This document shows, one piece after another, positions 1 to 32,000 of a DNA stretch of 32,000 nucleotides. The stretch comes from Flavobacteriaceae bacterium (GTDB taxonomy: Bacteria > Bacteroidota > Bacteroidia > Flavobacteriales > Flavobacteriaceae). The notes beneath the pieces were generated by a model. The model saw nothing but the letters and a program-made list of their open reading frames with translations, was not told the DNA's origin and made no database searches. Each line of letters opens with the position of its first letter. Position 1 is the stretch's first letter. The stretch is taken from assembly GCA_965224465.1 (NCBI GenBank), contig OZ245049.1, positions 4,680,001 through 4,712,000 of the forward strand, in the 5' to 3' direction. A program made the position numbers and the translations under genes.

Positions 1-330
1 AAACAGCAGCAATCAGAGGAGGATTTAAACACAGAGCTCAAGCCTATTTCGAATGCAACTCTCAATGAAAAGGAACCTGCTAAACGAAAAAGAAGACAAG
101 CGACTGAAGAACAACTAAGCAATCCGTTTCATGGAGTCAAACTAGTGCAGGTTTTAGAACGCCTAGTCGCATTTTATGGATGGGAGTATCTTGGAGAGCG
201 TGTCAATATTCGCTGTTTCTTGTACAATCCTACGATGAAATCAAGCCTCGGTTTTTTAAGAAAAACCCCGTGGGCTCGATTGCATGTAGAGGATATTTAT
301 TTGGAGATGCTGGATGAAAAAGAGGCATAA
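1..330 (+). CDS. 3' part of a DUF2132/VF530-like small DNA-binding-domain protein (5' end outside window)
   Basis: Frame 1 is open from base 1 to the TAA at 328-330. The peptide ...GVKLVQVLERLVAFYGWEYLGERVNIRCFLYNPTMKSSLGFLRKTPWARLHVEDIYL matches, from memory, the DUF2132 signature (YGWE.L...I.CF..P..SSL.FLRKTPWAR..VE..YL). Confidence 0.6.
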   Translation, partial: KQQQSEEDLNTELKPISNATLNEKEPAKRKRRQATEEQLSNPFHGVKLVQVLERLVAFYGWEYLGERVNIRCFLYNPTMKSSLGFLRKTPWARLHVEDIYLEMLDEKEA

Positions 331-480
331 CACCAAACGGATGCTGTTTTTTAGAGATTAGATACAAGTATTAGTACATTTTATTTAAAAGAAATTAAAT
401 GAAGAAAATAATAATAAATTCGAAATTTACAGGCCATCAGAAATTACTTAATAACACTTTTACCAAGATTTAGTTTGTTT

Positions 481-570
481 GGGCGTTCCCCAAGAGGGTC
501 GGGCTATCCGCTATATCTTTTTTTTAAAAGAAAAAAAAGGATGCCGCTGCTATCCCTAACGCAAGGGGAG
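481..570. repeat. ~90-bp imperfect palindromic intergenic element
   Basis: Outer arms GCGTT / AACGC. Inner arms ATCTTTTTTTT / AAAAAAAAGGAT sit around a central AAAAG. GCTATCC is present in both halves. The GCGTTCCCCAAGAGGG box resembles GCGTTCCCAGAAGGG in the last unit of the 10055-11146 array. Confidence 0.3.
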
Positions 571-1077
571 TAGTGAATGTAGATGGTCGGATGGATGAGG
601 TGCTTGTTTCTCTTTTTTTTTGGTAAAAAAATAAGGGTGATTGTGTTTTCGGTTTTTAAGATTGTTTTTATCATTGGCTGTTTGCTTATTTATTTAAAAA
701 ATATACAGTTGCTTATTCGGTACTGTTTCCTGTCTTAAACAGTTCTAAGTAGGGGAGGGATTGGAAAAATAAATGAGATGCTGTTTTTATAACGTATTGC
801 GTATTAACGGTCGTGTTTGCTGTGTTTTTAATTTACACCCCTTTTTCTTGTTGTTAATTGTCTGTAAATAAAGGTTGTTGGGATTTGCGTATAACCTTTA
901 TTTATGTATCTTTGAAGTGCGAGGTGCTTTATATGACCTTGTTTATTAATAGTTTTAATAATGCTCCCTGTGCTGTGGATATGATGGAAATAACCTCAAG
1001 TTTAAGGTTTCTGTTGTGGATATATGGGTGTTATGTATGGTCAAGGCTAAACAGCACATTAATATAAAGAATCAACT

Positions 1078-2961
1078 ATGTATAAGGAAAGTCTATTTGA
1101 ATTAATAAGAAAAGAAGAAGTTGTGATTTGGGCTGGTGCTGGATTATCACTTTACGCTGGTTTTCCCTCAGGTAAAAAGCTTGGCGAAATCCTTCTTGAT
1201 AACTTATCTATATCTGAAAAAGAGAATATAAATGTTAATCTTCCTCTACCTAATTTAGCCGAAGAATTCTATAGGATTAAAAACCATAATAGAAACTCAT
1301 TAATCAGGATATTAAATCAAACATTCATAGACAAAAAACCAATATCTACAGAATGTCATCAGAATATTGCACTCATTCCTCATTTTAAAACCATTATAAC
1401 TACTAATTATGATACGTTATTTGAAAATGCTTACCAGCAAAATGGACAATTAGTATACTCTGTAAAGCATATACCATATCTTGAAAATGGTAAAACTCAA
1501 ATATTCAAAGCTCATGGTGATTTGCAAGAACCTGATAGTATAATAATAACATACTCTGACTACAACAAATTCTTCAAAATTAATAGTGAGAATGGTGTTT
1601 ATTGGACTGTTATAAAAGAAAGACTTTCTACTAACAATGTTCTGTTTTTGGGATACAATATTGAAGATCCTAATGTTTCTATAATATTTGATAAAATTAC
1701 TGATGAGTTAGGTTCAAACAGAAAAGAATGTTTTCTTGTAGCTCCCGATTTACCTCCACAAAAAGTTAATGACCTAATTAGAAAAGGTATTAACTATATC
1801 AATTCTACTGCTGAAGTCCTAATTTCTGAATTGCTTCAAAATTTAAAAGAAAATACAATTGCGGATATTGAAAAAGGTAAAACAACAGCAGACACCTTTC
1901 GTCATTTTCTGTCAAATATTGATTTACTACCCGAATTAAAAGCAGAAAAGGAGGGCTTTAAGGTAAAGTCAATTAAAGGAAATAATGATAAAGTTGAGGG
2001 GAAAATGAACCTAACTTTTAAAAATGATCCAGTTTTTATAAAGGAACTTAATGATTATGTAACAGGAAAAAAAATAGGAACTTTTGAAATCTTTGGGGAT
2101 AAGTTAATAAACGCTGATTTTTGGTATGGTGGATTGAAATTTCCAGCCTCAGAAGGTATTGCTAAACTCGAATTTAAGAGTTGTCCAAAAGTTAATACAT
2201 CTATAGATATTCGCTTTGAGGACGGATTTGAGATTACTGATCTACCTATAAAGTTATATGGTTCTCCATCAATAATTGAAATACACGCTGAATTTAAAAA
2301 TGCTGATCTTATTGTCAATCTTAACTTGGAGACCTTACCTGAAACAAAGGTGAATTTTAACTATACGCATAAAGAAATTTGCAATAATGTAAGAGATGAA
2401 ATCGAACTATTTACCTTCTTAAAAAAATTAGGTGAAGGTGAAATATTTACTGTCTTCGCAAAATCGGGAGAAGTTTTCGAAAAATCTTTTCCAATTATGA
2501 AACCATTACAAGATGAAGGATATTTCTTTCTCAATTATTTTAACAACCTCAAAAAGATAGAACAATATTATAAGTTGCGTTTTTCCAATATAAGTATTCA
2601 TTCTGTGACAGATTCGGTAATTAAGAAAGTTGAATTATTAATTACAGTTATTAATGGTGAAAAAGTTGAATATGATTGGAATGATGAATTGACGCTGAAT
2701 TTATTTGATGGTTATGATGAAAATATTGAACAATTAAGGCAAGTTAATGAGATAAATGCTCCTGTAGTTGCGCATCATAAAGTTGAAGAGATAATAGATC
2801 TACATGGGCATGAAATAAATATAGGATATAAAAAGGTTGAATTTTTAGAGTCTTATGTGTCTAACTTGCAGGAAATAATTGATATGAAAGAAGATGTAGT
2901 TAAAATGAAAAGCAAGTGTGATAAAATTTTAATTTCTTACACTAAAGAAGATGATGAATGA
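1078..2961 (+). CDS. SIR2_2-family (defence-type sirtuin-like, putative NADase) protein with an unassigned ~350-aa C-terminal domain
   Basis: 627-aa ORF with an ATG start. N-terminal motifs VVIWAGAGLSLYAGFPSG, IITTNYDTLFE, FKAHGDL...IITYSDY and VLFLGYNIEDPNV are typical of the SIR2_2 (PF13289-like) fold. I recognise no motif in the C-terminal half. Confidence 0.8.
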   Translation: MYKESLFELIRKEEVVIWAGAGLSLYAGFPSGKKLGEILLDNLSISEKENINVNLPLPNLAEEFYRIKNHNRNSLIRILNQTFIDKKPISTECHQNIALIPHFKTIITTNYDTLFENAYQQNGQLVYSVKHIPYLENGKTQIFKAHGDLQEPDSIIITYSDYNKFFKINSENGVYWTVIKERLSTNNVLFLGYNIEDPNVSIIFDKITDELGSNRKECFLVAPDLPPQKVNDLIRKGINYINSTAEVLISELLQNLKENTIADIEKGKTTADTFRHFLSNIDLLPELKAEKEGFKVKSIKGNNDKVEGKMNLTFKNDPVFIKELNDYVTGKKIGTFEIFGDKLINADFWYGGLKFPASEGIAKLEFKSCPKVNTSIDIRFEDGFEITDLPIKLYGSPSIIEIHAEFKNADLIVNLNLETLPETKVNFNYTHKEICNNVRDEIELFTFLKKLGEGEIFTVFAKSGEVFEKSFPIMKPLQDEGYFFLNYFNNLKKIEQYYKLRFSNISIHSVTDSVIKKVELLITVINGEKVEYDWNDELTLNLFDGYDENIEQLRQVNEINAPVVAHHKVEEIIDLHGHEINIGYKKVEFLESYVSNLQEIIDMKEDVVKMKSKCDKILISYTKEDDE

Positions 2962-3171
2962 ATAACGCCCAGCCCATAACAAAAGTTAAATTTCATGGGC
3001 GCTGATGTGTCGTTTGAAAGTTTAGTGCAATTAATAAATACCAGCAAGCCAATTAAATGGGTTTGCTTAAAATTATAAATTTAATCGACTTGCTTATTTG
3101 GCGCATTGATAAGATTACTCTTTGAAATCGCCCACGACCTTTGCAAGACCGTTACCTGCAAGCTGAAAAAA

Positions 3172-3891
3172 ATGAAGATAAATACTGAAAACATAAAACA
3201 AATGATTTTTCTTCCTCAGGACTTTTTTAAATCTGAAAATTTACTTGAACGGCTAGATAACCAATTTCTTAATCTAAGGATAAATTTAAAAAATAAAAAT
3301 CGTTCAGAAGCAAAGAATGAACTTAATGCCTTTTATCAAATATGTTTGATTAGCGTTAAAATAGAAGAAATTCTTTTAAATGTTCATTTATTTATGTTTG
3401 ACTCACTTATAGAATATTCTAAGCAATTTGAAAGTATTGAAACTTTAAATAATATAATAAAGGCAATAGAAAGTCCTGAATTAAAAGGTAAATTATTTTC
3501 TAAATTACCAATTAAATCTAAAATTCTATATGCACAAGTTCTATTCTACCGTTATGAATTAGAAAACCGAAAGTGTGATGGTAAATTTTCTAAAGAAACA
3601 ACTGATTTTTTATTGAAGTCAAAATTTTATCTTCTTAAAGTTTACACTCAGCATATAGAATTAAAAATTACTCTTTCAGAAAATCAATTATCAACCTGTT
3701 TGTCATATTTATCTATTTGCTTATCTCGGCTATCTAGATGGTTTGAGCCTATTTATTATCTGGAATTAATTAATCAAGAAAACAATCCGAACATAGATTA
3801 TCTATACGCTATAAATTTAGATGCTATAAAAAAGAAAACTTGTTTGAATTATAACTTAAATTCAACTAATAAACGCAACTTTTCGATTTGA
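3172..3891 (+). CDS. hypothetical, predicted mostly helical protein; native 3' end replaced by IS30 sequence
   Basis: ORF in the track runs 3106-3891 (TTG start). The first ATG is at 3172 (MKINTENIK...). The last ~10 codons (NSTNKRNFSI*) lie inside the left inverted repeat of the IS. No recognisable domain. Confidence 0.5.
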   Translation: MKINTENIKQMIFLPQDFFKSENLLERLDNQFLNLRINLKNKNRSEAKNELNAFYQICLISVKIEEILLNVHLFMFDSLIEYSKQFESIETLNNIIKAIESPELKGKLFSKLPIKSKILYAQVLFYRYELENRKCDGKFSKETTDFLLKSKFYLLKVYTQHIELKITLSENQLSTCLSYLSICLSRLSRWFEPIYYLELINQENNPNIDYLYAINLDAIKKKTCLNYNLNSTNKRNFSI

Positions 3892-4975
3892 TTCTATGAT
3901 GGTTATATTTTCAAAACAGAAAAGTAGGAAAACCTACCTTTCTTGTCTTGATGGATATGTATCTTACGGTCTCAAATCTCGAAAAAAGAAGTTGTATGAA
4001 ACACATCACCCAAGCGCAAAGATACACAATTTGTTGCATGTTAAAACAAGGTTATAAACAGGTTGAGATAGCAGCTGCTATAGGAAAAGACAAGTCTGTT
4101 ATTAGCAAAGAGATTAAGCGTAATTCAGACAAAAGAAATGGAGTTTACAAGCATGAATTAGCCCAAAAAAAGTATGCTAAACGTCATAAAGAAAAGCCTA
4201 AAAGAAAACGCTTTACAGAAGATATTCAACAAGCAATAGAGTTGTTATTGCGAGACGATTATAGTCCTGAGCAAGTAGTTGGTGTCCTAAAAAAACAAGG
4301 TAAAGAAACGGTGTCTATTGAGCGTATATATCAGCATATTAGGGAAGACAAGAGGAATGATGGTGATTTACATACACACCTTCGCAGACAGGGAAGGAGA
4401 TATAGAAAACGTGGCTCATCAAAGGATTCTAGAGGGGTTATAAAGAATCGTATTAGTATAGAACAACGCCCTGAAGTTGTTGAACAAAGAAATCGATTTG
4501 GAGATTTAGAGGTCGATTTAATCATAGGTAAAAACCATAATCAAGCCATACTTACCGTAAATGATAGAGCTTCTGGAATGCTTAAAATGAAAAAAGTAAG
4601 CTCTAAAGAAGCAGTTGTTGTCACTAAAGCTATCAATGAAATATTAGAAGACTGGAAGCCTTATCTACATACTATAACAGCTGATAATGGAAAAGAATTT
4701 GCAGGCCATGAGCAGGTTGCAGAAAATTTATGTATTGATTACTTTTTTGCGCATCCATATCACTCTTGGGAAAGAGGATCTAACGAAAATTTAAATGGTT
4801 TGATTAGACAATATTTTGCCAAAGGAAGTGACTTTACAAACCTAACAGATCAAAGAATCAAAGAGGTAGAAACAAAATTAAATAACAGACCTAGGAAGAG
4901 ACATAAATATCAAAACCCTATATTTGTAATGGAACAATTATTATTTAACTAAAAGTTGCGTTTGTGACTTGAATT
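3859..4975 (+). mobile_element. IS30-family insertion sequence (~1.1 kb)
   Basis: Imperfect terminal inverted repeats: caactaataaacgcaactttt (3863-3883) versus the reverse complement of 4951-4971, caagtcacaaacgcaactttt (18/21). Both are flanked by AATT (3859-3862 and 4972-4975), which is either a target duplication or part of the IR. The element encloses a single IS30-type transposase ORF. Confidence 0.8.
3996..4952 (+). CDS. IS30-family DDE transposase
   Basis: N-terminal HTH (ITQAQRYTICCMLKQGYKQVEIAAAIGKDKSVISKEIKRN) and a DDE core (DLEVDLI..., TITADNGKEF, NENLNGLIRQYF) are typical of IS30 transposases. Alternative upstream starts at 3948 (TTG), 3951 and 3957 (ATG). Confidence 0.9.
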   Translation: MKHITQAQRYTICCMLKQGYKQVEIAAAIGKDKSVISKEIKRNSDKRNGVYKHELAQKKYAKRHKEKPKRKRFTEDIQQAIELLLRDDYSPEQVVGVLKKQGKETVSIERIYQHIREDKRNDGDLHTHLRRQGRRYRKRGSSKDSRGVIKNRISIEQRPEVVEQRNRFGDLEVDLIIGKNHNQAILTVNDRASGMLKMKKVSSKEAVVVTKAINEILEDWKPYLHTITADNGKEFAGHEQVAENLCIDYFFAHPYHSWERGSNENLNGLIRQYFAKGSDFTNLTDQRIKEVETKLNNRPRKRHKYQNPIFVMEQLLFN

Positions 4976-4989
4976 CAGCCAATATATAC

Positions 4990-5829
4990 ATGACAAAACC
5001 ACAAACCATACAAATATTCTTGCCCGATGGTTCTCCAACGAGTATACGTGAAGCTGAAATAACCACTAGATTGGTGAAAGCTATTTTATTTCCTAGAAAT
5101 AAGATGGAAGAAGTATCAAAACGTAAAATGGTGCACTATACAGGTGTCTACTTTTTGTTTGGTTATACAGAAGACGGAGCAAAGCCAATGGTATACATCG
5201 GAGAAGGAGAAGATTGCTTTACACGTATACAATCACATAATAGGAAAAAAGATTTTTGGACGCACTGTGTTATTATTGCTGCTAAAACAGATGAGTATAC
5301 CAAAACCGATGGTAAATACTTAGAGCATTATTGTCTGTCAAAAGCAAAAGAAATTGGGCGTTATTCTATTGATAACGATACGGGTTCTAAAAAGCCATCA
5401 ATATCTGAAAGTAGAGAGTATGATTTATTGGACAGTTTTGATACTGCTAAAATATTATTAGCAACATTGGGATTTCCTATTTTTGAAGAAAAGCGTAAAG
5501 TAAAAAGCAAAAAAGAACTTTTTTATTGTCAGAGTAAAAACGTTTCAGCTATTGGTGAATTAACAGATGATGGTTTTTTAGTGTACAAAGATGGAGAATC
5601 AACTGTAGAAGAAACCAAAGGAATGAATAAATGGATTGGGATTCTAAGAAAACGTTTAATAGATGAAGGGATCCTTAAGAAAGTGAACGAGGTGTATATA
5701 TTTCAACAAGATTACATTTTTAATTCGCCTAGTGCTGCTGCCGCTACAATTTTAGGGCGTTCTGCAAATGGTTGGATGTCTTGGAGAGATGAAAACGGGT
5801 TAACGTTAGATGAATTAAAGAGGAAATAG
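4990..5829 (+). CDS. GIY-YIG nuclease-family protein with C-terminal DUF4357-like domain
   Basis: GIY-YIG core GVYFLFG...MVYIGEGEDCFTRIQSH...FW. C-terminal FNSPSAAAATILGRSANGWMSWRDENGLTLDEL matches the DUF4357 signature from memory. ATG at 4990 (MTKPQTIQIFLPDG). The track ORF begins at 4969, inside or adjacent to the IS right end. Confidence 0.75.
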   Translation: MTKPQTIQIFLPDGSPTSIREAEITTRLVKAILFPRNKMEEVSKRKMVHYTGVYFLFGYTEDGAKPMVYIGEGEDCFTRIQSHNRKKDFWTHCVIIAAKTDEYTKTDGKYLEHYCLSKAKEIGRYSIDNDTGSKKPSISESREYDLLDSFDTAKILLATLGFPIFEEKRKVKSKKELFYCQSKNVSAIGELTDDGFLVYKDGESTVEETKGMNKWIGILRKRLIDEGILKKVNEVYIFQQDYIFNSPSAAAATILGRSANGWMSWRDENGLTLDELKRK

Positions 5830-5939
5830 CTTATATTTTAAATGAATCAATCTAAGTTTAGGATAGTATCTAATAATAAATTAAGTTTGCTTTGTCTAAA
5901 TCAAAAATTTCGCCATGTGCCAATCTATAATTTTTGACA

Positions 5940-8390
5940 ATGACAACAGTACAAATAAAAAATAATGCTCAAGAAGCGTTTAACAACAAGGATTACCCAA
6001 AAGCTTTTAATACTTTATGGAAGCTTGGTGTAGTTGGTTTTTTAGAGTTTTCTCAAAGTGAAGACCGTAGGACTAAAAAACAGAACTGGTTAGCTATTAA
6101 CTGGAAAAAGCAGAATACTAAGGGCTATCGCTATTTTTGGGATACCTTTATCTTGCAAGAAAATGTGTTTTCAGCTTGTTTTTCTTCCCAAAGACCGGTG
6201 GAGTTACTGCACAATTATTTTTCAAAAACAATTATTTTTAATGAGGCGTTTGAAACAAAATTAGCCAAAGAATACCCGCGTATTTTTGTGGAAGCTATTC
6301 GGAAAAATGAAGTTTTTTTCAGAGAGGATCGTATTGATTTTTTGCTAAAGGAAGGTTTGTTAGTGGATGAGTTTGTAATTCATCAAGATGTTTGGGAGTC
6401 TTTTCAAAGCGTAGAATTAGAACTCTGGAATCAAATTGAGTCCACAATAGTTATAATTGAAAAATACCCTTTAGAGCATATTTTGTTTTATACCGTAGGC
6501 TATTTTGAAACTAAAAATTACGAAGCTGCTTTTGATCTCCCAAATCAGACTTATTTAGCGGAGGGCTATAGTTTTTTTATAGACTTAATTTTAAGAAATC
6601 CGAAGGTAAAGCAACAAGGTTTTAGCACAGAACAATTTGAGAAGGGCTTTATTCTAACTATTTTTAAAAATAAAGATTTGGAACTTGAAAACGCCATATC
6701 TAAATGTCTTAATCTGATTATGAATAGACAAGGTCTTAATTCTAGTTTTTTTCAGACCTACTGTTTTAACGCTGATTTTGTTCCAAAATATATTTATGAA
6801 TCTTTATGTTTTTATGAGTCTCCAGAATCTCAATACCAGTGGAATGTTGATGAATTTCGCTATAAAGTAAACGAAGAAGTTTATAAGGAAAAGGGAACTC
6901 TTATCGTTGAAAGGCAATTGGAAAACGGAATGCTAATTCCAGGTATAGATGAAGCACATTATTTAAATAATAAGCGTTTAGCATGCAATTTACAAGCTGT
7001 TATTACAGTTTTGAACGATTTGAAATTATCACATTTTAATTCTAAAAACGTAAAAGTTACACCTGTAGCTGTTATAAAACCATTATATGTATATGCTTTT
7101 AATAGATTGGTGAGATATTACGAAGGGTTAAGAAACATACAACAGAGTCCGCCTAAATCCGTAAATAGTTGGAAAACGGCACTTTTGGAACTGGTACGTA
7201 CTCATAGAAAAGGCTACCAACTTCCTTTTGTCTATACATCAAAACAGGAGTATTTTGATTTGAATATAAAAGCAGACAAGGAATTTGACCTAGCAACGAG
7301 TAATCAAGTGTTAAATCAATTTGGATTAAATAGAGTGGGATTAAAACCATTTGATCGTTTTAATTTAAAGTACGCTGTGATAGATACTCCCTTTATATTA
7401 TTAGGAGATTATATATTTAGTCCTGTATTATTTTTTACCAGTTTTACAAGTCAAAACGTATATGTAAAATCCTTACTTCAAAACGATAACAGACGTACTG
7501 CAAGTGATATTGAAAACGTATTAGAAGATTTATTAGTAGCACATGGGCTTGAGATAAAGCACCCAAGTAACAAAGAAGTAAGTTTAATTAATGGGGATGC
7601 AGACCTAATTGTTTCTGATGATAATAATGTCTTATTAATTCAATTAAAACGAACAAGTTTAAGGTTAGATTATAAAGCGCAATATTATGAGCATATACAT
7701 ACAGATTTAAAAGCTGCGAATCAGTTGAATAATGCGGAACAGTATTTTACAACTGAAAACCCTGTATTTGACTTAAAAAACAGGAAAGTAACAAAATGGA
7801 TTGTTTCTAATTCCTTTGAAAAAGTAAATACAGAGATTAACAACTGCTTAAAAGTGAATTATTTAGATCTTGTCAATGTTTTAAGTAATACTGAAGGAAT
7901 GACCTTTAAAACGCTGCCTGATTTTATTTCTTTTTTTGAGGAGGATACCTACTTTAATTCCATTGCTAAAGAATTAATAGAAGGGAATACTATGTTTAAA
8001 GGATTGTTTTCAATATCAAACACAAAACATCGTAATTTCTCATGGAAACACTTTGATGAAGTAAAAGCAACTAAGTACCGTCATTACTATGATAAGGGGA
8101 TAGAATTGAGCGAAAAAGGATATCATAAAAATGCGATCAAGTCACTTAATGAGTGTTTAAAGTTAGAAAATGAAGATTTTGAAGTGCATGGTGTTATAGC
8201 AAATGTTTATGCAGATTTAAAGAATTATAAAAAGGCGTTTTTTCATTATGAAAAAGCCTTAGAAATTGTTCCTAATGAACCTCTAGTACTTAAAAATTAT
8301 GCATATACATTAGCAGAGTCTGGGGATCAAAAAGGGGTGGACTTAGCGAATCAAATGATTAATAATTACCCCTTTTTAAGTTTAATGTAA
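5940..8390 (+). CDS. large uncharacterised protein (816 aa) with a PD-(D/E)xK-like nuclease motif and C-terminal TPR repeats
   Basis: Long uninterrupted ORF. Motif ...DIENVLEDLL...GDADLIVSDDNNVLLIQLKR (nt ~7594-7653) has the spacing of a restriction-endonuclease-like D...(E/Q)xK core. The last ~100 aa (YDKGIELSEKGYHKNAIKSLNECLKLENEDFEVHGVIANVYADLKNYKKAFFHYEKALEIVPNEP...) are TPR-like. No family name recognised. Confidence 0.6.
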   Translation: MTTVQIKNNAQEAFNNKDYPKAFNTLWKLGVVGFLEFSQSEDRRTKKQNWLAINWKKQNTKGYRYFWDTFILQENVFSACFSSQRPVELLHNYFSKTIIFNEAFETKLAKEYPRIFVEAIRKNEVFFREDRIDFLLKEGLLVDEFVIHQDVWESFQSVELELWNQIESTIVIIEKYPLEHILFYTVGYFETKNYEAAFDLPNQTYLAEGYSFFIDLILRNPKVKQQGFSTEQFEKGFILTIFKNKDLELENAISKCLNLIMNRQGLNSSFFQTYCFNADFVPKYIYESLCFYESPESQYQWNVDEFRYKVNEEVYKEKGTLIVERQLENGMLIPGIDEAHYLNNKRLACNLQAVITVLNDLKLSHFNSKNVKVTPVAVIKPLYVYAFNRLVRYYEGLRNIQQSPPKSVNSWKTALLELVRTHRKGYQLPFVYTSKQEYFDLNIKADKEFDLATSNQVLNQFGLNRVGLKPFDRFNLKYAVIDTPFILLGDYIFSPVLFFTSFTSQNVYVKSLLQNDNRRTASDIENVLEDLLVAHGLEIKHPSNKEVSLINGDADLIVSDDNNVLLIQLKRTSLRLDYKAQYYEHIHTDLKAANQLNNAEQYFTTENPVFDLKNRKVTKWIVSNSFEKVNTEINNCLKVNYLDLVNVLSNTEGMTFKTLPDFISFFEEDTYFNSIAKELIEGNTMFKGLFSISNTKHRNFSWKHFDEVKATKYRHYYDKGIELSEKGYHKNAIKSLNECLKLENEDFEVHGVIANVYADLKNYKKAFFHYEKALEIVPNEPLVLKNYAYTLAESGDQKGVDLANQMINNYPFLSLM

Positions 8391-8464
8391 TAATAGGTTT
8401 GTAATAGTAAGTTTATAAGTATCGATTTAATTATCCGAGAGGATCAATTTTAAATTAATTCGAT

Positions 8465-9325
8465 ATGATAACAACTAAATTTATTCCAAGTGTAAATTTT
8501 CATTTATGGGAACCTTGTAATATGCGTTGTAAATTTTGCTTTGCCACGTTTCAAGATGTGAAGCAAACTATTTTACCCAAAGGGCATTTATCAAAAGAAA
8601 AAGCGATAAACGTAGTTAAAAAATTAGCGGACTATGGTTTTAAAAAGATAACTTTTGCTGGTGGAGAACCTATGCTTTGTCCTTGGTTGCCAATGCTAAT
8701 TAAAACAGCAAAGGAGTTAGGGATGACAACGATGCTTGTTACAAATGGGAGTCAACTAACAGAACGTTTTTTAATAGAAAATAAAACCTATTTAGATTGG
8801 ATTGCTATTAGTATAGATAGCCTTAATGAGGCTACTAATTTAAACATAGGTAGGGCTATTGTGGGGAAACGTGCATTAACGGAGGCGTTTTATAAAGAGC
8901 GTATTAAGGATATAAAAAAGCATGGCTACGGTTTAAAAGTAAACACCGTTGTAAATGCGTACAATCACTTAGATGATTTTAACGATTTCATTAATTTTGC
9001 GAAACCTAAAAGATGGAAAGTATTACAAGTGTTACCAATAGAGGGGCAGAACGATCATAAAATAGATGCTTTTAAAATTAGTGGTAAGCAGTTTAATACT
9101 TTTGTAGCAAAACATGCGGGTTTAAATAGTATGGTGCCAGAATCTAATAATGAAATGCAGGGTAGTTATGTTATGATTGATCCTGCAGGTAGATTTTTTG
9201 ATAACTCTAAAGGTAAACATCACTACAGTCATTCTATAGTGAATAATGCCGTAGAAAAAGTAATTAAACAAGTTGATTACAGTTTTAAAAAATTCATACA
9301 AAGAGTTGGTTTGTATAATTGGTAG
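8465..9325 (+). CDS. prokaryotic viperin (pVip), radical-SAM antiviral nucleotide dehydratase family
   Basis: The 286-aa protein aligns by eye with animal viperin along its whole length. CNMRCKFCF (CxxxCxxC, nt 8516-8539) vs CNYKCGFCF; ITFAGGEPML vs INFSGGEPFL; VTNGSQL; LDWIAISIDS vs LDILAISCDS; RWKVLQVLPIEGQN vs RWKVFQCLLIEGEN; VPESNNEMQGSYVMIDP vs VPESNQKMKDSYLILD. It also ends in a C-terminal W. Confidence 0.9.
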   Translation: MITTKFIPSVNFHLWEPCNMRCKFCFATFQDVKQTILPKGHLSKEKAINVVKKLADYGFKKITFAGGEPMLCPWLPMLIKTAKELGMTTMLVTNGSQLTERFLIENKTYLDWIAISIDSLNEATNLNIGRAIVGKRALTEAFYKERIKDIKKHGYGLKVNTVVNAYNHLDDFNDFINFAKPKRWKVLQVLPIEGQNDHKIDAFKISGKQFNTFVAKHAGLNSMVPESNNEMQGSYVMIDPAGRFFDNSKGKHHYSHSIVNNAVEKVIKQVDYSFKKFIQRVGLYNW

Positions 9326-9494
9326 CTGAATATGCTTTGGGTATTTGATTATATAGAGAATAGGACCTCTTTTTTAATTGTAGATAGAACAATATTATGT
9401 TTTAGATAGAAATAAGGGAGGGGGTATTTAGAAAGGATTGGCTGTGCCATCCTAGAAGATGGGGCTGGGTAAGCATGTGAAAACTAATTGCTAT

Positions 9495-9538
9495 CACGTT
9501 TCTATTTGTGGTCTCGGTTATGGCTCAGTTTACCACTT
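9495..9538 (+). repeat. copy 1 of a ~45-bp imperfect direct repeat flanking the DUF45 remnant
   Basis: CACGTTTCTATTTGTGGTCTCGGTTATGGCTCAGTTTACCACTT. In frame it reads M*KLIAITFLFVVSVMAQ, a signal-peptide-like 5' gene end with a stop at codon 2. Confidence 0.5.
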
Positions 9539-9560
9539 TTATATATTCCGATGGTCTTGA

Positions 9561-9780
9561 CCGATTAAATTAAGGAAATTAGAAAAACGTAGAGGAAACT
9601 GTACACCATCGAATACAATTATCATCAATATAGATGCGATTAAATTACCTTAGAGTCCTTGTCCACGAAATAGTTCATGCTGAAATCAGAAGCCATTCTA
9701 AGTCGTTTTGGCTAGCACTGTTTAAGTGTATTGCTAACGAGAAGGTCTTGGATGAAAAGATGAATGAAATTGCAATTTAA
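9561..9780 (+). pseudogene. remnant of a DUF45/YgjP-like (M48-type HExxH) metal-dependent hydrolase gene
   Basis: Reads IKLRKLEKRRGNCTPSNTIIINIDAIKLP*. After a +1 shift it continues VLVHEIVHAEIRSHSKSFWLALFKCIANEKVLDEKMNEIAI*. This matches the rWGSC...ln..L..lP...vvHELaHl...nHs..FW core of DUF45. The N-terminal two thirds are missing, and there is an internal stop plus a frameshift. Confidence 0.65.
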
Positions 9781-9920
9781 TTCACCCTATAAAACGCTGC
9801 TACAAATAAATAGGTTTTTTTTAGGAAAGCCCTAAGTGATGACGGGATCAATATCTAATTTAATGCTAATATCACGCGCTACTTTTAATGTAGGCTCATT
9901 TTTACCTGTCAGGTGGCTGC

Positions 9921-9965
9921 CACGTTTCTATTTGTGCCACCGATTATGGTCAACTTGTGCCACTT
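9921..9965 (+). repeat. copy 2 of the ~45-bp imperfect direct repeat
   Basis: CACGTTTCTATTTGTGCCACCGATTATGGTCAACTTGTGCCACTT, preceded by the palindrome GTGGCTGCCAC. The first 16 nt are identical to copy 1 and the rest is about 60 percent identical. Confidence 0.5.
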
Positions 9966-10054
9966 AGTTTTGGGTATAAATGCTAAATATTGAGCTGTCT
10001 TTACTATTGCGATTGAAGGGGAGGGCTTGAGCTTGAATAATTTTTTGCAAACAT

Positions 10055-11146
10055 GTAAAAGTAGTTTCACTGCGTGAGTTGTTGGTTTTTTAGTTTTAAA
10101 GTTGAGTTTTTGGAGGGATTTGCTTTGCTTTCCCTGAGTGGGGGTTTAGGTACGTATGTAAAACCAATCTCACTGCTTGAGTTGTTGGTTTTTTAGTTTT
10201 AAAGTTGAGTTTTTGGAGGGATTTGCTTCGCTTTCCCAGAGTGGGGGTTTAGGTATGTATGTAAAACCAATATTAATGCGTGCGCTTTTTGGTTGTTTGT
10301 TTTTTAGGTTTAAAGTTGAGTTTTGGGTAGGGGATTCGCTTTGCTTTCCCAGAGTGGGGGTTTAGGTATATGTAAAACCACTCTCACTGCGTGAGTTGGT
10401 TGTTTTTTAGTTTTAAAGTTGAGTTTTGGGAGGGATTTGCTTTGCTTTCCCTGAGTGGGGGTCTTTTGTAAGCGTATAAAACCAAGCTCACTGCGTGAGT
10501 TGTTGGTTTTTTTAGTTTTAAAGTTGATTTTTTGGAGGGATTCGCTTCGCTTTCCCAGAGTGGGGGTTTAGGTATATGTAAAACCAATCTCACTGCGTGA
10601 GTTGTTGGTTGTTGGTTTTTTAGTTTTAAAGTTGAGTTTTGGGAGGGGATTCGCTTTGCTTTCCCTGAGTGGGGGTTTAGGTATGTATTTAAAACCAATC
10701 TCACTGCTTGAGTTGTTGGTTTTTTAGTTTTAAAGTTGAGTTTTGGGAGGGATTGCTTCGCGTTCCCAGAGTGGGGGTCTAGGTATGTATGTAAAACCAA
10801 TATTACTGCGTGAGTTGTTGGTTTTTTTAGTTTTAAAGTTGAGTTTTGGGAGGGGGGATTCGCTTTGCTTTCCCTGAGTGGGGGTTTAGGTATGTATGTA
10901 AAACCAATCTCACTGCGTGAGTTGTTGGTTGTTGGTTTTTTAGTTTTAAAGTTGATTTTTTGGAGGGATTCGCTTTGCTTTCCCTGAGTGGGGGTTTAGG
11001 TAAATGTAAAACCAATCTCACTGCGTGAGTTGTTGGTTGTTGTTTTTTTAGGTTTAAAGTTGAGTTTTGGGAGGGATTGCTTCGCGTTCCCAGAAGGGAA
11101 TCCTTGGCAAGCATATAAAACCAAGCTCACTGCGTGCGCTTTTTGG
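10055..11146. repeat. tandem array of ~11 units of a 100-112 bp repeat, each containing a terminator-like hairpin and a G-rich box
   Basis: Unit starts (CACTGCGTGAG) at about 10068, 10171, 10271, 10385, 10489, 10591, 10702, 10803, 10911, 11019 and 11127. Consensus: CACTGCGTGAGTTGTTGGTTTTTTAGTTTTAAAGTTGAGTTTTGGGAGGGATTCGCTTTGCTTTCCCTGAGTGGGGGTTTAGGTATGTATGTAAAACCAATCT. The hairpin AAAACCAAtCTCACtgcGTGAGttgTTGGTTTTTT spans each unit junction. Confidence 0.9.
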
Positions 11147-11205
11147 TTTTTTTATATCCCAAAAGTTACGAAAGCTAGCTTTCGACGTTTTGGGATATAA
11201 AAAAA
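11147..11205. repeat. 59-bp near-perfect palindrome between the array and the tRNA terminator
   Basis: TTTTTTTATATCCCAAAAgttaCGAAAGCT|AGCTTTCGacgTTTTGGGATATAAAAAAA. 26 paired positions (18 + 8) with one small internal loop. Confidence 0.85.
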
Positions 11206-11227
11206 CCAACACTCCCGTGTTGGTTTT
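11199..11227 (-). terminator. Rho-independent terminator downstream of tRNA-Ser copy 1
   Basis: Minus strand reads AAAACCAACACgggaGTGTTGGTTTTTTT, a 9-bp stem followed by a T7 run, 8 nt after the tRNA 3' end. Confidence 0.7.
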
Positions 11228-11234
11228 CCTTTTG

Positions 11235-11319
11235 CGGAGAAAGAGGGATTCGAACCCCCGGAGGTGTGACCCTCAACAGTTTTCAAGACTGCCGCATTCG
11301 ACCACTCTGCCATTTCTCC
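11235..11319 (-). tRNA. tRNA-Ser (anticodon UGA), long variable arm, no encoded CCA
   Basis: Reverse complement: GGAGAAATGGCAGAGTGGTCGAATGCGGCAGTCTTGAAAACTGTTGAGGGTCACACCTCCGGGGGTTCGAATCCCTCTTTCTCCG. Acceptor GGAGAAA/TTTCTCC, anticodon loop CT-TGA-AA, T-arm GGGGGTTCGAATCCCTC. Similar to E. coli tRNA-Ser(UGA). Confidence 0.9.
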
Positions 11320-11336
11320 AAAGCGTCTTGCGAGTG

Positions 11337-11344
11337 CAAATATA
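11337..11344 (-). promoter_or_regulatory. candidate Bacteroidota -7 promoter box (TATATTTG) for tRNA-Ser copy 1
   Basis: The minus strand reads TATATTTG (consensus TAnnTTTG) 18 nt upstream of the mature tRNA 5' end. The same octamer precedes tRNA copy 2 and aroC. Confidence 0.4.
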
Positions 11345-11409
11345 AACGCTTTTTTTGATTTTCAAGCATGTTTTTTATACAAAAGTATACTTGTTTGAGA
11401 TGCTGTTAG

Positions 11410-12138
11410 TTAAGATTTGAAATCTCTTAATTTTCCGTTTAAAATCAATGGAATATTCGCAGCTTCTCTATCAATAGCTCCGTTTTCGTCGCAGTCAAAA
11501 GATTTATAATTGATCGTAATCAATTTGATTTCCTTTTTTTCTAAGTAATCTTTTTTACGTTGTTTGTAAATGTCGATTTTTGCAGCTCTTGCGCTGTCTA
11601 AAAATCCTTCTTTTGCAATTTCTTCTTTAAAATAACTTTCGAATTCGATGGCTAATTTTAAGTCTTTGTAAAAAGCATCAATAGGCAATTTAGTTCTAGA
11701 TTTGCTGTTTTTATGCATGTCACCTAATAAGAAATCAAAAGTATGTTTACGTACCGCTGTTTGATTTAATATTTCATCACATAAGTTTAAAATAAAAGTC
11801 TCGTCACTGTTTTTAATAGTATTGAGTGCTTTTTGTTTGTTGGTGATGGTTGGTATTGCATTCGTAGGAGTGTATGTAGCTCCTACTTTTACGATGTACC
11901 AATAGATGGTTTTTTCGTTGCGTTCTGCATGTACACATGGAATTTGATCCAAGGTGTTGTTCTTGTCTAGCGTGCGTAAGAGTTTTCTTAGAGGCAATCC
12001 TTTTTTGTTGTCTTTGTTAAATATCCCACCTTTTATTAAAGCTGGCATTAAGTCTTTGGCTGGAATCCAGTTGGTGTCATGCTCCTCAAAGTACTTTGAA
12101 ATGATTTCGTTTATTTTGCTGATGCTATCGTTGTTCAT
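11410..12138 (-). CDS. hypothetical protein (242 aa from ATG; 253 aa from upstream TTG at 12171)
   Basis: Clean ORF between the two tRNA-Ser copies, same strand as both. No family recognised. The C-terminal segment LPIDAFYKDLKLAIEFESY faintly resembles a D...E.E/K restriction-endonuclease-fold core. Confidence 0.55.
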   Translation of the reverse strand: MNNDSISKINEIISKYFEEHDTNWIPAKDLMPALIKGGIFNKDNKKGLPLRKLLRTLDKNNTLDQIPCVHAERNEKTIYWYIVKVGATYTPTNAIPTITNKQKALNTIKNSDETFILNLCDEILNQTAVRKHTFDFLLGDMHKNSKSRTKLPIDAFYKDLKLAIEFESYFKEEIAKEGFLDSARAAKIDIYKQRKKDYLEKKEIKLITINYKSFDCDENGAIDREAANIPLILNGKLRDFKS

Positions 12139-12276
12139 GATCTTGGTATTTCTAAATGTATTTGTTGTCAAACGTTTATTTCAGGAATGACATGTTTTTA
12201 TTCTTGTTTTAACCTGAATTTGAGACGTGTAAGTTACAAAAATCAAGTCGTTTTATTTATAATTAATATAAAATAT

Positions 12277-12311
12277 AAAAACCTCACAATCAATAGATTA
12301 TGAGGTTTTTT
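12277..12311 (-). terminator. Rho-independent terminator downstream of tRNA-Ser copy 2
   Basis: Minus strand reads AAAAAACCTCAtaatctattgattgTGAGGTTTTTAT, directly after the tRNA 3' end. Confidence 0.55.
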
Positions 12312-12312
12312 G

Positions 12313-12397
12313 CGGAGAATGAGGGATTCGAACCCCCGGAGGTGTGACCCTCAACAGTTTTCAAGACTGCCGCATTCGACCACTCTGCCAATTCTCC
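12313..12397 (-). tRNA. tRNA-Ser (anticodon UGA), second copy
   Basis: Reverse complement: GGAGAATTGGCAGAGTGGTCGAATGCGGCAGTCTTGAAAACTGTTGAGGGTCACACCTCCGGGGGTTCGAATCCCTCATTCTCCG. Identical to copy 1 except for a compensatory swap of the seventh acceptor-stem base pair (A:U to U:A). Confidence 0.9.
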
Positions 12398-12428
12398 CGA
12401 GTGTCTTACAGTTTCCTGTTAGCGGTTG

Positions 12429-12436
12429 CAAATATA
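12429..12436 (-). promoter_or_regulatory. candidate -7 promoter box (TATATTTG) for tRNA-Ser copy 2
   Basis: The minus strand reads TTATATTTGCAAC. The box lies 32 nt upstream of the mature 5' end. Confidence 0.35.
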
Positions 12437-12541
12437 AGTCCTTTTTTGGATATACACGTGTGATTTTAATTTTTTTTAATGATTTTTTGAATTTAGTTTT
12501 TTATACTTTTATCCGTTATTAATATTAGAATCTTAAAGGAA

Positions 12542-13288
12542 ATGGATAGTGTGTTGGAAATTATATTGTTAGTAGGCGTAGGGCTTTTTGTAGGGGTTAT
12601 AAATACCCTTGCTGGAGGAGGGTCGTTAATCTCTTTGCCGCTCTTGATTTTTTTAGGTTTGCCTCCTGTAGTTGCTAATGGAACCAATAGAGTGGCAATT
12701 TTAATTCAAAATATATTTGGAGTTGCAGGATTTAAAAGTAAGGGAATAGATTTCTTTTCTTTTGGAAAATGGGCGGCAGCATCTGCATTAGTAGGAGCCG
12801 TTATTGGTGCTCAACTAGCGGTAGATATTAAAGGAGAATTGTTTAATAAGATTCTTGCTGTTGTGATGGTTTTTGTAGTGGTGTATATGGTGATTCCTAA
12901 AAAGAAACTTAAGGAAGAAATCCCATTGACTAAAAAGCGTAAATGGTGGTCTGTATTTTTATTCTTTTTTATAGGGCTCTACGGAGGATTTATTCAGGCA
13001 GGTGTCGGATTTCTTATCTTACTGATTCTCTCGAATGTCAATCAGTTTACTTTAATAAAGAGCAATGCCATTAAAATGTTTGTGGTATTGGTTTATATGG
13101 TGTTAACCGTGGCTATTTTTGCTTATAATGATAAGGTAAATTGGAAGTACGGAATTGCAATGGCTGTTGGAAGTGCTACAGGGGCGTGGTTGACCAGTAG
13201 GTATGCTGTTAAAAAAGGAGATCAATTGGTAAAGGTGGTCTTAATAATCATGGTGATAGGGATGGCTATAAAATTATGGTTTTTTTAG
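12542..13288 (+). CDS. TauE/SafE (TSUP) family sulfite-exporter-like membrane permease
   Basis: 248-aa polytopic membrane protein. LAGGGSLISLPLLIFLGLPPVVANGTNRV is the typical TSUP N-terminal repeat motif, with a second half-repeat GLYGGFIQAGVGFLIL. Confidence 0.8.
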   Translation: MDSVLEIILLVGVGLFVGVINTLAGGGSLISLPLLIFLGLPPVVANGTNRVAILIQNIFGVAGFKSKGIDFFSFGKWAAASALVGAVIGAQLAVDIKGELFNKILAVVMVFVVVYMVIPKKKLKEEIPLTKKRKWWSVFLFFFIGLYGGFIQAGVGFLILLILSNVNQFTLIKSNAIKMFVVLVYMVLTVAIFAYNDKVNWKYGIAMAVGSATGAWLTSRYAVKKGDQLVKVVLIIMVIGMAIKLWFF

Positions 13289-13425
13289 AGGTAAGTTATT
13301 AGAGTCATAAATAAAGGATTTTGTTTTAAAACAAGTTTTGACTACAGATAAACATTTGTTAAACAGGTTTTATTACATTTTATTTAATTCGATGCTGAAA
13401 ATTGAGTTATAAAAACAACAATCAT

Positions 13426-13433
13426 TATATTTG
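13426..13433 (+). promoter_or_regulatory. candidate -7 promoter box (TATATTTG) for aroC
   Basis: TATATTTG lies 28 nt upstream of the aroC ATG. Confidence 0.3.
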
Positions 13434-13460
13434 TAGGGAATTAAAGCATTTAAACTACAG

Positions 13461-14528
13461 ATGGCAAATACTATAGGAAAGATATTTACACTGACTACTT
13501 TTGGAGAGTCGCACGGTCCGGCATTAGGAGGTGTAATTGATGGCTGTCCAGCCGGAGTTGATATTGATTTTAACCAAATTCAAAAGGAACTTAATAGGCG
13601 TAAACCTGGGCAATCTAAAATTGTAACACAACGTAAAGAACCAGACGAAGTTGAGTTTTTGTCAGGGATTTTTGAAGGTAAAACAACGGGGACTTCTATT
13701 GGATTTATCATTAGAAATGCCAATCAAAAATCCAAAGATTACAACCATATAAAAGATGTGTACAGACCTTCTCATGCAGACTTTACGTATGATAAAAAAT
13801 ATGGACATCGCGATTATCGTGGTGGAGGACGTACTTCTGCTCGCGAAACAGTGAACTGGGTGGTTGCAGGCGCCATTGCAAAGCAAGTGATAAAATCTAT
13901 CGATATCAATGCATATACTTCATCTGTAGGTGATTTATTTTTAGAAAAGCCTTACCAAGAGTTGGATTTTAGTCAAACGGAATCCAATATAGTGCGTTGT
14001 CCTGATGCTGCTATTGCGGAGCAAATGATTTCAAAAATCGATGCGATTCGTAAACAAGGTGATACTATTGGAGGAACCGTTACATGTGTTCTTGAAAATG
14101 TACCTTTAGGACTGGGAGAACCTGTTTTTGATAAATTACATGCTCAATTAGGAAAGGCAATGTTATCAATAAACGCAGTAAAAGGATTCGAATACGGAAG
14201 TGGATTCTGTGGTGCTAAAATGAAAGGGAGTGAACACAACGATATTTTTAACGCTGATGGTTCTACTCAAACTAATTTATCTGGAGGAATTCAAGGTGGG
14301 ATTTCCAACGGAATGGATATCTATTTTAGAGTGGCATTCAAGCCTGTGGCAACCATTATGCAAGAACAAGATACGATTAATTCAAAAGGAGAAACGTTGA
14401 AAATGATGGGAAAAGGACGTCATGATCCATGTGTAGTTCCAAGAGCTGTTCCTATTGTGGAAGCCTTGTCAGCAATGGTCTTGTTGGATTGTATGTTGAT
14501 ACATCATGGTGCGAAAGCATCGTTTTAA
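13461..14528 (+). CDS. aroC: chorismate synthase
   Basis: 355 aa. N-terminus [24 protein letters not shown], then [18 protein letters not shown] and [17 protein letters not shown] are canonical AroC motifs. Confidence 0.95.
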
Positions 14529-14633
14529 ACAAACTTAAGGGTCTGATAAGATAGCCTGTAAAAATGATTGTGTTAACATGTTTTTACACCCTGTTTATTT
14601 GTAATAGCTTTATAGACGGGTGATTAATAACGG

Positions 14634-14701
14634 CTACATTTTCAAGTGAAGCTTTAAAAATGGAATTATTTATATCGGTTGTTTTGGGGTGTACTTGGTA
14701 T
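14634..14701. repeat. degenerate copy of the dispersed palindromic (MITE/REP-like) element
   Basis: CTACATTTTCAAGTGAAGCTTTAAAAATGGAATTATTTATATCGGTTGTTTTGGGGTGTACTTGGTAT aligns with the copies at 14845 and 26000. Confidence 0.55.
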
Positions 14702-14764
14702 TGTACTTTGAATCTTCCACTTTTATAAAAATGTGAATATAAAAAATCAGAAAGACTGTATTTT

Positions 14765-14801
14765 AAAAAAGCCTAAGGTTATTAAATCTTAGGCTTTTTT
14801 T
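14765..14801. terminator. bidirectional Rho-independent terminator between convergent aroC and the aminotransferase gene
   Basis: AAAAAAGCCTAAGgttattaaatCTTAGGCTTTTTTT, with A/T runs on both sides. Confidence 0.75.
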
Positions 14802-14844
14802 GTAGGCGAATGTCAAGATGTCTTGCGTCTTGATTCCTGTTCTT

Positions 14845-14918
14845 ATACCAACTAAATTCCAAGTGACGGTTTAGAAAGGGAATTATTTATAGCGGTCATT
14901 TTGGATTGTAATTGGTAT
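14845..14918. repeat. dispersed palindromic (MITE/REP-like) element, compact copy
   Basis: ATACCAACTAAATTCCAAGTGACGGTTTAGAAAGGGAATTATTTATAGCGGTCATTTTGGATTGTAATTGGTAT. The terminal arms ATACCAA..TCCAA.TGAC are inverted copies of each other. Confidence 0.75.
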
Positions 14919-14974
14919 CATTGGTGTCATTGTTTTTAGAAATGATAAGAAGTCCGGATTCTTATGTTTCTTTT

Positions 14975-16141
14975 TTAATCACTTAAAATAATAAGTGCTT
15001 TTTTTACGCCATCACCTAGATTAAAGGAGTGACCACATTTTTTTAATGCTTTTTCTATTCCGGCAATAGTAGCAATAATATCCGATTGATTGACGATTCC
15101 CATGTGTCCCACTCTAAAATATTTGGTTTTATGACTCGGTAATAATCCACCAGCCAAAATAATATCAGATTCTTTTACGGCAGCTAAAAAATCACCTCTC
15201 GAAACATTTTTAGGATAATAAGTTGCGGTGAGTGTGTTTGCTGCAATATTATTAGAGACAGGTAAAATAGACAGTCCAATACATTGCATGGCTTCTCTAA
15301 AAGCGGTGGCTATTTGTTGATGTCTCGTAAAACGTTTTTCCATGCCTTCCTGTAGTATTAATTTCAAACTTTCCTCCAATGCCATGATTAAATTTACAGG
15401 AGGTGTTCCAAAATAAGAAGGACTTTCATTTTCGTAAGCTTTCATAATAGGAAGCCAATTGTTAAAATCTCCATAATAATTTAAAACAGGGGTTTTTCGT
15501 GTTTTAAATACCTGCATTGCCTTTTCTGAAATCATTAACAAAGCAAGTCCTGGAGGTACGCCTATTGCTTTTTGGGAAGCGGTGAGTACTACGTCTATAT
15601 GCCATTCGTCTTGGTGGATACTTTCTCCTGCTAGGGAGCAAACACCATCTAAAATAGTCAATACATTGTATTTTTTACCAAGTGCTCCAATGGGTTTTGG
15701 GGCTACAATAATTCCTGTTGAGGTATCAACATGTGTAAAAGTTAGGATTTTAAAATCTCCATTTTGTAAGGTTTTTTCGATGGTTTCAAGAGGGACAGTT
15801 TCTCCGAAACCCGCAGTCAAAACTGTGACATCAGCACCGTATCGTTCTAAAATAGTCGCGTATCGTTCTCCAAAATAGCCAGTAGAAATAACCAATGCTT
15901 TATCCCCTGGGTTTACCAAATTACAGGCAGCCATATCCATGGCGAGTGTTCCAGAGCCAGCCAAAATAAAAGGCTGACCTTTTGGGCTGAGCCAAACTTC
16001 TCGCATGTATTTTAAGGAGTTACTAAACGATTTTATAAAATTAGGTGCTACATGACTGGTTGTAGGAGCGCCTAGAATACGCAATACGGATGGTTCGAAT
16101 TCAATAGGGCCAGGGATCATTAATAATTTTCTGTTTTTCAT
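14975..16141 (-). CDS. class-V PLP-dependent aminotransferase (serine-pyruvate/alanine-glyoxylate aminotransferase family)
   Basis: 388 aa. LLMIPGPIEFEP N-terminus, GSGTLAMD, FTHVDTSTG, and the PLP-lysine motif TASQKAIGVPPGLA. Confidence 0.85.
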   Translation of the reverse strand: MKNRKLLMIPGPIEFEPSVLRILGAPTTSHVAPNFIKSFSNSLKYMREVWLSPKGQPFILAGSGTLAMDMAACNLVNPGDKALVISTGYFGERYATILERYGADVTVLTAGFGETVPLETIEKTLQNGDFKILTFTHVDTSTGIIVAPKPIGALGKKYNVLTILDGVCSLAGESIHQDEWHIDVVLTASQKAIGVPPGLALLMISEKAMQVFKTRKTPVLNYYGDFNNWLPIMKAYENESPSYFGTPPVNLIMALEESLKLILQEGMEKRFTRHQQIATAFREAMQCIGLSILPVSNNIAANTLTATYYPKNVSRGDFLAAVKESDIILAGGLLPSHKTKYFRVGHMGIVNQSDIIATIAGIEKALKKCGHSFNLGDGVKKALIILSD

Positions 16142-16183
16142 AATCTTTATGGATGTTGCGTGTTAATTCACAGAAAGTTAGTA

Positions 16184-16231
16184 AAAACAATCTCAAGGTC
16201 AAGTAAAACCTTGAAATTGTTTTGTTTTTTT
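16184..16231 (-). terminator. hairpin terminator downstream of the PepSY-TM/lipoprotein genes
   Basis: AAAAACAATcTCAAGGTcaagtaaaACCTTGAaATTGTTTTGTTTTTTT. Stem of about 13 bp with T/A runs on both strands. Confidence 0.5.
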
Positions 16232-16390
16232 AACGATTTAGCAATTGAAGTTTGATAATTTCCTAAATCTGTTTTATGAATCACTTATGGAGGGTTTAAT
16301 TCCTCTAAATTCTACCTCGAAATAGAAAATAGTTTCCCAGAAGAATGTCTCGTATCTTCGGGGCACGTCTGTTGATTTGTCTAAAAAAGC

Positions 16391-16945
16391 CTACATCAAT
16401 AAAAATAGTAGCGGAACCAAGATGCCTAAAAGGGCATATATTCCTCCCCTTCCTAAAATTCCATTTTTACCCTTTGTCATAAATAAAGAGCTTAAAGCAA
16501 ACAAAATTAGTGCAAGTGCAAATGCGTCTGAAAACCATGTCCAAGCTCTATTTGGGTTGTAGTGTAGGTAGTTGCTTTGATAAAATAGCGGGCGTTTTTT
16601 TAAATATTCTGCGGTGCCTTTTCCGCTATATGTGTCTACGACTATGGAGGATCCTCCTTTTAAAAATATTTTTAATTGTTGAGGTTTTGGGTAGTAATGT
16701 TTTTTATAATTATCTCTGTCGTCTATCTCATCTAAAAGTTGTAAAATATTTGATTTAATTTGATTAGATGCATGCAGTGGTATGCTGCTTGTGAATTGTT
16801 TTAATTCTACAGAATAGTTTGGATTCCAATCACTCATATGGTTTAAAGCGATGCCAGATATACCGTAAATTAATGCAGTGCCAATAAAAAAGAAACCGAA
16901 ATCTCTGTGAAGGATTCGGCTCCACTTGCGAATGTTTTTTAACAC
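16391..16945 (-). CDS. PepSY-associated TM-helix domain protein
   Basis: 184 aa. The N-terminus RKWSRILHRDFGFFFIGTALIYGISGIALNH is typical of the PepSY_TM family, and there is a second TM segment at the C-terminus. Confidence 0.6.
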   Translation of the reverse strand: MLKNIRKWSRILHRDFGFFFIGTALIYGISGIALNHMSDWNPNYSVELKQFTSSIPLHASNQIKSNILQLLDEIDDRDNYKKHYYPKPQQLKIFLKGGSSIVVDTYSGKGTAEYLKKRPLFYQSNYLHYNPNRAWTWFSDAFALALILFALSSLFMTKGKNGILGRGGIYALLGILVPLLFLLM

Positions 16946-16951
16946 AGGTTT

Positions 16952-17476
16952 CTATTTGATTTCTTTATGTGAAATATATTCCAAAGAATAATTAGAAAGA
17001 TGATCTGTGTTTTTTTGCTTCATTTCATCTCTATACTTTTGTATATGCATCTCTTTTTTCTTAAAATCATCGCTGTTGTTTCTTCCTTCGGAATGATTTT
17101 TTATGTTGTCGTTTTCCAATTTTAGGCAGTAGGCTTCATCAATAATTTCTTCTTTAACGATGCCTGAGAGTGTGATTTCAGAACCAATTAATGTGTCTTC
17201 AAAGCGTTTGTTTGAGGTTACATGTATTTTAGTGTTATCACTTACCAGTAGTAGTTTTTTCCCACCATGTTTACATATATGGTCCACAATACCTGTGATG
17301 GCAATTTTTTGATTTACAAATTCCCCCGCTTTTATATCAAAATTATCAATAGAAATAAGGTTTGTTACTTCGGTTGGTTTTTCTATGGGATTTGTTTCTT
17401 TTTGAGTTTCTTTTTTGTCGTTTTTACAGGAAACTAAAAATGTGATTAGAAGGATGGCGATTGCTATTTTTCTCAT
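16952..17476 (-). CDS. hypothetical lipoprotein
   Basis: Signal peptide with lipobox MRKIAIAILLITFLVSC. 6-bp gap to the downstream PepSY-TM gene, so probably co-transcribed. Confidence 0.6.
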   Translation of the reverse strand: MRKIAIAILLITFLVSCKNDKKETQKETNPIEKPTEVTNLISIDNFDIKAGEFVNQKIAITGIVDHICKHGGKKLLLVSDNTKIHVTSNKRFEDTLIGSEITLSGIVKEEIIDEAYCLKLENDNIKNHSEGRNNSDDFKKKEMHIQKYRDEMKQKNTDHLSNYSLEYISHKEIK

Positions 17477-17518
17477 TGTGATAAGGTTTTTTATAAACCT
17501 CTAAGTTAGGAGAGAAAA

Positions 17519-17557
17519 AACACATTAAAAATGATATATGTCATTTTTAATATGTTG
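17519..17557 (-). terminator. AT-rich hairpin downstream of gltD
   Basis: Minus strand reads ATTAAAAATGAcatataTCATTTTTAAT followed by GTGTTTTTT. Confidence 0.4.
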
Positions 17558-17569
17558 TAAATGTATGGT

Positions 17570-19027
17570 TTAAAGTGTTGGTAAGTCGCCAGGTCCTTTT
17601 GTAGGTAAATGACTACTTCCCATCAAATAGATGTCTAATTCTCTGGCAGCCTCGCGTCCTTCGGAAATTGCCCAAACGATTAAAGATTGCCCTCTACGCA
17701 TATCACCAGCAACAAAAACTTTGGGGTTGTTACTTTGGTAATTGGTGGCTTGGTAGTTAGATCTTGGATCTGTAATTACACCTAGCTGTTCAGCTAAAGT
17801 AGCCTCTGGGCCTGTAAAACCAAGCGCTAATAAAACCAGTTCACAAGGCCATATTTTTTCGGTACCTTCTATTTCTACTAATTGTGGTCGTCCTCCTTTT
17901 TTGAATTTCCAATCCACGTTTACGGTGGTCAAACTCTCTAAATTTCCTTTGCTGTCCGCGTTAAAAGATTTTGTGGAAATCAACCAATTCCTATCACAGC
18001 CTTCTTCATGAGAAGAAGATGTTTTTATTTGGAGCGGCCAAAAAGGCCAAGGCGTAGTTTCTGCTCTTTCGCCAGGAGGTTTTGGCATAATTTCAAAGTT
18101 TGTTACATTTTTAGCTCCTTGTCTGTTAGAGGTTCCAATACAATCGGATCCCGTGTCACCACCACCGATCACAATTACATTTTTATCAGTAGCTAGGATG
18201 TCCTCTGCATCAAAACTAATTGCTGCATTGCGTTTGTTTTGTTGTTTTAGGAAGGTCATGGCTTGTACAACTCCAGGGATTTCGTTTCCTTTAATAGGAA
18301 GGCTTCTGGTTTGTGTAGCTCCACCACAAAGCAAAACTGCATCAAACGAATCTAACTTTTTAATATCGTAATTTTTTCCGACTTCTGTATTTGTTTTAAA
18401 AATAATGCCTTCTGCTTCTAAAATTGCGACCCTACGATCGATCACTTCTTTTTCCAATTTAAAGTTTGGAATTCCGTAGCGCAATAGTCCACCTAGTTTG
18501 TCGTCTCTTTCAAAAACGGTTACGGCATGTCCAGCGCGGTTTAATTGCTGTGCGGCGGCGAGTCCAGAAGGACCAGAGCCAATAACAGCTACCGTTTTCC
18601 CTGTAGAATTCAATGGTTTTTGAGCGGTAATCCAGTTGTTTTTAAACCCTATTTCAACAATGTTTTTCTCTAAGTTTTCTATAGTAATAGGTGGTTTTAT
18701 AATTCCTAGAACGCAGGCTTGCTCACAAGGGGCAGGGCATAAGCGACCTGTAAATTCAGGAAAATTGTTTGTTGAATGTAAAATATGCAATGCTTTTTTC
18801 CATTCTGCATGGTGTACCATATCGTTAAAGTCAGGGATTAAATTCCCTAAAGGACAGGCGCTGTGGCAGAAAGGAATTCCACAATCCATACATCTAGAGC
18901 CTTGTTTTTCGATGGCTGATTTTTCTAAGGGAATGGTGAATTCCTGGTAATGTTTTAAACGTTCTCCTACGGCTTTATAAGCTTCTATCTCTCTGTTATA
19001 TTCTTTAAATCCTGCTGTTTTTCCCAT
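17570..19027 (-). CDS. gltD: glutamate synthase (NADPH) small subunit
   Basis: 485 aa. Fe-S cysteine clusters (CMDCGIPFCHSACPLGN; CPAPCEQAC), the dinucleotide motif VAVIGSGPSGLAAA, and a position immediately after gltB. Confidence 0.95.
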   Translation of the reverse strand: MGKTAGFKEYNREIEAYKAVGERLKHYQEFTIPLEKSAIEKQGSRCMDCGIPFCHSACPLGNLIPDFNDMVHHAEWKKALHILHSTNNFPEFTGRLCPAPCEQACVLGIIKPPITIENLEKNIVEIGFKNNWITAQKPLNSTGKTVAVIGSGPSGLAAAQQLNRAGHAVTVFERDDKLGGLLRYGIPNFKLEKEVIDRRVAILEAEGIIFKTNTEVGKNYDIKKLDSFDAVLLCGGATQTRSLPIKGNEIPGVVQAMTFLKQQNKRNAAISFDAEDILATDKNVIVIGGGDTGSDCIGTSNRQGAKNVTNFEIMPKPPGERAETTPWPFWPLQIKTSSSHEEGCDRNWLISTKSFNADSKGNLESLTTVNVDWKFKKGGRPQLVEIEGTEKIWPCELVLLALGFTGPEATLAEQLGVITDPRSNYQATNYQSNNPKVFVAGDMRRGQSLIVWAISEGREAARELDIYLMGSSHLPTKGPGDLPTL

Positions 19028-19029
19028 AA

Positions 19030-22000
19030 TTAAGCCGTTTTTTCTTGTTGTACATTCTCCTTCTCTTGTAATTGTAAGGCTTTTTTATAATCTGTTGGTA
19101 TCACTTTTACAAAGTTTTTTGCTAGTTGTTTCCAGTCAGAAAGGATGTATTTAGCGATTCCACTCTCTGTATATTCCACATGGTTTTCTATCATTCTTTT
19201 AAGAAATAGCATGTCTTCGATTCCTGGGGTTTCTAGTTCTACCAATTCCATATTGCACAAACCTTTTTTAAAGGTATTGTCTTTGTCGAAAATATAGGCA
19301 GTACCTCCGCTCATTCCTGCGGCAAAATTCCGTCCCGTTTTTCCTAGAATAATGACAGATCCTCCAGTCATGTATTCGCAACCATGATCTCCAATACCTT
19401 CTACGACGGCTAAGGCTCCTGAATTACGGACAGCAAATCGTTCTCCTGCAATTCCGTTGATATAAGCTTCTCCTTTAATGGCGCCATAGAGTGTTACGTT
19501 TCCAGTGATGATGTTTTTATGTGATTCAAATGTTGTTTTTTCAGGTTTTCTGATGATAAGTTTGGCTCCGGACAATCCCTTTCCTAAGTAATCATTGGTA
19601 GTTCCTTTTACTTTTAATGTAAGTCCTTTCGTGGCAAAAGCACCAAAACTTTGCCCTGCGGAACCTTTGAAAGTCAGTCTTAGAGTGTCTTCAGGCAATC
19701 CAAATTCGCCGTATATTTTTGAAATTTCATTGCTGATTATTGCACCTACAGACCTGTCGGTGTTTTTAATGTCAAAATTCAATTTCATTTTCTCTTTTCT
19801 GTAGATTGCTGGATGTGCTATGCGAACAATTTTTTGGTCTAGTACATTTTCTAAATCGTGATTTTGTTTGCAAGTATTTCTTAGGTCATCGTTACTTTCA
19901 TGTGGTGGTTGGTATAAGATGGATGATAAATCCAATCCAGATGCTTTGTAATGCTTTATGGCTTTATTTGTGTTTAGTTTTTGTACTTGTCCTACCATTT
20001 CATCAATGGTTCTAAAGCCTAGTTGCGCCATTATTTTACGCAATTCTCTTGCGATGAAATACATAAAATTAATCACATGTTCTGGTGTGCCTTTAAAGTT
20101 TTTACGTAATTCTGGATCTTGTGTGGCAATTCCTACAGGGCAGGTGTTCAAGTGGCAGGCGCGCATCATAATACAACCTGATGCTACAAGAGGGGCGGTG
20201 GCAAAACCAAATTCTTCTGCACCTAATAAACAGGCGATTGCTACATCACGTCCTGTTTTTAATTGACCGTCACATTCCAATACAATACGGTTTCTTAGTT
20301 TGTTCATCACTAAGGTTTGTTGCGCCTCGGCAATACCTAATTCCCAAGGTAAACCAGCATGTCGTAGTGATGTTAAAGGGGTTGCACCTGTTCCTCCGTC
20401 ATATCCGGAGATTAAAATAACATCGGCTTTTGCTTTGGCTACACCTGCTGCGATAGTTCCAACACCTACTTTGGAGACTAGTTTTACATTGATACGTGCT
20501 TCTCTGTTTGCATTTTTTAAATCAAAAATCAATTGTGATAAATCTTCAATAGAGTATATGTCGTGATGTGGTGGTGGTGAAATCAATCCTACATAAGGGG
20601 TTGAGTTTCTTACTTCGGCAATCCAAGGCACTACTTTTTCTGCGGGGAGTTGTCCTCCTTCTCCAGGTTTGGCTCCTTGTGCCATTTTTATTTGAATTTC
20701 TTTTGCGTTGGTTAAATAGTTACTGGAAACTCCAAAACGACCACTGGCAACTTGTTTGATCGCACTGTTTTTACTGTCTCCATTTAGCTCTTTCCTAAAA
20801 CGATTGGTGTTTTCTCCTCCTTCTCCAGAGTTGCTTTTTCCACCAATTCTATTCATTGCAATTGCCATGTTTTCATGTGCTTCCTGACTGATAGAACCAT
20901 AAGACATGGCACCTGTTTTAAAACGCTTGACAATAGCAGTCCATGGCTCTACTTCGTTCAATGGAATTGGATCGTGGTTTGTAAATTCAAAAAGACCGCG
21001 TATTGTCATTAAGCGTGTTGCTTGATTGTTAATCTGTTCTGTGTATTCTTCGTATTGTGAGAAACTGTTGTTCCGTACAGCTTGTTGTAATTTAGCAACC
21101 GTGGTAGGGTTGAACATGTGCTGTTCTCCGTTACGTCTCCACCTGTAATCACCACCTATTTTTAAAGGTAAATCAGCAGCTATTTCAGATTTTTGGAAAG
21201 CCTCTTTATGTCTTTTGTCTATTTCTCTTTCCAATTCATACAAACCAATTCCTTCAATTCTAGAAGGTGTGTTTGGAAAGTATTTGTCTACAAATGTTGT
21301 TTTTAATCCGAGGATTTCAAAAATTTGAGAAGCTCTGTATGATTTTAAAGTAGAAATCCCAATTTTATTCATGATCTTTAAAATACCCGTAGCAATGGCT
21401 TCGTTAAAGTTTTCAATAGCATCTGAGGGATCTATTTGAATGTGTTTTTCTTTAATTTGCTGACGGATAATTTCGTTCACCATATACGGGTTTATTGCAC
21501 TGGCTCCATAACCAAATAATAGGGCGAAATGATGCGGTTCTCTAGGTTCTGCAGATTCTATAATAATCCCCATTTTAGAACGTTTGTTCCGTTTTTTTAA
21601 TTGGTCGTTTACAAAAGAACATGCCAGTAACATTGGAATAGGCGCATTCTCTTTGTTTACACCTCTATCAGACAATATAATTAGGTTTGCATTGTTGTCT
21701 ACGGCTTTTTCTATTTGGTCAACAATGTTATCTAAGCTGTTTTCTATGCCGTTTAATCCTTGCTCTTTTTTGTATAAAACAGGGATGGTAAATGATTTGA
21801 AATTTGGATGTTCTATATGTTTTAATTTGTCTAAATCCTTATTAGAGATTATTGGGTTTTGTATTTTTAATTTCTGACAATGACTGTCGTCCAAATCAAA
21901 AATATTAAAGTCAGAACCAATAGTAAGACTGGTGTCAGTTACAATTTTTTCTCTAATTCCGTCTAAAGGAGGATTTGTAACTTGAGCAAATAATTGTTTG

Positions 22001-23535
22001 AAATAGTTGTACAACAACTGTGGCTGGTCTGATAAAACAGCTAAAGGGGTGTCGTTTCCCATAGATCCAATGGCTTCTTTTCCTTTAAAACTCATTGGGA
22101 TAATAAGTTTTGTCAATTCTTCTATGGTATAGCCAAAAGCACGTTGACGTGTTAGTAAAGGAATGCTTTCCTTGGGGGTTTTGTTTCCCGTGTTTTCAAT
22201 ATCACTTAAGGTTAATAGATTCTTTTTGATCCATTGCTGATAAGGATGTTTTGAAATTATTTCTTGTTTTACTTCTTCGTCATTTAATATTTTTCCAGCG
22301 TTCATGTCTACCAAAAATATTTTTCCTGGTTCCAATCTTCCGTGTCTTTCTATATTCTCGTCTGCAATTTCTACCACGCCTGTTTCTGAGGCCATAATTA
22401 CAAACCCGTCTTTGGTAACGGTGTATCTGGAGGGTCTAAGTCCGTTTCTGTCCAGCAGCGCTCCAATAAAATTACCATCGGTAAATGGGATAGAGGCAGG
22501 GCCATCCCAAGGCTCCATAATACACGAATTGTATTCGTAAAACGCTTTTTTGTCCTCTTTCATCAGGAGGTCTTTTTCCCAAGCTTCTGGCACTAAAATC
22601 ATCATAACTTCTGGAAGTGATCTTCCTGTAAGTAACAATAATTCTACGGCCATATCCATAGAGGCTGAATCGGATTTCCCTGTATTTATAATGGGGAATA
22701 ATTTGTCAATGTCTTTTCCGAAAAGATCAGATTTCATCAGTTCTTCTCTGGCATTCATCCTATTTACATTTCCTCTTAAGGTATTGATTTCTCCATTGTG
22801 ACACATGTATCTAAATGGTTGTGCCAAATCCCAAGAAGGAAAGGTATTGGTAGAAAAACGCTGGTGAACCAATGCGAGCCTAGTTACGAGTTCGGGATTG
22901 TTTAAATCTGTATAATAGCGTCCAATGTCTTCTGGCATTAACAGTCCCTTGTATATAAGTGTTTTTGTGGATAAGCTGGGGAGGTAAAAGGACTCTTTTT
23001 GTGATAGTTTACTGTCAGATATAATGTGTTCTGCTATTTTTCTTGCAGAATATAATTTGGCGTTGAACTGAAGCTCGGTTAAGTCAGCTCCATTTTTCCC
23101 AATAAAAACTTGTAGTATTTCGGGTTCTGTTTCCTTGGCGATTTCTCCTAAATGAGAGCTGTCTACAGGGACTGTCCTCCATCCTAATATTTCAAGGTTT
23201 TGGTTGTTTACTTCTTTTTCAAAAAGCTGTTTGCAATATTTTAATTGGTTGTTACTTTTTGGAAAAAACACGGTTCCTACAGCATACTCATTTGTTTTTG
23301 GTAAATCAAAATCAACATTGTTTTTAAAAAATGCATGTGGGATGTCGATAAGGATTCCTGCACCATCACCAGTACGTCCGTCCGAACTTACAGCACCGCG
23401 ATGTTCTAGTTTTTCTAAAATTTCTAATGCATCATGAATAATCGTATTTGACTTTACACCTTTTAAATTACAAATAAATCCCGCTCCACAGTTTGCACTC
23501 TCAAATTCTGGTAAATAAAGTCCTTGTTTTTTCAT
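19030..23535 (-). CDS. gltB: glutamate synthase (NADPH) large subunit
   Basis: 1501 aa. N-terminal amidotransferase Cys (ANCGAGFI), FMN/Fe-S central domain (GEGGE..., SPPPHHDIYSIEDL) and C-terminal GXGXG domain (GxAGERFAVRNSG). Confidence 0.97.
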   Translation of the reverse strand: MKKQGLYLPEFESANCGAGFICNLKGVKSNTIIHDALEILEKLEHRGAVSSDGRTGDGAGILIDIPHAFFKNNVDFDLPKTNEYAVGTVFFPKSNNQLKYCKQLFEKEVNNQNLEILGWRTVPVDSSHLGEIAKETEPEILQVFIGKNGADLTELQFNAKLYSARKIAEHIISDSKLSQKESFYLPSLSTKTLIYKGLLMPEDIGRYYTDLNNPELVTRLALVHQRFSTNTFPSWDLAQPFRYMCHNGEINTLRGNVNRMNAREELMKSDLFGKDIDKLFPIINTGKSDSASMDMAVELLLLTGRSLPEVMMILVPEAWEKDLLMKEDKKAFYEYNSCIMEPWDGPASIPFTDGNFIGALLDRNGLRPSRYTVTKDGFVIMASETGVVEIADENIERHGRLEPGKIFLVDMNAGKILNDEEVKQEIISKHPYQQWIKKNLLTLSDIENTGNKTPKESIPLLTRQRAFGYTIEELTKLIIPMSFKGKEAIGSMGNDTPLAVLSDQPQLLYNYFKQLFAQVTNPPLDGIREKIVTDTSLTIGSDFNIFDLDDSHCQKLKIQNPIISNKDLDKLKHIEHPNFKSFTIPVLYKKEQGLNGIENSLDNIVDQIEKAVDNNANLIILSDRGVNKENAPIPMLLACSFVNDQLKKRNKRSKMGIIIESAEPREPHHFALLFGYGASAINPYMVNEIIRQQIKEKHIQIDPSDAIENFNEAIATGILKIMNKIGISTLKSYRASQIFEILGLKTTFVDKYFPNTPSRIEGIGLYELEREIDKRHKEAFQKSEIAADLPLKIGGDYRWRRNGEQHMFNPTTVAKLQQAVRNNSFSQYEEYTEQINNQATRLMTIRGLFEFTNHDPIPLNEVEPWTAIVKRFKTGAMSYGSISQEAHENMAIAMNRIGGKSNSGEGGENTNRFRKELNGDSKNSAIKQVASGRFGVSSNYLTNAKEIQIKMAQGAKPGEGGQLPAEKVVPWIAEVRNSTPYVGLISPPPHHDIYSIEDLSQLIFDLKNANREARINVKLVSKVGVGTIAAGVAKAKADVILISGYDGGTGATPLTSLRHAGLPWELGIAEAQQTLVMNKLRNRIVLECDGQLKTGRDVAIACLLGAEEFGFATAPLVASGCIMMRACHLNTCPVGIATQDPELRKNFKGTPEHVINFMYFIARELRKIMAQLGFRTIDEMVGQVQKLNTNKAIKHYKASGLDLSSILYQPPHESNDDLRNTCKQNHDLENVLDQKIVRIAHPAIYRKEKMKLNFDIKNTDRSVGAIISNEISKIYGEFGLPEDTLRLTFKGSAGQSFGAFATKGLTLKVKGTTNDYLGKGLSGAKLIIRKPEKTTFESHKNIITGNVTLYGAIKGEAYINGIAGERFAVRNSGALAVVEGIGDHGCEYMTGGSVIILGKTGRNFAAGMSGGTAYIFDKDNTFKKGLCNMELVELETPGIEDMLFLKRMIENHVEYTESGIAKYILSDWKQLAKNFVKVIPTDYKKALQLQEKENVQQEKTA

Positions 23536-24020
23536 AAAGTATGTTTTGAATTATTTTCACAAAACTAATGATTTTGTTGATGATAATATAATGTATCTAC
23601 GAAAACGTTTTATTTAATAGGGGCAATTAAAAAAAGTGATAGTAAATGTGTAAATATAGTATGGTTTTTATAGGTATTATTGGGATTGAGCTTGTTTACA
23701 GCCTTTAAATTGTGAAATTGATTCTTTTTGTTAATTTTTTACGGATATAGTAAAAATTGTTATGGCTGCTATAAAAAGGCTGTTTTAGTGCCTTTTTGTG
23801 ATGGCGCGCTTGTTTTTTGTTTAGGTTTTAAGGTGTAAAAGGGGGAAATGGTTTTGATTTCAGTTGTTTTTGTATGGAATGTGTTTTTTGTTATTGACGG
23901 GGTGTTTCTATGTGAAAACATCAATGATTGACTGGTTTTGTTGTTTTAATCTTTTGTTTTTGTTGGTTTTATGTTTGAATATTCATGCTAAATTGATATA
24001 TTTATGCAAAATTACTATAT

Positions 24021-24440
24021 ATGAACATTGAATTTTGCCCAAATTGCAACTCGGATTCTTATGTAAAGAGTGGTGTAGTTAAGAATAGACAACGCTATAA
24101 GTGTAAGAAATGTAATTATTATTTTACTGTAAATAAAATGGGGAAGCAAATAGATTCCTATTATGTGAACAAAGCCTTGCAGTTGTATTTGGAAGGTTTA
24201 AGTTATCGTGAGATTGAACGGATACTAGGAATTTCCCACGTGAGTATTATCAATTGGGTAAAAAAATACAACATCAAGCGCCCGTATAGTTTTGAATATC
24301 ACTCTACATATAAGATTTTAAATGCAACGGAGTTGGCAAAGTATTTTGCATCTTCCGATAATTTAAGTGGTGCTGGGGTAATTGTGACCGAGCTAGGTGA
24401 TAAATATATGTTGATTAGGTGGGAGCGTTTTAAAGATTAA
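24021..24440 (+). CDS. solo IS1 InsA-like zinc-ribbon + HTH protein (no transposase partner)
   Basis: CPNCNSDSYVKSG...RQRYKCKKCNYYF zinc ribbon, then the HTH LEGLSYREIERILGISHVSIINWVKKY. This layout matches IS1 InsA / IS1595 N-terminal domains. There is no adjacent DDE ORF. Confidence 0.65.
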   Translation: MNIEFCPNCNSDSYVKSGVVKNRQRYKCKKCNYYFTVNKMGKQIDSYYVNKALQLYLEGLSYREIERILGISHVSIINWVKKYNIKRPYSFEYHSTYKILNATELAKYFASSDNLSGAGVIVTELGDKYMLIRWERFKD

Positions 24441-24442
24441 CT

Positions 24443-24475
24443 ATACTATTTAGCGAAATAGTATATCAGATTTTA
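24443..24475 (+). terminator. hairpin directly after the InsA-like gene
   Basis: ATACTATTTagcgAAATAGTAT (9-bp perfect stem) followed by ATCAGATTTT. The T run is weak. Confidence 0.35.
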
Positions 24476-24554
24476 ATAAAGTTGTTTTTCTTTGCAACTT
24501 GTGAAAGCAAATTTTAAGAATAAAACAATTTATTAAATTTTAAGAAATTAATTT

Positions 24555-25730
24555 ATGAAACGTAAAATTTCAACGGTATTAGCACTTTTAATAGGGGGCG
24601 CATTTTTAAGTTATGGTCAATCAGAGACTAAAAAAGTAAGTGTTAAGTTTAGTGGGTTTGTAAAAACAGACTTTATGTATGATTCTAGGCAAACAACAAA
24701 TGCACGGGAAGGTCACTTTATGATTTTGCCAGCACCTGAAAAAATGGATGGGACTAAAGATTTAAACGATCAATCTAATGTGAACTTTTTATCCATTCAG
24801 TCCCGTTTAAGAGCAAAAATTTCTGGTCCAGATTTTTTTGGAATGAAAACATCTGGGATGATAGAAGGAGCGTTTTTCGGAAATTCGAATGCCACAACAG
24901 GAGAATTTAGATTGCGTCATGCTTTTGTGAAGTTATCGAACGATAAAATAGACCTTATAGTTGGACAATATTGGCATCCCATGTTTGTAACCGCTGTTTT
25001 TCCAGGGACCTACTCTTTTAATACAGGAGTACCTTTTCAACCATTTTCTAGAAATCCTCAATTGAGAATAGAAACCAAAGGAAATGTAAAATTTATTGGG
25101 GTCATGTTTACCGAACGTGATTTTAAAACAAGAGGCGCCAGTGTAAGTCAATCTGGAATTCCACAGTTTCATGCACAATTGCAATTTGGGGATGCATCTA
25201 AGACACTTGGAGGTTTTGGAATAAATCTTAAAACGGTCCGTCCTGGATTGGGAATGGATAACTTTTCTTCCTTGGCTTATATTGGATACTATAGAACTAA
25301 ATTTGGAAATATGACATGGAAAGCAGAGGCTACCTATGGAGATAATATGTCAGATTTATTACAAATAGGAGGTTTTGGTACGGATGCTAGTAATGATTAT
25401 ATAAGTACAAATACGTTGTCTATGTGGACCGAATTTAGTGGAGATTTTTCTGAAACAATGGAGTGGGGAGTCTTTGGAGGATATACAGAAAATGGTGGAT
25501 TTGGTGAAAAGGCAACACATGTAGCTGGTTTTCTATCATCTTCAGTTGTTGATGCTTGGAGAGTTGCACCTCGCATAGGATGGAAATCAGGAAAGTTGAA
25601 AATAGGAGTCGAAACAGAATATACTTCTGCACAATACGGAGGCTTAGATGCCAATGGAAAAATGGATGCAGGAACTACAGATGCAGTTGGTAATTTAAGA
25701 CTAATAACCACTGCGATTTATAATTTTTAA
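24555..25730 (+). CDS. outer-membrane beta-barrel porin
   Basis: Signal peptide MKRKISTVLALLIGGAFLSYGQ, alternating beta-strand pattern, and C-terminal aromatic residue (...AIYNF). Confidence 0.7.
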   Translation: MKRKISTVLALLIGGAFLSYGQSETKKVSVKFSGFVKTDFMYDSRQTTNAREGHFMILPAPEKMDGTKDLNDQSNVNFLSIQSRLRAKISGPDFFGMKTSGMIEGAFFGNSNATTGEFRLRHAFVKLSNDKIDLIVGQYWHPMFVTAVFPGTYSFNTGVPFQPFSRNPQLRIETKGNVKFIGVMFTERDFKTRGASVSQSGIPQFHAQLQFGDASKTLGGFGINLKTVRPGLGMDNFSSLAYIGYYRTKFGNMTWKAEATYGDNMSDLLQIGGFGTDASNDYISTNTLSMWTEFSGDFSETMEWGVFGGYTENGGFGEKATHVAGFLSSSVVDAWRVAPRIGWKSGKLKIGVETEYTSAQYGGLDANGKMDAGTTDAVGNLRLITTAIYNF

Positions 25731-25742
25731 AACCTAATAACT

Positions 25743-26000
25743 ATGTCTAAAACTAACAAACAGGCTTATTGGAGAGAAAACCTTAAATACTTGGCGATTT
25801 TGCTAACTATTTGGTTTTTGGTCTCCTATGGAGCAGGAATCTTATGGGTAGAACAATTAAATACAATCAAGCTTGGAGGCTTTAAATTGGGCTTCTGGTT
25901 TGCGCAACAAGGCGCTATGTACGTATTTGTCATCCTTATTTTTGTGTACATGAAAATCATGAATACATTGGATAAAAAATATGGCTACAACGAAGACTAA
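25743..26000 (+). CDS. DUF4212 small subunit of a solute:sodium symporter
   Basis: 85 aa with two TM segments. YWRENLKYLAILLTIWFLVSYG...GFKLGFWFAQQGAMYVFVILIFVY matches the DUF4212/TIGR03647-type small subunit from memory. Confidence 0.8.
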   Translation: MSKTNKQAYWRENLKYLAILLTIWFLVSYGAGILWVEQLNTIKLGGFKLGFWFAQQGAMYVFVILIFVYMKIMNTLDKKYGYNED

Positions 26001-26108
26001 TACCAACTTACATTTCCAAGTGACGGTTTAGAAATAGAATTATTTTTTAACAACGCTAGAAGGTATAATAAACTATTTATATCTGTCATTTTGGATTGTA
26101 ATTGGTAT
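26000..26108. repeat. dispersed palindromic (MITE/REP-like) element, long copy, between the symporter small- and large-subunit genes
   Basis: ATACCAACTTACATTTCCAAGTGACGGTTTAGAAATAGAATT...TTATATCTGTCATTTTGGATTGTAATTGGTAT. It starts on the last base of the DUF4212 TAA stop codon. Confidence 0.8.
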
Positions 26109-26243
26109 CGCCTAATTATTATGAACTAACAAATTTTTTACTATTTAGGAACAAGGTGCATACGTCTAAGTGTTTGGGAGTGTGTAATGCTGTTATAGCA
26201 TGGATTAACTAATTAACTATTAACTAACAAAACTTTTTAAATC

Positions 26244-27953
26244 ATGGGAATATTAGCATGGACATGGATTCTGGTGGGAATCACCTTTGCCTTATATATC
26301 GGTATCGCTATTTGGGCACGCGCAGGATCGTCTAAAGAATTTTACGTAGCTGGAGGAGGAGTTCCCCCAATTTTAAACGGAATGGCAACTGCAGCGGACT
26401 GGATGTCGGCAGCCTCTTTTATTTCGTTGGCGGGAATTATTTCGTTTTCGGGCTATGATGCCTCCGTTTATCTAATGGGATGGACTGGAGGATATGTATT
26501 ACTGGCGCTCTTGTTAGCACCTTATCTTAGAAAATTCGGAAAGTTTACAGTCCCTGATTTTATAGGGGATCGTTACTATTCTAATACCGCACGTATTGTG
26601 GCTGTAATTGCAGCGTTAATTGTTTCGTTTACTTATGTAGCTGGACAGATGAGAGGTGTTGGAATTGTCTTTTCTAGGTACTTGGAAGTAGAGATTGATA
26701 CAGGAGTGTATATAGGAATGGCGATTGTTTTGTTTTATGCAGTATTAGGTGGGATGAAAGGGATTACGTATACTCAAGTAGCTCAATATTGTGTATTGAT
26801 ATTTGCCTTTATGGTGCCTGCCATATTTATATCATTTCAAATGACAGGAAATCCGATTCCTCAAATAGGTTTTGGTAGTGAAGGAGCAGATGGTGTGTAT
26901 TTATTGGATAAATTAGATGGTTTGCAACGTGAACTTGGTTTTCATGAATATACCTCGGGGCAAAAATCGATGGTAGATGTCTTTGCAATCACGGTAGCTT
27001 TGATGGTTGGAACGGCAGGTTTACCGCATGTAATTGTAAGGTTTTTTACGGTGCCTAAGGTAGCGGATGCTCGTAAATCGGCAGGATGGGCTTTATTGTT
27101 CATCGCTATTTTATATACCACAGTACCTGCAGTAGCTGTTTTTGCGCGTATTAAATTAATAGAGGAAGTTAGTAATAAAGAATATGCCGAATTGCCTTCT
27201 TGGTTTGGGAATTGGGAAAAAACAGGCTTGTTAAAGTTTGATGATAAAAACGGGGATGGATTGGTACAATACGTAGCCGATAAAGAGCTAAACGAACTGA
27301 CGATAGATCGTGATATTATGGTGTTGGCAAATCCGGAAATTGCACAATTGCCTAACTGGGTGATTGCCTTAGTAGGAGCTGGTGGTTTGGCAGCGGCACT
27401 TTCTACGGCAGCAGGATTGCTCTTAGTTATCGCATCTTCTATATCACACGATTTAATTAAAAAAATTATCAATCCAGGAATTTCTGAAAAAGGAGAATTG
27501 ATTGCCGCTCGTTTGAGTGCAGCTGCTGCGGTAGTTGTCGCGGGGTATTTTGGAATCAATCCGCCTGGTTTTGTAGCGGCGGTGGTCGCGCTGGCCTTTG
27601 GTCTGGCTGCAGCATCATTCTTCCCCGCGATCTTATTGGGGATTTTTGATAAGCGAATGAACAAAGAAGGGGCCGTTTCGGGAATGATTGTTGGACTATT
27701 ATTTATGATTTTTTACATGATGAAATTCAAATTTGGTTTGTTTGATGGTGGAGGTAAAGAAGTAGTTGCTTCTTTAAAATCTGATTGGTGGTTTGGGATA
27801 TCTCCGGAAGGATTTGGTACCATTGCCATGTTGGCAAACTTTACCGTATCGCTAGTGGTGTCTCGATTTACCGCTGCACCGCCACAACATATACAAGATC
27901 TTGTAGAGGATATTCGTATTCCCTCAGGAGCAGGTGATGCAATAGATCATTAA
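26244..27953 (+). CDS. sodium:solute symporter (SSS family, VC_2705-type large subunit; probable carboxylate/acetate uptake)
   Basis: 569-aa polytopic protein with SSS motifs (AADWMSAASFISLAG, GLPHVIVRFFTV). Paired with a DUF4212 gene, as in the VC_2705 subfamily. Confidence 0.85.
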   Translation: MGILAWTWILVGITFALYIGIAIWARAGSSKEFYVAGGGVPPILNGMATAADWMSAASFISLAGIISFSGYDASVYLMGWTGGYVLLALLLAPYLRKFGKFTVPDFIGDRYYSNTARIVAVIAALIVSFTYVAGQMRGVGIVFSRYLEVEIDTGVYIGMAIVLFYAVLGGMKGITYTQVAQYCVLIFAFMVPAIFISFQMTGNPIPQIGFGSEGADGVYLLDKLDGLQRELGFHEYTSGQKSMVDVFAITVALMVGTAGLPHVIVRFFTVPKVADARKSAGWALLFIAILYTTVPAVAVFARIKLIEEVSNKEYAELPSWFGNWEKTGLLKFDDKNGDGLVQYVADKELNELTIDRDIMVLANPEIAQLPNWVIALVGAGGLAAALSTAAGLLLVIASSISHDLIKKIINPGISEKGELIAARLSAAAAVVVAGYFGINPPGFVAAVVALAFGLAAASFFPAILLGIFDKRMNKEGAVSGMIVGLLFMIFYMMKFKFGLFDGGGKEVVASLKSDWWFGISPEGFGTIAMLANFTVSLVVSRFTAAPPQHIQDLVEDIRIPSGAGDAIDH

Positions 27954-27973
27954 TAACATATAAAATTTGTATT

Positions 27974-28036
27974 CGAGGTTGTTTGGATGTTGGTATCCAT
28001 AGTTTTAGTACGTTAATTCAAACGGCCTCGTTTTAT
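27974..28036 (+). terminator. long hairpin after the symporter gene
   Basis: CGAGGTTGTTTGa...tCAAACGGCCTCG (11/13 pairing) with an inner GGATgttggtATCC stem-loop, followed by TTTTAT. Confidence 0.3.
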
Positions 28037-28058
28037 AAATACCTTAAAATTATAAGGA

Positions 28059-28253
28059 GTGAAAAAAAGACATGAGCAAAAATTAGTAGCAGTATCATTG
28101 GTGTTATTGGTGTGTTTAAATGTGCCAATTTTATTAATTTTTAACAAAACAGGGAGCGTTTTTGGCTTGCCTGTCTTGTATTTTTATATCTTTTTTGTTT
28201 GGGTAATAAGTATTATTGTTTCATATATTTTGCTTAAAAAATACTATGAGTAG
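28059..28253 (+). CDS. small two-TM membrane peptide overlapping the start of the sensor kinase gene
   Basis: 64-aa ORF (GTG start, uncertain) with two hydrophobic helices. Its TAG (28251-28253) lies past the kinase ATG (28246), giving an 8-nt overlap. Confidence 0.4.
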   Translation: MKKRHEQKLVAVSLVLLVCLNVPILLIFNKTGSVFGLPVLYFYIFFVWVISIIVSYILLKKYYE

Positions 28254-30936
28254 CATTTTAGTCATATCAATTATTGTTATCTACTTAGGATTTATTTTCT
28301 ATGTAGCTTTTTGGGCTGAGAAAAATGCAAAGAGTAAATGGGTAAATAATCCCTATGTGTACACGCTATCTCTAGCCGTCTTTTGTTCTGCATGGACCTA
28401 TTATGGAGGTGTGGGATTGGCAGCTACTTCTGGCTTAAAATTTTTGACAATCTATTTGGGACCAATCATTATTATTCCTACTTGGATTTTATTAATGCGT
28501 AAGATTATGCGCATTTCTAAAGGCAATAAAATTTCTTCTATTGCAGATTTTATATCCTTGCGTTATGGAAACGATCGTTTATTAGGTGCCTTGGTTACAG
28601 TGGTTTGTGTTTTGGCTATTGTTCCTTATATTTCTTTACAGTTAAAGGCGATTTCAGAAACTTTTAATGTGATTACAAACCAGCAAACAACCAGTGCGAG
28701 TATGGTGGGAGATACTACCTTTTATATCGCTATAATGTTGGCTGTTTTTGCTGCTTTTTTTGGGACACAGCATACAGATGCATCCGAGCGTCATAAAGGA
28801 ATTGTGATGGCAGTAGCCGTTGAATCATTATTAAAACTGGTGGTTTTTATAGGGATAGGTCTCTATGTCACCTATTATGTATTTAATGGACCTGTAGATA
28901 TTGTAGAAAAAGCGAAACTCTTGCCTGGTTTCTCCGAAAAATTAGATATTGGTGGATTAGAAGGTGGTTTCAACTGGTTTTTCTTAAGTATGTTGTCTAT
29001 GTTTGCTATTATGTTGTTGCCGAGGCAGTTTCAAGTAGCCGTATTGGAAAATGAACGTGAAAAATACTTAAAAAAAGCGATTTGGTTATTTCCTCTCTAT
29101 TTAATGTTGTTCAACGTTTTTGTGATTTTTATTGCTTGGGGTGGAACTATTATATTTGAAGGTCAATCTGTAGATGCAGATTTATATACCTTGATGATTC
29201 CTTTGATTAACGATCATCAGTTGGTCGCCTTAATGGTGTTTTTGGGAGGTTTTTCTTCGGCAATGTCTATGGTTGTAATTTCTACACTTGCGCTTTCTAC
29301 GATGCTGAGTAATAATTTAATTATTCCTTATGGGTTTTTGAGTAAGTTTAGTAAAGAAGGTTCTCGGAAAAATATGGAATCGATAAAAACCATTCGCAGG
29401 TTGGCAATTTTTTTTCTTATTATCATCGCTTATTTATTTTATAAAAGTTTTACTCTGAATCGTTCTTTGGTATCCATTGGATTGATATCTTTTGTAATAA
29501 TTGCACAACTTGCACCTTCTTTTTTTGGAGGACTGTTTTGGAGAAGGGGATCATCTTTAGGAAGTAAAATCGGGATCTTAGTAGGTTTTTTAATGACGGT
29601 TTTTACCTTGATTATTCCTTTTACTATAGATTCGCAACTTATTGATAGTTCTTTTGTGCAAGATGGCTTGTTTGGATTAGAACTATTGCGACCGTATCAC
29701 TTGTTTGGAATGGATTTTTTAGAGCCAGTTCCCCACGCATTTTTTTGGAGTTTATTTTTTAATACGGCATGTTATGGTCTTATTTCGGTAAGTACAGCAG
29801 GGAGTTATCGCGAACGTAATTTTGCTGAAATGTTTGTAGATCATACCAAATACGCAGCTTTACATGAAGATGCTTATGTATGGAAAGGGGAGGCTTATGT
29901 TAAGGATTTGAAAAATATTTTAAATCGATTTTTAGGAGTGATTCGTACGGATAGGGCTTTTAAATTGTTTTATATGAAATATGATTTGGATGTAGATTCT
30001 CCGTTTGCGGATGCGAGATTGGTGAATTTTTCTGAAAAATTATTGACAGGTACCATCGGAAGTGCCTCTTCGAGAATTTTGATTTCTACGGTGGTTAAAG
30101 AAGAGGAAATAAGTTTGTCTGAGGTGCTAAATATTTTAGATGAAACACAAAAAACAAAGGCGTCCAATAAGGAGTTGCGAGAGAAGTCTAAAGAGTTAAA
30201 ACAAATGGCAGATACCATTAAAAACTCCAATATAGAACTCAAGCAAAAAGACAAGCAGAAAGACGATTTTTTGGATACTGTGGCGCACGAGTTAAAAACG
30301 CCAATCACCTCTATCAGAGCTTTTTCAGAAATTTTACTCGACAATGAAGATATAGATCCAGTGATGCGTAAGAAGTTTTTGAGTTCTGTATTGAGTGAAA
30401 GTGAGCGCGTAAGCAGATTGATTAATAATTTGTTAGATATAGAAAAATTGGCAAAAGGAAATCAAGAATTAGAGGTGCGTTCTCATCAAATTGATAGAAC
30501 TGTAAAAATATCTATCGATAAAGTAAAACAATTTGCTCAGAAAAATAAGGTGAACATTGAGAATAAAAACACACTTGATCGGGTTTTAAATTACGATGAA
30601 GATCGCATTATTCAAGTGTTGATTAATTTATTGACCAATGCTATTAAGTTTGCTGAAAAGGAGCATGGAAAAGTAATCGTAAGTTTGGAAGTAGTCGCTA
30701 ATTTTATTCATATTTCTATTCGAGATAATGGAAAAGGAATTCCAACAGACGAATTGGAACTTATTTTTGATAAGTTTTATCAATCCAAGAATCAAAATAT
30801 ATTGAAACCTATTGGAAGCGGTCTTGGATTGGCAATAAGTAAGCAGATTATTGAAAGTCATAAGGGAAAAATTTGGGCAGAAAATAACATAGAAAAAGGA
30901 GCGAAAGTTTCGTTTTCACTAATATTAAATGAATAA
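28246..30936 (+). CDS. hybrid sensor: N-terminal SSS (SLC5-like) transporter domain fused to a histidine kinase (CbrA/CrbS-type architecture)
   Basis: About 500 aa of SSS-type TM helices, then a coiled coil, the H-box FLDTVAHELKTPITSIRAF, N-box LLTNAIKF, and G-boxes IRDNGKGIP and GSGLGLAISKQI. ATG at 28246 (the track ORF starts at TTG 28216). Confidence 0.85.
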   Translation: MSSILVISIIVIYLGFIFYVAFWAEKNAKSKWVNNPYVYTLSLAVFCSAWTYYGGVGLAATSGLKFLTIYLGPIIIIPTWILLMRKIMRISKGNKISSIADFISLRYGNDRLLGALVTVVCVLAIVPYISLQLKAISETFNVITNQQTTSASMVGDTTFYIAIMLAVFAAFFGTQHTDASERHKGIVMAVAVESLLKLVVFIGIGLYVTYYVFNGPVDIVEKAKLLPGFSEKLDIGGLEGGFNWFFLSMLSMFAIMLLPRQFQVAVLENEREKYLKKAIWLFPLYLMLFNVFVIFIAWGGTIIFEGQSVDADLYTLMIPLINDHQLVALMVFLGGFSSAMSMVVISTLALSTMLSNNLIIPYGFLSKFSKEGSRKNMESIKTIRRLAIFFLIIIAYLFYKSFTLNRSLVSIGLISFVIIAQLAPSFFGGLFWRRGSSLGSKIGILVGFLMTVFTLIIPFTIDSQLIDSSFVQDGLFGLELLRPYHLFGMDFLEPVPHAFFWSLFFNTACYGLISVSTAGSYRERNFAEMFVDHTKYAALHEDAYVWKGEAYVKDLKNILNRFLGVIRTDRAFKLFYMKYDLDVDSPFADARLVNFSEKLLTGTIGSASSRILISTVVKEEEISLSEVLNILDETQKTKASNKELREKSKELKQMADTIKNSNIELKQKDKQKDDFLDTVAHELKTPITSIRAFSEILLDNEDIDPVMRKKFLSSVLSESERVSRLINNLLDIEKLAKGNQELEVRSHQIDRTVKISIDKVKQFAQKNKVNIENKNTLDRVLNYDEDRIIQVLINLLTNAIKFAEKEHGKVIVSLEVVANFIHISIRDNGKGIPTDELELIFDKFYQSKNQNILKPIGSGLGLAISKQIIESHKGKIWAENNIEKGAKVSFSLILNE

Positions 30937-31305
30937 ATGAAAAAGATATTAATTGTAGATGATGAACCTAATATTGTGATGTCACTCGAATACTTATTTA
31001 AAAAGGAAGGGTTCGAAGTGTTTATAGCAAGAGATGGAGAGGAAGCATTAGCAATCCTAGCTCAAGACATACCAGATCTTGTGCTGTTGGATGTGATGAT
31101 GCCTAAAGTAGATGGCTATCAGGTGATAAAATACCTAAAGGCATCTGAAAAATTAAAGAATATAAAAGTGATTTTTTTATCCGCTAAAAGCAAAGCAACG
31201 GACATAGAAAAAGGACTGAGCCTAGGGGCAGATAAATATATAGCCAAACCATTTTCTACAAAGAAACTGGTAAGTGAAGTCAAAAAATTAGTACTTACAA
31301 AGTAA
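30937..31305 (+). CDS. single-domain (receiver-only, CheY-like) response regulator
   Basis: 122 aa. ILIVDDEPNI, the phospho-acceptor context LVLLDVMMPKVDG, LSAKS and KPF. There is no output domain. Its ATG follows the kinase stop directly. Confidence 0.9.
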   Translation: MKKILIVDDEPNIVMSLEYLFKKEGFEVFIARDGEEALAILAQDIPDLVLLDVMMPKVDGYQVIKYLKASEKLKNIKVIFLSAKSKATDIEKGLSLGADKYIAKPFSTKKLVSEVKKLVLTK

Positions 31306-31344
31306 TTCCATTTCTAAACCATCACTTGGAAATGTATTTGGTAT
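31305..31344. repeat. half-copy (inverted orientation) of the dispersed palindromic element
   Basis: The reverse complement ATACCAAATACATTTCCAAGTGATGGTTTAGAAATGGAAT equals the left arm of the 26000 copy. It starts on the last base of the response-regulator TAA. Confidence 0.7.
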
Positions 31345-31412
31345 AAAACACGCGTATAAACATAAAAATAATAATAAGTACACAATTTGATATTGGTAAA
31401 TATCAATTGTAA

Positions 31413-31472
31413 TACCAACTAAACTTTTAAACGACTTGATTTATATCGGTTATTTGGAACTGGATTTGGTGT
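31413..31472. repeat. degenerate copy of the dispersed palindromic element
   Basis: ATACCAACTAAACTTTTAAACGACTTGATTTATATCGGTTATTTGGAACTGGATTTGGTGT aligns with the copies at 14845 and 26000. Confidence 0.5.
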
Positions 31473-31525
31473 AAATCATACAAGCTTCTTATATGGGGCA
31501 GAAAATACTAACTAAAATATAGAAT

Positions 31526-32000
31526 ATGAAGTATCTAGAGCATTACAAAGAAAGTGTTAGCAATCCAGAAAAATTTTGGAAGGAACAATCCGAAAATATA
31601 GCATGGTATAAAAAACCAACCAAGATTTTGTCTAAAAACGACCAAGGTTTTTACCGATGGTTTGAAGATGGAACGCTAAACATTTGTTATTTGGCTCTTG
31701 ATAAACATATCGAAGATGGTTTTGGAGATCAAATTGCATTTATTTATGATTCGCCAGTTACGCAAAAAGTTGTCAAATACACTTATACTGATGTGAAGCT
31801 TGAAGTAGCGCGTTTGGCAGGTGGATTGAGAGATTTAGGAGTGAGCAAAGGAGATACCGTAATTATTTATATGCCCATGATTCCTCAAGCCGCTTTTAGT
31901 ATGCTTGCTTGTGCTAGAATTGGCGCAATACATTCCGTAGTTTTTGGGGGATTTGCTCCTCATGAATTGGCAATCAGAATCGATGATTGTAAACCTAAAG
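31526..32000 (+). CDS. acyl-CoA synthetase of the acetate/propionate-CoA ligase family (5' part; continues beyond window)
   Basis: The N-terminus YKESVSNPEKFWKEQSENIAWYKKP...RWFEDGTLNICYLALDKH...IIYMPMIPQAAFSMLACARIGAIHSVVFGGFAPHELAIRIDDCKPK closely parallels PrpE/Acs N-terminal regions as I remember them. Confidence 0.85.
   Translation, partial: MKYLEHYKESVSNPEKFWKEQSENIAWYKKPTKILSKNDQGFYRWFEDGTLNICYLALDKHIEDGFGDQIAFIYDSPVTQKVVKYTYTDVKLEVARLAGGLRDLGVSKGDTVIIYMPMIPQAAFSMLACARIGAIHSVVFGGFAPHELAIRIDDCKPK

Follow-up and report, generated by a model that had tools for sequence, protein, structure and literature searches.

An anti-phage defence island with a swappable block of immunity genes beside a serine tRNA gene in a marine Flavobacteriaceae bacterium

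Results

The locus, next to a serine tRNA gene of a marine Flavobacteriaceae bacterium, is a well-documented anti-phage defence island of an ordinary sort, in which immunity genes form an exchangeable block (GCA_965224465.1, contig OZ245049.1, positions 4,680,001-4,712,000 of the forward strand; all coordinates refer to this 32,000-nt stretch, hereafter the window). Positions ~343-9908 probably hold cargo specific to this strain, at a hotspot for defence genes that lies 3' of the distal one of two tRNA-Ser(UGA) copies; the cargo would have arrived with an integrase and been immobilised since. Between a VF530/DUF2132 gene ending at 330 and this tRNA gene (11234-11319, minus strand), all genes are of defence or mobile type, in the order SIR2, HEPN_LA2681-family remnant, IS30, PDC-S14, NERD/TPR, pVip and DUF45/YgjP remnant, and every ORF of at least 85 aa with homologues within 331-11233 lies on the plus strand. 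A previous sequence-only reading had proposed this shared direction and character, and both are borne out by the ORF strands and by Pfam, PADLOC and NCBIfam identities. Its gene list was accurate for SIR2_2, IS30, DUF4357, pVip and the DUF45 remnant, included a GIY-YIG domain seen by eye only, and left off the HEPN_LA2681-family remnant (ORF 3106-3891).

Comparison with relatives placed the right limit of the variable DNA at two levels. In four relatives of about 85-88% nucleotide identity (L002, L024, L025, L026), homology breaks off precisely where the distal tRNA has its 3' end (11230-11234), the genus-level breakpoint. Beyond it, L002 carries an ISL3 transposase, L025 has McrC and McrB at the same site, and L026 has a tyrosine integrase next to the tRNA (Phage_integrase/SAM_5/Arm-DNA-bind_5). 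A conspecific locus (L023), with 99.03% identity to the window over 7,643 nt, has both tRNA-Ser copies and two of the tandem-repeat units in common with it. It diverges at 9908, beyond which it encodes AbiEi (E = 1.6e-58), FtsX/ABC/DUF4836, type I HsdR (E = 1e-283) and GIY-YIG proteins. This makes the site a hotspot, at which the immunity genes of close relatives are entirely different ones. The boundary proposed earlier at 11234 needs adjusting accordingly: the strain-variable part ends at 9908, and the array and spacer beyond it are fixed in the species.

These breakpoints also refute a reading of the region as conserved core chromosome with defence-like domains by chance and no island, which we regard as extremely improbable. 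The compositional deviation is indeed modest (island CDS GC 0.308 and GC3 0.21-0.26, against 0.358 and 0.23-0.36 in the right flank), codon-usage likelihood did not separate island genes from flank genes, and the co-directionality matches a window-wide positive GC skew, suggesting leading-strand bias. However, five different gene contents occupy the same tRNA-Ser site in relatives, the 99%-identical conspecific included; at 90% identity, the SIR2 and pVip proteins each form a cluster of their own, and that of PDC-S14 holds one other sequence only. Homologues were found in defence islands and mobile elements, so that gene order, composition and the company kept by homologues all leave the proposed defence island beside tRNA-Ser standing.

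The distal tRNA-Ser(UGA), detected by ARAGORN and Rfam, faces the island with its 3' end. A proximal copy (12312-12397, minus strand; ARAGORN) lies next to TauE, and the two differ by 2 nt, a compensatory pair in the acceptor stem. Between them, orf253 (11410-12171, minus strand) had no family or PDB match; its orthologues, 86-99.6% identical, occupy the same position in L001, L002 and L023-L026. The earlier statement that no convincing partial tRNA copy is present holds for everything left of 11143, and can be completed by this second complete tRNA-Ser(UGA) outside the interval.

From pVip to the tRNA, positions 9326-11233 are non-coding, with a strong GT skew (GC skew reaching +0.44 and AT skew falling to -0.37). 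Both pads of the island, 331-1077 and 9326-11234, had been described as non-coding, GT-skewed and repeat-rich: both are non-coding, skew and repeats hold for the right one, and the left one is mildly skewed, with no internal repeats. A DUF45/YgjP-like metallopeptidase remnant (9561-9777, plus strand; Pfam YgjP-like E = 3.9e-10) retains the C-terminal ~75 aa with a HEIVH motif and is frameshifted, the match (profile positions 134-205 of 207) requiring two reading frames to be joined; it is probably a leftover of a lost restriction-modification operon. The 1.3-kb non-coding spacer from cargo to tRNA that is fixed in the species comprises a 68-nt motif, the array and a long palindrome. The 68-nt motif (9905-9972, plus strand), for which no significant fold was found, forms the edge of the species-conserved flank: it has one mismatch to L023, whose similarity is then lost abruptly at its left end. 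A possible second copy, degenerate, lies at 9483-9545 (plus strand): the two places have an identical 16-nt core, CACGTTTCTATTTGTG, at 9495 and 9921, and agree at 79% over 34 nt.

The tandem array that dominates the right pad (10053-11152; TRF score 1357-1599, unit alignment) consists of ten units of 103-113 nt, against about two in L023, so that copy number varies within the species. Each unit contains a hairpin and a T-run readable on both strands, and the array region holds 12 terminator-like sites versus 1.8 ± 1.5 in shuffled sequences; no such site was found on the plus strand between pVip and the array. Its units showed no covariation, and the array had no match in Rfam or in metagenomes. 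It is followed by a long palindromic hairpin together with the tRNA terminator hairpin (11143-11233, minus strand), with a 22-nt perfect inverted repeat and a fold energy of -26.5 kcal/mol (z = -7.6). Most plausibly, the array would end transcription coming from the island before it enters the tRNA genes in antisense.

The first gene of the cargo encodes a stand-alone SIR2 protein of 627 aa (1078-2961, plus strand; Pfam SIR2_2 E = 3e-28), with an N-terminal defence-type SIR2 NADase domain and an unassigned, beta-rich C-terminal domain (about residues 283-627); the structural model of the protein has a pLDDT of 88.3. Residues N110, D112 and H146 are invariant among 40 homologues, and at least 335 full-length proteins of this family occur in Bacteroidota. 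One SIR2 homologue is the solo cargo of an integrase/RteC element that sits at a tRNA. The SIR2 part resembles Thoeris ThsA, DSR1/DSR2 and Kongming KomC in sequence and fold, including the catalytic-type N, D and H, but PADLOC ThsA models cover this part only, and PDB sequence and fold matches (ThsA, KomC, DSR2) extend over about 270-340 columns only. In contrast to these systems, the C-terminal domain is neither the SLOG/STALD domain of ThsA nor the DSR helical domain, and the protein stands alone, with no ThsB/TIR, KomA/B or HerA partner. The beta-rich domain would sense infection and release NAD+ hydrolysis, leading to abortive infection.

The gene that follows is a truncated member of the HEPN_LA2681 family (3172-3858, plus strand, within ORF 3106-3891). 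Members of this family span ~520-575 aa, of which the N-terminal ~228 aa are kept here and the C-terminal HEPN_LA2681 part is missing: among 37 homologues, the full-length ones align over query residues 23-250 only (their own residues ~1-235) and carry HEPN_LA2681 at residues ~340-535. Its stop codon falls within the left inverted repeat of an IS30-family insertion sequence (3859-4975, plus strand), whose transposase (3948-4952) scores 290.7 bits against NCBIfam transpos_IS30 (cut-off 80) and whose 25-nt terminal inverted repeats (3859-3883 and 4951-4975) are 88% complementary. No target-site duplication is present around the element. The gene is best seen as a decay product, whose HEPN half would have been lost at an IS30 that left no target duplication.

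Downstream lies a PDC-S14 gene (4990-5829, plus strand), which matches the PADLOC candidate model over its full length (E = 2e-107), no difference being detected; PDC-S14 is itself a computational candidate family only. Its C-terminus is a DUF4357/RAMA domain (Pfam DUF4357 E = 2.7e-24), and the N-terminal GIY-YIG motif visible by eye had no Pfam match at E <= 0.01. It may be a nuclease-type gene. An orthologue 77% identical lies upstream of a NERD/TPR-pVip pair in Flavicella.

The same pair follows here. The NERD/TPR protein (818 aa; 5934-8390, plus strand) comprises a helical N-domain (residues 1-~480), a PD-(D/E)xK NERD-like domain (~485-675) with invariant residues G554, D555, D557, D562, Q570, K572 and R573, and C-terminal TPRs (~709-811; Pfam TPR 716-811). 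Only 16 homologues were found, and fold matches of its structural model (pLDDT 86.6) were TPR proteins only. It resembles the PADLOC 'viperin-associated NERD' (PDLC02906; E = 7.5e-20, residues 485-674) in this nuclease-like domain and in a gene adjoining viperin, but the match is confined to profile positions 378-541 of 542, the model excluding the 480-aa helical N-domain and the TPRs, and members of the family are also found without viperin. In three genera homologues follow type I RM systems, and those on Tenacibaculum plasmids follow BREX. The pair with pVip is kept in Winogradskyella and Flavicella, both times in type I RM islands, that of Winogradskyella having an integrase beside tRNA-Met. 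The link is not obligatory, since viperin is not adjacent in three cases: Olleya (59% identity), a 33% homologue and the Tenacibaculum plasmid homologue. The protein could be an accessory nuclease or sensor for viperin, or else an independent neighbour.

The last intact gene (8465-9325, plus strand) encodes a radical-SAM prokaryotic viperin (pVip), a group reportedly treated by Bernheim and colleagues in 2021. It matches the known models and solved viperins over its full length (NCBIfam viperin_w_prok, 328 bits, cut-off 180; PADLOC pVip, E = 3e-94 to 3e-142; PDB viperins, E = 1e-40 to 3e-47), and its CNMRCKFC motif conforms to the radical-SAM CxxxCxxC. Its best match is the viperin part of PADLOC's viperin-kinase fusion model, but no kinase domain or remnant of one was found in the gene; it further differs from known pVips in being preceded by the rare NERD/TPR protein. 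The enzyme would turn NTPs into 3'-deoxy-3',4'-didehydro chain terminators.

The left side is less clear-cut. The 3' part of VF530/DUF2132 (1-330, plus strand; Pfam VF530 E = 4.7e-24) is a conserved flank, and relatives' VF530 loci are 81-85% identical in nucleotides up to 342, where homology stops. DUF2132 directly next to tRNA-Ser, the arrangement anticipated for island-free strains, did not turn up: in every relative seen, OmdA/DUF8412 comes after VF530, which is never adjacent to or near tRNA-Ser, so that an empty site is not on record. On this side the island lacks a clean insertion point, and the left limit of the cargo region (343-9908, from the relatives' limit at 342 to the conspecific one at 9908/9909) falls somewhere within 343-1077. 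This stretch contains a Flavo-1 RNA motif (493-567, minus strand; Rfam RF01705, 59.8 bits, gathering score 42) and, directly upstream of SIR2, a dispersed ~340-nt promoter/leader-like element (683-1034, plus strand) with a Bacteroidetes -7 box TATCTTTG at 907-914. Its structure is weakly supported (one 7-bp hairpin, 2 compensatory pairs). Copies 70-76% identical occur only in relatives' VF530 neighbourhoods, upstream of five different accessory genes, and a 41-nt piece directly follows VF530 in L010.

Given this resemblance, the 'island' may in part derive from a second variable region that a rearrangement has joined to it. Two regions would then abut, a VF530 accessory cluster on the left (Flavo-1, the leader element, perhaps SIR2 and the HEPN remnant) and the tRNA-Ser hotspot on the right only, brought together by rearrangement or deletion, possibly IS30-mediated; we consider this possible, though rather unlikely. 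In its favour, VF530 lies apart from tRNA-Ser in relatives; an IS30 that truncates a gene and lacks a target-site duplication is what a deletion or junction mediated by an IS would leave; and in Flavicella, PDC-S14, NERD/TPR and pVip form a travelling block that does not include SIR2. However, no breakpoint inside the island is documented, the conspecific sequence covering the right side only, and the genes on either side of IS30 are all defence-type and co-directional.

Discussion

We favour a single cargo region that has lost its mobility. As first noted, the window contains no integrase, nor any remnant of one; together with two gene remnants and an IS, this points to an old, immobilised island, as had been suggested. 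The other suggestion, an integrase left of the window, has little to recommend it, since the DNA from VF530 to 342 is conserved chromosomal sequence and the integrase of L017, L020 and L026 adjoins the tRNA, not the far end. An integrative element still mobile by means of such an enzyme is highly unlikely. The window does start inside VF530, leaving upstream DNA unseen, and a relative's integrase-borne element uses the same tRNA-Ser. However, upstream of VF530 relatives have glycosyltransferases, or a PAS kinase and Imm63, rather than recombinases; the array here occupies the position that the integrase has in L017, L020 and L026; a direct repeat of the tRNA 3' end was looked for without success; and the remnants and IS indicate decay.

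The locus resembles tRNA-associated defence islands in its position at a tRNA 3' end, its variable, mostly anti-phage cargo, its GC below that of the flank and the integrase at the same site in a relative. It differs in having no integrase and no att-type tRNA fragment, in a strain-level breakpoint 1.3 kb from the tRNA, past a conserved repeat array, and in a left flank, VF530, that is not the tRNA's neighbour in relatives. For the immobilised island that we prefer, the cargo would have arrived on tyrosine-integrase elements targeting the tRNA-Ser 3' end, as still present in a close relative; the integrase would then have been lost, and the cargo would now be exchanged between strains via recombination in the conserved flanks.

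Judged by the families to which its proteins belong, from which their biochemical activities are inferred, the cargo would be a mosaic of anti-phage modules acting independently, with transcription toward the tRNA. Two candidates make the locus interesting, namely SIR2 with its beta-rich C-terminal domain and the NERD/TPR protein paired with pVip, as does the tandem array.

Variable gene content at the tRNA-Ser site

The locus is a defence island of a known kind, situated at a tRNA-associated hotspot; its viperin (pVip), IS30 and PDC-S14 belong to described families. It lies against the distal tRNA-Ser(UGA) (11234-11319, minus strand), whose 3' end is oriented toward the island. In blastn comparisons, four relatives of about 85-88% identity (L002, L024, L025 and L026) were homologous to the window only from 11230-11234, that is from the tRNA 3' end, which bears out the earlier proposal, made from the sequence alone, that the island is lodged at this point. 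Past the tRNA 3' end, L002 has an ISL3 transposase, L025 has McrC and McrB, and L026 encodes a tyrosine integrase (402 aa) in which Arm-DNA-bind_5, SAM_5 and Phage_integrase were recognised. The closest public relatives were the North Pond MAGs NORP129 and NORP270. Among the relatives retrieved with TauE, the contigs of L001 and L002 terminate at or near the tRNA, and no VF530 gene was found within 10 kb in distant genera.

The most informative comparator is a conspecific ENA metagenome contig (L023), which aligns with window positions 10957-18597 over 7,643 nt at 99.03% identity. Both sequences contain the two tRNA-Ser copies, the 253-aa gene orf253 and a palindrome, as well as, with one mismatch, a 68-nt motif (window 9905-9972); of the window's tandem-repeat units, L023 shares about two. 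Similarity breaks off sharply at 9908/9909, and beyond this breakpoint the genes of L023, which like those of the window all read toward the tRNA, encode AbiEi (E 1.6e-58), three proteins of FtsX-like, ABC and DUF4836 type, type I HsdR (E 1e-283) and a GIY-YIG protein. The gene content of the tRNA-Ser site is therefore present in five versions (window, L023, L025, L026 and L002), four of them made of defence or mobile genes, which identifies it as a hotspot.

As in classical tRNA-integrated genomic islands, the location is a tRNA 3' end and the content varies among close relatives. Unlike these, however, the island has neither a terminal tyrosine or serine recombinase nor a direct repeat (att) of the tRNA 3' end, two absences that the sequence-only reading had already noted: no recombinase domain occurs in any ORF, tblastn with the integrases of the Winogradskyella rapida island (L017) and of another comparison element (L020) was empty, and blastn-short left of 11143 gave only chance matches of at most 14 nt to the tRNA and its flanks. 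A compositional difference from the right flank, for which a check had been suggested, was seen in GC (0.308 in island CDS versus 0.358) and GC3 (0.21-0.26 versus 0.23-0.36), but codon-usage likelihood did not tell island and flank genes apart, and the deviation is modest.

Cargo of the island

Between 1078 and 9325, every ORF having homologues lies on the plus strand, and ORF, Pfam, NCBIfam and PADLOC evidence agrees with the initial description of co-directional genes of defence or mobile type; PADLOC matched pVip, PDC-S14 and a viperin-associated NERD. To that description we add an ORF at 3106-3891, a second tRNA-Ser(UGA) and the contents of the two non-coding pads.

The ORF at 3106-3891 (plus strand) has no family match of its own. 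Its residues 23-250 align with the N-terminal halves of proteins of 520-575 aa, whose full-length members carry a C-terminal HEPN_LA2681 domain at residues ~340-535. This domain is missing from the window's gene, which ends at residue ~250 with its stop codon within the left inverted repeat of the adjoining IS30 element (3859-4975; 25-nt inverted repeats; transposase at 3948-4952, NCBIfam 290.7 bits). Given this stop codon, and since no 2-3-bp target duplication was found at any plausible end of the element, a deletion associated with the IS probably removed the HEPN effector half.

A SIR2 protein outside the named systems

The first cargo gene (1078-2961, plus strand; Pfam SIR2_2) encodes a 627-aa protein, SIR2-627, whose residues 6-240 match ThsA and KomC in sequence; a fold search with its structural model (pLDDT 88.3) adds DSR2. 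N110, D112 and H146 are invariant across 40 homologues. Pfam, PDB and PADLOC gave no assignment for the remainder, a beta-rich domain at residues ~283-627. Across Bacteroidota, full-length members of the family number at least 335. One homologue is the sole cargo of an integrase/RteC/HTH_17/RT element beside a tRNA (L020), and another stands alone in a chromosomal context (L022).

Membership of Thoeris was rejected, as both the SLOG domain and ThsB are absent. Whereas ThsA combines SIR2 with a C-terminal SLOG/STALD domain, ThsA models fit residues 7-238 only of SIR2-627, residues 281-627 have no Pfam match, and fold matches are confined to the SIR2 part; nor did any island ORF match TIR, the domain of the neighbouring ThsB, and the homologues in L020 and L022 are solo. 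The ORF at 3106-3891 was likewise discarded as a partner, because SIR2 homologues are solo and this ORF is a truncated HEPN-family gene. SIR2-627 belongs to no named system but can be likened to defence sirtuins in its predicted action, which is most likely NAD+ depletion triggered via the C-terminal domain.

A rare NERD/TPR protein upstream of viperin

The 818-aa NERD/TPR protein (5934-8390, plus strand) matches the PADLOC profile for viperin-associated NERD (PDLC02906; E 7.5e-20) through its residues 485-674, which cover positions 378-541 of the 542 in the profile, and the gene that follows is pVip. The 377 N-terminal positions of the profile matched no counterpart in NERD/TPR; only the nuclease domain is common to both. 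The structural model (pLDDT 86.6) comprises a helical N-terminal domain of ~480 aa, an alpha/beta PD-(D/E)xK-like core and C-terminal TPRs, with G554, D555, D557, D562, Q570, K572 and R573 invariant in the core. Fold searches retrieved TPR proteins and weak restriction-endonuclease-like matches only, and Pfam gave nothing meaningful for this N-terminal domain or for the C-terminal domain of SIR2-627.

Sixteen homologues of NERD/TPR were found among 5.8 billion clusters. A viperin is adjacent in 3/4 close homologue contexts. In Winogradskyella rapida (L017) the viperin gene directly follows NERD/TPR, and in Flavicella sediminum (L018) a viperin-kinase fusion does so, with a 77%-identical PDC-S14 just upstream. 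The Olleya NERD/TPR (L019) has no viperin, nor does a homologue of 33% identity. A full-length homologue of 28% identity (L027, Tenacibaculum finnmarkense plasmid CP116296.1, 81760-84207) lies directly downstream of BREX-1 pglX-pglZ-brxL on two plasmids of 130-154 kb, with no viperin nearby. These contexts show that the family is associated with defence islands throughout, and that its link to viperin, frequent among close members, is not obligatory. That NERD/TPR is a required sensor/nuclease partner, making pVip a two-component system, appears doubtful to us.

The viperin itself (8465-9325, plus strand) scores 328.4 bits against NCBIfam viperin_w_prok (NF038283; cut-off 180), has the radical-SAM CxxxCxxC cysteines (C18, C22 and C25) and matches solved viperins with E 1e-40 to 3e-47. 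Its end coincides with that of the viperin domain in the Flavicella fusion, and no kinase-domain remnant was found downstream of it. PDC-S14 (4990-5829, plus strand; Pfam DUF4357 and RAMA) matches PADLOC PDLC04925 over its full length (E 2e-107; residues 4-285 against profile positions 9-296 of 301). In the literature searched, neither a NERD-viperin system nor a function of PDC-S14 was described.

The left junction

Homology to the VF530 loci of relatives (81-85% identity) stops at 342, 12 nt past the VF530 stop codon. In relatives, VF530 is always followed by an OmdA/DUF8412 gene and further small accessory genes, with no tRNA within 9-10 kb, and the unoccupied arrangement that might have been expected, with VF530/DUF2132 adjoining tRNA-Ser, was not found.

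The left pad contains a dispersed element of ~340 nt (683-1034) that was found nowhere but in VF530 neighbourhoods, with 2-3 copies in each relative's (8923-9198, 13998-14328 and 10399-10439 in L010; 5113-5439 and 2552-2664 in L012). Each copy is followed after 30-45 nt by the start of an accessory gene, encoding a 228-aa protein, OmdA, a beta-lactamase-family protein, a transglutaminase-core protein or Imm63. Within the element, a conserved Bacteroidetes -7 box (TAnnTTTG, window 907-914) precedes a leader of 110-170 nt. Covariation supports a small 5' hairpin only, and a sigma-70 promoter scan was uninformative, as it is for Bacteroidota. The element may serve as a portable promoter/5'-UTR cassette or as a recombination substrate. 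In the gap between VF530 and this element we also observed a Flavo-1 RNA (RF01705; 493-567, minus strand; full-length model match, 59.8 bits against a gathering threshold of 42). An Rfam scan covering 128 kb of loci from relatives detected no copy of this RNA.

The main rival to a simple island end on this side is that the left end may be a rearrangement or recombination junction of two variable regions. In its favour, VF530 and tRNA-Ser were not found next to each other in any relative, and an element like that at 683-1034 recurs in the relatives' VF530 neighbourhoods. The island reading is supported with corrected boundaries: its variable part stops at 9908, and on the left the junction may not be a clean island end.

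The repeat array and the right pad

The right pad consists, in order, of a DUF45/YgjP remnant (a C-terminal fragment at 9561-9777, split across two reading frames), the 68-nt motif, a spacer of ~75 nt, a tandem array, a 67-nt palindrome and the tRNA terminator. The array (10053-11152) has ten units of 103-113 nt, each combining a GGGA...TCCC stem with a CTCAC-TGC-GTGAG/AAAACCAA...TTGGTTTT hairpin, after which come T-runs that can be read on either strand. Twelve terminator-like sites were counted in this region versus 1.8 +/- 1.5 in shuffles, and the palindrome together with the tRNA terminator gave a fold z of -7.6. No covariation was found in the array units, as expected for young duplicates. 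The array has no match in Rfam, even at E <= 1, its core has no exact match in metagenome contigs, and no copy was found in 361 kb of relatives' loci. Copy number is 10 in the window versus ~2 in the 99%-identical L023 (7444-7636). The sequence AGTTTTGGG occurs at the end of the 68-nt motif and at the start of each array unit, and these repeats would offer microhomology for expansion and contraction of the array. A separate intergenic repeat of ~60 nt (CCAAGTGAMGGTTTAGAAAKGGAATTATTT...) occurs in both orientations in the right flank (14640-14701, 14857-14918, 25997-26045, 26071-26109 and 31300-31358).

No terminator-like site was found on the plus strand downstream of the island genes between 300 and 9500, and the array lies between the convergent transcription of the island and the tRNA. 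Together these features suggest a role as a transcriptional insulator, the most economical reading of the array.

The 68-nt motif has three TGCCAC/GTGGCA half-sites and marks exactly where conspecific homology ends. At a distance of 426 nt is a second, degenerate copy (9483-9545), with an exact 16-nt core common to both. The DUF45 remnant lies between the two copies, an arrangement that hints weakly at an old cassette boundary. Folding of the motif was not significant, and no further copy was found in L023, nor any in the other loci. A bolder reading would make the hotspot an integrase-independent, integron-like capture platform, with cassettes pointing toward the tRNA and exchanged at the 68-nt site, the copy at 9483-9545 as an older boundary, and the array as an insulator or tandem small-RNA genes rather than junk; we regard this as very improbable.

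Origin of the locus

An integrase abuts the tRNA in the islands of L017 and L020; in the window, only the array and spacer lie there. In Winogradskyella rapida, a tyrosine integrase directly beside tRNA-Met (L017 14622-16125) closes an island with NERD/TPR-pVip, a type I RM system and McrBC, and by analogy this island can be seen as the intact counterpart of the integrase-less arrangement in the window. In L026, an integrase-bearing element uses the same tRNA-Ser as the window. No integrase remnants came to light when the window was searched by tblastn with the integrases of L017, L018 and L020 and the genes next to them. It had been suggested that the enzyme might lie left of the window, but this is unlikely because VF530 and the genes upstream of it are ordinary chromosomal genes in relatives. 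We infer that integrase-mediated acquisition came first and would have been followed by loss of the integrase and decay (IS30 and the two remnants), and that present strain-to-strain replacement would proceed via recombination in the conserved flanks, with the right crossover anywhere right of 9908.

The second complete tRNA-Ser(UGA) (12312-12397) differs from the distal copy by one compensatory acceptor-stem pair. Between the two copies lies the conserved orf253 (11410-12171, minus strand), which had no match in Pfam, NCBIfam, PADLOC, PHROGs or PDB sequences. The tRNA-Ser/orf253/tRNA-Ser layout is fixed in the genus (L002 and L023-L026); other genera have a single tRNA-Ser beside TauE. An earlier integration may have left the duplicated layout as its scar. 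The tRNA was duplicated along with ~70 nt of upstream promoter-like sequence (window 11234-12397).

Significance

The locus is ordinary, and offers two defence candidates and a repeat array with strain-variable copy number. With it, marine Flavobacteriaceae, a group little studied for anti-phage systems, gain a clearly documented defence hotspot at tRNA-Ser. Three targets for experiment emerge: a SIR2 protein widespread in Bacteroidota, with a beta-rich C-terminal domain, that is carried by itself on integrative elements; a NERD/TPR protein that is very rare and is found together with viperins in three genera; and a copy-number-variable, terminator-like array that separates island transcription from the tRNA genes. 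The current picture of defence islands is unchanged, and SIR2, NERD/TPR and the array could each yield a new sensor domain or accessory function.

Follow-up and report, generated by a model that had tools for sequence, protein, structure and literature searches.

A SIR2 protein with an unassigned two-module C-terminal region as a candidate single-gene abortive-infection effector

Does the gene at positions 1078–2961 (+ strand) of the window, by which we mean the whole 32-kb stretch of DNA analysed, encode a self-contained immune effector and, if so, by which part of its product might infection be sensed? Few effectors of prokaryotic immunity have been reused as widely as SIR2 NADases, which also have eukaryotic descendants, and the immune systems built on them differ chiefly in how infection is sensed. 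In the ORF listing the gene is complete, running from an ATG to a stop codon (included in the coordinates) and encoding a 627-aa product, the SIR2-CTD protein, and we regard it as genuine rather than a chance frame because more than 340 homologs, at 40–69% identity, span its full length. AlphaFold2 modelled the full-length protein with a mean pLDDT of 88.3 and a pTM of 0.71. A candidate Bacteroidota-type promoter, composed of a TTTG −33 box, a 19-nt spacer and a TATCTTTG −7 box, lies at 884–914 (+ strand), 164 nt 5′ of the start codon; it is the single match to TTTG-N17–23-TAnnTTTG across the 32-kb window, where 3.8 would be expected, so the match count is not above chance and the promoter is proposed from its position. 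A Flavo-1 RNA occurs further upstream, at 493–567 of the window, and indicates an origin within the Flavobacteriia.

The N-terminal 265 residues (1078–1872, + strand) form a SIR2_2 ('SIRim', ThsA/KomC-like) NADase domain, as indicated by Pfam, PADLOC, PDB profile and Foldseek matches. The motifs on which the initial annotation of this DNA had relied are all present in the translation: GAGLS at residues 20–24, TTNYD at 108–112, HGD at 146–148 and LGY at 191–193. The sole Pfam match of the protein is SIR2_2 (PF13289), over residues 104–226 (E = 3e-28; 99.1 bits against a gathering cut-off of 24.5), and the top match in the defence libraries is the SIR2 part of ThsA (PADLOC ThsA1, residues 7–229, E = 1.6e-33). 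PDB profile matches, all contained within residues 4–263, were to KomC (E = 4.4e-31), ThsA (1.6e-29) and DSR2 (2.3e-23), and these three NADases are the best solved relatives by both sequence and fold; Foldseek matched BcThsA with E = 3.5e-15, and the full-length model can be superposed on the structures of ThsA, KomC and DSR2 over only ~285 columns, which correspond to the SIR2 domain. Among 107 representatives of the family, the 13 invariant positions all fall within this domain. They include G20, G22 and S24 of the GAGLS glycine-rich NAD-binding loop (1135–1149, + strand), T108, T109 and the catalytic Asn110 of TTNYD (1399–1413, + strand), where Y111 and D112 are at least 90% conserved, and the catalytic His146 with G147 in HGD (1513–1521, + strand). 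TTNYD and HGD align with the same motifs of ThsA and KomC. Judged from sequence, by domain score and the conserved catalytic Asn and His, the protein is a member of the SIR2_2/'SIRim' superfamily, and we infer that it has NAD+ hydrolase activity.

Beyond the SIR2 domain, the likeness to each characterised system breaks off. ThsA has the same N-terminal SIR2_2 domain with GAG, TTNYD and HGD motifs (PDB match 6lhx) and a similar two-part layout, an N-terminal effector followed by a C-terminal regulatory region, but it is shorter (~476 versus 627 aa) and carries a SLOG/STALD domain that the SIR2-CTD protein lacks: the PADLOC profile aligned over only 14–230 of 478, and the C-terminal model gave no Foldseek match to ThsA structures. 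Type I Thoeris differs further, as there was no ThsB/TIR gene among the scanned window ORFs or at 42 homologous loci. The Kongming protein KomC is the top PDB sequence match of the SIR2 domain (8zsf, over residues 4–247) and a fold match with a target-normalised TM-score of 0.80, its catalytic His occupying the same alignment position; the KomC H146N variant is the form solved with NAD fragments (PDB 9xvc). KomC, however, comprises 264 aa and no C-terminal region, whereas the SIR2-CTD protein has an extra 360 residues, and it works in complex with KomB and dITP according to its PDB entries, whereas the SIR2-CTD gene has no conserved neighbour; nor did the KomB–KomC complexes in the PDB give any fold match to the C-terminal model.

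The closest functional analogy is to DSR1/DSR2, single polypeptides that begin with a SIR2 effector and end in a sensor, whose SIR2 domains are related to that studied here (PDB DSR2, E = 2.3e-23; PADLOC Dsr1, E = 3.1e-06). As the initial annotation had stated, the SIR2-CTD protein is far shorter, with 627 aa against 1263 positions in the NCBIfam Dsr1 model and ~1005 aa in PDB DSR2 chains. It scores only 20.9 bits, over residues 13–205, against the NCBIfam Dsr1 cut-off of 1400. DSR2 ends in an alpha-solenoid domain (PMC11850899), whereas the C-terminal region of the SIR2-CTD protein is predicted to be beta plus alpha/beta and gave no fold match to PDB DSR2 entries. PDC-S25, PDC-S21 and PDC-S65 of PADLOC are likewise uncharacterised single-gene SIR2-containing defence candidates, of which PDC-S25 matched partially (E = 6.5e-15, query residues 86–213 against model positions 129–257 of 528); the full-length architecture differs, since only the SIR2 core is held in common. 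Among the remaining SIR2 systems, SIR2-HerA (Nezha/Gao_Her) is set apart by the lack of a HerA match in the window, HerA being also absent from the 25 most frequent neighbour families at 39 loci; SPARSA by the lack of PADLOC or Pfam matches for APAZ or pAgo and of a fold match to PDB SPARSA entries; and Avs5 (SIR2-STAND) by the lack of a P-loop or NACHT/NB-ARC match in Pfam or PADLOC. The stand-alone SIR2_2 architecture is thus as unfamiliar as had been proposed, relatives matching only over the SIR2 part and no partner gene recurring, and a full-text literature search found no description of it.

The region that sets the protein apart, residues 270–627, was modelled by AlphaFold2 as a confident fold (pLDDT 88.7) with two predicted halves: CTD-A (residues 270–440; 1885–2397, + strand), in which a short helix precedes a mainly beta module, and CTD-B (residues 441–627; 2398–2958, + strand), an alpha/beta module. 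It had been described as beta-rich, which holds for residues 283–437 (mainly beta, with ~12 strands and two helices) but not for residues 438–627, which are mixed alpha/beta. The two modules are unrelated, with a probability of 1% in profile–profile comparison, and self profile–profile comparison of the whole region disclosed no internal duplication. Its unassigned status was borne out, as nothing past ~residue 265 was matched in Pfam, PADLOC, NCBIfam or PHROGs. Pfam searches with residues 270–627 of 27 family members, PDB sequence searches with CTD-A (best E = 0.45) and CTD-B (best E = 0.098), and Foldseek of the C-terminal model against the PDB and BFVD (nothing at E ≤ 0.001) were equally without a match. 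SLOG, in agreement with the initial annotation, was ruled out by the lack of profile or Foldseek matches, and so were APAZ, SAVED, STAND and the sensor of the DSR proteins. Fold matches to the beta sliding clamp, an FABP-like barrel, OspA and Aha1 were dismissed as noise (E 0.03–0.2, TM ~0.1–0.14; Foldseek probabilities mostly below 0.2, with a maximum of 0.47). Family II pyrophosphatase, matched in its DHHA2 region, was also rejected, the E-value rising from 0.023 with a 27-sequence profile to 0.31 when 51 more diverse sequences made up the profile.

Mean pairwise identity in the C-terminal region is 32.5%, compared to 55% in the SIR2 domain. Across the 107 representatives, only P370 in CTD-A and only L491, E495 and F502 in CTD-B are at least 90% conserved, and no catalytic motif or conserved polar constellation was found in either module. 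This fast divergence, together with the lack of conserved catalytic residues, fits a sensor or regulatory binding module rather than an enzyme, and a binding module under diversifying pressure would be expected to lack a conserved polar constellation, as this region does; the C-terminal region accordingly has a presumed role in sensing.

What such a module would sense can be read in two ways. It could be a new small-molecule immune-signal receptor that replaces the SLOG domain of ThsA, in which case the protein would be an orphan, shared effector responding to the product of a synthase whose gene lies at another site in the genome, such as a TIR protein, a cyclase or a nucleotide-modifying enzyme. 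Some weight is lent to this reading by KomC and ThsA, the nearest solved relatives of the SIR2 domain, both of which respond to signals that other proteins produce and do not sense phage directly, which leaves room for a trans-acting signal here: the SLOG domain of ThsA binds an activating cyclic ADP-ribose isomer (bioRxiv 10.64898/2026.03.01.708072), and KomC filaments have been solved with KomB and dITP (PDB 9xvc, 9v12). Moreover, two compact modules of ~170–190 residues each come closer to the dimensions of ligand-binding domains than to those of the DSR2 alpha-solenoid (~700 residues). Yet no TIR, cyclase or KomA/KomB-like gene recurs beside the SIR2-CTD gene at 42 loci, and the single ThsB-sized recurrent neighbour, seen at three loci (L007, L034 and L035), is a serine resolvase. 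Receptors for invariant ligands usually retain a conserved binding site, whereas E495 is the lone conserved polar residue of the C-terminal region, and the rapid divergence of that region better fits recognition of variable phage proteins. On balance, we consider the small-molecule receptor unlikely and favour a sensor that responds to a phage component.

The protein appears to need no second gene. No neighbouring protein cluster is common to more than 5 of 85 loci, and no ORF of at least 30 aa within 1.2 kb is common to more than 3 of 42, which gives no sign of a small hidden partner ORF. For the window itself we scanned all ORFs of at least 100 aa from 1 to 32 kb that are not antisense to a larger gene, as well as the border gene at 1–330; consistent with what had been noted at the outset, none of them gave a match to a TIR, HerA or pAgo/APAZ partner, nor to a STAND NTPase.

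The initial annotation had also proposed, as a possible working partner, the helical ORF that follows at 3172–3891, and this suggestion did not survive. The two genes lie on the same strand with 211 nt between them, and a consensus scan found no intrinsic terminator in that interval, an arrangement that could suit a two-gene system. The downstream ORF, however, has no Pfam domain and no homolog beside the SIR2 gene of any other family member examined, and only two relatives of it were found among 5.8 billion proteins, both 88–90% identical and on contigs of 1.2–1.7 kb. Its sequence parts from that of both relatives at precisely residue 229, the point at which an IS30 left inverted repeat (3859–3883) starts, and this repeat supplies its last ~10 codons. 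From these sequence comparisons, the ORF is best described as an orphan whose 3′ end was replaced by the IS30 insertion, and this alteration in the present genome further weakens the case for a functional pair. A two-gene system is in effect refuted as a property of the family and is hardly credible for this locus.

An exhaustive HMMER search yielded 359 clusters (50% identity) that carry the C-terminal region, and all 150 of the 150 C-terminal matches listed are fused to a SIR2 domain of the same type, showing that the fusion is obligate. An apparent second architecture of 430–465 aa, in which the C-terminal region starts at residue 70–100, was rejected: these forms all start inside the SIR2 domain (e.g. 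'...LFLGYNLEDPN') and are therefore truncated gene calls. Carriers are mainly Bacteroidota, with some Bacillota and methanogenic archaea, and the family is widespread but unstudied. The GenBank phage collection contains no full-length match, and IMG/VR has one full-length copy, on a viral contig (L089).

Association with defence islands had been named beforehand as a test of a defence role, and it was found both in the window and among homologs, which occur in defence and mobile-element contexts. Within 6.5 kb in the window are PDC-S14 (E = 2e-107), a viperin-associated NERD protein (NERD-TPR) and pVip. The 147 neighbours at 39 loci include type I restriction–modification (R-M) subunits, the SIR2-CTD gene lying inside the R-M operon at three loci (L027, L030 and L039), as well as mad3/mad8, AriA, PD-Lambda-2_B, Schlafen/AlbA_2, resolvases and integrases. 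One further copy (L086) is carried by an integrative element together with genes for RteC, an integrase and a reverse transcriptase of 647 aa, and another (L088) is flanked by an HTH/methyltransferase gene cluster on one side and by prophage tail and lysis genes on the other. The defence association of the family is real, as read from individual loci. A preprint reports that, of two SIR2 clades, a single one holds all DefenseFinder-annotated antiphage SIR2 proteins, and that it is this clade whose neighbourhoods are 12-fold enriched in defence systems (bioRxiv 10.1101/2024.09.18.613514).

The same neighbourhoods raise the alternative that the protein is a regulated NAD-dependent enzyme with a role other than anti-phage defence, be it a target-specific ADP-ribosyltransferase or deacylase, or a toxin for mobile-element competition or maintenance. 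Several homologs have ordinary housekeeping neighbours (e.g. L003 and L001), resolvases, integrases and transposases are often linked to the gene, as would also be expected in addiction or inter-element conflict, and the split or frameshifted copies found at some fetched loci (L042, L063 and L055) are what a dispensable, possibly costly gene would show. Against this, the domain is of the SIR2_2 type (PF13289 only) with defence NADases, not classical sirtuins, as its closest matches, and its recurrence within R-M operons and next to pVip, PDC-S14, mads and PARIS components is how defence genes are typically distributed. We therefore give a role outside defence little credence.

It thus seems probable that the SIR2-CTD protein is a self-contained, single-gene abortive-infection effector that couples a SIR2 NADase to a C-terminal sensor, its function and trigger being deduced from the comparisons above. 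The SIR2 domain, of the ThsA/KomC type with an intact Asn110/His146 pair, would hydrolyse NAD+, and the C-terminal region would keep this activity off in uninfected cells. Binding of an infection cue by the C-terminal region, most likely a phage protein by analogy with DSR2, would release or assemble the enzyme, and the resulting NAD+ depletion would arrest the infected cell. As ThsA and KomC are both active in the form of helical filaments built from their SIR2 domains, activation would, by analogy, most likely proceed via a change in oligomeric state. We infer the anti-phage function, the nature of the trigger and the oligomerisation on these grounds. More tentatively, and with the chances not quite even, the protein would represent an unnamed single-gene anti-phage system, a 'DSR-like' sirtuin in which a new C-terminal fold would recognise a phage component by direct contact and so activate a ThsA-type NADase.

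To our knowledge, few defence systems have been experimentally characterised in Bacteroidota, the main carriers of this family. The practical value of the finding is moderate, given that the effector chemistry is expected and that uncharacterised SIR2 fusions have already been predicted to be immune proteins, and its novelty lies in the sensor and not in the principle. Nonetheless, the pairing of a known effector with a confidently folded module that has no match in the libraries searched makes this single gene a tractable entry point to a new mode of sensing and, if the proposal is true, the C-terminal region would add a new sensor class beside SLOG, APAZ/pAgo, HerA, STAND and the alpha-solenoid.

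The ORF at 1078–2961 (+ strand; ATG start and 627 aa in the ORF listing) is a real gene, since more than 340 proteins cover its full length at 40–69% identity, nearly all of them 620–640 aa long. The SIR2_2 motifs noted in the initial annotation are present in it (GAGLS at residues 20–24, TTNYD at 108–112, HGD at 146–148 and LGY at 191–193), confirming that observation, and a Pfam scan placed PF13289 (SIR2_2) at residues 104–226 (E = 3e-28, with a score four times the gathering threshold). In PADLOC the strongest match was to ThsA, over its SIR2 part (E = 1.6e-33; residues 7–229 of the query against positions 14–230 of the 478-position model), leaving the SLOG half of that protein unmatched, and a profile built from 42 family sequences matched the PDB sequences of KomC from Kongming (E = 4.4e-31), ThsA (1.6e-29) and DSR2 (2.3e-23), all inside residues 4–263. 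Superposition of the full-length AlphaFold2 model (pLDDT 88.3, pTM 0.71) on these three proteins was likewise limited to about 270–330 columns. When 107 representatives, clustered at ≤50% identity, were aligned, each of the 13 invariant positions fell in the SIR2 domain (residues 1–265), including the glycine-loop residues G20, G22 and S24 as well as T108, T109, N110, H146 and G147; since N110 and H146 are included, the ThsA-type NADase catalytic machinery is, as judged from sequence, intact and strongly constrained. The protein is a member of the immune-type SIR2_2 ('SIRim') superfamily, whose whole bacterial clade is predicted to be immune (bioRxiv 10.1101/2024.09.18.613514).

The C-terminal region (CTD, residues 270–627) had been left without an assigned domain, and indeed no Pfam, PADLOC, NCBIfam or PHROGs model matched past residue ~265. 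An AlphaFold2 model of the CTD alone, made from a 27-sequence alignment (pLDDT 88.7, pTM 0.74), consists of a short helix, a mainly beta module (~283–437) and an alpha/beta module (438–627). Foldseek found no match at E ≤ 0.001 for it among 350,542 PDB chains (best E = 0.027, TM ~0.1) or in the viral BFVD library, and no PDB sequence matched a profile of the whole region or the more diverse 51-sequence profiles of its halves, CTD-A (residues 270–440) and CTD-B (441–627), between which we found no relation, nor any internal repeat. Because the PDB library searched holds ThsA, DSR2, SPARSA, SIR2-HerA and Kongming complexes, identity of the CTD with SLOG, whose glycine motif the initial annotation had not seen, or with APAZ, the DSR2 solenoid or KomB is ruled out within Foldseek sensitivity. 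As modelled, and judged against the PDB and BFVD libraries, the CTD is a candidate, though not proven, new fold. Mean pairwise identity within the family is 55% for the SIR2 domain versus 32.5% for the CTD, where just four positions (P370, L491, E495 and F502) reach ≥90% conservation among the 107 representatives, so that no conserved polar constellation points to a second enzyme.

Searched exhaustively with HMMER, 1.84 billion cluster representatives yielded 359 proteins matching the CTD profile, 276 of them at E ≤ 1e-10. Among the 150 matches listed, the CTD occupied residues ~270–625 of a ~625-aa protein or lay in a shorter entry, and every shorter entry retrieved started within the SIR2 domain, being a truncated gene call rather than a CTD free of SIR2. 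When HMMs of the three parts (SIR2 and the two CTD halves) were run against all ORFs of the loci fetched from other genomes, 56 ORFs combined all three, and a further 11 (620–670 aa) had SIR2 and one detectable half; a CTD without SIR2 in the same ORF occurred only three times. SIR2 and CTD lie in separate ORFs in Chryseobacterium proteolyticum (L042, 6662–7876) and Niabella hibiscisoli (L063, 6654–7808), where a tblastn match still spanning the whole query points to split or frameshifted genes, and also in Planococcus soli (L055, 6001–7900); the sequences suggest that all three copies are frameshifted or decaying. Hosts are mostly Bacteroidota (Flavobacterium, Chryseobacterium, Kordia, Dyadobacter, Mucilaginibacter, Chitinophaga, Draconibacterium and Bacteroidales), with Sporomusa, Clostridia and two methanogens in addition.

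We surveyed the homolog neighbourhoods, as the initial annotation had advised, with PADLOC and Pfam (147 neighbours at 39 loci, a listing rather than an enrichment), and recovered type I restriction subunits, mad3, mad8, AriA, PD-Lambda-2_B, Schlafen/AlbA_2 proteins, resolvases and integrases. At three Flavobacterium or Flavobacteriaceae loci (L027, L030 and L039; about 4990–10900 in each) the SIR2-CTD gene lies within a type I restriction-modification operon, flanked by a ~330-aa gene without Pfam match and a ~995-aa HsdR gene at distances of −3 to 63 nt. A 68%-identical relative shares an integrative element with a 647-aa reverse transcriptase, RteC, an integrase and an excisionase-type HTH; another has an HTH/methyltransferase cluster on one side and prophage tail and lysis genes on the other, and one copy is carried on an IMG/VR viral contig. 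Some loci (L001, L003) have housekeeping neighbours only. A role for the protein outside defence is, in our estimate, unlikely.

No conserved neighbour emerged when 821 products from 85 loci were clustered, the largest non-SIR2 cluster occurring in 5 loci, and the genes directly beside 40 non-redundant full-length members were almost all singletons. Stop-to-stop ORFs of at least 30 aa within 1.2 kb on each side included none common to more than 3 of 42 loci, and the sole recurrent neighbour of ThsB size was a serine resolvase. The initial annotation had offered the downstream ORF 3172–3891 as a possible partner. This helical orphan matched no Pfam, PADLOC, NCBIfam or PHROGs model and has only two relatives in 5.8 billion proteins (88–90% identical, on contigs of 1.2–1.7 kb), from which it parts just after residue 226–228 (...KTCLN), exactly where an IS30 element starts with its left inverted repeat, which provides the last ~10 codons of the ORF. 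The interpretation in the initial annotation is supported in part: the proposed partner was rejected, and the core claim, a candidate SIR2 effector with an undescribed C-terminal module, stood. The sole match in the window to the Bacteroidota promoter consensus (884–914, upstream of the start codon by 164 nt) is not significant by itself; as a candidate promoter, it would fit a gene transcribed independently.

In the window, the SIR2-CTD gene is followed, in order, by the IS30 element, PDC-S14, NERD-TPR and viperin genes. The complete IS30-family element (3859–4975; 25-nt inverted repeats at 3859–3883 and 4951–4975, 88% complementary; transposase gene at 3948–4952, NF033563, E = 1e-86) sits between ORF 3172–3891 and the gene for PADLOC candidate defence system PDC-S14 (4969–5829; 286 aa, full-length match with E = 2e-107, C-terminal DUF4357/RAMA-like region), whose listed TTG start overlaps the right repeat. 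At 5934–9325, an 818-aa protein matching the viperin-associated NERD model (residues 485–674, E = 7.5e-20), with C-terminal TPR repeats, directly precedes a 286-aa prokaryotic viperin (NCBIfam viperin_w_prok, E = 3e-98); together the two resemble a pVip system in which a large NERD-TPR protein is the companion. The low-GC stretch (27–34%) containing the SIR2-CTD gene stops at a tandem array (10053–11152; 103-nt unit, 10.4 copies, 82% matches, strong G-over-C skew, no Rfam family match) and two tRNA-Ser(TGA) genes (11234–11319 and 12312–12397, − strand, 1078 nt apart) enclosing a 253-aa ORF without Pfam match (11410–12171, − strand). The tRNA pair, which may mark a former integration site, borders this defence island against metabolic and housekeeping genes (TauE, chorismate synthase, glutamate synthase). 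Upstream, a Flavo-1 RNA (493–567, − strand; RF01705, E = 3e-11, 59.8 bits where the gathering score is 42) occupies the 750-nt gap between the end of a VF530-family gene (1–330) and the SIR2-CTD gene, and suggests a source within Flavobacteriia. Farther away, amid housekeeping genes, a 139-aa HTH/Terminase_5-like protein followed by a 391-aa protein without Pfam match (24021–25730) may be another small mobile element.

Full-text literature searches turned up no account of this architecture. Its effector most resembles those of ThsA and KomC, but the SLOG domain and ThsB gene of Thoeris are missing, as are the partner genes of SIR2-HerA, SPARSA and Kongming and the NTPase domain of Avs5; the match to PADLOC PDC-S25 is confined to the SIR2 core, and against DSR1/DSR2 the protein scores 20.9 bits versus a 1400-bit cut-off, is half as long and belongs to another fold class. 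The most likely reading, in our estimate somewhat more probable than not, is that the protein is a single-polypeptide abortive-infection NADase in which the SIR2 domain would be the effector and the CTD a fast-evolving, non-catalytic module gating it in response to infection. A trigger-induced change of oligomeric state would be the most plausible switch by analogy, since helical filaments are the active form of ThsA and KomC, the closest solved relatives (PDB entries; bioRxiv 10.64898/2026.03.01.708072). The cue would more likely be a phage protein recognized directly, as in DSR2, whose logic comes closest; a CTD answering a diffusible signal made elsewhere seems improbable, because no signal synthase is linked to the family genes, the CTD has no conserved binding-pocket residues and it diverges quickly. 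What is new is an undescribed putative sensor module joined to a familiar effector, in a family that is fairly large, spans a broad range of taxa and has no conserved partner gene, with effector chemistry that is predictable and a system simple enough for its putative sensor to be tested directly.

What the first reader, a model, noticed from the sequence alone, without database searches (positions are those of the whole stretch)
5940..8390. 816-aa orphan protein with a PD-(D/E)xK-like core and terminal TPRs immediately upstream of pVip: candidate novel defence component
This is the largest gene in the island and I cannot assign it to a family. About two thirds of the way along it carries E...GDADLIV(x9)LLIQLKR. 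That has the layout of a restriction-endonuclease-fold active site, with Q in the E/D position. The last ~100 aa form TPR-like repeats, and the N-terminus (NAQEAFNNKDYPKAF) also looks TPR-like. A large sensor scaffold plus a nuclease core is a common defence logic. It lies 74 bp upstream of pVip on the same strand with no obvious terminator between them, so it could be co-transcribed. pVips are described as single-gene systems, sometimes with nucleotide kinases; a TPR-nuclease neighbour is not a pairing I know of.
Basis: partly seen in the sequence, partly recalled or inferred. Interest (0 to 1): 0.75.

Follow-up and report, generated by a model that had tools for sequence, protein, structure and literature searches.

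The report
Viperin-partner nuclease with twin leader hairpins
The 816-aa gene is real and encodes a restriction-enzyme-like (Mrr-type) nuclease with a TPR tail; it forms a conserved two-gene operon with a bacterial viperin, a pairing already listed in one defence database but never studied, and both genes carry the same previously undescribed RNA hairpin over their start codons.

Summary
The ORF (5940-8390, +) is real. It is not an orphan. An exhaustive profile search finds 244 cluster representatives, and relatives match PADLOC model PDLC02906, 'Viperin-associated NERD', over almost its whole length. E525, D553, D555 and K570 are present in 146-152 of about 150 representatives. Position 568 is Q in 142 and E in 10. 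A domain model (pLDDT 87) gives almost only PD-(D/E)xK nucleases in Foldseek. The C-terminal TPRs are real but optional (78 of 119 full-length members). pVip lies directly downstream, on the same strand, 49-76 nt away, in 17 of 25 informative loci. The outer neighbours vary (type I R-M, McrBC, BREX, PDC-S14). New here: both cistrons are preceded by the same structured leader. It has an outer stem, an inner stem and a conserved 3' internal loop YAAUYUUWAAA, and its 3' arm abuts the AUG. It is seen in 37 of 38 leaders with heavy covariation, and Rfam has no match. Only the nuclease gene has a Bacteroidetes -7 box, which implies one bicistronic transcript. The pairing is catalogued but uncharacterised; the mechanism is inferred.

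The parts
5882..5889 (+). Candidate Bacteroidetes-type -7 promoter box, TAAGTTTG (TAnnTTTG)
   Evidence: TAnnTTTG lies 54-69 nt upstream of the nuclease gene's ATG in 18 of 23 loci. It lies in front of pVip in only 1 of 17. The consensus itself is taken from my own knowledge of Bacteroides/Flavobacterium promoters. Promoter function is inferred.
5893..5945 (+). Leader hairpin 1, the 5' leader of the nuclease gene. The outer stem pairs UCAAAAAUU (5901-5909) with AAUUUUUGA (5929-5937). The inner stem is weak (CGC/GUG). The 3' internal loop is CCAAUCUAU. Further pairs reach into AUGACA.
   Evidence: Fold. Model R2 scores this copy at 61.9 bits, but it was part of the training alignment; held-out loci are also found, for example L008/L009 at E about 1e-11. 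The same architecture is seen in 21 of 21 nuclease-gene leaders examined and on plasmid locus L037.
5940..8390 (+). 816-aa gene: a viperin-associated PD-QxK nuclease with a C-terminal TPR tail
5940..7370 (+). N-terminal all-alpha region (aa 1-~477). It is family-specific and matches no known domain.
   Evidence: The AF2 model shows only helices here, with pLDDT mostly 55-90. The region is conserved across the family: profile hits span positions 1-685. It corresponds to PADLOC PDLC02906 profile positions ~20-375 in relatives. There are no Pfam or NCBIfam hits.
7371..8009 (+). Restriction-endonuclease-fold (Mrr-cat-like PD-QxK) domain, aa 478-690
   Evidence: Domain model: pLDDT 87.1, pTM 0.83, alpha-beta-beta-beta-alpha-beta core. 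Foldseek against PDB gives almost only PD-(D/E)xK nucleases. Pfam Mrr_cat matches 11 of 50 members weakly and Hjc matches 4 of 50. PADLOC NERD model hits aa 483-672 at E=7.5e-20.
7512..7649 (+). Catalytic motif: E525 (7512-7514), D553 (7596-7598), D555 (7602-7604), Q568 (7641-7643), K570 (7647-7649)
   Evidence: hmmalign of 162 sequences gives E525 in 146/149, D553 in 152/152, D555 in 152/152 and K570 in 152/152. Position 568 is Q in 142 and E in 10. These residues are invariant in alignment A3.
8058..8366 (+). Three TPR repeats (aa ~707-809), an optional C-terminal module
   Evidence: Pfam TPR_2/TPR_8/TPR_1. Foldseek matches to CTPR3 and OGT TPRs. A tail of 100 aa or more is present in 78 of 119 full-length family members and absent in 41.
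8419..8467 (+). Leader hairpin 2, in the intercistronic spacer and covering the pVip start: GUAUCGAUUUAAUUAUCCgagaGGAUcaauuuuaAAUUAAUUCGAUAUG
   Evidence: MFE -13.6 kcal/mol, z=-3.7. This stretch is more conserved than the coding DNA. The architecture is kept, with different sequences, in 16 of 17 pVip leaders. Model R1 also finds copies in distant loci. Rfam has no match.
8465..9325 (+). pVip (prokaryotic viperin, radical SAM), the second cistron
   Evidence: NCBIfam NF038283 E=3.1e-98, PADLOC pVip models, Pfam Radical_SAM.

Best explanation
The gene encodes the nuclease partner of a two-gene viperin defence operon. The protein has three parts. The first is a family-specific all-helical N-terminal region of about 475 aa. 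The second is an Mrr-cat-like PD-QxK restriction-endonuclease-fold domain with an intact, invariant active site. The third is an optional tail of three TPRs. One promoter upstream of the nuclease gene probably drives a bicistronic mRNA. Each cistron is preceded by its own copy of a conserved hairpin that buries the region just upstream of the AUG, and often the AUG itself. Translation of both proteins would therefore be held low and controlled together. I infer that the two products are complementary effectors. pVip makes chain-terminating ddh-nucleotides that block phage transcription; this is established for pVips generally and was not tested here. The nuclease would cut phage nucleic acid, most likely DNA by analogy with Mrr-cat enzymes, once its helical/TPR part recognises an infection cue. 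Shown here: gene, fold, motif conservation, gene linkage, leader structure and promoter placement. Inferred: nuclease activity and substrate, the sensing role of the helical/TPR parts, co-transcription, translational control, and any synergy with pVip.
For: Family and fold. PADLOC PDLC02906 'Viperin-associated NERD' hits this protein at E=7.5e-20 and hits relatives across the full profile. An exhaustive HMMER search gives 244 representatives, 135 of them at E<=1e-30. The residues of E...GDxD...(Q/E)xK are near-invariant, with a Q/E alternation at position 568. The domain model has pLDDT 87, and Foldseek hits are almost all PD-(D/E)xK nucleases. Weak Mrr_cat and Hjc Pfam and PDB hits align the motif. 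Mrr-cat enzymes use PD-QxK (PMC12707154, PMC11037411).

Linkage. pVip is immediately downstream on the same strand, with a 49-76 nt spacer, in 17 of 25 informative loci whose nuclease proteins are only 25-64% identical. It is also there in 3 of 4 loci reached from the pVip side. The outer neighbours differ between loci (HsdR, McrBC, BREX, PDC-S14).

Operon and leaders. A TAnnTTTG box precedes the nuclease gene in 18 of 23 loci and precedes pVip in 1 of 17. No terminator lies between the genes. The same leader architecture is found in 37 of 38 leaders, with 3-6 pair types per stem position. pVip start regions are more structured than 139 control starts (paired probability 0.75 against 0.43, p=4e-8). 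The two covariance models cross-detect each other's leaders. The one pVip without the nuclease gene (L033) lacks the element.
Against: No biochemical or genetic data exist for any member. Foldseek E-values are modest (2e-3 to 0.1; TM 0.3-0.49). The window protein itself gives no Pfam nuclease hit. About a third of the loci have the nuclease gene without pVip (L003, L014, L017, L019, L027-L029, L037), so the protein does not need pVip. By my recollection of Bernheim et al. 2021, which I could not read here, pVips protect when cloned alone. The pair may therefore be two autonomous systems. The substrate (DNA or RNA) is open: a NERD-domain protein, ZwsA, is an RNA endonuclease (bioRxiv 10.64898/2026.04.06.716636). 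The leader could act at the DNA level, or simply tune expression. The loci are phylogenetically related, so the counts are not independent events.
Confidence: 0.55

Rival explanations
1. Regulator model. The protein is mainly an RNA-binding or RNA-cleaving switch rather than a killer nuclease. It would recognise the shared leader hairpin, for example its conserved internal loop YAAUYUUWAAA. On infection it would cut or open the hairpin, releasing translation of itself and of pVip, so that antiviral nucleotides are made only when needed.
For: The same leader precedes both cistrons, and it also accompanies the nuclease gene where pVip is absent. This is what an autoregulatory operator would look like. 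G-U pairs in the stems (L025/L032, L001, L016) point to RNA-level structure. A conserved single-stranded loop suggests recognition by a trans-acting factor. PD-(D/E)xK/NERD domains can be RNases, as in ZwsA.
Against: No RNA-binding domain was detected. Mrr-cat relatives are DNA endonucleases. Nothing links the protein physically to the hairpin. A constitutive low-expression role explains the leader equally well.
Confidence: 0.15
2. Two autonomous systems that travel together. The protein would be a stand-alone Mrr-like (type IV-like) restriction or abortive nuclease. pVip would be an independent single-gene system. They share an operon for co-mobilisation and co-expression only.
For: Stand-alone copies of the nuclease gene occur in about a third of loci and on a Tenacibaculum plasmid next to BREX. 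A pVip without the nuclease gene exists (L033). pVips are reported to work alone (my own recollection).
Against: Adjacency, strand and spacer length are kept from 25% to 64% protein identity while all other neighbours change. pVip lacks its own -7 box and has acquired the nuclease-type leader. This goes beyond the loose clustering usual in defence islands.
Confidence: 0.2
3. The leader elements are DNA palindromes, that is operators for a dimeric transcription factor or recombination sites, rather than RNA structures.
For: The outer stems are near-perfect inverted repeats of 8-13 bp. On the minus strand the CM also scores, though weakly (18-31 bits).
Against: The element is strongly asymmetric, with 7-14 nt unpaired on the 3' side only. 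G-U pairs would be mismatches in DNA. The plus strand scores 71-82 bits against 17-32 for the minus strand. The position is fixed relative to the AUG rather than to the promoter. No regulator gene is conserved nearby.
Confidence: 0.07

Closest known systems
PADLOC-DB v2 model PDLC02906, 'NERD / Viperin-associated NERD'
   Same: It is the same protein family. Relatives align over profile positions ~20-540 of 542, and this protein aligns over the nuclease part at E=7.5e-20. The genomic partner, pVip, is the same.
   Different: The window protein is a divergent Flavobacteriaceae branch whose N-terminal region no longer aligns to the PADLOC profile. It also carries a TPR tail of about 110 aa that the 542-position model does not cover. 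I found no paper that describes or tests this family.
Mrr-cat nuclease domain (Pfam PF04471) of type IV restriction enzymes such as EcoKMrr and MspJI
   Same: It has the same restriction-endonuclease fold and a D...QxK ('PD-QxK') active site. It is the best, though weak, Pfam match for 11 of 50 family members. PD-QxK in Mrr and MspJI is documented in PMC12707154 and PMC11037411.
   Different: No member reaches the Pfam gathering score. There is no winged-helix or SRA reader of DNA modification; instead there is a ~475-aa helical region of unknown function, with or without TPRs. Dependence on DNA modification is untested.
pVip plus nucleotide kinase pairs (viperin with CMPK2-like or VakA kinases)
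   Same: A conserved accessory gene is linked to, or fused with, pVip. In locus L002 the pVip downstream of this nuclease gene is itself fused to a VakA-like kinase. Kinase linkage is described in bioRxiv 10.1101/2023.09.13.557418.
   Different: The partner here is a nuclease, not a substrate-supplying kinase. It lies upstream and carries its own leader. That survey of viperin neighbourhoods mentions no nuclease partner (0 occurrences of 'nuclease').
[quoted passage not shown]
   Same: It is a large multidomain defence protein whose E/D/E/K PD-(D/E)xK-type site (E535, D567, E580, K582) is needed for defence.
   Different: The accessory domains differ (VHS, DUF647, S4). It is a single-gene system with no viperin link, from Pseudomonas. 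Sequence relatedness was not tested here.
Other defence nucleases with a PD-(D/E)xK core: McrC, Shedu SduA, R.BspD6I small subunit, Hjc
   Same: These are the structural neighbours of the domain model.
   Different: Similarity is at fold level only (TM 0.3-0.49, 9-20% identity). The partners and architectures are different.

Membership tests
PADLOC 'Viperin-associated NERD' (PDLC02906) | Significant match to the family HMM | tested here: met
   E=7.5e-20, with aa 483-672 against profile positions 378-541 of 542. Ten relatives found with this protein's profile match at E 1e-13 to 1e-37, several across positions ~20-540. For the window protein itself the match is partial.
PADLOC 'Viperin-associated NERD' (PDLC02906) | Encoded next to a prokaryotic viperin | tested here: met
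   pVip lies 74 nt downstream on the same strand. The same arrangement holds in 17 of 25 informative loci.
PD-(D/E)xK nuclease superfamily | alpha-beta-beta-beta-alpha-beta core fold | tested here: met
   The domain model (pLDDT 87) has the elements H42-57, E61-63, E79-82, E86-93, H101-127 and E139-146. Foldseek top hits are PD-(D/E)xK nucleases with probability up to 0.99, but E is only 2e-3 to 0.1.
PD-(D/E)xK nuclease superfamily | Catalytic E ... D ... (D/E/Q)xK placed on helix 1, strand 2 and strand 3 | tested here: met
   E525 is on the first helix, D555 at the start of strand 2, and Q568-x-K570 at the end of strand 3. The residues are near-invariant, and distant members carry ExK.
PD-(D/E)xK nuclease superfamily | Metal-dependent nuclease activity | not testable with these tools
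   This needs a biochemical assay.
Mrr_cat (Pfam PF04471) | HMM score above the gathering threshold | tested here: not met
   The window domain gives no hit at E<=1. Of 50 relatives, 11 hit weakly, the best at E=5.8e-4. The domain resembles Mrr-cat, including the QxK variant, but is not a Pfam member.
NERD (Pfam PF08378) | HMM match to the NERD domain | tested here: not met
   None of 50 family nuclease domains match PF08378 at E<=1, and the full-length proteins do not match either. The name 'NERD' comes from the PADLOC label only.
TPR repeat proteins | TPR HMM above threshold and a helical-hairpin repeat fold | tested here: met
   TPR_2 scores 30.7 bits (cut-off 27) and TPR_8 scores 30.3 bits (cut-off 25.7) at aa 748-779. 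Foldseek matches CTPR3 and related designs with rmsd 1.2-2.4 A over about 100 columns.
Known RNA families (Rfam 15) | Covariance-model match for the leader hairpins | tested here: not met
   No match at E<=1 in window 5800-9500, which holds both leaders.

The most novel reading that the evidence does not exclude
The nuclease/TPR protein and the twin leader hairpins would form an RNA-level infection switch. The protein binds or cleaves the conserved leader that masks the start codons of its own gene and of pVip. Synthesis of the viperin, and so of chain-terminating nucleotides, would then be turned on only in infected cells. This would be a previously unknown way of regulating a viperin, and a new cis-regulatory RNA class specific to a defence operon.
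Probability: 0.12. Interest if true: 0.85.

Novelty: new variant of a known kind. Interest (0 to 1): 0.6.

Why it matters
Prokaryotic viperins are treated in the literature as single-gene systems, sometimes helped by nucleotide kinases. Here, a sizeable branch of Bacteroidota pVips sits in a fixed operon behind an Mrr-like nuclease: 3 of 4 sampled from the pVip side, and 17 of 25 from the nuclease side. This suggests that, in nature, many viperins work as one arm of a two-effector module, or under its control. The shared start-codon-masking leader gives a concrete and cheap experimental handle on an open question: whether and how bacterial viperin output is regulated. The family has at least 244 clusters at 50% identity, almost all annotated 'hypothetical' or 'tetratricopeptide repeat protein'. 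It is absent from Pfam and NCBIfam. It therefore deserves a proper family definition.

Tried and rejected
1. The word-indexed homologue search with the full protein, and then with a 59-sequence alignment, was swamped by TPR proteins. It returned only the 13-14 close relatives. The TPR-free profile run through exhaustive HMMER solved this.

2. Foldseek with the full-length model (pLDDT 67.6) returned only TPR proteins. A domain-only model was needed.

3. PDB sequence searches gave no hits with the 710-position profile. With the domain profile they gave only sub-threshold Hjc hits.

4. The genome-contig scan with the close-clade alignment found only 2 loci.

5. No relatives were found in viral contigs or phage genomes. 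PHROGs matched only the TPR tail.

6. RNAalifold on a MAFFT alignment of 21 leaders predicted nothing, because the stems were out of register. I used per-sequence MFE folds, a structure-anchored tabulation and two covariance models instead. I did not obtain a count of structure pairs statistic on a tool-made alignment.

7. I considered reading the hairpin as an intrinsic terminator and rejected it. It has no U-run, and the 3' arm abuts the pVip ATG.

8. I considered a pVip-specific promoter in the spacer. The window has TAGGTTTG at -71, but none of the 16 other loci has such a box.

9. The Bernheim et al. 2021 paper (PMC7610908) is not held, so statements about pVips working alone rest on my memory.
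Full report
**Observation**

The window holds an uninterrupted + strand ORF from 5934 (TTG) or 5940 (ATG) to 8390. The ATG at 5940 (816 aa) is the likely start. Every homologue starts with an MTELQIK-like N-terminus, and a conserved leader hairpin ends 1-2 nt before this ATG.

Pfam finds only TPRs, at aa ~727-809; TPR_2 scores 30.7 bits against a cut-off of 27. NCBIfam likewise finds only TPR-type similarities, all below their cut-offs. The downstream gene (8465-9325) is a genuine prokaryotic viperin: NF038283 scores 328 bits against a cut-off of 180, with PADLOC pVip models at E down to 3e-142. The spacer is 74 nt and contains no intrinsic-terminator-like site on the + strand.

**Not an orphan**

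PADLOC-DB v2 contains a model named 'NERD', described as 'Viperin-associated NERD' (PDLC02906). It hits aa 483-672 at E=7.5e-20.

The word-indexed protein search returned only 13 close relatives (53-64% identity) plus one at 33%. They come from Flavobacteriaceae (Winogradskyella rapida, Flavicella sediminum, an uncultured Olleya) and from metagenomes. That search was limited by TPR-rich candidates.

A profile without the TPR tail (A2), run exhaustively against 1.84 billion representatives, found 244 proteins at E<=1e-3 and 135 at E<=1e-30. Many of them align over profile positions 1-685. Ten such relatives all match PDLC02906, several across nearly the whole 542-position profile, for example P0060 residues 23-617 against profile positions 22-536.

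The window protein is therefore a divergent member of a family that a defence database has already linked to viperin. I found no paper that describes it. Searches for viperin with NERD, for 'viperin-associated', and for pVip neighbourhoods returned nothing relevant. A 2023 survey of viperin neighbourhoods discusses kinases only. Where sources name family members at all, they call them 'tetratricopeptide repeat protein' or 'hypothetical protein'.

**The nuclease core**

I aligned 162 sequences to the profile. E525 is present in 146 of 149, D553 and D555 in 152 of 152, and K570 in 152 of 152. Position 568 is Q in 142 and E in 10, and the E forms are in the most distant members (IELKR, GELKR). 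This E/Q alternation at the classical (D/E)xK position is what homology to PD-(D/E)xK predicts.

The full-length AF2 model is mediocre (pLDDT 67.6), but it places E525 on a helix, D555 at the start of a strand, and Q568-x-K570 at the end of the next strand. A domain-only model (aa 478-690, 50 sequences) is good: pLDDT 87.1, pTM 0.83, with an alpha-beta-beta-beta-alpha-beta core.

The 50 best Foldseek matches of the domain model in the PDB are almost all PD-(D/E)xK nucleases. They include the R.BspD6I small subunit, McrC, the N.BspD6I nickase, the restriction-like endonuclease of R2 retrotransposons, AF1548, Shedu SduA, Bax1, Hjc/Hje, FokI, XisH and EcoT38I. Probabilities reach 0.99, but E-values are modest (2e-3 to 0.1) and TM-scores are 0.3-0.49.

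At sequence level, the domain profile gives only sub-threshold PDB hits. Four of the eight are Hjc resolvases, and the one printed alignment (ST1444) aligns E-D-ExK with E-D-QxK. Scanning 50 domain sequences against Pfam gives Mrr_cat for 11 (best E=5.8e-4), Hjc for 4, PDDEXK_9 and PDDEXK_4 for one each, and NERD (PF08378) for none.

Mrr-cat domains (EcoKMrr, the MspJI family) are described as having a 'PD-QxK' catalytic site (PMC12707154, PMC11037411). The Q is therefore the signature of an active nuclease subtype and not a sign of decay. The PADLOC label 'NERD' is best read as 'PD-(D/E)xK'. Membership in Pfam NERD was tested and not met.

**Other parts of the protein**

Residues 1-~477 are predicted to be all-helical. 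They are conserved across the family and match no Pfam, NCBIfam or PDB entry.

The C-terminal TPRs are real. Foldseek matches designed CTPR3 proteins with rmsd 1.2-2.4 A. They are optional: among 119 full-length members, 78 have a tail of at least 100 aa and 41 have none, with nothing in between. Tail-less members are also linked to pVip (L022, L025, L030, L034-L036).

**Linkage to pVip**

- In the close clade, pVip is directly downstream on the same strand in the window, L001, L002, L004/L005, L006/L007 and L012. In L002 the pVip is fused to a VakA-like kinase.
- It is absent in L003.
- L008 is undetermined, because a reverse-transcriptase gene follows and the contig then ends.
- Among 20 metagenomic loci whose proteins are only 25-46% identical to the window protein, 11 have pVip directly downstream, 6 do not, and 3 are too short to tell.
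- Overall the count is 17 of 25 informative loci. Spacers are 49-76 nt, except in one locus with a disrupted gene.
- Coming from the pVip side, 3 of 4 sampled Flavobacteriia pVips have a 633-647-aa family member immediately upstream (Patiriisocius, Tenacibaculum, Xanthomarina). This was verified with the profile and by the QxK motif. The Lacinutrix mariniflava pVip-kinase fusion does not have one.

The genes further out differ between loci: type I HsdR (L001, L003, L004, L012), McrBC (L006, L034, L036), BREX BrxL (plasmid L037) and PDC-S14/DUF4357 (window, L002). The conserved unit is thus the gene pair, and it always sits in defence islands.

Where pVip is missing, the downstream genes are unrelated (MatE, an ABC ATPase on the other strand, small ORFs). 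The nuclease gene can therefore persist alone. No relatives were found in viral contigs or phage genomes.

**A conserved leader hairpin before both genes (not in the original finding)**

The 3' ~48 nt of the spacer are more conserved than the coding DNA. They fold into a hairpin (window 8419-8467; -13.6 kcal/mol; z=-3.7). Its 3' arm ends at the pVip AUG, and its last pairs include the A and U of the AUG.

Distant loci keep this architecture with quite different sequences:

- an outer stem of 8-13 bp;
- at most 3 nt unpaired on the 5' side;
- an inner stem of 3-6 bp;
- a variable apical loop;
- a conserved 7-14-nt internal loop on the 3' side only (CAAUUUUAAA-like).

The same architecture lies directly upstream of the nuclease gene's own AUG in every locus examined. 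This includes loci without pVip (L003, L014, L017, L026 and plasmid L037). In the window it spans about 5893-5945.

Taking each sequence's own fold, 37 of 38 leaders show the motif (21 before the nuclease gene, 17 before pVip). In 34 of them it is the MFE structure. Each of the 8 outer and 4 inner stem positions shows 3-6 different Watson-Crick or G-U pair types.

pVip start regions are more structured than 139 control gene starts from the same loci. Median pairing probability over -12..+2 is 0.75 against 0.43 (p=4e-8), and median MFE is -12.2 against -7.0 kcal/mol (p=1.5e-5).

A covariance model built from close pVip leaders (R1) finds distant pVip leaders: L030 at E=9e-5, L035 at 0.004, L013 at 0.008 and L016 at 0.02. 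It also finds nuclease-gene leaders: L030 and L016 at E about 0.03, and L020 and L025 at 0.2. A model built from nuclease-gene leaders (R2) finds held-out ones (L008/L009 at 1e-11, L022 at 0.007). Weakly, it also finds pVip leaders at exactly the right positions.

There are caveats. E-values from the short calibration are rough, and the cross-hits are weak. The loci are related to each other. RNAalifold on a plain MAFFT alignment failed because the stems were out of register. I therefore have no tool-made covariation statistic.

Rfam 15 has no match in 5800-9500 at E<=1. The pVip without the nuclease gene (L033) has a different upstream region: a plain 15-bp hairpin followed by an unstructured 28-nt leader. 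That is a single case.

**Promoter placement**

The Bacteroidetes -7 consensus TAnnTTTG (my own knowledge of Bacteroides and Flavobacterium promoters) lies 54-69 nt upstream of the nuclease gene's ATG in 18 of 23 loci. In the window it is 5882-5889, TAAGTTTG. It lies before pVip in only 1 of 17 loci, namely the window itself (TAGGTTTG, starting 71 nt upstream of the pVip ATG), which is probably chance.

Together with the missing terminator, this supports one promoter and a bicistronic mRNA. Leader 1 would be the 5' end of that transcript and leader 2 the intercistronic element. Co-transcription remains an inference.

**Mechanism**

Shown here:

- a conserved protein with an intact Mrr-type PD-QxK nuclease fold;
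- an optional TPR tail;
- a conserved, co-oriented, closely spaced partnership with pVip inside variable defence islands;
- a shared structured leader that masks both start regions;
- a promoter-like box only before the first gene.

Inferred, and what I consider most likely (about 0.55): the two genes form one defence module with two effectors whose translation is jointly restrained by the leaders. pVip supplies chain-terminating ddh-nucleotides. The nuclease attacks phage nucleic acid after its helical/TPR part senses infection.

Rivals:

- The protein is the regulator that opens or cleaves the leaders (0.15).
- The two are autonomous systems that merely share an operon (0.2).
- The leader acts as a DNA operator (0.07). 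This is disfavoured by the one-sided internal loop, the G-U pairs, the strand asymmetry of the CM scores (71-82 against 17-32 bits) and the fixed distance to the AUG.

**Novelty and verdict**

The pairing is already catalogued in PADLOC, so 'unknown pairing' and 'orphan' do not hold. To my knowledge from the searchable literature, the family is unpublished and untested. The TPR-bearing Flavobacteriaceae branch is a divergent variant.

The twin leader hairpin appears to be a new cis-element, and it gives direct evidence that the two genes are regulated as a unit. I rate this a new variant of a known kind, with interest 0.6.

Noticed in passing
window 1078-2961 (+): A 627-aa protein with an N-terminal SIR2_2 domain. 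PADLOC matches ThsA-type models at E=1.6e-33. The ~380-aa C-terminal region matches nothing. No ThsB-like gene is obvious next to it.
   Followed up: partly
window 3948-4952 (+) and 3106-3891 (+): An IS30-type transposase (HTH_38 plus rve) sits inside the defence island. It lies between an unassigned 261-aa ORF and the PDC-S14 gene.
   Followed up: partly
window 4969-5829 (+): A DUF4357/RAMA-containing protein that matches PADLOC candidate system PDC-S14 at E=2e-107. The same gene also lies just upstream of the nuclease-pVip pair in Flavicella sediminum (L002 8556-9398).
   Followed up: partly
window 10053-11152: A 103-bp tandem repeat of 10.4 copies (82% matches) lies about 730 nt downstream of pVip and ends about 80 nt from a tRNA-Ser gene. 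It generates spurious repetitive ORFs on the minus strand (10384-10800, 10833-11114).
   Followed up: no
window 11234-11319 (-) and 12312-12397 (-): Two nearly identical tRNA-Ser(TGA) genes differ by one compensatory acceptor-stem pair. They flank an unassigned 253-aa ORF (11410-12171, -). Housekeeping genes resume at 12542. This may mark the integration boundary of the island.
   Followed up: partly
L008 2749-4489: Downstream of the nuclease-gene homologue P0013 there is a 750-nt non-coding stretch and then a reverse transcriptase (RVT_1, E=3e-41), which looks like a group II intron. It occupies the place where pVip is expected, and the contig ends before one could be seen.
   Followed up: partly
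L002 12537-13970: In Flavicella sediminum the pVip behind the nuclease gene is fused to a C-terminal VakA-like nucleotide kinase. Nuclease, viperin and kinase therefore occur together in one operon.
   Followed up: partly
L001, L003, L004, L012 (HsdR); L006, L034, L036 (McrBC); L037 (BREX brxL): The nuclease gene, with or without pVip, is repeatedly found directly downstream of the last gene of a restriction-type system and co-oriented with it. This could reflect a preferred insertion site or a functional association.
   Followed up: no
L023 1505-4038 and L026 3228-3344: These look like decayed copies. In L023 the nuclease ORF is broken after 364 codons. In L026 only the first ~40 codons of pVip are detectable. 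The module can evidently erode.
   Followed up: no
window 8394-8401: TAGGTTTG, a TAnnTTTG match, lies in the spacer and starts 71 nt upstream of the pVip ATG. It is found only in this locus (1 of 17), so it is probably chance, but it could give this strain an extra pVip promoter.
   Followed up: partly

Follow-up and report, generated by a model that had tools for sequence, protein, structure and literature searches.

Introduction

Bacterial intergenic minisatellites (VNTR) are imperfect head-to-tail repeats of non-coding units of about 50 to 130 bp that sit in spacers, vary in copy number among strains and have no dedicated machinery. The mycobacterial MIRU-VNTR units are dispersed over many loci of a genome. 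The sopC site is an array with regularly spaced inverted repeats. Where a genomic island has inserted into a tRNA gene, partial duplicates of the tRNA 3′ end (att remnants) flank it, and fragments made of a partial tRNA 3′ end plus its terminator are commonly left at tRNA-associated island hotspots. Intrinsic terminators, stem-loops containing G+C directly before a U-tract, include tandem and bidirectional forms between convergent genes. The NsiR1 array of heterocystous cyanobacteria, conserved across the clade next to hetF, has been demonstrated to be transcribed (PMC4030482; Ionescu et al. 2010, cited there).

Here we analyze an array of about 1.1 kb in a stretch of 32,000 nucleotides of Flavobacteriaceae DNA (the window). 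The host is an uncultured Flavobacteriaceae lineage: the window has about 34% G+C and contains a Flavo-1 RNA, and the best matches of its TauE protein are MAGs, with Lutibacter at about 65%. We consider it probable that the array is a lineage-specific, copy-number-variable minisatellite that arose from the 3′ flank of tRNA-Ser at the conserved edge of a defence-island hotspot, with transcription termination on the + strand as its predicted activity. It shares with intergenic minisatellites the arrangement, unit size, location and strain variability given above, and likewise has no dedicated machinery beside it. Unlike MIRU units, its unit occurs at one locus in one lineage, and each copy carries a hairpin of the terminator type and a putatively tRNA-derived block.

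Results

TRF found a single large array in the window, at 10053-11152, with a period of 103, 10.4 copies, 82% matches and a score of 1357. A profile HMM of the unit detected ten full copies, each with an E value of 1e-25 to 1e-31, and a hairpin-only eleventh at 11111-11152. The content is therefore ten full units of about 103 bp plus a final hairpin, or about 10.5 copies. A sequence-only reading of the window had proposed a tandem array of eleven hairpin-plus-G-box units of about 105 bp at this place; the array is real, TRF and the profile agree on its extent, and eleven copies are indeed counted, except that the last is a hairpin only and the period is closer to 103 bp. Head-to-tail direct repeats of a non-coding unit of 10 to 150 bp define a minisatellite or VNTR, and the TRF result places the array in that class. 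The same unit was found in only one other assembly, the independent metagenome assembly ENA ERZ25073217 (L001). The features of the locus are as follows.

9908..9974 (+), conserved left-boundary motif GTCAGGTGGCTGCCACG...TTGTGCCAC...TTGTGCCACTTAGTTTTGGG, identical in L001
9965-9972, perfect Bacteroidota -7 box TAGTTTTG at the end of the left-boundary motif
9975..10055 (+), non-unit filler ("unit 0") of about 80 bp, unrelated to the unit; L001 has a normal G-box there
10056..11115 (+), ten full units of about 103 bp, from TRF, alignment and profile
10056, 10159, 10262, 10373, 10477, 10579, 10690, 10792, 10899 and 11007, starts of units u1 to u10
11116..11153 (+), eleventh unit, hairpin only; terminal + strand terminator-like hairpin of -10.1 kcal/mol, kept in L001
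11143..11209, 67-nt palindrome, identical in L001
11201..11232 (-), intrinsic terminator of tRNA-Ser, -15.6 kcal/mol, with the stem AAAACCAA/TTGGTTTT common to the array hairpins
11234..11319 (-), array-proximal tRNA-Ser(TGA), whose T-arm includes the CGAATCCCTC block common to the G-box
11365-11337, promoter of the array-proximal tRNA-Ser, TTG-N18-TATATTTG
12312..12397 (-), second tRNA-Ser(TGA), beside TauE; the sole copy in distant relatives

We cut the units at each hairpin start and aligned them to one another. The alignment gave the anatomy that had been read from the letters: a hairpin with a T-tract, then TAGTTTTAAAGTTGAG, then a G-box. The hairpin sequence is AAAACCAAtCTCACtgcGTGAGttGTTGGTTTT, followed by a tract of T6-7, and the G-box reads GGGAGGGATT(C/T)GCTT(T/C)GC(T/G)TTCCC(T/A)GAGTGGGGGTTTAGG, or GGGAGGGATTCGCTTTGCTTTCCCTGAGTGGGGG in its short form; words of the unit core include TCCCWGAGTGGGGGT and TTTAAAGTTGAGTTTTGGGAGGGAT. 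Full units are 102-111 bp long, a narrower range than the 100-114 bp first given, and part of the variation comes, as proposed, from GTTGTTGG expansions, which u6 and u9 carry and of which u3 and u10 have variant forms.

Several known classes of repeat do not describe this array. It holds no unique spacers, since the entire period is repeated, and no cas genes lie nearby, so a CRISPR array is rejected, in line with the sequence-only reading. That reading also saw no conserved reading frame, and we agree: because unit lengths are not multiples of 3, no frame is kept across the array, and its ORFs are short and out of phase. The longest of these spurious ORFs, compared with 5.8 billion predicted proteins so as to catch arrays mis-called as genes, gave nothing similar, and coding potential was rejected on these two grounds. 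A G-quadruplex was rejected by inspection, the G-runs being too few and about 22 nt apart. Integron attC sites were rejected because the inverse-core partner is absent from the same strand. Repeats of the ToxI type, which belong to type III toxin-antitoxin systems, were rejected because what lies downstream on the array's + strand is the palindrome and a tRNA-Ser in the opposite orientation, with no ORF; in contrast to the short ToxI-like repeats, the units here measure about 103 bp, with a separate terminator-like hairpin in each. The ideas of a CsrA sponge or a Shine-Dalgarno mimic were dropped as pure speculation.

Pairwise identity between units is 75-96%, that is, a difference of 4-25%. 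The most similar pairs are u2-u7 (96%), u6-u9 (94%) and u2-u5 (93%), while u7-u10 reaches 83%. TRF offers alternative periods of 317 and 428 bp, which correspond to three and four units, and the higher-order pattern is a mosaic. Higher-order structure had thus been recognized correctly, but the duplicated dimer of about 210 bp that had been suggested is not what the periods and the best pairs indicate. Two subtypes exist, as had been described, with the alternation between them only partial: u1, u4, u6, u8 and u9 are of the T/T subtype, u2, u5, u7 and u10 are C/A, and u3 is a hybrid. The substitutions that define them, CTT[T/C]GC linked with CCC[T/A]GAG, do not base-pair on either strand and are therefore markers of ancestry, not of structure. 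From unit to unit the G-box is as well conserved as the hairpin. Under pure neutrality this would not be expected, and it is a point against the minisatellite reading, although recent homogenisation may be the simple cause.

The array lies between a defence island and tRNA-Ser(TGA), as the sequence-only reading had it. The island, upstream on the + strand, encodes a ThsA-like SIR2 protein, an IS30-like element, PDC-S14, a viperin-associated TPR protein and pVip. A gap of about 600 bp between island and array is filled with debris that includes a fragment of a YgjP-like peptidase. Rightward of the array come the palindrome, the terminator and gene of the first tRNA-Ser (-), an ORF of 242 aa with no assigned function, the second tRNA-Ser(TGA), TauE and chorismate synthase. 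Through its 22-nt perfect arms, the palindrome connects the T-tract of the final array hairpin with the A-tract belonging to the tRNA terminator. Strain-variable island DNA starts directly left of 9908, and similarity between the window and L001 is zero beyond that point. A degenerate second copy of the boundary motif at 9490-9523, 426 bp upstream, points to repeated turnover at the site.

L001 gives a direct view of how the array changes. Over 7.6 kb from the last unit rightwards, its flank and the window are 99.0% identical. At the same place it has about 2 units, compared to 10.5 in the window. The two assemblies have in common the left motif, the terminal unit, the palindrome and tRNA-Ser; left of the boundary, the place of the window's Thoeris-like/viperin island is taken in L001 by a type I restriction enzyme, DUF6088 and a transposase-like fragment. 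The difference in copy number between two near-identical strains is a direct observation, and it gives the array the strain variability of a VNTR, as seen in one comparison genome. It also fits the recombination hot spot that the sequence-only reading had suggested. The low number in L001 could in principle be an assembly collapse; the best explanation for the difference is unequal recombination, with a contraction in L001 plus a rearrangement of the left edge as the most likely course. Since units differ from one another by 4-25% and the strain flanks by about 1%, the array is older than the strain split. Divergence among units far above that between strains is the expectation when unequal exchange has reshaped an old array. 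A test of selection with two genomes has zero power.

We considered whether the array might be an artefact of assembly or sequencing. Tandem repeats are prone to mis-assembly, and some of the differences between units are in homopolymer length. However, many other differences are structured substitutions, and the same unit types and junctions recur in the independent assembly L001, which makes an artefact extremely improbable.

The unit is new as a sequence family and very rare. We scanned 185,579 GTDB species-representative genomes with two different degenerate patterns and found no true match: the first pattern returned 0 matches and the second 13 single ones, all due to chance, one of them within a coding region of a Flavobacteriales MAG. 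Pattern scans of JGI metagenomes and IMG/VR gave only chance single matches, and in all these collections the matches fit the unit profile over the searched words only. Rfam had no match in 10050-11150, either at the gathering threshold or at E<=10. Two proteins of the window from the flanks of the array, looked up by exact sequence, had no record either. With the unit profile we found no copy outside 10051-11152 in the 32-kb window, nor in the other fetched loci except L001. A solitary degenerate relative had been suspected at 23773-23860; the profile does not detect it even at E<=10. Among the window and the fetched loci the unit thus occurs at one locus only, so an interspersed repeat of the MIRU kind was rejected, and the generic satellite scattered at random loci that the sequence-only reading had weighed does not describe a unit confined to one locus and one lineage. 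Although the family is new, nothing about it falls outside the known kinds of bacterial repeats.

Blastn against phage and plasmid collections gave no match to the unit, and this bears on another proposed role, that of iterons bound by a protein, or of a centromere-like or replication-origin-like site of a mobile element. The regular spacing of the inverted repeats loosely recalls arrays of the sopC type. Against this, rep, par and relaxase genes are absent from the window, the array is part of the conserved chromosomal flank and not of the variable island, unit spacing varies from 102 to 111 bp, and several of the inverted repeats are degenerate. The proposal of iterons finds no support here, and we regard it as very improbable.

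Synteny walks from homologues of TauE and of the neighbouring 242-aa ORF led to a single array-bearing strain, L001, to two contigs interrupted at the duplicated tRNA-Ser, and to distant relatives that lack the array. One of the broken contigs, JAESRX010000064 of a relative of about 87% (GCA_016764435.1), ends inside the duplicated tRNA-Ser. The distant relatives have a single tRNA-Ser at the tRNA-Ser/TauE locus and no array. Homologues of the 242-aa ORF in other genera lie in different contexts, with no arrays beside them.

A separate minisatellite, a 130-bp unit repeated six times, is present in another intergenic spacer of an ~82-87% relative and absent from the window. Its presence in one genome and absence from the other shows that minisatellites recur, and come and go, in this lineage. 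We rejected a link between the two arrays; they have in common only a low-complexity (GTTGTTGG)n tract and a non-significant 12-mer.

The sequence-only reading had proposed that the unit derives from the 3′ flank of the tRNA, and the similarity survives a proper alignment. Compared without gaps, the unit and the tRNA flank match exactly over two collinear stretches of 10 nt. One is GAGGGATTCG, complementary to the CGAATCCCTC block of the T-arm (p~0.005); the other is the 3′ arm of the hairpin (p~0.009). A gap-tolerant collinear alignment along the tRNA sense strand, running through T-arm, spacer and terminator hairpin, scores 40.5, where shuffles reach 23.4 +/- 4.1 (p~0.001); with real window segments as the control, p is about 0.008. 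Outside the array, the AAACCAA...TTGGTTT stem is present in the tRNA-Ser terminator alone; about 110 kb of relatives' loci lack it, so it is not a generic form of terminator. The acceptor-stem part of the tRNA is missing from the unit, and exact identity within the T-arm amounts to one 10-mer. From these similarities we infer that a partial copy of the tRNA-Ser 3′ end and its terminator gave rise to the unit, which was later tandemly amplified.

The same T-arm block allows another explanation, in which the G-boxes are fossil or pseudo attachment sites, remnants of the tRNA-Ser 3′ end that island recombinases left or still use, and the array is a by-product of island turnover or a landing pad for it. 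The block is collinear with spacer and terminator, and the array directly adjoins the 3′ end of a tRNA gene and borders on defence islands that vary between strains; the second boundary-motif remnant and the YgjP-like fragment there indicate repeated turnover. Like att remnants, the fragment that matches the T-arm lies on the island side of the tRNA 3′ end, beside these islands. Unlike them, it matches over only 10 nt without gaps and is amplified together with a terminator. Furthermore, conserved DNA gives way to variable DNA at 9908, a point to the left of the entire array and outside it, and not within a G-box. The adjoining island shows no tyrosine or serine recombinase or other integrase over 9.9 kb in the window or 8.3 kb in L001, only IS30-like and HTH/transposase-like fragments. 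Similarity extends over whole units, including the spacer, and together with the higher-order pattern it argues for tandem duplication over serial integration. Attachment sites seem an improbable explanation.

Nine of the eleven hairpins are stable, at -9.5 to -12.9 kcal/mol (z -2.6 to -4.0), and the exceptions are u1 and u3, where the stem has degenerated (z~0). The GTTGTTGG expansion puts 7-8 nt between stem and T-tract in u6, u9 and u10. About 6 of the 11 units have the form of an intrinsic terminator, a stem-loop with G+C directly before the U-tract. A consensus terminator scan of the array returned 13 terminator-like matches versus 3.0 expected. On the + strand the stem is followed by T6-7, on the - strand by TTTT only; the + strand is therefore the better terminator orientation. 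These + strand hairpins are consistent with a transcriptional insulator, one of the roles first suggested, as far as can be predicted from sequence. The array resembles intrinsic terminators in its stem-loops of -9.5 to -13 kcal/mol with T6-7 (+), in the A-tract upstream and in its place between convergent transcription units. It differs in that 10-11 copies far exceed the need, and in that two stems have decayed and three are displaced from the T-tract.

Another suggested role was an array of small structured RNAs. Folding gives it no support: on either strand the G-box folds no better than dinucleotide shuffles (z -1.1 to +0.8), with diffuse ensembles. The RNAalifold consensus is weak, at -7.3 and -4.5 kcal/mol for the two strands, and has essentially no compensatory pairs among 12 similar copies, a sample of low power. 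Promoters are the part of this suggestion for which there is some, though only suggestive, support. In flavobacteria the sigma-A consensus reads TTG-N~19-TAnnTTTG and its box spans -12 to -5 (PMC9723704); perfect matches in the window mark the promoters of tRNA-Ser, chorismate synthase and the first island gene. With at most one mismatch in the -7 box and correct spacing, the array has 15 promoter-like matches on the + strand and 0 on the - strand. Near-consensus promoters, TTG-N18-20-GAGTTTTG or TAAAGTTG, are found in 9 of 10 units, on the + strand only, in a background of about 1 per kb per strand that is biased by strand composition. From the placement of the boxes, the predicted transcripts would run from the G-box to the next hairpin.

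These matches raise the possibility that the units are tandem, independently transcribed small-RNA genes of the NsiR1 kind, each with a sigma-A promoter TTG-N19-(G/T)AGTTTTG. Each would produce a + strand RNA of about 85-95 nt that starts at the G-box, exposes the G-rich GAGUGGGGGU and ends in the hairpin and U-tract, and copy number would set the dosage. The consensus correctly marks the tRNA-Ser and chorismate synthase promoters here, its position at -12 to -5 puts the start sites at the G-box edge, and most units have terminator-like hairpins; small transcription units that work independently would be expected to show this layout. L001 has a perfect TAGTTTTG box directly before its first G-box; in the window, the same box is followed by the non-unit filler. 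There is a precedent in NsiR1, which has 12 tandem copies with a promoter each (PMC4030482). The likeness extends to about a dozen direct repeats, a potential promoter and terminator in each, and a predicted product below 100 nt.

Other observations weigh against small-RNA genes. The background of about 1 promoter-like match per kb per strand is one, the strongly T/G-rich composition of the + strand another, and since the units are copies of one another, the promoter signal amounts to about one independent observation. The better-placed GAGTTTTG box is missing from u1, u5 and u9, and the body of the predicted RNA has no stable or conserved fold. In contrast to NsiR1, which is present in all heterocystous cyanobacteria, the array is confined to one lineage; among related genomes it was found in the 99%-identical strain only, and there with about 2 units. 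It is also known from sequence alone, has no defined RNA fold and belongs to another phylum with another promoter type. The promoter-like layout is suggestive, not decisive, and we hold it unlikely that the units are small-RNA genes, although this is the main alternative to the minisatellite. A fuller version of this idea, in which a tRNA-Ser fragment (T-arm plus terminator) gained a sigma-A promoter on the opposite strand and was amplified to about 10 units encoding G-rich RNAs of about 90 nt, with copy number as a dosage control possibly tied to the defence-island hotspot, strikes us as a little more doubtful again.

Discussion

The history that we propose for the tRNA-derived minisatellite begins with a partial duplicate of the 3′ end of tRNA-Ser, comprising the T-arm, together with the terminator hairpin; from their similarity, the unit of about 103 bp would descend from this fragment. 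The fragment would then have been multiplied and rearranged through unequal recombination or replication slippage, apparently at the border of a hotspot beside a tRNA gene in which defence islands replace one another. The only activity predicted from the sequence is termination on the + strand, by the stem-loop and T6-7 kept in most units. The array, or its last one or two units, may stop convergent read-through from the island before it enters tRNA-Ser in antisense. For shielding tRNA-Ser by such predicted termination, one or two copies would suffice, and the copies beyond the 1-2 kept in L001 are probably dispensable.

Arrays of this kind call for care in annotation. They mimic features of small RNAs or CRISPR, and they break short-read assemblies, as at the contig end of the 87% relative. 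If the units were self-transcribed, the locus would represent the de novo birth of small-RNA genes from a tRNA flank, of real interest to RNA biologists; we know of no earlier tandem array of small-RNA genes in Bacteroidota, and this would be the first. If the array is a minisatellite, as we favour, its importance is modest: it would be a clean example of a tRNA 3′ flank that was duplicated and amplified at an island hotspot, and a good VNTR marker for typing strains of this uncultured Flavobacteriaceae lineage.

Defence island and left boundary of the array

The defence island upstream of the array is interrupted by an IS30-like insertion sequence, whose transposase (3948-4952) is accompanied by inverted repeats of 25 nt. 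In the strain with 99%-identical flanks, a type I R-M/DUF6088 island stands wholly in place of this defence island. Strain-variable island DNA begins exactly at a boundary motif, a degenerate second copy of which lies 426 bp upstream of the first, with a peptidase gene fragment between the two. In appearance the motif resembles a site of recombination or the end of a mobile element.

Defence island and left-boundary features (window coordinates)
493-567, minus strand: Flavo-1 RNA (RF01705, 59.8 bits), upstream of the defence island
1078-9325: defence island
1078-2961: ThsA-like SIR2, in the island
3106-3891: ORF of unknown function, in the island
3859-4975: IS30-like insertion sequence, inserted within the island
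4969-5829: PDC-S14/DUF4357, in the island
5934-8390: viperin-associated TPR protein, in the island
8465-9325: prokaryotic viperin (pVip), in the island
9490-9523: degenerate second boundary-motif copy
9634-9780: YgjP-like peptidase C-terminal fragment
9908-9974: boundary motif, three TG(C/T)GCCAC-type repeats

Other repeats in the window and a relative

Intergenic regions carry a dispersed repeat family, with copies of ~60-95 nt that are 82-94% identical; it may represent either a regulatory motif or an element of the REP/MITE kind. In an ~82-87% relative (locus L003), the spacer that separates the chorismate synthase gene from an aminotransferase gene holds a tandem array with internal micro-repeats ACCAGTC and GTTGTTGG; it is unrelated to the window array and is not present in the window's equivalent spacer (14529-14975).

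Repeats
Window 14640-14702, 14857-14919, 26014-26109 and 31295-31336 (inverted): dispersed repeat family
L003 2454-3238: tandem array, 130-bp unit, 5.9 copies

The tRNA-Ser side of the array

A palindrome with perfect arms of 22 nt each separates the last array hairpin from the tRNA-Ser terminator, and the three hairpins together form a single long symmetric structure. The palindrome is identical in L001, the 99%-identical strain.

Features right of the array (window coordinates)
11143-11209: 67-nt palindrome
11230-11329 and 12308-12407: tRNA-Ser(TGA) genes
11410-12138, minus strand: 242-aa ORF, flanked by the tRNA-Ser pair

The 242-aa ORF had no match in Pfam, NCBIfam or PADLOC. Its homologues (45-54%) occur across Flavobacteriaceae (Lutibacter, Aquimarina, Bizionia). 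In the relatives fetched, their context differs from that of the window: they adjoin the Era GTPase gene in most and lie near tRNA-Met in two.

The two tRNA-Ser(TGA) genes, spaced 1078 bp apart, are 95% identical and have one terminator each; in the acceptor stem, an A-T pair of one copy is matched by a compensatory T-A pair in the other (GGAGAAAG.../...CATTTCTCC vs GGAGAATG.../...CAATTCTCC). In distant relatives the TauE-proximal copy stands alone. In an ~87% relative (GCA_016764435.1, an NCBI MAG), the end of contig JAESRX010000064.1 falls within the second tRNA-Ser (locus L002, positions 1-70). Short-read assemblies are broken by the tRNA-Ser duplication, and this locus is therefore probably concealed in other MAGs.
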